A DNA stretch of 41,072 bases from a virus: IMG/VR virus record IMGVR_UViG_3300050505_000076, positions 1 to 41,072 of that record, one strand, 5' to 3'. This document shows positions 1 to 41,072 of this stretch, one piece after another. Within the stretch, counting starts at the first letter, position 1, and the number at the start of each line of letters is the position of its first letter. The notes beneath the pieces were generated by a model that did no database searches, was not told the DNA's origin, and saw only the letters and a program-made list of their open reading frames with translations. Position numbers and translations under genes: made by a program.

Positions 1-127
1 GTCGTTTTACCTTCGATGGGAGTGATCGGTGCGGGCGCCCTCGAAACGGAGGGAGTTGCAGCCACTGCAGGTGTTGCAGGTTCGGGCTGCTTCTCGAACT
101 TCGCTTCGAGTTTGCCGAGTTCCGCGA
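1..127. repeat. Terminal overlap, copy 1 (identical to 40946-41072)
   Basis: Compared base by base: gtcgttttaccttcgatggg...gagtttgccgagttccgcga occurs at both ends. Confidence 0.97.
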
Positions 128-941
128 TGACGCGGCCCGGCGACAGAGTGCGCAGCCGTTCGGCGATATCCGGGTTTTTCGCGAGGTGATAGGCCAACTG
201 AGGCCCATACTCGCTCTCGACCATGAATTGAAGTCCGACATGAGGCACCTCGAAGTTCGCGCCCTCTACGACTTCTTCGTAGTCCGGGTGCGCCTTCATG
301 AATTCGCTCTGCCGCTTGATGAAGGTTTCCCCTCGCTCCGCGGCCTGTGCCTGTTGCGTGGACTTCTCGGCATTGGCAAGCGCTTCACGCTTTGCCTTTG
401 CCACTTCGTACTTGGTCAATGCCCTGGTGTATTCGCCAACCGTTTTGAAGTCTTCCTGCTTGGGCTCACCGGGATCGATGTCCTTCGCAGTTGCTGGGCC
501 GTTGCCTGACTTCGCTTTCAGCTCATCGATTTCTCGTTGGAGCTGTTCTGCCCTTTGCTCTGCCGCGAGCCGTTGCCGATAGGAATCGGCGCCGAACTCC
601 TCAGCCTCTTTCATCGCGCGATGCTTCTTCGCAATGATCTTGTCGATCTTGCGCTTGACCGCCTCACTCAACTCGCTCGTGTCGTCATCATCTGCGGGCT
701 TGCCCGCCTCTTCGATCTTCGACTCTTCCTTCGGCGCCTTCTCGCCATCTGCCTTCACGAACTTGCCGGTTGTGATATCGCGCGCCTTCTCGACGGCCGC
801 ATCGCTCGATGCCTTGGCCGCATCGATGGCGGCTTTCGATTCGCTGGCGGCCTTCGCAGCATCCCCTTCGGGCGCTTTGAACTCCGGCACCTGACGCTTC
901 TCGATGAACTCCAGCATGTTCTCGTTCGTGACGACCTGCAT
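1..941 (-). CDS. Scaffolding protein, N-terminal 313 codons (gene continues across the circular junction to 40855)
   Basis: My own minus-strand translation from ATG 941-939 gives MQVVTNENMLEFIEKRQVPEFKAPEGDAAKAASESKAAIDAAK... It is open to base 1 and rich in Ala, Lys and Glu with a coiled-coil character. It sits between portal and coat. The ORF track misses it because it runs off the window edge. Confidence 0.75.
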   Translation of the reverse strand, partial: MQVVTNENMLEFIEKRQVPEFKAPEGDAAKAASESKAAIDAAKASSDAAVEKARDITTGKFVKADGEKAPKEESKIEEAGKPADDDDTSELSEAVKRKIDKIIAKKHRAMKEAEEFGADSYRQRLAAEQRAEQLQREIDELKAKSGNGPATAKDIDPGEPKQEDFKTVGEYTRALTKYEVAKAKREALANAEKSTQQAQAAERGETFIKRQSEFMKAHPDYEEVVEGANFEVPHVGLQFMVESEYGPQLAYHLAKNPDIAERLRTLSPGRVIAELGKLEAKFEKQPEPATPAVAATPSVSRAPAPITPIEGKT

Positions 942-943
942 AC

Positions 944-3151
944 TCACTTACCTGCGCCGTTCGGCGCCCTGTCTTTCTCTGCGGCCTTCAAGGCCTTGTC
1001 TGCGGCTTCTCTCTCGTGAGCCGCCTCTACGTGGGTGTTGAGCAATTGCCCACCGACCCGAATCTCTGCAACGTCCCGCGCGGTCGCGCCTTGGATCTCG
1101 GCGACGTCTTTCTTCGCGCGGACGTTCTTGTCGACTTCGCTCACCCAGCCGACGAAATCACGCTCACTATTGGCGTTGTCGGCACCAACCTTCAATTCGG
1201 TGTTATGCACCGAAGTGACAGCCTTCATCTGCTCGCGCTTCGTTGCACCCTCTTCCTTCATCTGCGCGATGCTCGCGCCGTACTGCAGCTCCAATCCCAT
1301 CTGCTGGATCTGCTGATCCTTCTGCTGCATCTGAGCTTGAAGCGCGCCGATAATCGTCTGCGCCTGCTTCGGCAGGTTCTCGATGATCTTGTCCACGGCG
1401 CCCGGAATGGTGACGGCAAGGCGATCGGCCACCTCATCTGCACCTGGAAAGTCCATGTTGCGCACAACGATGTCGCCGGAGGTCTTTGCGACCATCTCGC
1501 CGAGTGGCGTGCCGAGGAGCTCCACCATTGACTCCGCGGCTTCCTCGCGCTTCGTGGCATAACCGGGACCGGTGTCCATCACGACGTCGTAGCGTCCGAC
1601 AGATAGGTCGTTCTTGACGCGAACAACTGCGGGATTCTCTGGACTCGGCTCCGGCTGATTGATGCCAACCATCTGCGGGATGCCATCATCGCCGATGATT
1701 CGCTGCATACGAGCGGTGTCGTAGTAATACGGGATCTGCTCGAGCAGGATGGATCCTGTCCACGCGATGGCGAGCGTCTGATTGTCGTAGTACTGGAAGT
1801 GCGTGAGGTCCTGCATGCCCTGCCGGCGCTGCAGATACTTGTTTCCGCTCACTACGCGCGCGGAGATCTCCGGATTCTCCTGCGGCATGCCGGCGACTGA
1901 CATCAGGTCATGCTCAGCGCCCTGAGCCGCTTCGGACATGCCCGCCTCGACCTGCGCGGGCTGAACTCGCTGCGGTGGAGGGAGCGGCGTCACGCCATCA
2001 GGGCCAGCAATCGGCTTGTACACGAGCGTCGAGTACGACTTCTGATTGGCGTCGTTCCACTCCGGGTGGCCTTCGATTTGCCCTTCGGCCACGACCCATG
2101 GCGCCTTCGGTGTGAGCGCATAGCGCTCCGTCTGAGCCGTGCGCCAATAGTTGAACATCTGCGCAGGGTCTTTCAGGTCCTCGACCATTCCCTTGCGCTT
2201 CACGAGGCCATTCACGTCAAGAACGTTGCCCTCGCAGCGGATCACGGGGATGAACCGGCCGGGAATCTCCCGCTGATCCACCACATCACAGCCGTTGAGC
2301 CGGAACCACTGCACCACTCGTCGTGTGGTCGGGCGCTCCGCAACGATCGTGAGACCGATGGCCTGGATGTACTTGGGATCCTCCATCTCCGAGCGCAGCT
2401 TCACTGAGCCGTCAGAGAACCTGACGAGCCGATCCTTCACCTCATGGATGCGGTAGTACTCGGCGAGGCGCAGTTCTTCCTTGTTCTCCCAGAACGTCGT
2501 CATATCGCCGGGAGCATCTGCGTATGACCAATCAGCATTCTTCGCCTGCGGGTACCGGCGCTTATACTCCGCGCGCTTCATCGTTTCACTGATGATGCAC
2601 CACGCCTGGTCCTCGCCGGCCGGCATCACCGCGCCAGGGTCCATGTAGACCGTGAACGGGTTGCGAATCGGCTTGATCAACAGTTCCTGATCGAAGCTGC
2701 GCTCATCGATGTACTCCGAGACGATGCGCCAGTAGCCCCAACCGATATTGATCGCGCTGATCACGCCGGTGTCGTAGGCCACCGAGGCATTGCTGCGCGT
2801 CTCGATGTGGCGTATCAGGCCGTTGACCACTGATGCCGTGTCGACATCCGCGCCATCGCCCACGGCGTGACACTTGATCCGCGGACGCTGCTGGCGAAGC
2901 GTGTTCTCCAGGCGCGCGCAGAAGGTGTTCGTGTGGTTGATGGTGAGCGCGGGACGGCCATCGATCTTGCGCACGTTGCGCACGTCCGCATCCCACTGCT
3001 CGCCCCAACGGAACTTGAGTGCATCGATGCCCTTGATCCGGTTCTCAGACTCGGCCGCCATCGCCATACGCAGGCGTTCGGCGCACTCGCGCCAGATGCC
3101 TTCGTTGGTCGTGGCGTCACGATCGAAGTCTGAGGGCTGGGCGCTCACCAT
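944..3151 (-). CDS. Portal protein (P22 gp1-like, with long C-terminal helical barrel)
   Basis: 735 aa. The N-terminal block ENRIKGIDALKFRWGEQWD...RPALTINHTNTF...GWGYWRIVSEY resembles P22-type portals. The C-terminus is Gln/Glu-rich and helical. It lies downstream of terminase. A GGAGGGG Shine-Dalgarno precedes the ATG. Confidence 0.88.
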   Translation of the reverse strand: MVSAQPSDFDRDATTNEGIWRECAERLRMAMAAESENRIKGIDALKFRWGEQWDADVRNVRKIDGRPALTINHTNTFCARLENTLRQQRPRIKCHAVGDGADVDTASVVNGLIRHIETRSNASVAYDTGVISAINIGWGYWRIVSEYIDERSFDQELLIKPIRNPFTVYMDPGAVMPAGEDQAWCIISETMKRAEYKRRYPQAKNADWSYADAPGDMTTFWENKEELRLAEYYRIHEVKDRLVRFSDGSVKLRSEMEDPKYIQAIGLTIVAERPTTRRVVQWFRLNGCDVVDQREIPGRFIPVIRCEGNVLDVNGLVKRKGMVEDLKDPAQMFNYWRTAQTERYALTPKAPWVVAEGQIEGHPEWNDANQKSYSTLVYKPIAGPDGVTPLPPPQRVQPAQVEAGMSEAAQGAEHDLMSVAGMPQENPEISARVVSGNKYLQRRQGMQDLTHFQYYDNQTLAIAWTGSILLEQIPYYYDTARMQRIIGDDGIPQMVGINQPEPSPENPAVVRVKNDLSVGRYDVVMDTGPGYATKREEAAESMVELLGTPLGEMVAKTSGDIVVRNMDFPGADEVADRLAVTIPGAVDKIIENLPKQAQTIIGALQAQMQQKDQQIQQMGLELQYGASIAQMKEEGATKREQMKAVTSVHNTELKVGADNANSERDFVGWVSEVDKNVRAKKDVAEIQGATARDVAEIRVGGQLLNTHVEAAHEREAADKALKAAEKDRAPNGAGK

Positions 3152-3342
3152 CCCCTCCGCAACTTCTCACGTGCACCGATCCCAAATGCGATACGCACTC
3201 GGAAACCCATTCCGATCGCGCCATACATTCGCTCACGTTCGAAATGCACACGCAGAAACAACACACGCCATCCGCCCATCACTTCATCCATGTGAATGAA
3301 GTAGATTTTCGGGCTCCACCAAAATGGCAGGTAGACACTCAC
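3145..3342 (-). CDS. Small hypothetical protein (GTG start)
   Basis: 65-aa ORF coupled at both ends: GTGA overlap with the upstream gene at 3339-3342 and a 7-nt overlap with the portal start. The local GC is lower, so coding status is uncertain. Confidence 0.35.
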   Translation of the reverse strand: MSVYLPFWWSPKIYFIHMDEVMGGWRVLFLRVHFERERMYGAIGMGFRVRIAFGIGAREKLRRGW

Positions 3343-3638
3343 AGCTTTGCTCGCAGCCTCACGGCCGTATCGCTCATCGCTCGCTTGATCTGCCGGGCGA
3401 TTTCATCCATCCGCGAGTGAGAGTCCATCTGTCCGACGCGCAGCGCCTGAGCCTCCTCAAGCTGCTTTACGCAGTCCTCGGCTACAGCTTTCCAGTCGTC
3501 CAGTTCCTTCGCCGCGGCCAGTAGCGCCTCACGGATCTCCTTCGCGGTGGGCTTGGGCGCATCCTGCTCAAGCGCGCGGAGCTGCTCAGACGTGATGCGG
3601 CTGTCGGTGTACTGCTTTTCGGGGAGGGCGAAGCTCAT
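3339..3638 (-). CDS. Hypothetical helical protein between terminase and portal
   Basis: ATGA overlap with the TerL stop at 3635-3638. The 99-aa product is charged and helical (MSFALPEKQYTDSRITSEQLRALEQ...). Confidence 0.6.
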   Translation of the reverse strand: MSFALPEKQYTDSRITSEQLRALEQDAPKPTAKEIREALLAAAKELDDWKAVAEDCVKQLEEAQALRVGQMDSHSRMDEIARQIKRAMSDTAVRLRAKL

Positions 3639-4981
3639 GATGCGAGCCATCCATTCCCGCGAGGGAATACGCGTGGCGGAGGCGCAGCCTTCTTCTCCTG
3701 CTTCTCCGCGGTCAGTTCAGGGAACAGGCTCGACAGGCCCCAGATCATGGCGTCGGCTCGATTCGGGCTGTTCGCGCCCGTGTAGCCGTGCGTTGTGAAC
3801 GCGCACAACTCATCCTCGAGTTGAGGGAATACACCAGCGAGACGAGCCTTGCCGGTCTCGCAGAAGGCTGATACGGGCTCTGCGCGCACAACCTTGCCGC
3901 GGCTCGCGCGCACTTCACGGAATGGCGTGCGAGGGCGCGCCGTGTGGATGACGTTGCGAACCATGGCGCCGCCGTAGTTCACTTCCGCAACGATCGCATC
4001 GGCCTGATGGCGGTCGAATGCCTGAGTGGCCACTTTCCCCCACGTGGCTGGGCCGGTCTTGCAGGTCAGGTCCTCAAGCACGTAGCCGTTGCCATCGAGG
4101 CCAAGGCCACAAACGACGATGCCGATCTCGTCGTTGTCTTGGTTGTCCTCGTCATCTGCGCCAGACGGATCGATCGCGACCACGATACGCAGCATGTCCG
4201 GGAGCGATGCATCGATCACTCGCCAGCGATCGAGGACCTCGTCGACGAACAGCGCATTGGGCGCCATCTCGCGAAACTCACCCTTGAGGAATCGCGCCTG
4301 AAGCCGAACCGGCAAGCCCGACAGCGTCTTCAGGTAATCGCCGGCAAGGTTCTCCGCGTTGTCCTGCGGATTCATCTGGATCGAGCCGTACTCCTCGCGA
4401 TTGGCCAGCGCCTGCTTCGTCTCTGGATCCTGGCCGCTCTTGAAGAGCTTGTAGGTCCAGTGACCTTTGTCTGGCGGGTTCTCGTCGTAGTACATCTTCA
4501 GCGGCAGCGGTCGCTTGTCGCGGATGTTCTCGTGCACGAGCTGCGCGAGACGCGTGACAGCCATGTTGCGGCTGGTCCACGGAATCTGAGAGCACTCATT
4601 CAGGTGGATCGTGGCGTACTCGTTGCCGAGAATCTTCTCGGTGCGTTCCTTGTCGTCGAGCCCACCGAACCAGTATTCGGAGCCATTCGGGAATGCCACG
4701 AACCAGTCCGTCTTGTTGAGCTCGTAGTCCTGGCCAGGAAAGCAGAGCTTCATCACCTTCGGGAACGTGTCGTAGATGATGCTCGACTTGATGTGGCCAA
4801 ACCGGAAGCGCAGAGACACGTGCCGGCTTCCCGGCGCTTTCAGCGCACGGACAACAATGGCGCGCACGATCAGGAAGGTTTTGCCGCTGCGTGAACCTCC
4901 GAACAGCATGAGGTGACGCGCGGGCGACGCCAGCAACCGATTGGCCTCCTCCTGCTTGCGCGTGAGCCTAAAGGTCTGCAT
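3635..4981 (-). CDS. terL: Terminase large subunit
   Basis: Starts MQTFRLTRKQEEANRLL. Walker A motif is LFGGSRSGKTF. The C-terminal nuclease-like half includes VAIDPSG...DEIGIVV. The longer track ORF (to 5275) overlaps terS out of frame, so ATG 4981 was chosen. Confidence 0.9.
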   Translation of the reverse strand: MQTFRLTRKQEEANRLLASPARHLMLFGGSRSGKTFLIVRAIVVRALKAPGSRHVSLRFRFGHIKSSIIYDTFPKVMKLCFPGQDYELNKTDWFVAFPNGSEYWFGGLDDKERTEKILGNEYATIHLNECSQIPWTSRNMAVTRLAQLVHENIRDKRPLPLKMYYDENPPDKGHWTYKLFKSGQDPETKQALANREEYGSIQMNPQDNAENLAGDYLKTLSGLPVRLQARFLKGEFREMAPNALFVDEVLDRWRVIDASLPDMLRIVVAIDPSGADDEDNQDNDEIGIVVCGLGLDGNGYVLEDLTCKTGPATWGKVATQAFDRHQADAIVAEVNYGGAMVRNVIHTARPRTPFREVRASRGKVVRAEPVSAFCETGKARLAGVFPQLEDELCAFTTHGYTGANSPNRADAMIWGLSSLFPELTAEKQEKKAAPPPRVFPRGNGWLAS

Positions 4982-5240
4982 CGGTCGATGAGATGACGAT
5001 GGGGAGCACGACCTTGCCGCTGTGCTCGACCGCGGCGAGGCGCGGGTGCAGATACGGAGCGACTGACTTCGCGGCATCCGTTCGCATCGCCATGGACTGC
5101 TCTTCATCCCGCATGACGCTGAGCAGGAACTCGACTGGGGAGACGCCTTTGTCGGCCGCCGCGGATGCGATTGCAGCTTGCTTCCGATTGCGCCCGCCTG
5201 GGCGACGTCCCGCACCTGGCCTAGCGCCACCGCGCGGCAT
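4968..5240 (-). CDS. terS: Terminase small subunit (putative)
   Basis: 90 aa with a basic N-terminus (MPRGGARPGAGRRPGGRN) followed by SPVEFLLSVMRDE, as in many small terminases. It overlaps the terL start by 14 nt. A GAGGAT Shine-Dalgarno lies upstream. Confidence 0.7.
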   Translation of the reverse strand: MPRGGARPGAGRRPGGRNRKQAAIASAAADKGVSPVEFLLSVMRDEEQSMAMRTDAAKSVAPYLHPRLAAVEHSGKVVLPIVISSTDADL

Positions 5241-5271
5241 TTGAAATCCTCTGAAAAATATTCAGGCGCAA

Positions 5272-5646
5272 TCACGCAGCCCTCAGATCATCACGCACGA
5301 TCGCCACATCCCGCTCTGAGCAGACGATGTGCTTGACCCCATTCACCATGACCTCGGGAAACTGGTAGCCCTTCCCGTCGAACTGATTCAGGCCGCCGAG
5401 CTCGACGATGTCGCCGGGCTTCACTTCGGTTGGCTGGAAGCGCTTGGAGTAGTCCATGAGACCCTTGGGGCCTTTCTCGTTGCGCTTGTACTTGATCGGA
5501 TGATGGCCGGGCCCTACTGCAACCACCTCACCGCGCACAGGCCTCCCGTGGCGGATGGCGATCACGGTCTTGTTCGCATCCCAGTCGAGCGGCTTCACCA
5601 GGATCCGATCGCCGACCATGCGAAGGATGCCGTTGACGACTTCCAT
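5272..5646 (-). CDS. GroES/Cpn10-like co-chaperonin
   Basis: MEVVNGILRMVGDRILVKP...RGEVVAVGPG...VKPGDIVEL matches the GroES signature blocks. The start was chosen at the internal ATG that abuts the upstream stop at 5646. Confidence 0.7.
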   Translation of the reverse strand: MEVVNGILRMVGDRILVKPLDWDANKTVIAIRHGRPVRGEVVAVGPGHHPIKYKRNEKGPKGLMDYSKRFQPTEVKPGDIVELGGLNQFDGKGYQFPEVMVNGVKHIVCSERDVAIVRDDLRAA

Positions 5647-5918
5647 CAGTGGCTCCCGTTCACGAGCGCGAGGCGCACGCCGCCAGCGACCGAACCTTCC
5701 GCGGGCTGCGGCACATCCCAGTCTTGTGGCCGGTGATAGGCGAGCTGGAAGTGATCCATGCTCCGGCCGCATTCCATGTGCTTCAGGTACCAGTCATCCA
5801 TGCGCTTGAGATTCGGCGCGATGTACTGCACATCGTTGCCAAGACGCTCGCCAATGCAGAACGCGTCCTCCAGCTTCGGATGATGCGAACAGACGAGAAA
5901 TAGGCGGTTCGCGCTCAC
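5646..5918 (-). CDS. Hypothetical protein (GTG start)
   Basis: 90-aa ORF with a GTGA overlap with the upstream small gene. No domain recognised. Confidence 0.55.
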   Translation of the reverse strand: MSANRLFLVCSHHPKLEDAFCIGERLGNDVQYIAPNLKRMDDWYLKHMECGRSMDHFQLAYHRPQDWDVPQPAEGSVAGGVRLALVNGSH

Positions 5919-6058
5919 TTCTTGCCCTTCTCGCGATACTCGCTATACGCAACCGCGGCGCGCTGGCTCTGCTTCGGGAAAGACTTGCGGGCTTCGGCCG
6001 AACGCATGTAGCGGCCAATGAATTTCGAGAGTTTCTCGCCTTTCTGTGGCTCGGGCAT
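5915..6058 (-). CDS. Small basic hypothetical protein (47 aa)
   Basis: Hand translation gives MPEPQKGEKLSKFIGRYMRSAEARKSFPKQSQRAAVAYSEYREKGKK. It is below the ORF-track size cutoff and fills the gap exactly between neighbouring genes. Confidence 0.5.
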   Translation of the reverse strand: MPEPQKGEKLSKFIGRYMRSAEARKSFPKQSQRAAVAYSEYREKGKK

Positions 6059-6061
6059 GCC

Positions 6062-6475
6062 TCACCCGATGTTGAGTGTGATCGTGACGTTCGTCGGCGG
6101 ATTGGGCGTAGAGAGCGGCAACACTTTGGATGCTTGGGTCGTGAGCACACTGCATCCGCCCGCATTACAGGCTTTCACGCGAGCGAAGACGGTATCCCCT
6201 GGATTGGCCGTGACCGTTTGCGTGGTCGTCGTGCCGGTCGTTACCGTTGCGGTGGGCGCGGTTGCGACGGTGTCCGGGATAGATGCGGTGCTAATCCAGA
6301 CCTGATAACTCGTGATCGCTTGCGCGCCGGTGAGCGCGGAGCCATCGACGGCGGCGGTGGGCGCAGTCCAAGAAACCGTGATACTGGGAGTGGCGGCGTA
6401 TGCGCAGCGAACGGCGAGAAAGTCGAGCGCTACTAATGCTACGGCAATTGCTAGAAGCGAATAGACACGGTGCAT
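6062..6475 (-). CDS. Secreted fibronectin type III-like domain protein
   Basis: Signal peptide MHRVYSLLAIAVALVALDFLAVRCAYA|A. The Fn3-like pattern is TVSWTAP...ITSYQVW...GDTVFARVKACNAGGCS. A GGAGGG Shine-Dalgarno lies 7 nt before the ATG. Confidence 0.7.
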   Translation of the reverse strand: MHRVYSLLAIAVALVALDFLAVRCAYAATPSITVSWTAPTAAVDGSALTGAQAITSYQVWISTASIPDTVATAPTATVTTGTTTTQTVTANPGDTVFARVKACNAGGCSVLTTQASKVLPLSTPNPPTNVTITLNIG

Positions 6476-6529
6476 GCGGAGACCCTCCAACATGCATTGT
6501 CTGCACTCCGCTACAACATTGCTCGCATA

Positions 6530-6742
6530 TTAATCTGAATTCGATTCAGATTTATCTGACGTTCCACGTGAATCAATTTCGATCTCGATCTTGCGGCGAC
6601 GATACGCAATGCGATTCGCGATGTAGCGCAACGTTTGGCCGGTCTGTTCCGCGATCTGCTTATTCGTAAGGCAGGCGGCGCGCTTCTGTGCCTCCCGATC
6701 GATGAGTGCATCGCCATCTGTCGTGATGGGTGGTCGTCTCAT
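6530..6742 (-). CDS. Small HTH DNA-binding protein (sigma-70 region 4/LuxR-like), possible late-gene regulator
   Basis: LTNKQIAEQTGQTLRYIANRI is a helix-turn-helix. It is the last gene of the replication block, just before the packaging and morphogenesis genes. Confidence 0.55.
   Translation of the reverse strand: MRRPPITTDGDALIDREAQKRAACLTNKQIAEQTGQTLRYIANRIAYRRRKIEIEIDSRGTSDKSESNSD
6532..6552. repeat. Perfect 9-bp palindrome AATCTGAAT-tcg-ATTCAGATT in an AT-rich patch
   Basis: It overlaps the last codons of the HTH gene and lies about 60 nt upstream of the Fn3-like gene start. A TAATAT -10-like hexamer is adjacent on the minus strand. Confidence 0.4.
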
Positions 6743-7023
6743 GTGACTTGGGTCCCCAACGCTTGGAACGCCTCATCGAGTGTCTTCACAACCGGTACGT
6801 TCCACCGCGCGAGCATGTCTTTCTGCGTCTGCTTCCGCCGTCGCTTGTAGTGCCCGCTCTCGACTTCGAGCAGTGCGAGTCGGCCGGTGGAACGTTGGCG
6901 CAGGAGCAGGTCAGGCAGCTCCTCAGATGAAAGACGCACGCACTCCCAGCCGCAGAGTTCTAAGCCTTCGACAATGTCGGGCTCCGTGGAATCGCGACGT
7001 GCGGCGTAGCGAGGCATGCTCAT
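6739..7023 (-). CDS. VRR-NUC / PD-(D/E)xK nuclease-like protein
   Basis: EPDIVEGLELCGW...LPDLLL...LALLEVESG...KQTQKDMLARWNVPVVKTLDEA follows the VRR-NUC layout, with Ser where the usual Lys would be. ATGA overlaps occur on both sides. Confidence 0.5.
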   Translation of the reverse strand: MSMPRYAARRDSTEPDIVEGLELCGWECVRLSSEELPDLLLRQRSTGRLALLEVESGHYKRRRKQTQKDMLARWNVPVVKTLDEAFQALGTQVT

Positions 7024-7241
7024 ACGATCGCCGTCTCCGCATCACGCTCTGCGATAGAACGCGCCTCGTCTTCCGTCATCAGTCCGCACGCAAGCGGCGC
7101 AAACCAAGCGCCACCGGGCACGACCTTCCATGCAGTCCACCGCTCGTCGCTGCCTTCGCCCGTCGAACACACCGAGTACCGATTGCACTTGCTGTAACAG
7201 CCGCGCGAGTCCGTGCGCTTGTCCTGCCATTCGAGTGTCAT
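7020..7241 (-). CDS. Hypothetical protein
   Basis: 73-aa ORF, translationally coupled (ATGA) to the helicase and nuclease genes. Confidence 0.55.
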   Translation of the reverse strand: MTLEWQDKRTDSRGCYSKCNRYSVCSTGEGSDERWTAWKVVPGGAWFAPLACGLMTEDEARSIAERDAETAIV

Positions 7242-8221
7242 TCGTAGGCGTCCGCCGGCAGATACCGTATGGGTCTGCCGAACTGGTCGAGATTGAACTG
7301 GCGGGCGCGGCGGTGGAACCAGCCCGTGAGATCACCGAGCGATCCGAATCCGTGGCGCTGCTTCGCGATGATGATGCGCATTCCCGTCACGTCCGCCGTC
7401 GGGTTCTCGCTGTCCTTGCGACGGATAAAGAGCACGTTGTCGGCAATGCCGGCGAGCTCGCGCGCGCCGCCCACATCGTTCGTATCCGGATCTTCCCCCT
7501 TGACCGGCGGTTTCTTCGGATGCGCGACGATGTGGATATGCGTCTGAGTTTGCTGGGCGGTCGCCGCGACAAGGTTTGCGAAGTTTCGCTGCGCCTCCCA
7601 ATCCTGTGTCGGGATGTCGAGTTTCATCAGCGAATCGACGATGGCGTGCGTAACACCACCTGCCGCAAGCTTGCGAATCACCGCAAGCAGATCCCGATGC
7701 TTTGCAAGTCCGACCTTCGACCAGATCGAGAGCCGGCCCGCGAAGGCATCGATAAACCACTGCACCTGATGCGCGTTGGGTCGATCGGTGCCCGCAGCCG
7801 TTGCGGCAAGACGCACAAGCAGATGCTTGGGATGCTCTTCGAGGCTCGCGAAGAACACGCCTTGATCCCGCTGCAGTAAATGGCAGGCGAGCTGGCGCAG
7901 GAGCGTGGTTTTGCCGGCTCCAGGGAAGCCTGACCAGATCGTGACACCGCACGGATAGAGCCGCAGACGCTCGCCGTGAGCATCGAACGGCGTCGTCGCG
8001 AAACACGCCATCTCGTGCTCGTATTCCGCGAGGAGCTGCTTGCCGTCGAGGCGCGCCATGTCGAGCAGGCGCTCGTCAGGGTCCCTGTCGAACTCCGGCG
8101 CGCTCGTCGGCGCGAGCATGCGCTCGACGCGCTGGCCCTTGTCCCAGTCTTCGCGAACCTTGCGGTATGCGCGGGCCGCCTCGTCGATCTCGGCGCGCGA
8201 GGGGAATGCGGTCACCGCCAT
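7238..8221 (-). CDS. Replicative DNA helicase (DnaB C-terminal/RecA-fold, RepA-like)
   Basis: Walker A is GFPGAGKTTLL and Walker B is HAIVDSLM, followed by HIHIVAHPKKP. ATG 8221 has an AAGGA Shine-Dalgarno upstream. Confidence 0.8.
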   Translation of the reverse strand: MAVTAFPSRAEIDEAARAYRKVREDWDKGQRVERMLAPTSAPEFDRDPDERLLDMARLDGKQLLAEYEHEMACFATTPFDAHGERLRLYPCGVTIWSGFPGAGKTTLLRQLACHLLQRDQGVFFASLEEHPKHLLVRLAATAAGTDRPNAHQVQWFIDAFAGRLSIWSKVGLAKHRDLLAVIRKLAAGGVTHAIVDSLMKLDIPTQDWEAQRNFANLVAATAQQTQTHIHIVAHPKKPPVKGEDPDTNDVGGARELAGIADNVLFIRRKDSENPTADVTGMRIIIAKQRHGFGSLGDLTGWFHRRARQFNLDQFGRPIRYLPADAYE

Positions 8222-8847
8222 TGGATGGTTTCCTTCTTCGCGTAGCGCCCGGTCTCGCGGCAATTGCCAATCCATGTGCGCCAGGTCGCCGGCCAGTCCG
8301 ACCTCGGCGTCTTGAACTCCCAGTCTTTGAACTTCCGTGCCTCACGTTCGGCGTCGAGGTCTGGAATCTCGCGAAGGGCGTAAGCGAGGTCCGGATAAAA
8401 ACCCTCCGGCGCACGACGGGCGCGCTGTGGGCGCGCCCTCTTACTCTGTTCTGTATCTGTTCTGTTCTGTATCTGTTCTGGTCCGTCACTGCGACGTTGC
8501 TGCGATGTTTCCGTGACGTCACCGTGACGTTTCGTTTTCTTTCTCCACCTCCTTGATCTCAAAGCTCCTGAATGATCCGACTCGAATTGCCTCTTCCCCC
8601 ATGCAAGCGGTTGCCAATCCTCGCCGATCAAGCCTATTTCGCGCAGTCTGCGTTTCACTTCTGCAAGGTCTGCGGGCATTAATCCGAGTTTTACGGCTAT
8701 ACGTCGTTCAAGGGTTGGCGGGTCCGAGTCGAGCACCCCTCCGGACTTCAGACACAGCAACGCAACGAAGTGCCATCGGTCTTCGAAAGCAAGTAAACGC
8801 AGCTTGTCGTCATCGACGGCTTCCGCGTACATGCGGAACCATTGCAT
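8212..8847 (-). CDS. Replication initiator/organizer-like protein (DUF1376/YdaU-like N-terminus)
   Basis: MQWFRMYAEAVDDDKLRLLAFEDRWHFVALLCL resembles DUF1376 replisome-organizer proteins. The middle is basic and carries DNA repeats. It lies immediately upstream of the helicase. Confidence 0.6.
   Translation of the reverse strand: MQWFRMYAEAVDDDKLRLLAFEDRWHFVALLCLKSGGVLDSDPPTLERRIAVKLGLMPADLAEVKRRLREIGLIGEDWQPLAWGKRQFESDHSGALRSRRWRKKTKRHGDVTETSQQRRSDGPEQIQNRTDTEQSKRARPQRARRAPEGFYPDLAYALREIPDLDAEREARKFKDWEFKTPRSDWPATWRTWIGNCRETGRYAKKETIQWR
8445..8481. repeat. Perfect tandem 16-nt repeat TCTGTTCTGTATCTGT x2 plus a partial copy (TCTGT pentamers), candidate origin iterons
   Basis: 8445-8460 is identical to 8461-8476. 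The period is not a multiple of 3, so the repeat is at the DNA level rather than the protein level. Confidence 0.6.
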
Positions 8848-9074
8848 CAGCGCAGCCCTTTCTCGATCTCCATCTCACGCACGCGCTCGGGCGAGCGCAG
8901 GGCGATGAGCTCGCGCATTCGAGACGCGGCGTCACGTTGACGAACAGGATCAGTCTCATGCACGAGCACCGTTCGCCAACATTCAATGAGATTCTCGAGG
9001 TCGTGCGGGCTGACCGAAGCTTGGCCGGTCTTCGTTTGGTTGTGCGAAAGCTCCGCAAATTCAGCGGCATTCAT
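8847..9074 (-). CDS. Hypothetical protein
   Basis: 75-aa ORF whose stop overlaps the start of the replication gene by 1 nt. Confidence 0.55.
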   Translation of the reverse strand: MNAAEFAELSHNQTKTGQASVSPHDLENLIECWRTVLVHETDPVRQRDAASRMRELIALRSPERVREMEIEKGLR

Positions 9075-9608
9075 ATCGACCTCGCCCCGTTCAACTCTCG
9101 CCGGTGCGACCCGGCGCCAACTTCAAATCAGTACGTTCTCGTACACGTATTCGCTCGCAGTCCTATCGACTAAAGTCGAATTGCGCGCGAAGTGAGATAT
9201 TCGAGAGAGATCACGCAGTGAATGCCTTTCCACCGCTGCGAAACTTGCCTCGTCTTCGGTACATCCCTGTTCAAAAATAGAGACTTGCAGGGATTCCACT
9301 GATATCGAGACAGGATTAACCTGTGTGCATTGGGAGCGCCCGACGCGGGGGCGACGAGGACTCCCCTACCCGGCCAGAGGAAGGGCCTGCAGAACATCCG
9401 CAAGAGCGGAGAGGGGCCGACATGGATCGCCGACATAACGCCGCGCTCTGATTTACCAATGCGCGATATACAGTGCTGTTTCTGAAACAGTCGCAGGCTT
9501 CTGGTAAGTCTCAGAATATTTCGGAATGAAGTTCTGTCACGAACGGCCGGAATATGGTGAGCCGAAGGGCGTGCGAAACCGGGTTGGGGTGAAATACACA
9601 TGAAGAAA

Positions 9609-9857
9609 TCAGGCGGCCTTGCCGGAACGAAAGACGTCAGGGCGGAGATGTGCGCGAGTGACGCCGTTGTCTGTGACGTGCTCGAAGGCAGGCCAGTAGA
9701 TTGCATCGAGCAAGGTCTCGTCCTTCAGCCACTTGGAGATGGTCTGCTGGCCCAAGGTGGGTCGCTTCAAATAGCGACTCAGCCCATCTGCCAAAGCGGA
9801 CTGGCTGCCTGCGATCGAGATAGCGCGCCTAAGCGCGGCAACGTGCGGTTTCTCCAT
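9609..9857 (-). CDS. Cro/YdaS-like HTH regulator
   Basis: AALRRAISIAGSQSALADGLS...QQTISKWL...VTRAHLRPDVF matches the YdaS/Cro-type family. It is divergent from the repressor gene. Confidence 0.75.
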   Translation of the reverse strand: MEKPHVAALRRAISIAGSQSALADGLSRYLKRPTLGQQTISKWLKDETLLDAIYWPAFEHVTDNGVTRAHLRPDVFRSGKAA

Positions 9858-9867
9858 GACTACCGAG

Positions 9868-9895
9868 ACTCTACAACCCTAGTTGTAAAAGTCAA
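9868..9895 (-). promoter_or_regulatory. Leftward early promoter (PL/PR-type): -35 TTGACT, 16-nt spacer, -10 TAGAGT
   Basis: The reverse complement reads TTGACTtttacaactagggttgTAGAGT. The -10 lies only about 10 nt from the cro-like ATG, so the leader is very short or absent. Confidence 0.5.
9872..9887. promoter_or_regulatory. Operator O1, TACAACCCTAGTTGTA (6-bp inverted arms, 4-bp centre)
   Basis: An inverted repeat inside the spacer of the leftward promoter. The same motif recurs at 10349 and 10372. Confidence 0.6.
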
Positions 9896-9908
9896 CAACT
9901 CTAGGCGT

Positions 9909-10307
9909 ATGACCAATAACAACGAGCCTTGTAGCGTCATTCCCATGCCGCAGGCTCATCGGAAAATTGCGACGCGCGTCACGCAGTCACGCAGTCGCGA
10001 GCTCTCATACGATCAGGACACCTACGCCGGCCGGCTCAATACGGCGATGCGAGCCAAGGCTCAGTCGAACGGCGGCACATACCTGCAAGGCGATCTTCTT
10101 GCGGATATACAGCGCGCCGTGGGTCGAACACTGGATGATCCATTGCTTGTCAGCCAACAAACGCTGAGCAAGTTGCAACGAGGCAAGCAGAGCGAATGCG
10201 CTGATACTCCTGCGATTGCTGCCGCCCTTGGCGTGTCCGCAATGTGGCTTGCCTACAATATCGGCCCAGCCTCACTCATCGAAGAAATGCGGTCCCGCGC
10301 GAAATAG
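9909..10307 (+). CDS. XRE/CI-like repressor (HTH only, no S24 peptidase domain)
   Basis: 132 aa. QQTLSKLQRGKQSECADTPAIAAALGVSAMWLAYNIG is an XRE-type HTH. The gene is flanked on both sides by operator motifs. The upstream part of track ORF 9600-10307 is antisense to the cro-like gene. Confidence 0.7.
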   Translation: MTNNNEPCSVIPMPQAHRKIATRVTQSRSRELSYDQDTYAGRLNTAMRAKAQSNGGTYLQGDLLADIQRAVGRTLDDPLLVSQQTLSKLQRGKQSECADTPAIAAALGVSAMWLAYNIGPASLIEEMRSRAK

Positions 10308-10348
10308 TGCGCTTTGGGGATCGCGTCATGAAATTTCGCGTTCTTCGT

Positions 10349-10364
10349 TACAACTTTAGTTGTT
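10349..10364. promoter_or_regulatory. Operator O2, TACAACTTTAGTTGTT
   Basis: A variant of the operator motif that overlaps the -35 of the rightward promoter. Confidence 0.55.
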
Positions 10365-10391
10365 GACATCGAACAACCCTAGTTGTAAAGT
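10363..10391 (+). promoter_or_regulatory. Rightward early promoter: -35 TTGACA, 17-nt spacer, -10 TAAAGT
   Basis: TTGACAtcgaacaaccctagttgTAAAGT lies about 35 nt upstream of the GGGAGG Shine-Dalgarno and ATG 10428. Confidence 0.6.
10372..10387. promoter_or_regulatory. Operator O3, AACAACCCTAGTTGTA
   Basis: It occupies the spacer and -10 of the rightward promoter, mirroring O1 in the leftward promoter. Confidence 0.6.
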
Positions 10392-10427
10392 GCCTCCCAC
10401 GCTCCAGCACCGGAGCCGGGAGGTCAG

Positions 10428-10712
10428 ATGGAAACGCACGACGAGCTGACGGACACCGCGGTTCTGCGGATTCAACGAGCTGACAGGCAGGCCTGCGAGC
10501 AGTTCGTCAGCCACTTCCTACGCACCACTGCGGCCGTTTCGGTTTTGGCGGTCACGGGATGCGCAACGATGGAACGACATCCGATTGCGACGGCAGTCGT
10601 CGCGGGTGTCGTCGTGGGCTCAATCGCGGCGTGCTCAAGCCATAGCCTCCTGGCTCCCTCTCATGACGTTACGACGCAGCCTGTCGTCTGCGCAGCTGGG
10701 AGCTGCAAGTGA
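10428..10712 (+). CDS. Putative membrane protein/lipoprotein, first gene of the rightward operon
   Basis: Contains the lipobox-like VLAVTGC and a hydrophobic segment VVAGVVVGSIAAC. A strong GGGAGG Shine-Dalgarno lies upstream. Confidence 0.55.
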   Translation: METHDELTDTAVLRIQRADRQACEQFVSHFLRTTAAVSVLAVTGCATMERHPIATAVVAGVVVGSIAACSSHSLLAPSHDVTTQPVVCAAGSCK

Positions 10713-10945
10713 CTTCCTCACAGAGCGCCAGCGCCTACACCATCGCCGCGATGCTGGGACGGCTGAACGAAGGCGAGCGCGACGGCGGAAAGAGATTCCA
10801 CGCAGTTCCGGTGGGTAAGAGCACGCACACCAAAGCGATCTGCGGCGCAAAGCCCGGTCGGCGCTCTGTCGGCTGGGGCGACAACATCGGCACCGCGGTG
10901 ACGTGTCCCCGCTGCCTGAAGCGACTGCTCAAGGTGGCGCCGTGA
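10709..10945 (+). CDS. Hypothetical Cys-containing protein (GTG start)
   Basis: GTGA overlap with the upstream gene. Carries a C-terminal CPRC. Confidence 0.5.
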   Translation: MTSSQSASAYTIAAMLGRLNEGERDGGKRFHAVPVGKSTHTKAICGAKPGRRSVGWGDNIGTAVTCPRCLKRLLKVAP

Positions 10946-11139
10946 ATACGCGCTCACAAGAAGCCAGCGCTGCACCCCATTACGAAGAGTTGGTCATGGT
11001 GCTGGAGGATCTGTACGTGGCCGCGGTCTTCGGCGGGGTTCGCAAGACGAACCCGCAAGCAATGAATGGCGCGCGCAATGCGCTGGACGCCGTGTTTCGT
11101 GCCCTGCCTCACCTTGCGCCAGTAGAGCATCGACCATGA
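10942..11139 (+). CDS. Hypothetical protein (GTG start)
   Basis: GTGA overlap at 10942-10945, in frame with track ORF 10903-11139. Confidence 0.45.
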   Translation: MNTRSQEASAAPHYEELVMVLEDLYVAAVFGGVRKTNPQAMNGARNALDAVFRALPHLAPVEHRP

Positions 11140-11357
11140 CTCGTTCCTTGCAACAGAACAGCTCTCACACCGAAAGCGCATCTGGCGAGTTGCGCGACAT
11201 CATCGCCGCAGCAATCCGCGAGCACCACAAGTCAGAGCCATGTTGCGTGTGGTGCGACCTGCCCAAGAACGAATGGTCCGGCGTGCCCTGCTCGGCGCCC
11301 GATGGTGACGGACATCTCGTCAACATTCATCGGACGGATGAGGAGCAAGGCAAGTGA
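11136..11357 (+). CDS. Hypothetical protein
   Basis: ATGA overlap with the upstream gene. 73 aa with a CCVWC motif. Confidence 0.5.
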   Translation: MTRSLQQNSSHTESASGELRDIIAAAIREHHKSEPCCVWCDLPKNEWSGVPCSAPDGDGHLVNIHRTDEEQGK

Positions 11358-11524
11358 ACGCGCGCCCCAAGTTCTATCTCGACATCGAGGACGCCGCGCG
11401 CATCGCATACCCGAAAGGCTGGCGTCTGCCGCCTACGGATGAAATCGAACGTCAGCGCGCTCTCGAAGCGCGCGAAGACCAACGCCGCGATGACGACCAT
11501 CGCGAGGGAGACGACAGTGAATAA
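11354..11524 (+). CDS. Small acidic hypothetical protein (56 aa, GTG start)
   Basis: Hand translation gives VNARPKFYLDIEDAARIAYPKGWRLPPTDEIERQRALEAREDQRRDDDHREGDDSE. GTGA overlap with the upstream gene. Confidence 0.4.
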   Translation: MNARPKFYLDIEDAARIAYPKGWRLPPTDEIERQRALEAREDQRRDDDHREGDDSE

Positions 11525-11696
11525 CGTCACGACTTTCCCGCTGAGCGCCGTCATGGAATGGCGCGACGAGAACCGCCGCAAGGCTGAGATCAACCGCATC
11601 GACGCAGATATCCGCGCGAAAGAGGCGCAGATCGCCAAGCTCGGCCACGACATTTGGTTGCTGCGGCTGGAGAAGGAAGGCCTGAGCAATGGCTAA
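11517..11696 (+). CDS. Small coiled-coil hypothetical protein (GTG start)
   Basis: In frame with track ORF 11439-11696. The GTG overlaps the end of the previous gene. Confidence 0.4.
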   Translation: MNNVTTFPLSAVMEWRDENRRKAEINRIDADIRAKEAQIAKLGHDIWLLRLEKEGLSNG

Positions 11697-11907
11697 TCCG
11701 GTCGAACTCGCTGCAGAGACCTACTGCGCGAAGCTGCTGGAATCAGCAACGGCGCAGATGCTGCCTTCCGATTTGGCGCTCGCGTTCGCCACGGTCGCGT
11801 TCACTCTCGGCGCTGCATGGGCGACGGATCGTCCGGAGATCCTCGAACTCGCGAATGCGCAAGTCGATTCGTTACGAGCTCGTGCCAACGGGAGCGTGCC
11901 TTCATGA
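11689..11907 (+). CDS. Hypothetical protein
   Basis: 72-aa ORF with an 8-nt overlap with the upstream gene. Confidence 0.5.
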   Translation: MANPVELAAETYCAKLLESATAQMLPSDLALAFATVAFTLGAAWATDRPEILELANAQVDSLRARANGSVPS

Positions 11908-12236
11908 CTGACGAACAGCACGTCTGGGTTCTGACAGATCAGAACATCAACGAATTGCAGGTTGAATCCATCGACCGACTCATTGCGCGCTGTAAGGCTG
12001 CGCACTTCGTCGATATCTGTATCCGTATCAACGGCAAGGACGAGCGCGTTCAGGCCGACTGGCTGAAGCATCTGAAACGTGTAGTCGAGCTAGAGGATCA
12101 GAGCCAGCTCATGCAGTTCTATAACGCCTGCACGAAGAACGAACTCATCGACAGGCTACATCACCACATCGAACGGTTGCAGGCGAAGCTTCCACCGAGC
12201 GGAAACCTGGGCCCGGAACGAGTGAGGGAAGGATGA
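11904..12236 (+). CDS. Hypothetical protein
   Basis: ATGA overlap at 11904-11907. 110 aa. Confidence 0.55.
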   Translation: MTDEQHVWVLTDQNINELQVESIDRLIARCKAAHFVDICIRINGKDERVQADWLKHLKRVVELEDQSQLMQFYNACTKNELIDRLHHHIERLQAKLPPSGNLGPERVREG

Positions 12237-12409
12237 ACACTCCGCTCCCTACCGAGCAGGAAGTCTCGATGCTGCTCATCAAGCGCACGGGGATCGACAC
12301 GCGGTTTGAGGTCGCGCCTTACGACATCAAGTCGGAAGCGCAGGCGCAACGAATCGTCGCCTATCTCCAAAAAGCGTGGGGCATCCCGTTCGAGTGGAGA
12401 GTCGCATGA
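12233..12409 (+). CDS. Small hypothetical protein (58 aa)
   Basis: Hand translation gives MNTPLPTEQEVSMLLIKRTGIDTRFEVAPYDIKSEAQAQRIVAYLQKAWGIPFEWRVA. ATGA overlaps occur at both ends. Confidence 0.45.
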   Translation: MNTPLPTEQEVSMLLIKRTGIDTRFEVAPYDIKSEAQAQRIVAYLQKAWGIPFEWRVA

Positions 12410-13041
12410 CTGATCGGACCAATGAAACTGAGGTCTGCCCCATCTGCATGAACGATCCGAAGCGTCGGCCGTTCTGCTCTCGCTGCGGTGACACTCCCGC
12501 TGACTCAGACGAGCGGATTCTCCTCAACGACGCGCTAAATCTGTTGCGTGCGTTTCGCGAAGATACGTTCGAGCGCGGCGAACTGTCTGGACGCTCTCAA
12601 CGTGCCGGCGAGGATTTGATCCGCCGAATCGATGCGTTCCTCGCTTCACCCTTGCATACCAAGTGCGAGCATTGCGGAATCCCGCTGCCGCTCATACCCG
12701 GCGTGGCCCACTTCTCCGGTTGCCCTAAGTCTCCGTTCTACGAGCCCGACGAGACGAAAGCGCCTCTGACCTATTCCGGGGCGTGCAAGCTACTGGCGGA
12801 CTACGCCATCGCTCTGCATGACCGCCAGTGCTGCGGCGATTCGTTTCAGCCCCAATACATAGCGGCACTGAAAGCTTGCACGGACGCCATGGGCGTATCA
12901 CCCGCGCTCGACGAAGTCGTGCGCCTCAGTGAAGACGCGGGCCTCTATGACGACAACAGTCCCGCAGAAGCGCCGATTCACACTTGCGAGACGCGCTCCT
13001 ATTGCGAGGCTTGCGATGCGGACGCGGCCAATGAGCAATGA
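12406..13041 (+). CDS. Cys-rich (multi-CxxC) zinc-finger-like hypothetical protein
   Basis: Contains CPIC...CSRC, CEHC and CEAC pairs. 211 aa. Confidence 0.55.
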   Translation: MTDRTNETEVCPICMNDPKRRPFCSRCGDTPADSDERILLNDALNLLRAFREDTFERGELSGRSQRAGEDLIRRIDAFLASPLHTKCEHCGIPLPLIPGVAHFSGCPKSPFYEPDETKAPLTYSGACKLLADYAIALHDRQCCGDSFQPQYIAALKACTDAMGVSPALDEVVRLSEDAGLYDDNSPAEAPIHTCETRSYCEACDADAANEQ

Positions 13042-13053
13042 GGATGTTTCGAA

Positions 13054-13323
13054 ATGAGCAGCATCGGCCATGAACATCGCGAACTGGTGAACGGCGTGGG
13101 CAAGTGCTCCAAACCGATGTGGGACGGCTACGGAATGCCCAATGGCTTCTGCGACCAGCCAGCGTACGGGCCGTACGTCGAAGGCGAGTGGTATCGAAAT
13201 GCATACTCAGGAGAGCGCGTGCGTTTCGACGGAAAGTTCTGCGGCTACGTGCCGGCGCTCGCTTGCCCTCGTCACGGCGGACCCGATGCTCCGGTGACCG
13301 CACTGAAGGACGTCGCGCCGTGA
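13054..13323 (+). CDS. Hypothetical protein
   Basis: 89-aa ORF with a GAGGAT Shine-Dalgarno upstream. Confidence 0.55.
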   Translation: MSSIGHEHRELVNGVGKCSKPMWDGYGMPNGFCDQPAYGPYVEGEWYRNAYSGERVRFDGKFCGYVPALACPRHGGPDAPVTALKDVAP

Positions 13324-13490
13324 ACCTGCCCGCTCTCGGCGCCTGCGCCCTACTCCTACTCGTCTGCATCGTCGCGCTGATCGTGCAGCACGAGGAGCGT
13401 CAACAGCGCAAAGGCTTGCCCAAGCCGCACGACGACACGCGTGATTGGACTGGGGCGTTCATGCGGGATGTAAAGCGCCATGGACGATGA
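13320..13490 (+). CDS. Small single-pass membrane protein (GTG start)
   Basis: VNLPALGACALLLLVCIVALIVQHEE... GTGA overlap with the upstream gene. Confidence 0.45.
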   Translation: MNLPALGACALLLLVCIVALIVQHEERQQRKGLPKPHDDTRDWTGAFMRDVKRHGR

Positions 13491-13692
13491 CGATCAGATG
13501 GCAGCCGAGCAGCATCAGCAAGAGCTGGAAGCCAGGCGCGCCGATGAAGAAGCTCTGATCCAGCGTTGTCGGGTCAGGCAAGACGAATTACGCGAATCAA
13601 TACGACTCTTCGACGAATACACGAAAGCGTTTTGGGACAACTTACGAACCTACGAACAGGAGCGATACAAAAATGGCAATCATGGCATCTGA
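13480..13692 (+). CDS. Hypothetical acidic coiled-coil protein
   Basis: 70-aa ORF, MDDDDQMAAEQHQQELEARR... Confidence 0.5.
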   Translation: MDDDDQMAAEQHQQELEARRADEEALIQRCRVRQDELRESIRLFDEYTKAFWDNLRTYEQERYKNGNHGI

Positions 13693-14293
13693 TAAGGGTG
13701 GCAAAGACTTCAAGAAAGTCCCGCCCGGTGCGCACTTTGCAATCTGCAACATGGTGGTGGATTGCGGTCTACAGGAAGGCTTCGGCGGAAAGCCGCAGCA
13801 CAAGGTGTATCTGCGCTGGGAAGTTCCCGACGAGCGCGTGAGCTACGAGAAGGACGGCCGCGAAGTCGAAGGGCCGTGCTCAGTGGGCAGCATGTATACG
13901 CTCTCGCTGTCCGAGAAGGCCAACCTTCGCAAGGTGCTGGAGAATTGGCGGGGCCGCTCGTTCACGCCTCAGGAGCTTCAGGGCTTCGATATCACGCAGG
14001 TTCTCGGCAAGTGCTGCCAGATCATGGTGACGCATAGCGAGGACGGGAAGTACGCCAACGTCACCGGCGTCATGGGCATCAGCAAGGATCAGAAGGCACG
14101 CGCTCAGAATGCGCAGCCGGAGAATAAGCCGCTCGCCTACAGCATCGAGGACCACAACGGGGCGACCTTCAATGCGTTGCCCAACTGGCTGCAGGAGAAG
14201 ATAGAGAACCGTTTGAAGGAGCCGACCGAGCCTCCGCCGTCATCTGGCAATACGAGCCGCAACGATGACTTCGACGACGACATTCCCTTCTGA
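13673..14293 (+). CDS. Phage single-stranded DNA-binding protein (DUF669-like core with bacterial SSB-type acidic tip)
   Basis: The N-terminal KVPPGAHFAICNMVVDCG... resembles DUF669 phage SSBs. The C-terminus DDFDDDIPF is the canonical SSB protein-interaction tail. Confidence 0.7.
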   Translation: MAIMASDKGGKDFKKVPPGAHFAICNMVVDCGLQEGFGGKPQHKVYLRWEVPDERVSYEKDGREVEGPCSVGSMYTLSLSEKANLRKVLENWRGRSFTPQELQGFDITQVLGKCCQIMVTHSEDGKYANVTGVMGISKDQKARAQNAQPENKPLAYSIEDHNGATFNALPNWLQEKIENRLKEPTEPPPSSGNTSRNDDFDDDIPF

Positions 14294-14471
14294 GCCGCGC
14301 CCCTGGCGACGGTTTTCAGAAGCTGAAGTGCGCGAGATCCGGGAGATTGGCCGCTTGAAGCGAGAGAAGAAAATCCGGCTGCAGTGGAAAGAACTGGCTC
14401 GGCAGAAAGGCTGCGCGGCTCAAACACTGAAGCTCATCAGTCAGGGCCTACTCTATCGGTGGGTTCGATGA
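14265..14471 (+). CDS. Hypothetical protein (possible HTH); start uncertain
   Basis: 68-aa ORF that overlaps the SSB end by 29 nt. An alternative GTG start lies at 14328. Confidence 0.4.
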   Translation: MTSTTTFPSEPRPWRRFSEAEVREIREIGRLKREKKIRLQWKELARQKGCAAQTLKLISQGLLYRWVR

Positions 14472-14899
14472 GCGGCGAGTTCTTCGTAGAGCGCACCGTC
14501 CAGGGTCTGAAGGCGATCGACGACCACGGTCGAAGCATCTTGCAGAAAGTGAAGGTGGGCGAGGTCATCCAATGCGAGTTGAACAAACCTCGCAACCTCG
14601 CCCACCACAGGAAATTCTGGGCGCTGCTGAATACGGTCTGGCAAGCCGCGGGCGAGTGGTCGAGTCCTTACGGATTGCTCATCGAATTGAAAGTGCGCCT
14701 CGGACTCGTGCAGGAAGTGCTCTTGCGGGATACCGGCGAGCTCGTGCGCGTACCGAAGTCGATCAGTTTTGCGCAGATGGATCAGACCGAGTTCGACCAG
14801 TTCTATGAGCGAGCAATGATGGAACTATGCGCGATGGCCGGCGGCATCGAGCCCGCCGAGTTACGACAGGCCGTGCTTGAGGAGCTGGCGCGCGCATGA
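14468..14899 (+). CDS. DUF1367-like phage protein
   Basis: RNLAHHRKFWALLNTVW...TEFDQFYERAM resembles the DUF1367 family. ATGA overlap with the upstream gene. Confidence 0.55.
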   Translation: MSGEFFVERTVQGLKAIDDHGRSILQKVKVGEVIQCELNKPRNLAHHRKFWALLNTVWQAAGEWSSPYGLLIELKVRLGLVQEVLLRDTGELVRVPKSISFAQMDQTEFDQFYERAMMELCAMAGGIEPAELRQAVLEELARA

Positions 14900-15183
14900 A
14901 CCTGAGAGCCGCAGCACAAGGCCAGCGATGCGTTCGGTGCGGTCGTAACGATGAGACGGTGGTTCTATGCCATTACACCGGCGCGCGGCGCCTGGCCTTT
15001 GGCGGTGGCCTTGGGATCAAGGTCAAGGATCTCGCTGGCGCGCATATGTGCTCGCGCTGCCATTCGGAGATGGACACGCTCTCGCGGGACAAGGAACGGA
15101 AGTGGGAACACAGCGAAGAATTTCTGTACCTCTGCATGCTCACCGTTTTACGGCTGGCCGAGCAGGGAGAGATTAAATGCTGA
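14896..15183 (+). CDS. DUF1364/YbcO-like zinc-binding phage protein
   Basis: CVRCGRNDETVVLCHYTG...LAGAHMCSRCHSEMD matches the DUF1364 layout. Confidence 0.5.
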   Translation: MNLRAAAQGQRCVRCGRNDETVVLCHYTGARRLAFGGGLGIKVKDLAGAHMCSRCHSEMDTLSRDKERKWEHSEEFLYLCMLTVLRLAEQGEIKC

Positions 15184-15202
15184 CCGAAGCGGAGCGTGTC
15201 GG

Positions 15203-15325
15203 ATGACCGCAGCATCTCTCTACGCGGCAATAGTGTGGTGGATCGGGTGCCATCTGCCGCAGTCGTGGCGGGTGGAATTCATACTCGGCGCTCGCGCGTT
15301 GCGTCTATGGATTAGGAGAATTTGA
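15203..15325 (+). CDS. Small hydrophobic protein (40 aa)
   Basis: Hand translation gives MTAASLYAAIVWWIGCHLPQSWRVEFILGARALRLWIRRI. Confidence 0.3.
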   Translation: MTAASLYAAIVWWIGCHLPQSWRVEFILGARALRLWIRRI

Positions 15326-15499
15326 ATGACATCGCCTCAGTTCACCAAGGACGAGCTGCGGATCATCGCCGATGCGCTGGCTACGCATCACAGCCACCTT
15401 TCGAAGCTCTTTCCGATGCCGGTTGGAGATCCTCGCGAGCGGCTGAAGGAGATCGCCAGGCTCAAAAGCAAGGCCATTGCGCTACTGGAAGCAACATGA
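15326..15499 (+). CDS. Small hypothetical protein (57 aa)
   Basis: An AGGAGAA Shine-Dalgarno lies 6 nt upstream. Sequence is MTSPQFTKDELRIIADALATHHSHLSKLF... ATGA overlap with the next gene. Confidence 0.5.
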   Translation: MTSPQFTKDELRIIADALATHHSHLSKLFPMPVGDPRERLKEIARLKSKAIALLEAT

Positions 15500-16008
15500 G
15501 CACCGATGAGCAGGTCTACGAAGTCGGTCGCATCTACCGTGTGCCTGCAGTACTCGTGACTGGCTGGTGGCACTACAGAGGATGGCTGCCGGTTATCGGC
15601 CCAATGCACGAAGATGCGGAGTTCCTGAATTTCCCGTGGCCGCATTTCCATGTCGATTGGCGATTTGCTCCCGAGGCGGTATGGGAGAGCCACAGAGACT
15701 TCCCCAATCAGGGAAGTCATTTCGCCATGCCGATCCAATGCCCTGACAAACGCGGCAATCAGGTGATCGTGCGCGGCCCGGAACTGCGCCGAATGAAATG
15801 CAAGCGTGCTCCGGGACGATTCCCTGTCGAGCGGGCTAACGAACGGTGGCTCCCCGCTCTCCGCGCCAAGTTTGCTTGCGCGAAGCTCATCAACGGCACA
15901 TGCCCGCATCGTGGCATCCCGGTTTCAGCGATGTATCGCGACGGTGACATTCTGACGTGTCCCGGCCACGGTTTGCAGTGGAATGCGCTCACAGGTGAGC
16001 CAGCATGA
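15496..16008 (+). CDS. Rieske [2Fe-2S] domain-containing protein
   Basis: The C-terminal CPHRG-x16-CPGHG is a C-x-H ... C-x-x-H Rieske motif. 170 aa. Confidence 0.6.
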   Translation: MSTDEQVYEVGRIYRVPAVLVTGWWHYRGWLPVIGPMHEDAEFLNFPWPHFHVDWRFAPEAVWESHRDFPNQGSHFAMPIQCPDKRGNQVIVRGPELRRMKCKRAPGRFPVERANERWLPALRAKFACAKLINGTCPHRGIPVSAMYRDGDILTCPGHGLQWNALTGEPA

Positions 16009-16154
16009 AAGAGGCGCAGTCCACTGATGTTCTTGTCGGCGAGCGTCACAAATGGTGGTGCTGGCTCTGGCATTTCGGCCGGATTCAGCCGCTTGAATGG
16101 CTGAGCATGTATCGATGGCGGTGCAAGCGATGCCGCATGGAGTTCACGCTGTGA
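16005..16154 (+). CDS. Small Trp/Cys-rich hypothetical protein (49 aa)
   Basis: Hand translation gives MKEAQSTDVLVGERHKWWCWLWHFGRIQPLEWLSMYRWRCKRCRMEFTL. ATGA overlap with the upstream gene. Confidence 0.4.
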   Translation: MKEAQSTDVLVGERHKWWCWLWHFGRIQPLEWLSMYRWRCKRCRMEFTL

Positions 16155-16702
16155 GCAACCGGTCTTCTGAAACGAAAGTCCAATGCATCTATCGCTCCGG
16201 CTGCCCGCATGGGCGATGCACGACTCATTGTCTCGGCGCCGGCACATTAGAGGCAGCGTCCTCAAAGAAAGACCTCACGTTCCAAGAGGCTTACGAGCGA
16301 GCACAGAAGGCCGCCATTGCTTGGGACCCACTGACTCACAATCGGAAGGATTCTTTCCTTCGCGAGATTAGGAACGCCTACGCATACGGATATACGGCCG
16401 CCCTACTGGCTGAAGGCGCTCACGAGACGACATCGCCTCAAGCGCCCATCGCGAAGCTCTACATCAACGGCGGCGTCGCGAATGGTGTCGTGGTCTATGC
16501 GCCGGGCCTTCCCGATGGCGAGCACGAGCTGTACTGCGAGCCCGCAAGCGTCGCACCTGCTGTGAAAGCCACACCACATCGTCTCGATCAGTTCGGCGAC
16601 TGTCGCAATCCGGGATGTACCTATCCGTCGATCGGCAATTGGGACGCGAGCAAGTGCACCGCTGTGAAAACATCTTGTTCCGATGCAGGTAATAAGCCGT
16701 GA
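16151..16702 (+). CDS. Hypothetical protein (GTG start)
   Basis: GTGA overlap. 183 aa. No domain recognised. Confidence 0.5.
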   Translation: MSNRSSETKVQCIYRSGCPHGRCTTHCLGAGTLEAASSKKDLTFQEAYERAQKAAIAWDPLTHNRKDSFLREIRNAYAYGYTAALLAEGAHETTSPQAPIAKLYINGGVANGVVVYAPGLPDGEHELYCEPASVAPAVKATPHRLDQFGDCRNPGCTYPSIGNWDASKCTAVKTSCSDAGNKP

Positions 16703-16884
16703 GAAATCACTGCGCCAAGTGCGGAGATATGCGCATCAGCGTGAAGTACGACAAGGTGCTCGACATGCTCAACCTCAAGTGCGAGCGATGCGGGCACGAG
16801 TGGACCGAGTACCCGAACGACGCGTCTCAGCAAAGGCTTCAAGCCGCGATGTCGGCCAGAGCTGCAGACCCAAGGTCCGAATGA
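16699..16884 (+). CDS. Zinc-ribbon protein
   Basis: 61 aa with CAKCG...CERCG pairs. Confidence 0.55.
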   Translation: MRNHCAKCGDMRISVKYDKVLDMLNLKCERCGHEWTEYPNDASQQRLQAAMSARAADPRSE

Positions 16885-17207
16885 CGAAAATACCCGAAAC
16901 GCTTGAGGAAGCTCGAAAACTGCCTGAGGAAGGCGGTGGCGTAGCGGTGTACTTTATGTGGCGCGGCGATGAGTTGCTTTACATCGGCGGATCTCGCCAA
17001 GTCAGTCAGCGCATTGACCAACATCACCGCACGCGCCGATACGGCGAATTGCATGCCTACGCTCGGAAGTTTATTCCGTTTGATCGCGTGACGATTTTCA
17101 AGTGCGAGATGCGCGAACTCTACGATCTTGAGACCACGCTGACGAAGCGATTCCAGCCTTCGCTATGTGACCGCGAAGATGGAGGAAACAAATGGGTCTC
17201 TGGCTGA
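16881..17207 (+). CDS. GIY-YIG nuclease-domain protein (paralog A)
   Basis: VYFMWRGDELLYIGGSRQVSQRIDQH...DLETTL carries GIY/YIG, Arg and Glu positions. It is a paralog of 19056-19406. Confidence 0.65.
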   Translation: MTKIPETLEEARKLPEEGGGVAVYFMWRGDELLYIGGSRQVSQRIDQHHRTRRYGELHAYARKFIPFDRVTIFKCEMRELYDLETTLTKRFQPSLCDREDGGNKWVSG

Positions 17208-17407
17208 CACCCGCAGAAGTAGTCGAACGCACCGGCTTCAAGCAGAAGAAGCGCCAGGTGCTCGAGCTCGCGCGCCAGGGACTCAAGTTCACAGTGCGCA
17301 GCGATGGCTTTCCGCTCGTAGACCGGTCGCAATTTGAATCCGGTGAGCGCTTGACACGAAATAGAAAGCGGCGGGAACCTGACTTCACCGCAATAGGCCG
17401 AGCATGA
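17192..17407 (+). CDS. xis: Excisionase-like protein (DUF4224-type)
   Basis: LTPAEVVERTGFKQKKRQVLELARQGLKFTVRSDGFPLVDRSQF matches the DUF4224 pattern. It lies directly upstream of the integrase. Confidence 0.6.
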   Translation: MGLWLTPAEVVERTGFKQKKRQVLELARQGLKFTVRSDGFPLVDRSQFESGERLTRNRKRREPDFTAIGRA

Positions 17408-17410
17408 ACA

Positions 17411-18421
17411 ATGGCGCGACCCCGCACGCTGAATACGCACCTGCCGAAGTACGTCACAGTGATTCACGGCTCGTACTGGTATCGGCCACCGGCAGGGCCA
17501 GACGGGGTGAAGCCAAAGCCAACCAAGATCGGCCCCGCGGGGCAGGAGCATCTAGTCTGGAAGTTCATGCTGAACCTCCAAGATCCGACGCCCCCGAGCT
17601 CCGCGCCGACACTCGCCGAGTGCTTCGATCGATACCAGCGCGAAGTGATTCCTACGCTCGCGCCGCGCACGCAAAAAGACTATGCGCGTCATGTAGCTCT
17701 GCTCAGAAAGACGTTCGGACACATGCGGCCCGAGGAGCTGTTACCGAAGCACATCGGGCAGTTTCTCGATCGACCGAAAGGCAAGATTCAGGCGAATCGA
17801 CAGGTCGCAGTGCTCTCGGCGGTGTATTCGAAGATGGTGGGCCGCTGGTACGTCTGCGACAAGAATCCTTGCCAGCATGTGGAACGCAATCCGTCGAAGC
17901 GACGAACGCGGTACGTGACCGACGAGGAATTTTCAGCCGTGCGCGCAATAGCGCCGGTTCGCGTGCAAATCATGATGGATCTGGCATTGCTGACCGGGCA
18001 GCGCCAGGGCGATCTGCTGACCTTGCCGCTGAAGAACGTCACGGCCGAGGGCATCCTATTCAGGCAGGGCAAGACCGGAAAGCGCCTGCTCGTGGGGATG
18101 TCGCCGGCATTGCAGGAAGTACTCGACAGGGCCGCGAAGCTTCTGCCTCAGAACCTCTGGGGAACGGTTGTGCGCACCGGGAAGGCGGGCGGCAGGCCCT
18201 ACACCTCAGAAGGCTTCAGGGCTCTCTGGCAGCGCGTGATGAATCGTGCGGTGAAGGAGAAAATCATCGCCGAGCGCTATACGTTCCACGACATCCGGGC
18301 GAAGTGCGTGAGCGACAGCAAGAACATTCAGGATGCGTTCGAGCGCGCCGGTCACACCTCAATGGCGATGACCCGCGGCACCTACGATCGCGGTGTTCGG
18401 AAAGTGACTCCGCTAAAATAG
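17411..18421 (+). CDS. int: Tyrosine integrase
   Basis: 336 aa. The C-terminal catalytic signature is HDIRAK...GHTSMAMTRGTYDR, and an SAM-like N-domain is present. It lies next to an attP-like tRNA fragment. Confidence 0.9.
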   Translation: MARPRTLNTHLPKYVTVIHGSYWYRPPAGPDGVKPKPTKIGPAGQEHLVWKFMLNLQDPTPPSSAPTLAECFDRYQREVIPTLAPRTQKDYARHVALLRKTFGHMRPEELLPKHIGQFLDRPKGKIQANRQVAVLSAVYSKMVGRWYVCDKNPCQHVERNPSKRRTRYVTDEEFSAVRAIAPVRVQIMMDLALLTGQRQGDLLTLPLKNVTAEGILFRQGKTGKRLLVGMSPALQEVLDRAAKLLPQNLWGTVVRTGKAGGRPYTSEGFRALWQRVMNRAVKEKIIAERYTFHDIRAKCVSDSKNIQDAFERAGHTSMAMTRGTYDRGVRKVTPLK

Positions 18422-18424
18422 CGG

Positions 18425-18787
18425 ATGGCTTTCGAACTCCTGACCTCCAATGGCGAGGTCCATCCGGTTCTGCTCTACCACAAGCGCGCGGCTGCCCTAG
18501 AGAAGCGACTCAAGAAGCGCCTCGGCGATACACGTGTCTACGTCTTTCCGTCGCGTCAGTTCGTCAAGATCGGCATTGCCGTGGACATCGCCGAGCGATG
18601 GAGTCGGCTGAGGTGTGGCAATCCCATGTTGGAGCCTGCTCTGTACGTGAGCACGCCCATGAAGAGCGCAGCGAAGATCGAGAAGGCGGCTCACGAAGCG
18701 CTGGCGCGATATCGAGTGAAGGGCACCGAGTGGTTCCGGTGCAATCGCTATCTCGCGGTGGAAACGGTGCGACTGCTCGCAGAATAA
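18425..18787 (+). CDS. T5orf172 (GIY-YIG superfamily) domain protein
   Basis: VYVFPSRQFVKIGIAVDIAERWSRLRCGNP...HEALARYRVKGTEWF follows the T5orf172/MUG113 pattern. Confidence 0.6.
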   Translation: MAFELLTSNGEVHPVLLYHKRAAALEKRLKKRLGDTRVYVFPSRQFVKIGIAVDIAERWSRLRCGNPMLEPALYVSTPMKSAAKIEKAAHEALARYRVKGTEWFRCNRYLAVETVRLLAE

Positions 18788-18883
18788 GAATCACACCTGT
18801 ATTTGAGAAACAGGCATCGCGAATTGTGACAGCACTGGACAGATGCAGCCAAGTAACTGTCACAACTGCGAAAAGAAGCTGTA

Positions 18884-18932
18884 TGGGGTGGGAGGGAATC
18901 GAACCCTCGACCAGCGGATTAAAAGGCTGCTC
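18884..18932 (-). other. attP core candidate: 3' half of a tRNA-Lys(UUU) gene, not an intact tRNA
   Basis: The reverse complement reads GAGCAGC-CTTTTAA-TCCGC-TGGTC-GAGGG-TTCGATT-CCCTC-CCACCCC-A, that is anticodon loop, variable loop, T arm and acceptor 3' strand. No matching 5' acceptor GGGGTGG is present upstream. Confidence 0.65.
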
Positions 18933-19055
18933 ACCGGAATTCATACAGTGCCCTGAAATCATTGGGCCTGTAAGCCGTAAAACGTTTCCTATTTACGGCC
19001 AAAAGAGGCCCGTTTTGTGCCTTTCAGCCCCCTTTTCTGGCGGGGTAAGAAACAC

Positions 19056-19406
19056 ATGCTGCTGAGTCTTGAAGAGCTTCGGGCGCTGCCAGATCAGGAG
19101 AGCCGCAAGCCATGCGTTTACTTCCTTTGGCTCGATCAGGAGCTGATGTATATCGGCTCAACCCCAAGTCCAAATAGACGCATGTGCCAGCACTGGCAGA
19201 ACCTTAGGTACGGAGGCCGTCGCTTCGGCGATAACGGCGGCAATATGCGCGTCATCCCATTCAATCGCGCCACATTCCTCGAGACCACCCAGGACCGCAT
19301 GCGAGAACTCGAATCGTCCTACCAAGACGCGTACCCAACGCCTTACAACTGGCACGGGGTCGCTCATGCGCTAATGCCACCAGAACCACAGGAAGCGTCT
19401 AAATGA
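19056..19406 (+). CDS. GIY-YIG nuclease-domain protein (paralog B)
   Basis: LEELRALPDQESRKPCVYFLWLDQELMYIGSTPSPNRRMCQH...RELESSY aligns with 16881-17207. An alternative GTG start lies at 19017. Confidence 0.6.
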   Translation: MLLSLEELRALPDQESRKPCVYFLWLDQELMYIGSTPSPNRRMCQHWQNLRYGGRRFGDNGGNMRVIPFNRATFLETTQDRMRELESSYQDAYPTPYNWHGVAHALMPPEPQEASK

Positions 19407-19606
19407 TGTGGGTGACCGATACCCGAGACGTCGTGATGCTGCTGCGTAAACCGCGCAGCAAGTGGTATGCGCTGACCTGCATCGGACCGAAGAAGCATTA
19501 TCGCAAGGATGGCTCGTGCAAGCACATCGAGGAGATATGGGAGTGCCTCAAGCCCGAAGCCCGGCCGAGGGTGAAGATCGATCCGTGGGGAGGAAGGCGT
19601 GGCTGA
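19403..19606 (+). CDS. Hypothetical protein (possible SWIM-like Cys/His motif)
   Basis: 67 aa, ATGA overlap, with C...CKH residues. Confidence 0.5.
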   Translation: MMWVTDTRDVVMLLRKPRSKWYALTCIGPKKHYRKDGSCKHIEEIWECLKPEARPRVKIDPWGGRRG

Positions 19607-19967
19607 GGATCTATTCGGCGAAGCCCCCGCGCAGCGGGCCAAGGGCATTGGCCCTCAAGGCGGTAAGCACTACGTCAAGCCGTGGGGCTATTTCATGCCT
19701 CCCGGCACGGGCCCCTCGGGTGAGACCTGCAAAACCTGCAAGCACCTCACGGGCCGCGGTGGAGTCGCGGGGCGCTATTTGAAGTGCGAACGTGCGAGAT
19801 CAAAATGGACCCACGGTCGCAAGACAGACATTCTGGCGGGCTCGCCAGCTTGTAGCGGCTGGGAGAAACCGGACCAACTATCACCGAATGAGGCGCGCCC
19901 CGACGGGAGGCAGGCGACCGCGCTGGCCCTTGGTATCCCGTCTTCTGATCAGCCAGGAGCGATCTGA
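19599..19967 (+). CDS. Hypothetical Cys-rich protein (GTG start)
   Basis: 122 aa with CKTCKH...KCE...CSGW. Confidence 0.5.
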   Translation: MAEDLFGEAPAQRAKGIGPQGGKHYVKPWGYFMPPGTGPSGETCKTCKHLTGRGGVAGRYLKCERARSKWTHGRKTDILAGSPACSGWEKPDQLSPNEARPDGRQATALALGIPSSDQPGAI

Positions 19968-20209
19968 TGGTCCGATTCCAGGTGTACGTGAAATGGCGGT
20001 TCATCACCTCGCCCGATGTTGAGGAGACGCAGGGGGGAGCATTGGCCGAGGGATCGCCAGAGGATGTGGGTGAAGACGTCTACCATCCGGACAAGATGAT
20101 TGCTGTGGGCCAGCCGTTTGATCGCGCTGAAGATGCTGCAGCCTACGCTACGGCCCGAGGGTGGAAGCAGGAAGACTGTGAGATCCGGCCATACGAGATT
20201 CTCGATTAA
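19967..20209 (+). CDS. Hypothetical acidic protein
   Basis: 80-aa ORF with a 1-nt overlap with the upstream stop. Confidence 0.5.
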   Translation: MVRFQVYVKWRFITSPDVEETQGGALAEGSPEDVGEDVYHPDKMIAVGQPFDRAEDAAAYATARGWKQEDCEIRPYEILD

Positions 20210-20214
20210 CTCAG

Positions 20215-20448
20215 ATGCGCATCGCTGAATTCAACAAGAACCCCACGCTGGAGGATGCTCTGGCTGCCGTGGATGGACTGCGCAAGGACATCGAATCCGG
20301 CAAGGTCATCAGCTTCGTCGCCGTCGGCGTCGGTCCAGATGACTCTACGACGGGCTATTGCGGTAGCAGTCGTCCGGTGAGCAAGCTGCGCGTGACTGGA
20401 GCATTGTTCAATACGCTACGCGCGTTCGACAACGGGGAGTTTGGCTGA
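20215..20448 (+). CDS. Hypothetical protein
   Basis: 77-aa ORF. Confidence 0.5.
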   Translation: MRIAEFNKNPTLEDALAAVDGLRKDIESGKVISFVAVGVGPDDSTTGYCGSSRPVSKLRVTGALFNTLRAFDNGEFG

Positions 20449-20633
20449 TGACAAACGATGACGTCGAGCTCCTCGGCCGCGCGAAAACGCTCGTGGAGCT
20501 ACAGGCGCTGATTGCTCAGGCCATCGACCGGGCCGGTCCCGAGGCGACTTGGAACGGGTTCGATGACGAAGCGATCTACATCTATGCTGCTGATGGGCGG
20601 ACCTTGAAGATTGAGAGCGGGACCACTGTATGA
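20448..20633 (+). CDS. Hypothetical protein
   Basis: 61-aa ORF with a 1-nt overlap with the upstream stop. Confidence 0.5.
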   Translation: MTNDDVELLGRAKTLVELQALIAQAIDRAGPEATWNGFDDEAIYIYAADGRTLKIESGTTV

Positions 20634-20857
20634 CAAACGAGGTGAACACCGCACGTCTCGTGCGCGTTACCGCGACGGTGCCCGAGATATGCATACACAA
20701 CGTGATGCTCGGCCCCGGCAGCTTCTGTCCTCAATGCCCTACGGCATCGGTCGAACCGAGAGCGCGTCTTGAGATGGTTGGCCCGATCACTTGGAATTGT
20801 ACGGTCTGCGGCACGAAAGATACCGCGGTCCCGTGCGAGCATGTGCGTTTGCTGTGA
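20630..20857 (+). CDS. Zinc-ribbon-like hypothetical protein
   Basis: Contains CPQC...CTVC pairs. ATGA overlap with the upstream gene. Confidence 0.5.
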   Translation: MTNEVNTARLVRVTATVPEICIHNVMLGPGSFCPQCPTASVEPRARLEMVGPITWNCTVCGTKDTAVPCEHVRLL

Positions 20858-20885
20858 ACCGGTCAGTAACTCCAGAGGAGAAATC

Positions 20886-21077
20886 ATGAGCGAGATCGCA
20901 AAAGGTTTGCTGGCGCAACAGGCGGCCCACGAGGAGCCCGACGTCGGCAAGGTGTTCAAGAAGCTGTTCGGCGAAGACACACCTGTCATCGATGCCCCGG
21001 CCGAGCGCGAACGCTTCAAGCGTGATCGCCTGCAGGAGCTTGAGGAGCGGCTACGTGCTGAAAGCCAGAAGCGGTGA
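20886..21077 (+). CDS. Hypothetical charged protein
   Basis: A GAGGAGAA Shine-Dalgarno precedes the ATG. Sequence is MSEIAKGLLAQQAAHEEPDVGKVFKK... Confidence 0.5.
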   Translation: MSEIAKGLLAQQAAHEEPDVGKVFKKLFGEDTPVIDAPAERERFKRDRLQELEERLRAESQKR

Positions 21078-21255
21078 TGACCTGATCTTCGGTCTCTCTG
21101 CGCTCAACGTAGAGCGGCTGATGGAGGGGAAGCCGATTGCCATCAACCTCACCGATCTCGGTCTGCCAAAGGGGCGCGTGATGATCTTCTACGGGAAGAC
21201 CGAGGAAGACATGAAGCGCGAGCTGGAAGCGGCCGGCATAATCCGACCGAGCTGA
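21055..21255 (+). CDS. Hypothetical protein (GTG start uncertain)
   Basis: In frame with track ORF 20992-21255. The start was chosen to minimise overlap with the upstream gene. Confidence 0.4.
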   Translation: MLKARSGDDLIFGLSALNVERLMEGKPIAINLTDLGLPKGRVMIFYGKTEEDMKRELEAAGIIRPS

Positions 21256-21267
21256 AGTGAGAACCAC

Positions 21268-21489
21268 ATGAAGTCACTCAGTGGAGAGCCGGCTGGGACG
21301 GTGCTGCTCGGGAGCATCAACAAGCAGTGCTATCTATTCCTGTGCCAAACGGCCGCTCGAATGACTATCGAGCGTCAGAACGCGCGCCAGCACGGAATAC
21401 AGGACCCGATCGACTTCGTATTTGAGTTCGAGGGTGAGCGCTACGAGCTTTCATACGAGCAACTGTTAAGCGCTCTGCGTCGAACATGA
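21268..21489 (+). CDS. Hypothetical protein
   Basis: 73-aa ORF. Confidence 0.5.
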   Translation: MKSLSGEPAGTVLLGSINKQCYLFLCQTAARMTIERQNARQHGIQDPIDFVFEFEGERYELSYEQLLSALRRT

Positions 21490-21632
21490 AAGTCACACCA
21501 GCAGAGAAAGCGCTTGCTCAAGATTGGCGCCGTCACGAGCGCGAGAAGCCTCTCATCTGGATTTGCGGGTTTGGCGTCGGCCTCGCCACCGGTGTGCTCG
21601 TGGCCTTTGTGTTTTGGTGGCTTCTCGGGTAG
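21486..21632 (+). CDS. Small membrane protein (48 aa)
   Basis: Hand translation gives MKVTPAEKALAQDWRRHEREKPLIWICGFGVGLATGVLVAFVFWWLLG. ATGA overlap with the upstream gene. Confidence 0.45.
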   Translation: MKVTPAEKALAQDWRRHEREKPLIWICGFGVGLATGVLVAFVFWWLLG

Positions 21633-21676
21633 CGGCCTGGATAGCTCATACAGTCCAGGGGGTCCACTGGGACTGC

Positions 21677-22060
21677 ATGGACGCCTGCGGTGCAGTGCGT
21701 CAGCATTGGCAAATGCCCTGGCGTCCAAAACTTCCGCCCGGACTCGTCATCCGCGCGCGCTCGCAACCCGTCCGTCGGCTTCCCAATCTGCATGCGGAAT
21801 TTTCGTATGGCCTCGCTATGCAGCTGCGGCGCCAAGCCGCGGAGCTCGACGCCGACTACGCCTGGCACCGGCGCAATAAATGCTGTGAGCAAGGGCTGAA
21901 GGAGCCCGAGCCAACGAAGCGCAAGGCCGCGCTCCGAGAAGCGGAGCGGTGGGAGCTGAAGGCAGCGAAGTTCAAGCAGGAAGTGCAGCGGCTCGAACAC
22001 CAGATATCGAAGCTCCCCAAGCTTGGGACGATCCGAGATCAGAAGAGATGGCACCGGTGA
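21677..22060 (+). CDS. Hypothetical protein with C-terminal coiled coil; start uncertain
   Basis: In frame with track ORF 21524-22060. This is the first ATG after the preceding gene. Confidence 0.4.
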   Translation: MDACGAVRQHWQMPWRPKLPPGLVIRARSQPVRRLPNLHAEFSYGLAMQLRRQAAELDADYAWHRRNKCCEQGLKEPEPTKRKAALREAERWELKAAKFKQEVQRLEHQISKLPKLGTIRDQKRWHR

Positions 22061-22230
22061 CGTGCCAGATCTGCAAGGGCGAGCGCTGGCTCTGTGAGGA
22101 CCATCCTGACCAGCCGTACGAGCACGACGGCTGTCGAGGGTGCGGCATCCCGTGCAAGTGCAATCCGAATCAGGAGATGCCGCCGGGCTTCCGCGTGGAG
22201 CGCGACATCGAGCGCGGGAGGATTCAGTAG
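22048..22230 (+). CDS. Small Cys-rich hypothetical protein
   Basis: MAPVTCQICKGERWLCEDHPDQPYEHDGCRGCGIPCKC... Confidence 0.45.
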   Translation: MAPVTCQICKGERWLCEDHPDQPYEHDGCRGCGIPCKCNPNQEMPPGFRVERDIERGRIQ

Positions 22231-22418
22231 TGCCCCATCTAGACATCTCAGTTCAAGAACTGATCTATATCGCGATGGGCTTCCGCGGCCTCGCGCGAGA
22301 TGAGCGCGAGTACGCCGAGAAGGCGACCAGCCACGTCGTCAAGGAGCACCATCTCGACGCGGCAGAGACCTACGATCGATTGGCGAAGAAGTACGACGAC
22401 TTGAGCAAGAAACGCTAG
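22230..22418 (+). CDS. Hypothetical protein (GTG start), last gene of the rightward unit
   Basis: 62 aa. Its stop shares the CTAG palindrome with the convergent XRE gene stop. Confidence 0.45.
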   Translation: MPHLDISVQELIYIAMGFRGLARDEREYAEKATSHVVKEHHLDAAETYDRLAKKYDDLSKKR

Positions 22419-22654
22419 GCCTCGTACAGAGCGATGAAGATGTCGCAGACGGACCGGATCGACATCTTGTACGCCTTCGCGATCTTCGGGATGTCGCGGC
22501 CTTTGATGATGAGGCGCCCGGTCTCCAGCTTCGAGAGTTCCTGTTGAGTGAGCTTGAGCAGCTTGGCTGCCTCTACCTGAGTCAGTCCCGCCTGTGTGCG
22601 GCAGGCACGGAATGTGTTCCCCCAGGCCACATCGGCCTTCGTTCTCGAAGCCAA
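22415..22654 (-). CDS. XRE-family HTH regulator (TTG start)
   Basis: FRACRTQAGLTQVEAAKLLKLTQQELSKLETG is an XRE HTH. A GGGAG Shine-Dalgarno lies 7 nt upstream of the TTG. The gene is divergent from csrA. Confidence 0.65.
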   Translation of the reverse strand: MASRTKADVAWGNTFRACRTQAGLTQVEAAKLLKLTQQELSKLETGRLIIKGRDIPKIAKAYKMSIRSVCDIFIALYEA

Positions 22655-22811
22655 TCGACGCTCCCGTATCGCGGAGCGTCAATGCTCTCAAGTGACGTAG
22701 AGCACGCTAATTCTGGTGTGCCGTACATCTGAATTGGAGTATCGTAATTGCGACCCTGACAATCACAACCGGGGATGTCTTTACCCCGGCAGGAACGAGG
22801 AGAGCGGGATC

Positions 22812-23042
22812 ATGCTCATACTGACCAGGCGCACGGGCGAGACGGTCATGATCGGGAACGAGGTCACAATGACCGTTCTCGGCGTCAAGGGGAACAACGT
22901 TCGCATTGGCATCAACGCGCCGAAGAGCGTGCCGGTCCATCGCGAAGAAATCTACGAGCGCATCAAGCGCGAACTCCAAGGCGATATCGACGGGAATGTT
23001 CCGACGGGAATACCGGAGAGGAAGCCCGAGTTCGCTCGCTGA
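22812..23042 (+). CDS. csrA: Carbon storage regulator CsrA/RsmA homolog
   Basis: [52 protein letters not shown] is near-identical in pattern to enterobacterial CsrA. It has a unique 25-aa C-terminal tail. A GGAGAG Shine-Dalgarno lies upstream. Confidence 0.9.
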
Positions 23043-23047
23043 ATCGG

Positions 23048-23109
23048 GCCGCCCGTCTCGCCACTTCCGGCCGCCTTTCTGGCACGAGAGGCGATGCTGG
23101 ACGGGCGGC
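23048..23109. repeat. Long-range inverted repeat GCCGCCCGTC / GACGGGCGGC between convergent csrA and the holin-like gene (possible bidirectional terminator structure)
   Basis: 10-bp perfect arms at 23048-23057 and 23100-23109, with a nested imperfect hairpin (gcctttc / gagaggc) between them. No U-tract is present. Confidence 0.3.
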
Positions 23110-23115
23110 TCGTTC

Positions 23116-23313
23116 CTACTTCGGCGGAGGCTGATTGGCTGAATTCTGGAAGCCGCGCAAGATCGTGAGGATTCCGAGAAATCCCGCGACGTAATTGACG
23201 CCTTTTGGTCCGATAGTTTGCGCAAGCACCGTCGGATCGATCGCGCCCAGTACGCCCGCGACAGTGGTCGCCGCGCCGAGGATTTTGGTGCCATGGTTTG
23301 AGAAAATGCTCAT
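23116..23313 (-). CDS. Holin-like small membrane protein (two hydrophobic segments)
   Basis: 65 aa: ILGAATTVAGVLGAI and VNYVAGFLGILTIL, with a charged/polar C-terminus. ATGA overlap with the endolysin gene. Confidence 0.55.
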   Translation of the reverse strand: MSIFSNHGTKILGAATTVAGVLGAIDPTVLAQTIGPKGVNYVAGFLGILTILRGFQNSANQPPPK

Positions 23314-23654
23314 GCTCGTACTCCGTCAGGACTGATTGAATAGTGATTTGGGTCTGGACGCGTCTTGAAGTCCCCGCCCCAACGATGATCAGGGCCAAGT
23401 GTCTTCCACCACGTTCCGAGCTCGCGATGCCCGCGGTCATCCGTGATATAGACGCCATCCTTGAAGAGATTCAGGTCAATCGCGAGGCGTTCGCAGTGAA
23501 GGCTGTTCTTGATGCCTGAGCCATTTGCCGCATTCGCTGCGGCTTGCTGCGGGCTTCTATAGGCATCACCGAAAGTCACACCGTACCCCAGCTCCGCAGC
23601 CTTCAGAATGAGCCGTGCAGCGTCTTGTGCGAACCGCTCCTGTAGCACGCTCAT
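23310..23654 (-). CDS. Endolysin, M15-type zinc peptidase (VanY / L-Ala-D-Glu peptidase-like)
   Basis: The zinc ligand pattern is SLHCERLAIDLNLF ... DPNHYS. ATGA overlap with the upstream membrane protein gene. No signal peptide is present. Confidence 0.75.
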   Translation of the reverse strand: MSVLQERFAQDAARLILKAAELGYGVTFGDAYRSPQQAAANAANGSGIKNSLHCERLAIDLNLFKDGVYITDDRGHRELGTWWKTLGPDHRWGGDFKTRPDPNHYSISPDGVRA

Positions 23655-24040
23655 CGCTTGCACTCCGGCTCCGGATATCGCTGGCCAACGATGCGTTCGT
23701 ATTCGACCTGGAGACTATCGATGTACCGCGTAAGCGAGTCGACCACGTTTTGGTCGGTAGAAGCGCAACGCACCCTGATCTGGGCGCGAATCTCCTGCGA
23801 GAGCGTAACGCGCGCAGAAGCATTGACGGTCTGCTGAACCTGGCTTACATCGTTTGCCCGAGCAAATCCCACGAGACCTATCGCAGTAAGCCATCCGCAG
23901 GCCCACGCAATATGGATGCTCACGAAAAGCACCCACAGAACGCGCAGGATGAGCGCCTGATCTTTGCGATTGAGCCGGAAACCGGCGACCAATGCGGAAA
24001 ATGCGCCTGTGACATCTGGGGGATCCTCATTTGAACTCAC
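23651..24040 (-). CDS. Membrane protein of the lysis cassette (holin or spanin-like: N-terminal TM region plus helical C-terminal domain)
   Basis: Hydrophobic stretch ALILRVLWVLFVSIHIAWACGWLTAIGLVGF is followed by a Gln/Arg-rich helical region. Confidence 0.5.
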   Translation of the reverse strand: MSSNEDPPDVTGAFSALVAGFRLNRKDQALILRVLWVLFVSIHIAWACGWLTAIGLVGFARANDVSQVQQTVNASARVTLSQEIRAQIRVRCASTDQNVVDSLTRYIDSLQVEYERIVGQRYPEPECKR

Positions 24041-24116
24041 ATTCCACTCTCATTCCCGGCACGCTTGATTCGCGGACCTCGAATACGTTTTTCTGTTCTC
24101 GGCTATACTTTGGCGG

Positions 24117-24878
24117 ATGGGACTTAAGGAACAGCTGCCAAGGATCGCGCGGGTGTGGCGAGGCCTCCGGCAGATCAGAAGCGGGCTTCGTCCACCATTC
24201 CGCGGTGTTTACGCAAGCTTCAGTGCAGTTCCGAGAAGCGGACCCACATTTGATGGTGAGGAGTGGGCACGATCCGCGGCCGCCTATTCTCGATGCATGA
24301 TCGAGCGTGATTCCGGATCCGTGCCGTATGAAGTCACGGACGAAAAGTCGCTGCTGCCCCTCCTTCTCGCACTCCACCCTACTGCGTCCGTGCTCGATTG
24401 GGGTGGCGCCACGGGATTCGGATACCTTGCGATTCAGCACGCAACGGATCGCTCGCCACGCTACACCGTCGTTGAGACCGAAGCCGTTTGCGCGGTTGGC
24501 GGAGAGTTGCTCCCCACTGTTCGCTTCGTGACCGATATCCCCGCCGAGCAGTTCGATATCGTGGTGCTCGGATCGTCCCTGCAATACGTTGAGGACTGGC
24601 GCGCGCTCATCGGCAGGCTTCTGCGCGGCAATCCCCGCTTTGTGCTCCTGACTAAAACCCCGTCCGGTGACATACCCACCTACGTAACCGCCCAAACGAA
24701 CATGCGCGGGAGCCATCCACATTGGATGTGGAATACTGACGAACTTCTGTCGTTCATGATCTCGAACGGCTTCCGCTGCATCTTCCGCAGCGCCTGTGTC
24801 GGCGCTGTCAACCAAGATAACTTCCCGCCGTCTCACCGACTCGGGCAGCCCGCGAACTTCCTCTTTGAGAGAACGTAA
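24117..24878 (+). CDS. Class I SAM-dependent methyltransferase (resembles the TIGR04325 polysaccharide-associated family)
   Basis: VLDWGGATGFGY (motif I) ... FDIVVLGSSLQYVEDW ... RFVLLTKTP. It is the only plus-strand gene inside the minus-strand late region and is convergent with the tailspike, with a 2-nt gap. Confidence 0.7.
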   Translation: MGLKEQLPRIARVWRGLRQIRSGLRPPFRGVYASFSAVPRSGPTFDGEEWARSAAAYSRCMIERDSGSVPYEVTDEKSLLPLLLALHPTASVLDWGGATGFGYLAIQHATDRSPRYTVVETEAVCAVGGELLPTVRFVTDIPAEQFDIVVLGSSLQYVEDWRALIGRLLRGNPRFVLLTKTPSGDIPTYVTAQTNMRGSHPHWMWNTDELLSFMISNGFRCIFRSACVGAVNQDNFPPSHRLGQPANFLFERT

Positions 24879-24880
24879 GC

Positions 24881-26935
24881 TCACGCAACCCCCGCGAAGA
24901 CTTTGATCGAGATCGTTTTCCCAGCAGGGAGCAGTGTCGTATTGATGGTAGCGGCTGCGCCCGTCAGATCGTCCGTAAGGAAGATGGCAAGCCGTGAGCG
25001 CGTCGTGCCATTGATGTTGATCGAGTCGAACCCTACTGCAGCATTCACACGCTGCGCGTTTCCGTCGTAATACTCGACCACTGCGGTGGACCAGTTGGCC
25101 GCTCGAGTCTGCGCGGCGGTGTCAAAGTAGATGTTGCCGCCCGTAATCCCTACGCCTACACCACCGAATCCGGTTCCCGCGCCGACAGTAGGCGTGTTTT
25201 GGAAAGTGACACTCGCCCCGCTAATTCCTTGAATTAGGTTTGCTGATACGGCCTGCCCCGCGTCCATGTGGCTCGTGCAAATGTGATGCTGAAGGGTGCC
25301 CGCGTTGTTCTTTATCTCGACCGTGAATTGATTGAACTTGTGACCTTGGAAGGCAAGACTGCCCGCCGTGTCAAAGTCCAATCCACCATAGAACTTCGTC
25401 GGGTAGCGAGTATCTCCATAGACCACAGCGGCATTCGCGAAAAGGCCCGCGAATCCATTCTGGGGCGGCAGAAGCGTATTGCCATTTGAGTTGTTGTGAA
25501 CTCCGGCATAGTGATCCCGAGCGCCAGTCGTCGTGCTGCTGTTGTAGCCACAGAAACTATTCGCAAGCTTGGTGACATCGATGTCAGCGGAAAGACCCAG
25601 GTTGAATCGGAAGAAATTCCCCTGAACAACTATGCTCCGGTGAAAAATCGCTCCCCCGGAAGAACCGAAAACCAAAGATGAGCCAGCCAGCATGTCCTGG
25701 CCGAAAGTGTTGTCCTCAATTATTCCATTTTGACAAGGACTCAGCGTCGTACCGCTGACGTACGTTTGATCCGTGACGAAGATGTTCGAGATCGAATTGG
25801 TCTGCTGTGCTCCAGCATTCTCCATGTCATGGCCATCGATCTTGAATCCATTGACGCTACACAGCGCAATCGAGTTCGCGGCGCCATTGCAATTGTTGTC
25901 GTGATAGTGGTGATTGGCACCACCATCATCGATGATGCAAACACTGTTAGCTCCGGTCGTATCCAACTGATTGTCATTGACCGTGATGACATTGGTGAAT
26001 CCCGTTCCTTGTCCTGCGGAACGATCTGGGCCATTGACTAACCAAATGCAAGCCGGATTCGCCGGTCCTGAAATACTGATGACATTGTCGTGGAAATGCG
26101 AAACCTCGCATCCATCGATGATGATTCCGTATTTGAATGTGCCGACAAGATAGCAGTCATACACTTCATAAAAGGACCACCCACACGCATTCAGTTCAAT
26201 CGCTGCGCCTGTATTTGAACCACTAGACGTTATGATCTTGATGCCACGAAATGTGACCAATCCGAAGCCACCGCTATTCGGCGTCGGTATCGTCGTGCCG
26301 TTGTTCGTTGAGCGCCATGCCGATGAAGTGCCTGTGTACGTGAAAACGCATGCTTTGCGATCTTGCCCGAAGACCGTTAAACCAGGTCCAAACAAAATCT
26401 GCGAGCTATGCGCAATGTTTCCTCCTGGATGGAAAATATATCCCGTACCTCCACTTGCTTGAGCGGCCAGGATGGCGTTCTGAATCTGAGTGGAGTTGTC
26501 TGCCCCACCTGTGACGTCGCATCCATACCGCCGGAGATCTCCCGGGGGATAGATGTAGAAAGTTGGCGTAATCCCTGCACTGATTTCCGCCGTAGTGCGC
26601 GGATAAATGATCCGCCCAAGGAATTGCTGCGTTAGTGTGCTGATCGATACTGGCCCTTCGATATTGTCGACTGACCAGATGGGATTGGCAGGAGGATCAG
26701 TATCGAGAGGCCCAGCGAGAACGAACTTATATGCAAGTGTCGGGTCCAGCCAAACGTTGCATTCCCCTCGGAAATTCAACCGAATGGGATTCGTGTTTTG
26801 AGACATCCCGGTTGAATCGGTGTAGGTCGCAAGCTTCGTGCTTGTGCCAGCTACGTAAGTAAAAAGCTTCCCGCCAACGAGCGGAATACCGACATTGCTG
26901 AAGAACTTCAGGACTGGAAGTGGAGAGAGGTTCAT
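24881..26935 (-). CDS. Tailspike with right-handed beta-helix/pectate-lyase-like depolymerase domain
   Basis: The N-terminal anchor FFSNVGIPLVGGKLFTYVAGTSTKLATYTD...NPI is shared with the neighbouring fibre. RRYGCDVTGGADNSTQIQNAILAAQASGGTGYIFHPGG is pectate_lyase_3-like. The body is long and Gly/Asn/Thr-rich. Confidence 0.8.
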   Translation of the reverse strand: MNLSPLPVLKFFSNVGIPLVGGKLFTYVAGTSTKLATYTDSTGMSQNTNPIRLNFRGECNVWLDPTLAYKFVLAGPLDTDPPANPIWSVDNIEGPVSISTLTQQFLGRIIYPRTTAEISAGITPTFYIYPPGDLRRYGCDVTGGADNSTQIQNAILAAQASGGTGYIFHPGGNIAHSSQILFGPGLTVFGQDRKACVFTYTGTSSAWRSTNNGTTIPTPNSGGFGLVTFRGIKIITSSGSNTGAAIELNACGWSFYEVYDCYLVGTFKYGIIIDGCEVSHFHDNVISISGPANPACIWLVNGPDRSAGQGTGFTNVITVNDNQLDTTGANSVCIIDDGGANHHYHDNNCNGAANSIALCSVNGFKIDGHDMENAGAQQTNSISNIFVTDQTYVSGTTLSPCQNGIIEDNTFGQDMLAGSSLVFGSSGGAIFHRSIVVQGNFFRFNLGLSADIDVTKLANSFCGYNSSTTTGARDHYAGVHNNSNGNTLLPPQNGFAGLFANAAVVYGDTRYPTKFYGGLDFDTAGSLAFQGHKFNQFTVEIKNNAGTLQHHICTSHMDAGQAVSANLIQGISGASVTFQNTPTVGAGTGFGGVGVGITGGNIYFDTAAQTRAANWSTAVVEYYDGNAQRVNAAVGFDSININGTTRSRLAIFLTDDLTGAAATINTTLLPAGKTISIKVFAGVA

Positions 26936-26936
26936 A

Positions 26937-27884
26937 TCAGTTCAGCAAGTAGGTCCAGGTCCATCCGGTATCTAGACCTTTGGTGCCTGAAGTGGTGAAG
27001 CCAGTGCCCGACGGCGTGGTGCCAAGATTGAATTGAACCGTGCCGAGTGAGCCGTGACCCACGGAGCCCAGTTTGTTCGAGCCGTTGTCGATCATCACGG
27101 CCGGCGACATGCCGATGAGAGACTTCGTCGTCGGGCGTAGGTTCGTCGGCAGATTGCCGATCGACATGAGATTGGCATTGCTTGTGCCAGTGGTGCCCGT
27201 CCACTCAAGGGTTGCTAATCGACCGGTGATCTGCCATTTCATCGTGCCCGTGGGCGCGGCGCTGAAACCGCTCCAAGTCGGCGTAAATGATCCAGCGGTC
27301 ACGCTCGCAGCGATACCCGAGGACAACAAGAGCCAATTTCCATTTAAGTACATGACCTGCACGGCTTGGCCAGCAGTCAATTGATCTGCAGTAAGACCCG
27401 AGCCGTCTTGGTTGATAATGCTGACGATTCCCAGACCGTTGACGTTCAGCGTACTTGCGCCAGTATTCGTGTTGCCTGGAATCCAATACAGAACGATTCC
27501 GTCTGTGTACGAGCTGAAGTTCGCCGTAAAGGTCAGTACGTACGCATTGGCCGAACCGGTATCGAGGCCACCATAGAGCGTGACGAGCTGACTCGATACG
27601 AGATCGTCCACTGACCAAATTGGGTTGGCCGGCGGGTCCGTGTCATCAGGTCTGGCGAAAACAAGCTTGTAGGCAACGTTCGGCGGGATCCAGATGGCGG
27701 CCTCGCCGCGATAATCAAGCTCAATCGGGTTGGTGTTAGGGGTTCCGGTCGTGTTGTCCCTATATGTCGCAAGCTTGATCGAAGTGCCCGCTTCGTAGGT
27801 GAAAAGCTGGTAGCTCACGGCTGGACGTCCGTTATTGTCAAAAAACTGGGCACGGGGCCATGGAGTGAGGACGGTGGTCGTCAT
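26937..27884 (-). CDS. Tail fibre / second receptor-binding protein
   Basis: The N-terminus FFDNNGRPAVSYQLFTYEAGTSIKLATYRD...NPIELDYRGEA...DPPANPIWSVDD is homologous to the tailspike N-terminus. The C-terminal domain is distinct. Confidence 0.75.
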   Translation of the reverse strand: MTTTVLTPWPRAQFFDNNGRPAVSYQLFTYEAGTSIKLATYRDNTTGTPNTNPIELDYRGEAAIWIPPNVAYKLVFARPDDTDPPANPIWSVDDLVSSQLVTLYGGLDTGSANAYVLTFTANFSSYTDGIVLYWIPGNTNTGASTLNVNGLGIVSIINQDGSGLTADQLTAGQAVQVMYLNGNWLLLSSGIAASVTAGSFTPTWSGFSAAPTGTMKWQITGRLATLEWTGTTGTSNANLMSIGNLPTNLRPTTKSLIGMSPAVMIDNGSNKLGSVGHGSLGTVQFNLGTTPSGTGFTTSGTKGLDTGWTWTYLLN

Positions 27885-28135
27885 AGACTCACCGCCATGC
27901 AGGTCTCATGGTGGATCATCGGCCTCGGCCTTCTTGTCTGGGGCCTACGGGTCGAGGGCATAGCCGCAACGTTGTGGTCGCTTGTTGGAACCCTGCTCGC
28001 GGCGACTATGGTGATCTCCTTCGTCGCGATCGTGATGACTCCTACCGGAGCCACGATCGTAGCGACGCTGGCCGTTGCAGCTGCCACCTGGCGCGCGATG
28101 TGGTGGCTGACCGACCGCGGATACATCTGATTCAT
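27881..28135 (-). CDS. Hypothetical small protein; coding strand ambiguous
   Basis: ATGA overlaps occur at both ends and a GGAGGG Shine-Dalgarno lies 4 nt upstream. A plus-strand ORF (27897-28130) encoding a clean 3-TM protein shares the same wobble positions. Confidence 0.4.
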   Translation of the reverse strand: MNQMYPRSVSHHIARQVAAATASVATIVAPVGVITIATKEITIVAASRVPTSDHNVAAMPSTRRPQTRRPRPMIHHETCMAVSL

Positions 28136-29673
28136 TGACCCTCCGCCTGGAGAGCTGCGCTCGGCGCGATTCCGAAGACATCGGGCGCACCCGCATATGG
28201 CGCATCAACCAATTGCTGTTGCCACCATGGCGAGAGGAGCGCGCTGCGGACACCGGGACGCACCGCCACCGCGGCCAATCCCAAAGGACTATGCGAAGCG
28301 GCTGTCGTGATTGCGGCCGTAGCCCAGTCGAGCGGTGAAGCACCGGGCATCGATTCGGTGATCTCTTTGGCTGCCTTCGGGAAGGCCTGACCGAACTTCG
28401 CCACCGTTTCGAGTTCGCCAGATAACGGCTTACCCTTCACCATCTGTTGAGTGAGATTGCCGGCGACGACATTGCCGGTTGTCTCGTTCAATGCCTTCTC
28501 GACGGAATGCGACATCGCTATGAGCTTGCGAGCCGCGCCGAAGGATTCGGCGATGTCACCATTCCCGGTCGCGACGAGATGACGCTGAATCAGATCCTCC
28601 AGCGTCGAGGCGGCTTCACGCTGCGCCATGCCAAGCGCCTGCTTGGAAGGATCGGCGGCATTCATTCCCGAGAGATTGCTGCCGGCTTGCTTGCGCAGTT
28701 CACGCAAGTATTGGAGCGCAGCCTTCGAGCTGAAACTGTCCTGCAGGAGCGAATCGACCATATCGCTGATCTGCTTCGTCGCGCCAACATTCGCGCCAGG
28801 GAATGCCTGTGCAATCTCATCCGCTCCACGTCCGAGCTGTGCGAGGTCTTTCAGATACTCGCCATCCGGTTTGATCTCCCCCGCATTGGCGATCTGCTCG
28901 TAGACCTTGCCCGCGGTATCACGCAGCGATTTCAGCGATTCAGGGGTGATCGGCTCGCCCTCCTGCATTCCGAGAGCTTTGCGCACGAGCGAGTTTGTGA
29001 CTTCCTGGTTCTGCGCAGATGCCTTCTGCGCTGTCTTGATCTTGCCGGCGAGCCCCTCCGCGATCTTGTTCATCATGTTCGGGTTCGCAGTGGTTGGCGG
29101 GACTACGTAGCCCTCCTTTATGGAGTCGCGCAATACTTGTTCTGAAGGGCTTGCTGCAGGTCTCACAAACCCCGCCGGCGCTGGTTCCTTGATGGTGGGA
29201 GCCGGAACGCGCGAGCCTGTCAGCACCGATTCGATGAAGCCGGCCACTTTCTCAGATGTGCTCTTTGGCTCGGGAAGTCCCGCAGCGGTCAACTGCTTCT
29301 CGAAGGTTTTCGAGGGAAGCTCGTATTCCTGATGGGAGCCACCCGTCTTGGCGAAGGGATTGAAATCGGCGAGTGTCGGCATTTCGCCCTGCGCCAAGTT
29401 GGTAACGAGATTGCGGGTAGCGACACCTGCATCCATTGCCATCATGGGCATGGAAGCAATGCCCTGAGCGACCGCACGCCCAGAGAGTCCCACTTGTCTG
29501 ACGGGTTGCTGCCACCATGGCGTTTCTGACTGAGGCGTAGCGACAGGCGCCGCAGTCGGTGCAGCGGTAGATTTCGCATGCGCATCGAGCAACGCATCGA
29601 TGTCCTCATCTGCAACGGGTTGATTGGCCGCGCGCGAGTCGAGTAGAGCATCGATGTCATCTGCCTCGGCCAT
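28132..29673 (-). CDS. Internal virion/ejection protein (putative)
   Basis: 513 aa, Ala/Gln-rich with an acidic repeated N-terminus (DDIDALLD twice). Its position is between the other ejection proteins and the fibres. Confidence 0.55.
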   Translation of the reverse strand: MAEADDIDALLDSRAANQPVADEDIDALLDAHAKSTAAPTAAPVATPQSETPWWQQPVRQVGLSGRAVAQGIASMPMMAMDAGVATRNLVTNLAQGEMPTLADFNPFAKTGGSHQEYELPSKTFEKQLTAAGLPEPKSTSEKVAGFIESVLTGSRVPAPTIKEPAPAGFVRPAASPSEQVLRDSIKEGYVVPPTTANPNMMNKIAEGLAGKIKTAQKASAQNQEVTNSLVRKALGMQEGEPITPESLKSLRDTAGKVYEQIANAGEIKPDGEYLKDLAQLGRGADEIAQAFPGANVGATKQISDMVDSLLQDSFSSKAALQYLRELRKQAGSNLSGMNAADPSKQALGMAQREAASTLEDLIQRHLVATGNGDIAESFGAARKLIAMSHSVEKALNETTGNVVAGNLTQQMVKGKPLSGELETVAKFGQAFPKAAKEITESMPGASPLDWATAAITTAASHSPLGLAAVAVRPGVRSALLSPWWQQQLVDAPYAGAPDVFGIAPSAALQAEGQ

Positions 29674-31103
29674 CAGAGCGCGCCCAATTCACGCAGCTTC
29701 GCGCGCTTCTCTTTGAGAGATGCGGCCTCCTTCGGCGAGAGAGACTCGACGATCTTCTTTCGATCCTCCGGCGCGGCTGCCTGAATCTGGAAAATCACCG
29801 GGTCATAGGCTTGACGGAACTCAGTCTCGAACTCGTGCTGTTTCGTGATCCCGTTGCCCTCCTTCTTCAGCCACTTCTCTTGCGCGTCTCCCTTGGCTTC
29901 CATCGCCATCGTCTGTGCTTTGGCGTATTGCAGAACTGACTGAATCGCCTGCGGTGTGTAACCGATATTCGCGTTCTGCTTATGGATCGATTCGCGCTCA
30001 GCGTCGGTTCGGGCATTGACACCCAGCACGCGCGAAGCGTCGGTAGCGATGCGCTCTGAAAACTTGTCGAGTTCCTGAAGTTTGCTGGCATCGTCCATGC
30101 CTTCGAAGCCTGGAATTAGAGAGCCAATGCCGCTTTCGATCTGCGCGCGTTTCGAGGCCCATGCGCCGGTGCTCAGGCCCTTCGACAAATCCAACGCCTT
30201 GTTGATCTGATCGAGCTGCTGGGGTGCCATCGATGCCGCGGAACGATTGGCCGTCACATTCTCGAAGTTCTGTTGTGCCTGATGCTCAAATGAGGCGCGT
30301 TCGCCAACATCGAACCGAGCAGGCCCAGTGCCTCCCTGATTGGCGAGTGGCTGAACTCCGGATATCTGCCCGCGCGGATCGCGAAGCAGCCGATACTGAT
30401 TCCCGAGCTGATCGGCGATCACGGTGTCCTGCTCACCAGGCCCAAGGGTCATCGGCAGAGTCGCGGCGGCTGGAGAGGCTCCGGGCGCCAGCGGATTGAT
30501 CTGCACGGCTTGGCCGCCCGTGCCCAGATACTGCGGCTGTTGTTTACTGAGCTGATCTGAGGCCGATGCCGCCTGCAATCCGATTGCACGTAGCGCATCG
30601 GACATGCGTCCCTTGGGGGCCTTCTGCAGCGGTGCCGCGTAGGCTTTGAGCACGGGGAGTACGTCTTCGCCGTACATCTCCCCGAACTGCAGCATTGCCT
30701 GATTGACCTTCTGGCGCCCTTTCTCGTTGTCCTCGGCGACATCTGAATCTGAGCGCAGCGCATTCATCATCGAGCCGAATGCTTCGCGCTGGTCTTCGCG
30801 GAGCGCGGTCAGGGTCCGCTTGTTCTGCACCTGCTGCTCTTTCGCAGCAATCGCCTTGCTGACCACATCGAGGTACTGATCGCCAGCCGCCGCGCGCAGT
30901 TCAGGATCGTTCAGCGAGTTGAGATCAAAGGTCCCATCCTCGCCGATGTGCTTGTTCCAGTCGTAGGAGGCGAGCGCCTGTCGTTGACGCAATGATTGCT
31001 GCTCGCCGGCAAGCGCCGTGCGCTGATGCTGGATCTGCAGAAGCTGCGAAAGCTTCCCGGCGAAGTCGGGAACTTCTGCGTTGAGACCGACGAGCTCGGC
31101 CAT
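29673..31103 (-). CDS. Internal virion/ejection protein (putative)
   Basis: 476 aa from MAELVGLNAEVPDF, helical and Gln-rich. It has 1-nt overlaps with both neighbours. Confidence 0.55.
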   Translation of the reverse strand: MAELVGLNAEVPDFAGKLSQLLQIQHQRTALAGEQQSLRQRQALASYDWNKHIGEDGTFDLNSLNDPELRAAAGDQYLDVVSKAIAAKEQQVQNKRTLTALREDQREAFGSMMNALRSDSDVAEDNEKGRQKVNQAMLQFGEMYGEDVLPVLKAYAAPLQKAPKGRMSDALRAIGLQAASASDQLSKQQPQYLGTGGQAVQINPLAPGASPAAATLPMTLGPGEQDTVIADQLGNQYRLLRDPRGQISGVQPLANQGGTGPARFDVGERASFEHQAQQNFENVTANRSAASMAPQQLDQINKALDLSKGLSTGAWASKRAQIESGIGSLIPGFEGMDDASKLQELDKFSERIATDASRVLGVNARTDAERESIHKQNANIGYTPQAIQSVLQYAKAQTMAMEAKGDAQEKWLKKEGNGITKQHEFETEFRQAYDPVIFQIQAAAPEDRKKIVESLSPKEAASLKEKRAKLRELGAL

Positions 31104-31774
31104 CACACGCCCCCAACTGTCGCGGGTCGCTGCCACATTTGCGGATTGTTATAGAGCCAATAATTGGTGAGACCCTGCCCAATCGCATTCCCCGCACCGA
31201 CAATTCCTGCTCCAGCTGCCGAACCAGCGTTCGTGTATGCCTGCCCGGCATTGCCGGCTAAATTCGTTCCCTGTTGACCGACTCCAGCGGCTGCGTTCTG
31301 GCCAAGATTTGCAATGCTCGATAGACGCGAGAAAATATTTCCCTGCTGCGTCTGATAGCGATTGAATGCATTGTTGTATTCCTGACTCGCGGCCTGCTGA
31401 TTCCAATCGAGAAGAGATTTCAAAGCGGCGCCTGAGAGCGCTCCAGAATCCGCTGCGGCGCTATTCTGCAGTGCCTGCATTCCCTGTTGCTGACGAAATG
31501 CATAACCTGGGTCTTCATAGTTGTAGAACTGTTCGACACCGAAAGGCTGCAGAAGAGAGCCATATTGCGGATCGCTCTGATCGCCGTAGTAATTGGCCAT
31601 GGTATCTGCCGTTCCTGCATTTGGATCGGATGCGGCAGCGCCATTGCTACCCTTATCCTTATAGGCCCCCGTGGCTTGACCGAGGGGGTCCATGTAAGTC
31701 ATCCCCAATGATTTCGCGACACCGGTCTTGAAAGGCGCTTGACCGATGTGTATCAATTTGGAGAAGAGGCCCAT
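31103..31774 (-). CDS. Internal virion protein (putative), Gly/Ala/Gln/Asn-rich
   Basis: 223 aa from MGLFSKLIHIG. The low-complexity AAGVGQQGTNLAGNAGQAYTNAGSAAGAGIVGAGN is typical of podovirus internal proteins. Confidence 0.5.
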   Translation of the reverse strand: MGLFSKLIHIGQAPFKTGVAKSLGMTYMDPLGQATGAYKDKGSNGAAASDPNAGTADTMANYYGDQSDPQYGSLLQPFGVEQFYNYEDPGYAFRQQQGMQALQNSAAADSGALSGAALKSLLDWNQQAASQEYNNAFNRYQTQQGNIFSRLSSIANLGQNAAAGVGQQGTNLAGNAGQAYTNAGSAAGAGIVGAGNAIGQGLTNYWLYNNPQMWQRPATVGGV

Positions 31775-32202
31775 TACTGAATTCCCTGCTGTTGCTGCAG
31801 GAGTTGAGCGGCCGAACGATCGCCATGCATGGCACGCAGCGCGAGAAGTTGAGCCAGACGCTGATTCCCGCCGCCCATATTCCGCTCGGGAATCTGCATC
31901 GTGGGGCCGTTCTGCATGATCGGCTGCACGCCCCCGCCAGGGGTTGGCATCCATGCATTGCCCGGCGCTTGAGTTGGTCGATAGCTGGGATTCGGATTGA
32001 TGCCCAAGAGCGTATTCAAACGCCCCATCGCACCGTAACCAGATTGAATATAGGGCTGTTGCTGCTGATTCAGGACATTGAACATGTCCATGTTTGTCTG
32101 AGCAGCTTGTTGCGCGCCTTGCGCCTGCTTTTTGCTTCCGGCGTATGAAGCGGCGCCGGCGATCAGCGCGCTACCGCCTATAGCAACTGCGACCCATGTC
32201 AC
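31774..32202 (-). CDS. Internal virion protein (putative) with N-terminal transmembrane segment (GTG start)
   Basis: VTWVAVAIGGSALIAGAASYAG is followed by a Gln-rich region. The track ORF extension overlaps the cupin gene. Confidence 0.45.
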   Translation of the reverse strand: MTWVAVAIGGSALIAGAASYAGSKKQAQGAQQAAQTNMDMFNVLNQQQQPYIQSGYGAMGRLNTLLGINPNPSYRPTQAPGNAWMPTPGGGVQPIMQNGPTMQIPERNMGGGNQRLAQLLALRAMHGDRSAAQLLQQQQGIQ

Positions 32203-32207
32203 GAGCG

Positions 32208-32708
32208 TTACTCCGCATGAGCAGTCTCCTGCTCGATGAGCTTTAGGCATTCGCTCGCCACGAATGCATCCAGCTCGACGAAGTCCCGCGCGATGATGTC
32301 GCGCTCGATCTCTGCGAGGTCGGTCGATTCTACAAGATGGACGGTTGTCCACCACGTTTCTTCGTGGCAATACAGAGCCCGCTTACTGCCGGCCTGCGAT
32401 GTGAACACCACCGGCCGTTCGCGTGCATCGATCTCGTGCCGGCCGAATTCAGTCACGACGGTCACGAGCCCGCGCGAAACGATGTTCAAATGCGCGTGTT
32501 TGTGGATTTTCCCCACGACCAATGCACCTTTTGGCAACTGGATCGTTCGGCCGTAACTACCAGGCGCAAAGGTATGCTCAAGCGGGCAGTCAATCTGCTC
32601 AAACTCCCGCATGCGTGTTTCGAGCGTCAGAATCTGCTCACGCGAAGGCAGCAACACTTGTTCTAAAGCCTGCGTCTCTACCTTCACGATCTCCTGCGTG
32701 GCATTCAT
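32208..32708 (-). CDS. Cupin-fold-like protein
   Basis: GKIHKHAHLNIVSRG...VVFTSQAGSKRALYCHEETWWTTVH resembles cupin motifs 1 and 2. The assignment is tentative. Confidence 0.45.
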   Translation of the reverse strand: MNATQEIVKVETQALEQVLLPSREQILTLETRMREFEQIDCPLEHTFAPGSYGRTIQLPKGALVVGKIHKHAHLNIVSRGLVTVVTEFGRHEIDARERPVVFTSQAGSKRALYCHEETWWTTVHLVESTDLAEIERDIIARDFVELDAFVASECLKLIEQETAHAE

Positions 32709-33052
32709 GTCGGCACGAATGTGACGGTTGGGTCGACCGTGTAAGTGATCTTCAGAAGATCCGAGGCGTTCAGCGTGAACATGCCCGCGACCGTTCCCAC
32801 GGTGAAATACGTCGTGCCGCCATCTCGCGAGAAGGCTATTGCCGATACGGTACCACCGCTCACGATGAGCGCTCCCTTGCGGCTAGCGCTGTAGATGTAA
32901 GGCGAACCGGTCAACGTCACAGGTTCAACGTTGCCGGGAGCGAGACCCCGGAAAAGCGCGGCCCAGAAGCGATACCAATCACGGCCCGTCACCTTGCCTT
33001 CGATGAGAGGCACCGGGTAGTTTGGCAGCGAGTTGAATTGACCGGATGCCAT
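32705..33052 (-). CDS. Hypothetical virion protein (position of tail plug/needle-associated genes)
   Basis: 115 aa, beta-rich. ATGA overlap downstream and a 1-nt overlap upstream. Confidence 0.5.
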   Translation of the reverse strand: MASGQFNSLPNYPVPLIEGKVTGRDWYRFWAALFRGLAPGNVEPVTLTGSPYIYSASRKGALIVSGGTVSAIAFSRDGGTTYFTVGTVAGMFTLNASDLLKITYTVDPTVTFVPT

Positions 33053-34605
33053 CAGGCAGCTGCCTGCTGCTCGGTCTGAGCGAACAATGTCGCGCCCACA
33101 ATGTCGCGATTCGTCGGCTCGCTATAGCGTACCTCTGCCACGTAGTTGCGGGAGACGCCTAGCCGGCGCTTGATGGCGCGGTTTAGGTACTCGCCGGTTG
33201 CGCCGACAGGCACGAAGAACTCAGTTCCGAAGGTTGCGCCACCATCTCGAGAACTTCGAAGCATCAACTGCGGATTCGAGCCTTGGCCAGCCGACAGACC
33301 CATTCCGGAGGCGAAATCGATCTGCAGCGATCCCAGGAACATTCGGCGCCGATCTTCCTTGCTCCACACGTATGGCGTGCGACGTACCGCGACCAGCGGT
33401 GTATCTCCGTCCGTGTAGAACTGGCGACTCATCTGATAGCCGCTCTGCTCCTGAAAATCTCCCACCATGCGGATGTTCTGATAGTTCGCGAAGCACGAAC
33501 CCTTGAATCGATGAAAGATGCCGGTGTCAGGATTAAATGAGGCGCGCTGGTGCCATTGAGGCATTCCAGCGGCTTCACTCGCAGTCTGATCGTAGACCCA
33601 TGTCTTGTCCGCGGTCGGGAACGTGAGCACGTAGAAAAGGTGCCCTTCCTCTTCGTACACAAAGCCAATAGCGTCTGAGACGAAGGGATAGCTTGCGATG
33701 GCCGCTTCCACTGCGCGCGATGAGATATCGACGTAACTGTACTGCTCGGTCTTGATCACGACGTTCTGGCCGCGTTCGCTGTTACCGAGCCAAACCAGGG
33801 AAGAGCCCAAGCGGGCGACCGACTGCGCGGCCGAACAACCTATCTGAGGTGCGACGCCAGGAATGCGGCTGAAGGCGAAGTTCGCGCCGCCTGCGTCGTA
33901 CCAAACCTCGCTCGTGCGCTCACCGATCAACCACAACTCGCGGTTGTTCTCCATGAGCGTGACAAGGTTGTCGGAGCTCGAATCCTTGAGCGCGAAGAAT
34001 GTTGCGTCAAACTGGGTCGTGTATGGCGTGGGCGAATTCGTAAAGAACCGCTGTGTGCCGACGACGTTGAATATCAACCAACCGTCAATAAAGGCCACGC
34101 GGTCTGCTGGCTCGAAATCGGCGTCGGTGATCTGCGTGAGGGTGAACGTTGATATCTCGTAGAGATACCCATATGCGCCATCGACAATCACCGCGAAACC
34201 GCCGGGGCCATTGTCGCGAATGCATACCGGTCCCGTGTTCGTGTTCAGACTGCCGATAAACGCCTTCGAGAACTGCGCGATCGTTGTTTGAGTGGCCGCC
34301 ACGGTCATCTGAGTCAGGATCACAGCGCGACCGACTACCCAAAGTGCATCAGTACCTCCGGGAAGCACCCAGACTCCCCGACACCCTCCCGTTGGAGCAA
34401 CGAGAACATCGTCACTCATCGTACTAAAGTCGAAAATTTCGTTCAGCCCAGGACAGCCGAGCAGAGCGATGGGAGTTTTGCTCTTCGGGTCCTGCGAATA
34501 TTCAGGGTACCAATTAATGAGGCGCTGGCGATCCTGATTCGGGTTTGGCGCCTCATACGCCTGACCCACGAACCCAAAGTCCCCACCTTGATAGTTCATC
34601 CCCAT
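33052..34605 (-). CDS. Tail hub/nozzle protein (P22 gp10 'stabilisation protein' / T7 gp12-like)
   Basis: 517 aa. The C-terminal block LMLRSSRDGGATFGTEFFVPVGATGEYLNRAIKRRLGVSRNYVAEVRYSEP parallels the P22 gp10 C-terminus. It follows the adaptor gene. Confidence 0.65.
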   Translation of the reverse strand: MGMNYQGGDFGFVGQAYEAPNPNQDRQRLINWYPEYSQDPKSKTPIALLGCPGLNEIFDFSTMSDDVLVAPTGGCRGVWVLPGGTDALWVVGRAVILTQMTVAATQTTIAQFSKAFIGSLNTNTGPVCIRDNGPGGFAVIVDGAYGYLYEISTFTLTQITDADFEPADRVAFIDGWLIFNVVGTQRFFTNSPTPYTTQFDATFFALKDSSSDNLVTLMENNRELWLIGERTSEVWYDAGGANFAFSRIPGVAPQIGCSAAQSVARLGSSLVWLGNSERGQNVVIKTEQYSYVDISSRAVEAAIASYPFVSDAIGFVYEEEGHLFYVLTFPTADKTWVYDQTASEAAGMPQWHQRASFNPDTGIFHRFKGSCFANYQNIRMVGDFQEQSGYQMSRQFYTDGDTPLVAVRRTPYVWSKEDRRRMFLGSLQIDFASGMGLSAGQGSNPQLMLRSSRDGGATFGTEFFVPVGATGEYLNRAIKRRLGVSRNYVAEVRYSEPTNRDIVGATLFAQTEQQAAA

Positions 34606-35549
34606 CAGCGGAACCCGCCGTATAAGATCCATCCGGCATCAGTGCGCGGGCGCTGCATTAGCTCCGGATCATAGTTGGCGACTGGGACAGGAACCGCATT
34701 CAGTGACTTCACGTAGTCTTCGGCTTCCTTCGTCAGCTTTTCCTGCTGCTGCGTCCAAATTGATCCGTATTCTGGAGCAAGATCACGCGCCAGTTTGCGC
34801 TTCAGAAACCGAGAGTAGCCCTGCGGCAGATTCACTGCGGTCGTAAGCGCAGAGAAGTTCGTCAGAATCAGATCCGTGTACAAGTACAGTTGCGCGGCAC
34901 TGGACGGGTTCTGATAGAAGAACAGCGTGCCCAACGGCATGGTCGGGTTGTACCAGAGCACAATTGGCCAAGGAGCCTGAATGGCTTTGAAGCCGATGTC
35001 TACGTATCGCTTCTGATCCACGATCTCGATTGGGTAATCGAGCCCAGAGCCCTGCGTGTAAATGCGCGTGAACGCATTCGTGATCCGCAAGGGCCGCTCC
35101 ATCTTGAAGTCGCCAGGGATCGTGTAACTGATCTGCTGCGCACCGGGTGAGCTCGTGCCAACCGCCGACATCGTGACAGTATTAGCGCCCGCGTTGAATG
35201 AGAGGATCGTTGTGCCATCCGCTATGCCCGCGCCCGATAGATCTCCGCCTGCAACCATATCCGACGGCACGGTTGCGCTTGTGATCGTCGCAGAGCCGCT
35301 CGTTACCGTGCCTGCGAATGTGCCCGCATCGTAATTACCGATCGTGTACTGATACTGTCCTGGCGTATAGGTAAAGATGTTCTCATTGCTGGCATAGACC
35401 GCCGATTCCTGTGTGCTGAGCGATTCCAGAAGATCATTCAATGTCTCAAGGGCATCATCAGCGTCCGCCGAGGATAACGACTCGCCTGGCGCATACTGAT
35501 TGATGAACTTCAGTGCTCCAGCGATGATGTCGTTTGCGGTCGTGCTCAC
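34605..35549 (-). CDS. Head-to-tail adaptor (P22 gp4 / T7 gp11-like) with inserted domain
   Basis: The N-terminus ANDIIAGALKFINQYAPGESLSSADADDALETLNDLLESL matches the gp4/gp11 adaptor signature. The central Gly/Thr/Ser-rich insertion is about 100 aa. Confidence 0.65.
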   Translation of the reverse strand: MSTTANDIIAGALKFINQYAPGESLSSADADDALETLNDLLESLSTQESAVYASNENIFTYTPGQYQYTIGNYDAGTFAGTVTSGSATITSATVPSDMVAGGDLSGAGIADGTTILSFNAGANTVTMSAVGTSSPGAQQISYTIPGDFKMERPLRITNAFTRIYTQGSGLDYPIEIVDQKRYVDIGFKAIQAPWPIVLWYNPTMPLGTLFFYQNPSSAAQLYLYTDLILTNFSALTTAVNLPQGYSRFLKRKLARDLAPEYGSIWTQQQEKLTKEAEDYVKSLNAVPVPVANYDPELMQRPRTDAGWILYGGFR

Positions 35550-35914
35550 GGATCAACCAAGAGTGAGATCAGGCCATCTCCAGCGGCGACCACGGTGGTA
35601 TCCGTATCTGCGGCTAGCTTCGTGACCGCGATCCATAGATCGCCGTCACCTCCCGAGAACCCTTCCGTGAACGCTTGCATCACTCCGCCTGTCGTGGTCC
35701 CCAGCGCTGGGATGGCAATCGTGACTTGCGGCGCAGTCGTGCCCACAGTGGGCGCAGATGCACCATTACTTGGCCTGAACCAGTAGAGCTTTACGAAAAT
35801 CTCATACGCGGCCGTATTTACCGCGATGATGCCCTTCACCTTCGGGCTTTCCTGGCGAACCTTGTTGAGATTCGTCGTTGCGCCCGTGACGAGTCGAAAG
35901 ACGGATGCGGTCAT
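35546..35914 (-). CDS. Hypothetical virion protein
   Basis: 122 aa, beta-rich. ATGA overlap with the adaptor gene. Confidence 0.5.
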   Translation of the reverse strand: MTASVFRLVTGATTNLNKVRQESPKVKGIIAVNTAAYEIFVKLYWFRPSNGASAPTVGTTAPQVTIAIPALGTTTGGVMQAFTEGFSGGDGDLWIAVTKLAADTDTTVVAAGDGLISLLVDP

Positions 35915-35918
35915 GGCG

Positions 35919-36254
35919 TCACACGATCGCAGTCGGCAGATCGCCGGGGTTCTCGCGACGCGTCACCTTGATGAGATACACCTCGGCTGCTGTGGGCGTG
36001 GTAGCCGTCGCCGCGGTGGCGTTCACGAAGTTGATCGCGAGCGTATTGGCTGCACTGACGCGGGCACCGCAGATGCCGATGCCTGCCTGTGCGGTGGGCT
36101 TCTGCACCTCCACGAAATCGGTTGTGAGCAGACCATTGACCGTAAAAGTCTGCTCGGCCGTTGTGGCTGCCGCGACCTGCGCGGGAGAAAGGGTCGCCTG
36201 CAGCAGAAAGATGTACGACAGATTGCCGAGTGCGATGTCTGAGGAACCGGGCAT
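35919..36254 (-). CDS. Hypothetical virion protein
   Basis: 111 aa, Ala/Thr-rich. Confidence 0.5.
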   Translation of the reverse strand: MPGSSDIALGNLSYIFLLQATLSPAQVAAATTAEQTFTVNGLLTTDFVEVQKPTAQAGIGICGARVSAANTLAINFVNATAATATTPTAAEVYLIKVTRRENPGDLPTAIV

Positions 36255-36281
36255 TTCAAATGCTCCTGAAAAGGGGTGAGG

Positions 36282-36836
36282 TCACTTGGCCGTCAGGGTC
36301 GCGATGAGATCCTGACAAGCTTCCTTGTAGAACTGCGTTGAGAACGCCACTCGTTCGCCACTCTTGGTGGTCAGATCCGGATGTACCGAATAGCCCCATG
36401 TGGCTTCGAAGTCGCACGTGTACCCTTCCGGGTTCCACTGCGCGTCATTGTCGGGCGCATTCTTCGCGCGCCAGGTCTTGGAGATGTAGAAGTACAGCAT
36501 CTCTGACACCGGCGGCCACGCGTGCGTAAAGTCGCCGTATGCGCGATTGCTGCACCAGTGCGGCGTGATGATCTGCGCTTTGCCGCCTTTCACCAGCACG
36601 CGATGCATCTCGTTGAAGATGTGTACGCGTTGAATGCCGGTGAAGTGCTCGAGGATGTGCGACATGTGGATTTCTTCCACAGACCCATCCGCCCATGGCC
36701 ACGGCCCTGTGAGATCGGCGACGATGTCGACACCATCGAAGGCGCGCCGATCGACGCCGAGAAATCCGGGCTTTTTGTTCTGCCCGCATCCAAGGTCCAA
36801 CTTCAGGAGCGGAGCGGTTTCAACGACTGCATTCAC
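36282..36836 (-). CDS. Class I SAM-dependent methyltransferase (Methyltransf_11/23-like)
   Basis: LKLDLGCGQNKKPGFLGVD (motif I), ADGSVEEIHMSHILEHF and VLVKGGKAQIITP. The GTG start overlaps the dehydratase stop (GTGA). An alternative ATG lies at 36941. Confidence 0.75.
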   Translation of the reverse strand: MNAVVETAPLLKLDLGCGQNKKPGFLGVDRRAFDGVDIVADLTGPWPWADGSVEEIHMSHILEHFTGIQRVHIFNEMHRVLVKGGKAQIITPHWCSNRAYGDFTHAWPPVSEMLYFYISKTWRAKNAPDNDAQWNPEGYTCDFEATWGYSVHPDLTTKSGERVAFSTQFYKEACQDLIATLTAK

Positions 36837-37837
36837 GCGACATTCCTCGCATTGCGTTTTGGGGTGAGCCAGTGGGAGTGGTCGAGAGACCAGCGCACGA
36901 TGTCTTCGATAGACTGTTCGATGCTTTGCTGCGGTTGCCATCCCATCTGGCGGAGCTTTGCGCCATCGAGCGCGTAGCGCAGATCGTGACCGGGCCGAGA
37001 CGAGTGGAAGTCCACCATCTCATGCAGGAGCGGGCGCTTCTGGGCAGCAGCGATGAGACGCGCCAGTTCCAGGTTGTCCATCTCGCGTTCACCGACAACG
37101 TTGTACTTCTCGCCGGCCTGCCCGCGTTCGAGCAGGAATAGCACCGCATCGGCAACTTCGCGCGCATCGATGTAGAAGCGACTTCCCGCTTTCGTGCGCG
37201 TCTTGTCCGCATGGATCGTGACGAGCTCGCCATCGCGAACTTTCGCGATCGTACCCGGCACCATCTTCTCGGGATGCTGGCGATACCCGATCACGTTCAT
37301 CGTATGCGTGATGATCGCGGGCAACCCGTAGGTGTTGTGATAGCTGACGATCAACTCTTCAGCGCCCGCCTTCGTCGCGGCGTACGGATTGCCAGAGTGA
37401 TAGCGATCGTCTTCCTTGTAGGCCGTACCCTTCGGAGCCGGGCCAAAGACCTCATCGGTTGAGAAGTGCAGGAAGCAGCCGCTACCGGCCTTGCGGGCAT
37501 AGTCCGCGAGGTGGCAGGTTGCGACCACATTGTCCAGCACGAATTCCATTGGGCACTCGATGCTGCGATCAACATGCGTCGCCGCGGCGAGATGCACGAT
37601 GTAATCGAACGCGCCGAGTTGGCTTGCGAGCTGATCATTGATCGCGGCTCTCAAGTCATGGAAGACGAATTTGACGCGCGGGTTCTTCGCCGCACCGATC
37701 TCAGCCAGCCGATTCAGATTGCCGCTTGTATCGAGTCGGTCGATGAGCGTGACGTGCCAGTCTGTGCGCTCAAGCACAGCTTGCACGAAGTGATGACCGA
37801 TGAAGCCCGCGCCACCCGTAATGAGAATTCGTTTCAT
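36833..37837 (-). CDS. NAD-dependent sugar-nucleotide 4,6-dehydratase/epimerase (RfbB-like extended SDR)
   Basis: MKRILITGGAGFIGHHF, STDEVFG, YAATKAGAEEL and RPGHDLRYALDGAKLRQMGWQP match the dTDP-glucose 4,6-dehydratase layout. Confidence 0.8.
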   Translation of the reverse strand: MKRILITGGAGFIGHHFVQAVLERTDWHVTLIDRLDTSGNLNRLAEIGAAKNPRVKFVFHDLRAAINDQLASQLGAFDYIVHLAAATHVDRSIECPMEFVLDNVVATCHLADYARKAGSGCFLHFSTDEVFGPAPKGTAYKEDDRYHSGNPYAATKAGAEELIVSYHNTYGLPAIITHTMNVIGYRQHPEKMVPGTIAKVRDGELVTIHADKTRTKAGSRFYIDAREVADAVLFLLERGQAGEKYNVVGEREMDNLELARLIAAAQKRPLLHEMVDFHSSRPGHDLRYALDGAKLRQMGWQPQQSIEQSIEDIVRWSLDHSHWLTPKRNARNVA

Positions 37838-37839
37838 GT

Positions 37840-38583
37840 TCACCACATCATGTCCGCCGGGCCGAAGGCTCCGGTGTAGTCGTAATGGCCCACCTTTACC
37901 GCGCAGTCGATCGCGCAGCGGTATCCGTGCTTGCGCGCGTCCGACCAGAAGGTGAGGTCTTGGGTCCCGATGCCCTGGCCGTCGCGGCCGTTGAGGGTGC
38001 GAAACCAGGGCTTCTTCAGACGCTCATCCTTGAACATCGAGATGCGCCACAGGTTGAAGCCCATTCCGGTACCACAGCACTCGACGAGGCCGCCGTTTGG
38101 ATCGGGCATCTGCGGCCTAAAATTCAGTACGGGGTCATTCACATCACCCCAGATCTGGGCATGCCCGCCCTCACCCTTGGTGAAGTAGAGGCCGCCGATG
38201 CAGGCGAGCTCGGGGTGCGCTTCCATGCGCTCCACGAGCTTGACCACACCATCCCCTGCGGGACAGTTATCAGCTTCGATTGTCAGGATGTATTCCCACT
38301 GCGAAAGATCGGGATGCGCAAGCACCTGCTCGATTGCAGATGAATACGCATCCCCCACTTCCAGCCCCTGAGCCAGAATCCGCACCACCCCATTGTTAGG
38401 CGGGAAGGCGAGATTCCAGTGGGAGAGCGCAACTTTCGCCGGGATCAGATCCGCAGAGGGAATGATCACGACGATGCGTTGTTTCTTCCAACTGCCACCC
38501 TTCAGCAAGCGCGCACGAGTGCGTTCGAGATCCGCGTTGTGCGCGCCGCCGAAGCAGTCAGTCATCAGGAGCTGCGGTTTCAT
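37840..38583 (-). CDS. GT-A fold glycosyltransferase (GT2-like)
   Basis: RIVVIIPS (beta1), the acidic motif ILTIEADN, GTGMGFNLWR and TQDLTFWSDARKHGYRCAIDCAVKVGHY. Confidence 0.7.
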   Translation of the reverse strand: MKPQLLMTDCFGGAHNADLERTRARLLKGGSWKKQRIVVIIPSADLIPAKVALSHWNLAFPPNNGVVRILAQGLEVGDAYSSAIEQVLAHPDLSQWEYILTIEADNCPAGDGVVKLVERMEAHPELACIGGLYFTKGEGGHAQIWGDVNDPVLNFRPQMPDPNGGLVECCGTGMGFNLWRISMFKDERLKKPWFRTLNGRDGQGIGTQDLTFWSDARKHGYRCAIDCAVKVGHYDYTGAFGPADMMW

Positions 38584-38585
38584 CC

Positions 38586-39452
38586 TTAGTAGTTCCTCAA
38601 GACGAAGGCGAACTGTGCCTTACTCTGGTTAACGCCGGTCTGATTGACGTCCGTCACGGCAATCGTCGCCGGCATGGCCGTCGTTGCAGCACTGTAGATA
38701 CCCAGAACGCCGAGCAGGTTGGTGGAGGCATTGGTCGCGGCACCGAATTCCGCGTAGTTCAATGCCGATTGGTTGCTGTTCCAGCCGTACACAGAGATCG
38801 TCTGCGCGAGGTTGGATGTCGAGGTGCCGACACTCGATGAATTTGTCGAGAAAGCAAACGCCATAACGTATTCGCCTGGCGTCATGCTGACGTTCATCGG
38901 GATTGACACGGGACGCAGGCCGCTCGCGATCAGCTGCGTATTGCCTGCGCTATTGCTCGCATAGGTGTACGTCGTCTGAGTCGAGCCGGTCGACAGCGAA
39001 ACGAGGGTACCCGGCCCGCTGTTGCTGTAGATGCCACCGATAGCCGTTATCGCGATGGCACCTGTCGCCGCATCCGCCGAGGATGCCGCGGCCCATCCCA
39101 CGATCAGATCCATGCGACTCGCGGTGACAGGCCACTGCGGATCGAAGTACTGAAGGCTGAGAGAGGCTTGACCGGGCGCGCTCACAGCGGTCATTCCCAC
39201 GGGCGACACGTAGCGCCGAATCGCACCGCCGCTCTGAGGAATGCCCAACACCGCCCAGGTCAGTACGCCACTGACCGAGACGACGTGGCACATGCCCTGG
39301 TCCGAAGTCTCTGCCAGGAATCCAACTTGGAAGTTGGAGGCAGCTGGAAGGGTAGCGAAGGTGTACAGCGTCGAGGTTCCAGACTCGACGAAGTTCGCCA
39401 TGATCGAGTTGGGGGTCGTTTGGGAGGCCGGCCCCGGATTGCTTGCAGTCAT
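38586..39452 (-). CDS. Ser/Thr/Ala/Gly-rich hypothetical virion protein (possible head decoration or fibre protein)
   Basis: 288 aa. A strong AAGGAG Shine-Dalgarno lies 7 nt upstream. It is immediately downstream of the coat gene. Runs include STGSTQTTYTYASNSAGNTQ and FSTNSSSVGTSTSNLAQT. Confidence 0.55.
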   Translation of the reverse strand: MTASNPGPASQTTPNSIMANFVESGTSTLYTFATLPAASNFQVGFLAETSDQGMCHVVSVSGVLTWAVLGIPQSGGAIRRYVSPVGMTAVSAPGQASLSLQYFDPQWPVTASRMDLIVGWAAASSADAATGAIAITAIGGIYSNSGPGTLVSLSTGSTQTTYTYASNSAGNTQLIASGLRPVSIPMNVSMTPGEYVMAFAFSTNSSSVGTSTSNLAQTISVYGWNSNQSALNYAEFGAATNASTNLLGVLGIYSAATTAMPATIAVTDVNQTGVNQSKAQFAFVLRNY

Positions 39453-39470
39453 GTTCGTTGCTCCTTGGGG

Positions 39471-40823
39471 TTAGCCCGCGATGCGCACAGCAAGCGGCCG
39501 GTAGAGGCCCGCGTAGCCGTACAGCACGTCCGCACGAGTCGGCATGGCATCGTTGTTGATGGTGTACTGCGTGACCATGCGCATACTCATCCCGATCTCG
39601 GGATCGTTTGCGCGCGCAGCCTCTTCCACGCCCCGAGGCAGTGGCAAATCAGCGAACGCGAGAGCGAAGGCCGACTTGTGCAGGACAATGCCTTGCGGGC
39701 TGACGAGGCTCGCGTAGCTCGTTCCACCATTCACAGTGAGCGCTGCTGTGGTCGTGAAGGCGCTCGTGGTCACGACGTTCTGGAACTGACCGCCGGTGAT
39801 CACGACCTCGCCGATGAGCAGTGACAGATCACCGCTTCCACTCGACGTGTATAGCCCGGTCGATGCGGCGAACGTGCCGTACGTCAGTGTCGCCGCCGCG
39901 AACGCAAGGCCCGGCGTTGCCGATCCCGTCGGGTTCTGCGTGTAGCCACCCGGAGGCAGCACAACGAATTGCTTCGTGGTGTTGCCGTACTGAGTACGGC
40001 TCTGCGGATTCGCCGGATAACAGCCCGCGATCTGGATGATGTCGCCGACCTTGATGACCGCAGTCGATGCAGTCCATCCGGTCGTCTGAAGGAATCCAGA
40101 CTGTGCCCAACCGGTCGAAATAACCGCAGGCTGCGTGACTGCCTTCAGCGTCGGAGTGCCGCCCTGCGCGCCCGTCGTGAAGCTCACGACGTTCTGGTCT
40201 TCGTACCAGTCGAGGCCCGCGAATTTCTTGGCGATCATGCCGTTCTTCACGTACTCGCCAAGCTGCGCTTGGGGATTGAAGAGGCCTTTCACGCCATCCG
40301 TCGCCGCAGCCATCGAGAGCGGATCGAGCAGCACGCACTTGTCACCATCCGGGCAGGCCTCGTTCGCCAGCCGCGCGCGCGCCTGCGCAAACGTCAGATA
40401 GCTCGACGGGCTCACACCCGGCGTGCCGATGCTGTTCGCCGTGTTCTGATAGGCGAAGTAGAGGCCGTCCGAATCGACGCGGTTTGCGACCGTCGCCATC
40501 ATCGGCTTCAGCACGCGCGTCTTGAACAGGTCCATCGACAGCAGAAGGTCCGCCGTCGTGAACTGCACGTCAACGTGGAACTGATAGTTCAGCGTGACGG
40601 GAACGTACGTTTCGTTCGTGTCTTCGACATTCAGCGCAGGGCCGAACGTGCCGAGGTAACGCGGCGGGCGCCGCACGTTGCAGGTAGCGCCGATCTTCGC
40701 ACCCTTGATGGCGAATTCGTCAGAGTACTGACGGTCCACCTTGTCGGCGAAGATCAACGTGTTCTCGAGGACGATCAACCCCTCGTTCGTGATGTAACTG
40801 ATCGTGAGCAGATTGTTGCTCAA
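39471..40823 (-). CDS. Major capsid (coat) protein, P22 coat-like
   Basis: 450 aa, downstream of the scaffold gene. Its size and end-to-end pattern resemble P22 gp5-type coats. It has a TTG start with a GGAGAA Shine-Dalgarno 6 nt upstream. Confidence 0.8.
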   Translation of the reverse strand: MSNNLLTISYITNEGLIVLENTLIFADKVDRQYSDEFAIKGAKIGATCNVRRPPRYLGTFGPALNVEDTNETYVPVTLNYQFHVDVQFTTADLLLSMDLFKTRVLKPMMATVANRVDSDGLYFAYQNTANSIGTPGVSPSSYLTFAQARARLANEACPDGDKCVLLDPLSMAAATDGVKGLFNPQAQLGEYVKNGMIAKKFAGLDWYEDQNVVSFTTGAQGGTPTLKAVTQPAVISTGWAQSGFLQTTGWTASTAVIKVGDIIQIAGCYPANPQSRTQYGNTTKQFVVLPPGGYTQNPTGSATPGLAFAAATLTYGTFAASTGLYTSSGSGDLSLLIGEVVITGGQFQNVVTTSAFTTTAALTVNGGTSYASLVSPQGIVLHKSAFALAFADLPLPRGVEEAARANDPEIGMSMRMVTQYTINNDAMPTRADVLYGYAGLYRPLAVRIAG

Positions 40824-40854
40824 AGGACTTCTCCGGAAAGAGGTTCATAACCCC

Positions 40855-41072
40855 TCACCGTCCTGCACGGCGCGCGGCTTCTCGTTGCCGCTCGTATTCG
40901 CGCAGTTCCCGAAAGTTCATCTTCGCCGGATCCTGCTGGACAGGCGTCGTTTTACCTTCGATGGGAGTGATCGGTGCGGGCGCCCTCGAAACGGAGGGAG
41001 TTGCAGCCACTGCAGGTGTTGCAGGTTCGGGCTGCTTCTCGAACTTCGCTTCGAGTTTGCCGAGTTCCGCGA
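40855..41072 (-). CDS. Scaffolding protein, C-terminal part (continuation of 941..1 across the junction; 40946-41072 duplicates 1-127)
   Basis: The frame is continuous across the junction: ...PIEGKTTPVQQDPAKMNFRELREYERQREAARRAGR, with the stop at 40855-40857. The total is 343 aa. Confidence 0.75.
   Translation of the reverse strand, partial: AELGKLEAKFEKQPEPATPAVAATPSVSRAPAPITPIEGKTTPVQQDPAKMNFRELREYERQREAARRAGR
40946..41072. repeat. Terminal overlap, copy 2 (identical to 1-127)
   Basis: Exact 127-nt identity with the window start. It lies inside the scaffold gene reading frame. Confidence 0.97.

Follow-up and report, generated by a model that had tools for sequence, protein, structure and literature searches.

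The stretch of viral DNA analysed here (41,072 nucleotides in all, hereafter the window) carries on its minus strand, directly past the gene of a P22-type coat protein, four genes encoding in order a Ser/Thr-rich protein of 288 residues (p288), a glycosyltransferase (GT), a dehydratase (DH) and a methyltransferase (MT). This raises the question as to what enzymes of carbohydrate chemistry do among the structural genes of a phage: whether they decorate its particle, as proposed in an initial annotation that described a candidate virion glycosylation system, or act on the host surface, on DNA or on something else. The label holds, as that of a candidate: judged from sequence, there is about an even chance that the cassette serves specifically to glycosylate and O-methylate a fibre or decoration protein of the virion.

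Genome and Operon Organization

The window holds the complete genome, of 40,944 bp, of an uncultured phage, since its terminal overlap (40945–41072) is identical to bases 1–128, the first 100 bases re-matching exactly from 40945. The same genome has been assembled in JGI 3300007076 and ENA ERZ27257952 as contigs of ~41 kb, and the genes called independently in two public assemblies encode matching products of 450, 288, 247, 334 and 184 aa. The major coat protein gene (39471–40823, minus strand; Pfam P22_CoatProtein, 2e-25; phrog_283, 1e-62) adjoins the cassette upstream, and its product is 55% identical to the major capsid protein of Xanthomonas phage PBR31, the closest cultured relative.

All four cassette ORFs lie on the minus strand where the initial annotation had placed them, packed as tightly as it described. 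The coat stop codon (TAA, 39473–39471) is followed by a strong AAGGAG Shine-Dalgarno sequence (39466–39461, minus strand) located 8 nt ahead of the p288 start (ATG at 39452); two nucleotides separate the p288 stop from the GT start (ATG at 38583) and, again, the GT stop from the DH start (ATG at 37837), while the alternative DH start codon, a GTG at 37846, would share bases with the GT stop; finally, the GTG start of MT at 36836 overlaps the DH stop in the sequence GTGA. With gaps of 2 nt or overlaps, and a minus strand on which nothing resembling a promoter or terminator was detected from 32000 to 41072, the GT and MT genes are packed in the late operon without an internal promoter or terminator, in agreement with the proposed co-expression with the late structural genes. 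The GC3 of the cassette genes (0.73–0.75) is near that of the coat and portal genes (0.78–0.80).

The cassette had been described as sitting between the coat and head-tail adaptor genes. This is accurate on the coat side, which is immediately adjacent, but at the other end two small ORFs, p111 (35919–36254, minus strand) and p122, separate MT from p314 (34605–35549, minus strand), a homologue of head-tail adaptor or "tail tubular A" proteins (phrog_12985, 6e-36) that shares 48% identity with tail tubular protein A of PBR31. The nozzle or head-closure homologue p526 (33052–34632, minus strand; phrog_578, 6e-90) in turn shares 52% identity with tail tubular protein B of that phage. Relative to PBR31, which lacks p288, GT and MT, the cassette is an insertion, and its downstream edge is marked by p111, a small ORF of the structural module whose product is 44% identical to that of the PBR31 ORF sitting just 3′ of the PBR31 coat gene.

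The Three Enzymes

The identities proposed for the enzymes hold. GT (37840–38583, minus strand) belongs to an uncharacterised, virus-restricted family that splits into more than 5,800 clusters when grouped at 90% identity and collapses to only 475 representatives at 50%. By sequence, it remains below threshold for Pfam GT2 (Glycos_transf_2, 16.5 bits vs a cutoff of 23.3), and none of 120 listed homologues has a precomputed Pfam match. Its AF2 model (pTM 0.77) gives 189 PDB matches in Foldseek at E ≤ 1e-3, the top 45 of which are all GT-A enzymes; as modelled, the GT-A fold, with its single Rossmann-like α/β/α domain for binding nucleotide-sugars, is clear. The best structural match is STIV A197 (PDB 2c0n; E 1e-9, TM-scores 0.55/0.69), followed by LH3, SpsA, mimivirus R699 and ColGalT1, so that several protein-glycosylating GT-A enzymes rank behind A197 among the matches. 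Like GT, A197 is a small, soluble GT-A enzyme encoded by a virus, in its case an archaeal one; however, it shares 15% sequence identity with GT and has neither an associated methyltransferase nor a fibre gene. The invariant E103-x-D105-N106 of the GT family occupies the position of the DxD motif, its first acidic residue being Glu rather than Asp, and a profile search aligns this EHDN with the TDDN motif of SpsA; the motifs T207-Q-D-L and G232-H233-x-D235 are also invariant.

DH (36833–37837, minus strand) is an RmlB-like NAD-dependent NDP-glucose 4,6-dehydratase by profiles, PDB matches and motifs: it matches Pfam GDP_Man_Dehyd/Epimerase (1e-50), has its nearest matches among dTDP-glucose 4,6-dehydratases, aligning over its full length with those of the PDB (2hun/1r66, 1e-54), and displays the extended-SDR motifs GGAGFIG (GxxGxxG), STDE (catalytic T-D-E triad) and YAATK (YxxxK). 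As its match to TIGR01181 (3e-79, 266.4 bits) falls under the equivalog cutoff of 365.1, it is a divergent RmlB-type member, with dTDP- or UDP-glucose as the candidate substrate; a 4,6-dehydratase alone yields only a keto-sugar intermediate. MT (36282–36836, minus strand), a protein of 184 aa, is a class I SAM-dependent methyltransferase (Methyltransf_11, 22.7 bits vs a cutoff of 21.2; phrog_6636, 3e-13) whose motif I reads LDLGCG and in which G18 and the acidic D29, at the end of β2, are invariant; its PDB match, to the generic methyltransferase 3dli, is weak (2e-5).

p288 and Its Fibre Family

The p288 protein (38586–39452, minus strand) has no sequence match in Pfam, PHROG or NCBIfam, and its description comes from an AF2 model, Foldseek and a family HMM. 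Serine and threonine make up 24.7% of its residues, the highest content among the 15 window proteins compared, and charged residues 5.2%. Residues 1–33 are predicted to be disordered, residues ~34–85 form a single degenerate copy of a ~45-aa repeat and residues ~86–288 a C-terminal β-sandwich knob. This places p288 among the shortest members of a fibre family (240–2627 aa) built of Ser/Thr/Asn/Gly-rich repeats of ~45 aa followed by one such knob. Some columns of the repeats are 92–94% Ser/Thr, although conserved Ser/Thr residues in β-rich repeats can be purely structural.

The all-β model (pLDDT 76.7) finds its best PDB match in a capsid chain of cyanophage A4 (9jwb_Z, E 9e-5, 16% identity, with modest TM-scores of 0.36/0.49); other matches are to phage central-fibre tips and CBM6 modules and, in BFVD, to the knobs of phage proteins labelled "collagen triple helix repeat", "parallel beta-helix" and "minor tail" (best 1e-11). 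As modelled, p288 thus resembles a surface-type protein, with a knob like those of fibre tips and of A4 gp25, an auxiliary cement protein of a podovirus capsid (PDB 9jwb; PMC12002296). The latter consists of a CBM-like β-sandwich with an N-terminal anchor on the capsid surface, and p288 shares the fold type and has its disordered residues 1–33; by contrast, repeats and linkage to GT and MT characterise the p288 family, whereas gp25 lacks repeats and no glycosylation genes are reported for it. The A4 match being comparable with those to tail-fibre tips, the evidence points both ways and p288 may belong to the head or to the tail. Because its knob is CBM-like, it could also bind a glycan rather than carry one.

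A Conserved Fibre–GT–MT Trio

The initial annotation suggested searching related genomes for the same gene order; carried out in IMG/VR, this search shows that the order fibre knob, GT, MT recurs. Among 80 loci retrieved via GT, MT comes after GT in 79. In 65 of 74 loci, a protein ending in the p288 knob, as detected by the family HMM, is encoded by the same strand one to five genes upstream of GT, and in 43 of these 74 by the gene immediately upstream. Most of the nine misses are truncated contigs, seven of them having at most one upstream gene. Conversely, a search starting from p288 finds GT and MT in 26 of 36 loci, and the loci without them mostly lie at the end of a contig or on the second fragment of a genome whose pair is elsewhere; two of them (L090 and L096) contain neither GT nor MT in their sequenced DNA. 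Fibre knob, GT and MT thus constitute a conserved trio of fixed order, seen in over 100 unrelated viral contigs. DH, in comparison, lies between GT and MT in ~11 of the 80 loci (60–75% identity) and is an optional accessory outside the core of the module.

Nor is the layout peculiar to a P22-like head, as had been supposed. At least three coat lineages carry the trio among their head genes: it lies 3′ of the coat gene in the window, ahead of it in three other loci (L088, L093 and L097), and between portal and major head protein genes in two further lineages (phrog_334 and phrog_9953). It is a mobile module, transferred as a unit. That its genes stay linked shows fibre and enzymes to be functionally related, which lends strong, independent backing to the association drawn earlier for p288, while the role of glycan acceptor remains that of a candidate. 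GT is 62–82% identical across loci whose GC content spans 32–67%, a degree of conservation easier to reconcile with a conserved substrate borne by the phage than with host glycans, which vary. It has 116 matches in IMG/VR vs four in 185,579 species genomes, all four on MAG contigs, and no cultured phage was found to carry GT or the fibre family. Around the fibre gene, MW202524 carries three extra GTs and one extra methyltransferase, and some other loci an RmlD-like short-chain dehydrogenase. In two loci (L011 and L045), an apiosidase-like glycoside hydrolase sits between fibre and GT.

Relation to Known Viral Systems

Virion glycans are described for the mycobacteriophages Che8, Corndog and Myrna (Freeman et al. 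2023, as cited in PMC12619734, PMC13445384 and PMC13313380), and in actinobacteriophages PMC13313380 takes a GT with a methyltransferase as a signature of virion glycosylation, citing that study. In these accounts, as proposed for the window, phage-encoded GTs, often accompanied by a methyltransferase, function in the lytic cycle, and the glycans are borne by virion structural proteins; however, the acceptor sites they give lie at the C-terminal ends of the subunits of capsid and tail tube, whereas the conserved partner in the window is a separate repeat-and-knob fibre. The hosts differ as well, the window phage being of podovirus type, with a P22-like coat and Xanthomonas-phage relatives; the comparison is one of described gene content. 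A second precedent is found in the chloroviruses, where PBCV-1 A064R combines a GT-A rhamnosyltransferase, a second GT and a class I SAM methyltransferase, A061L is a methyltransferase and ATCV-1 Z544R is a UDP-glucose 4,6-dehydratase (PMC9614988). There, as proposed here, a virus-encoded 4,6-dehydratase feeds 6-deoxyhexose synthesis, the GT-A enzyme is cytoplasmic, an O-methyltransferase caps the sugar and the target is a virion surface protein; but these are giant viruses of eukaryotes, their glycans are N-linked to the major capsid protein and a single multidomain protein combines the enzymes. The likeness is one of enzyme logic.

Proposed Function and Alternatives

In the proposed mechanism, the cassette would be transcribed together with the late structural genes, and p288 would be produced alongside two dedicated cytoplasmic enzymes. 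GT would move a sugar from a nucleotide-sugar to hydroxyls of the fibre/knob protein, and possibly of further virion proteins, and MT would next O-methylate the transferred sugar rather than the protein. In this phage, DH would in addition convert host dTDP- or UDP-glucose into NDP-4-keto-6-deoxyglucose and make more of a 6-deoxyhexose donor, for instance rhamnose, available, host RmlC and RmlD finishing the pathway. The disordered N-terminal anchor of the modified protein would then attach it to the particle, the capsid being the likeliest site. Modification of a virion protein is favoured because the trio is conserved, ordered and moves as a unit, because GT and MT retain catalytic and cofactor motifs, because p288 is Ser/Thr-rich and of surface type, because some relatives hold more sugar genes near the fibre gene, and because virus-encoded sets of GT, methyltransferase and 4,6-dehydratase have precedents. 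That the trio represents a widespread, hitherto unrecognised system by which phages glycosylate their own Ser/Thr-rich repeat fibres has a little less than an even chance of being correct; if so, many uncultured phages of very different hosts would wear a methylated glycan coat, and this would be the first such system beyond actinobacteriophages and giant viruses.

The virion might also be glycosylated on another acceptor, such as the coat or a further structural protein, as in mycobacteriophages, p288 being an unmodified module-mate. The position of the cassette in the head module, immediately past the coat gene, and of the trio elsewhere between portal and major head protein genes would suit this reading, as would the glycans reported on capsid and tail-tube subunits of actinobacteriophages (PMC12619734, citing Freeman 2023). 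Yet coat families differ by lineage (phrog_283, phrog_334, phrog_9953), only the p288 knob and repeat are common to all, and the 62–82% identity of GT is too high for an enzyme tracking unrelated coat proteins, which makes this distinctly unlikely. The enzymes could instead alter host LPS, EPS or capsule, for example to block adsorption of progeny or competing phages, with p288 as a lectin-like receptor-binding fibre for the altered glycan. O-antigen pathways typically hold small soluble GT-A enzymes, O-methyltransferases and RmlB, and in seroconverting phages such as P22 the glycan-modifying genes adjoin tailspike genes; the resemblance of the p288 knob to CBM6 modules and receptor-binding fibre tips points the same way, and so does the glycoside hydrolase of L011 and L045. 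We nevertheless regard this alternative, raised as a prophage function in the initial annotation, as unlikely: GT keeps its high identity in loci of such varied GC content that the host envelopes must differ greatly, its matches in species genomes are confined to four against 116 in IMG/VR, the window ORFs that were scanned yielded no integrase, and the genes lie inside the late structural operon without a promoter of their own. The cassette also differs from the gtrABC/oac seroconversion cassettes, which are likewise phage-borne and can adjoin receptor-binding genes but work through membrane proteins (a bactoprenol GT and a flippase) and are prophage-expressed from positions close to int/att. 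The window cassette has no flippase, and its GT, DH and MT are soluble and free of membrane segments (maximum 19-residue hydropathy below 1.6); together with the lack of an integrase among the scanned ORFs and the near-absence from bacterial genomes, this rules against a gtrABC-type cassette.

DNA hypermodification, in which GT would glycosylate a modified base and MT act on DNA, was likewise named at the outset as a competing explanation, and 5hmC-glycosylating phage GT-A enzymes are indeed abundant in IMG/VR, sometimes beside sugar epimerases (bioRxiv 10.1101/2023.12.21.572611). It is extremely unlikely here: the partner genes of such a pathway (thymidylate-synthase-like, TET/5mYOX and C5-cytosine methyltransferase) were not detected among the scanned window ORFs, and the ExDN, TQDL and GHxD motifs of GT are unlike the R...DDD...EDY/F of DNA-modifying GT-A enzymes (same source). 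MT, a Methyltransf_11 match, has no (D/N/S)PP(Y/F) motif, and what accompanies the module is a fibre gene of the head region instead of replication genes. Finally, GT and MT might fold or mature the fibre without sugar transfer, or make a methylated glycoside unrelated to the virion. Genes immediately 3′ of fibre genes often encode chaperones, such as tail-fibre chaperones, and the substrates of these two candidate sugar enzymes cannot be defined from their sequences. This we consider very unlikely, as invariant catalytic-type residues are retained in both enzyme families despite wide divergence and nucleotide-sugar enzymes have repeatedly been recruited to the same spot.

Genome Context of the Cassette

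The first 128 bases of the window repeat exactly at 40945-41072; this terminal overlap shows the window to be a complete genome of 40,944 bp, circular or terminally redundant, with a scaffold gene that probably spans the junction. The ~41-kb genome was assembled independently in JGI and ENA metagenomes, with identical gene calls across the cassette region. The late operon, on the minus strand, comprises the terminase (5275..3635), the portal (3151..944) and, beyond the genome junction, a P22-type coat gene (40823..39471), which is followed by p288 (39452..38586), encoding a 288-aa Ser/Thr-rich protein, a GT-A glycosyltransferase (GT, 38583..37840), an RmlB-like 4,6-dehydratase (DH, 37837..36833) and a class I SAM methyltransferase (MT, 36836..36282). 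Then come p111, p122, homologues of the adaptor/tubular-A protein (p314) and of the nozzle (p526), a short tail-fibre/adaptor protein, and the ejection and tail proteins. The initial annotation had described a four-gene cassette following the coat gene, and both its coordinates and its gene identities are confirmed; the junctions, read from the sequence, are also as it described them, with an AAGGAG 8 nt ahead of the p288 ATG, gaps of 2 nt at both p288/GT and GT/DH, and a GTGA overlap between DH and MT. A mechanically called MT ORF (36282-36941, minus) starts at an ATG at 36941, has 219 aa and reaches 105 nt into DH; the start in public gene calls is GTG 36836, which yields 184 aa and agrees with the alignment of homologues. 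From 32000 to 41072, the minus strand showed no promoter-like or terminator-like site, and the GC3 of the cassette is close to that of the neighbouring genes. Judged by the coat protein, the nearest cultured relative is Xanthomonas phage PBR31 (55% identity), which has a p111 homologue just behind its coat gene; p288, GT, DH and MT thus form a clean insertion. As to hosts, the relatives suggest Xanthomonas-like bacteria or other Pseudomonadota.

Enzymes of the Cassette

Judged on sequence, DH is a divergent RmlB-type NDP-glucose 4,6-dehydratase: it matches TIGR01181 at 3e-79, yet under the equivalog cutoff, and RmlB/DesIV structures of the PDB at 1e-54, and it retains the NAD motif, the T-D-E triad and YxxxK. 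MT, for which a profile search of PDB sequences returned marginal matches only, is on similar grounds a minimal class I SAM methyltransferase without assignable substrate. Sequence matches of GT, including those of a profile search of PDB sequences, are likewise marginal, and its predicted model (pTM 0.77) adopts a GT-A fold whose best structural match is a viral enzyme, STIV A197 (1e-9), followed by LH3, SpsA, mimivirus R699, ColGalT1 and polypeptide GalNAc-transferases; an invariant E-x-D-N occupies the position of the SpsA DxD. The cassette has no defence-system match in PADLOC.

The Fibre/Knob Family

Ser and Thr make up 24.7% of p288 and charged residues 5%. None of the family searches gave a match, and a profile search of PDB sequences returned nothing. 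Its predicted model is an all-β sandwich behind a disordered N-terminus, with two groups of structural neighbours, namely the CBM-like auxiliary cement protein gp25 of cyanophage A4 (9jwb_Z, E 9e-5; PMC12002296) and a set of distal phage-fibre knobs that includes lambda gpJ and Douge gp20 together with BFVD proteins labelled collagen-repeat, beta-helix and minor-tail. The related proteins encoded upstream of GT in other viral loci have lengths of 240 to 2627 aa; long members are made up of as many as about 20 copies of a ~45-aa repeat (consensus ...SAGTTS...FSNSNGvSFGlSgg.iTAS..., with several columns 92-94% Ser/Thr) and a single C-terminal β-sandwich knob of ~200 aa, and p288 of the window is the family's minimal form, a single degenerate repeat and the knob. 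Nine long members searched against Pfam and PHROGs gave no usable domain, and neither p288 nor an 876-aa member had a tblastn match among 50,697 phage records, so that cultured phages yielded no example of the family. Giant fibres of 1470-2627 aa built of the repeat (FSNSNGvSFG...ITAS) occur at L064:106-7989, L060:790-7989 and L014:3533-7945; lacking a Pfam or PHROG family, this ~45-aa unit appears to be an undescribed phage fibre repeat.

Linkage of Fibre, Glycosyltransferase and Methyltransferase

A GT-seeded scan of IMG/VR gave 116 matches, from which 80 loci were kept; all locus counts derive from pattern-seeded scans with a ceiling of 80 loci and are not an exhaustive census. MT lies just downstream of GT in 79 of the 80 loci, the sole exception being at a contig edge, and DH stands between the two in about 11. 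A first-pass HMM of p288 detected the knob in 38 of 74 loci only; after iteration on ORFs from the loci themselves, it located the domain in 64/74, each time at the very C-terminus of a protein encoded one to five genes upstream of GT on the same strand, the knob protein being immediately upstream in 43. A six-frame search recovered the knob in one more locus (L003), and in seven of the nine still without it, the contig has one upstream gene or none. The reverse scan, from conserved p288 peptides, gave 36 loci, and GT and MT are both present in 26. The majority of the rest are ends of contigs or else second pieces from genomes that carry the pair elsewhere, L090 and L096 being possible true exceptions. 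From this bidirectional linkage it follows that the core module is fibre-GT-MT, in that order, and that DH is accessory. The initial annotation, which had read the four genes as a candidate virion-glycosylation cassette, is partly supported: it is strengthened in one respect, the linkage of the fibre to GT and MT, and revised in another, as DH is optional. Fusions of the fibre with GT or with MT, sought as Rosetta-stone evidence, were not found.

In other loci, the slot occupied by DH or a position adjoining it holds an RmlD-like short-chain dehydrogenase, an apiosidase-like glycoside hydrolase or HNH/GIY-YIG homing-endonuclease genes. Between GT and MT, HNH genes are found in L003 and L071 (representative scanned, L034:1222-1704) and GIY-YIG family genes at L030:8733-9431 and in L069; homing elements seem to use the highly conserved pair as a landing site. 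At L051:8753-10459, the MT ORF has 568 aa, with the MT halves at residues 22-142 and 492-564; the methyltransferase is thus split by an insertion of ~350 aa, perhaps an intein or other mobile insert. The hydrolase at L045:4821-6218, with a homologue in L011, carries a C-terminal 'collagen-binding' domain, lies between a long fibre gene and GT, and may be a virion-associated depolymerase.

Genomic Position and Distribution

The trio of fibre, GT and MT follows the coat gene in the window (L020-type loci have a second knob gene after MT), precedes it in L088, L093, L097 and L100, and lies between the portal and the major head protein in L074 (phrog_334) and L029/L056 (phrog_9953), which represent two further lineages whose head proteins are unrelated; in L060/L064, it stands ahead of a collagen-like tail fibre and an adaptor. 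It behaves as a mobile three-gene unit whose landing places are morphogenesis operons, predominantly the head region. The GT family counts more than 5,800 clusters at 90% identity, with no Pfam match in the 120 members listed; it is tight and isolated, since only 475 representatives at 50% identity are detectable among 1.84 billion proteins. Identity to the GT of the window stays at 62-82% while locus GC varies from 32 to 67%. A GT peptide scan of 185,579 species genomes gave four matches only, all on MAG contigs. Among GenBank phage records, the scan found GT in one uncultured Manatee Spring podovirus only, present as three deposits; in that genome (MW202524.1, 3147-11978), three further GT genes and an extra MT-domain gene surround a 598-aa p288-family gene, about 6 kb of the 42.6 kb being devoted to sugar chemistry. 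The 8-kb region had no megablast match in 50,697 phage records.

Proposed Function and Alternatives

We give roughly even chances to the reading in which the cassette enzymatically modifies the fibre/knob protein by glycosylation and then O-methylation of the sugar. GT would glycosylate the p288-family surface protein, MT would afterwards O-methylate the transferred sugar, and DH, in the phage of the window, would raise the supply of a 6-deoxyhexose donor; in this scheme we infer the acceptor residues, the sugar, the methyl acceptor and the head or tail location of p288. The reading rests on the strict, ordered and bidirectional linkage of a fibre/knob family with two catalytically intact soluble enzymes, on the repeated recruitment of nucleotide-sugar enzymes and on placement inside late structural operons. 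Such a system would work in a manner akin to that of the chloroviruses, with A064R/A061L and a viral 4,6-dehydratase (PMC9614988), and it also resembles the combination of GT and MT from which glycosylated actinobacteriophage virions are predicted (PMC13313380). The key experimental work on mycobacteriophage glycosylation is that of Freeman (2023), as summarised in PMC12619734 and PMC13445384. Literature searches turned up no description of a fibre-GT-MT module in phages.

The main rival that does not involve the virion, modification of host glycans coupled to a lectin-like receptor-binding fibre, is unlikely: GT is conserved across very different hosts and near-absent from bacterial genomes, there are no membrane components, no integrase was found among the ORFs scanned, and the genes sit in a late operon. 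Prophage seroconversion was set aside on three of these grounds, namely the missing integrase and membrane components and the near-absence of GT from bacterial genomes. Glycosylation of a virion acceptor other than p288 is distinctly unlikely, and a chaperone or small-molecule role of the enzymes is improbable. DNA hypermodification by the cassette enzymes has hardly any likelihood, as no partner enzymes were found among the window ORFs scanned and the motifs are missing (motifs compared with bioRxiv 10.1101/2023.12.21.572611). Modification of the fibre itself is open to a direct test by co-expression in E. coli, which should be feasible, as the module comprises three or four genes, its enzymes are soluble and the candidate substrate has 288 aa.

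Chloroviruses, mimiviruses and a few actinobacteriophages are known to glycosylate their virions with enzymes that they encode, and the particle surfaces of most phages are assumed to be bare protein. If the module glycosylates the fibre, glycan-coated particles would be common among environmental phages, because GT homologues number in the thousands at 32-67% GC, and adsorption, particle stability, grazing and immune recognition would all be affected; virus-encoded virion glycosylation in uncultured phages would then involve a new GT-A family whose protein acceptor, a dedicated fibre, is genetically fixed.

Other Features of the Genome

At the end of the tail module, a 684-aa ORF (24881-26935, minus) coincides with a dip in GC (0.51-0.53 vs. 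~0.59; GC3 0.58); it has no Pfam match and a weak one (1.8e-5) to a PHROG family of unknown function, and gives the impression of a receptor-binding fibre or spike that was exchanged recently. In the early region, a 174-aa ORF (16683-17207, plus) with a weak GIY-YIG nuclease match (E 6e-4, under the Pfam cutoff) may be a homing endonuclease.
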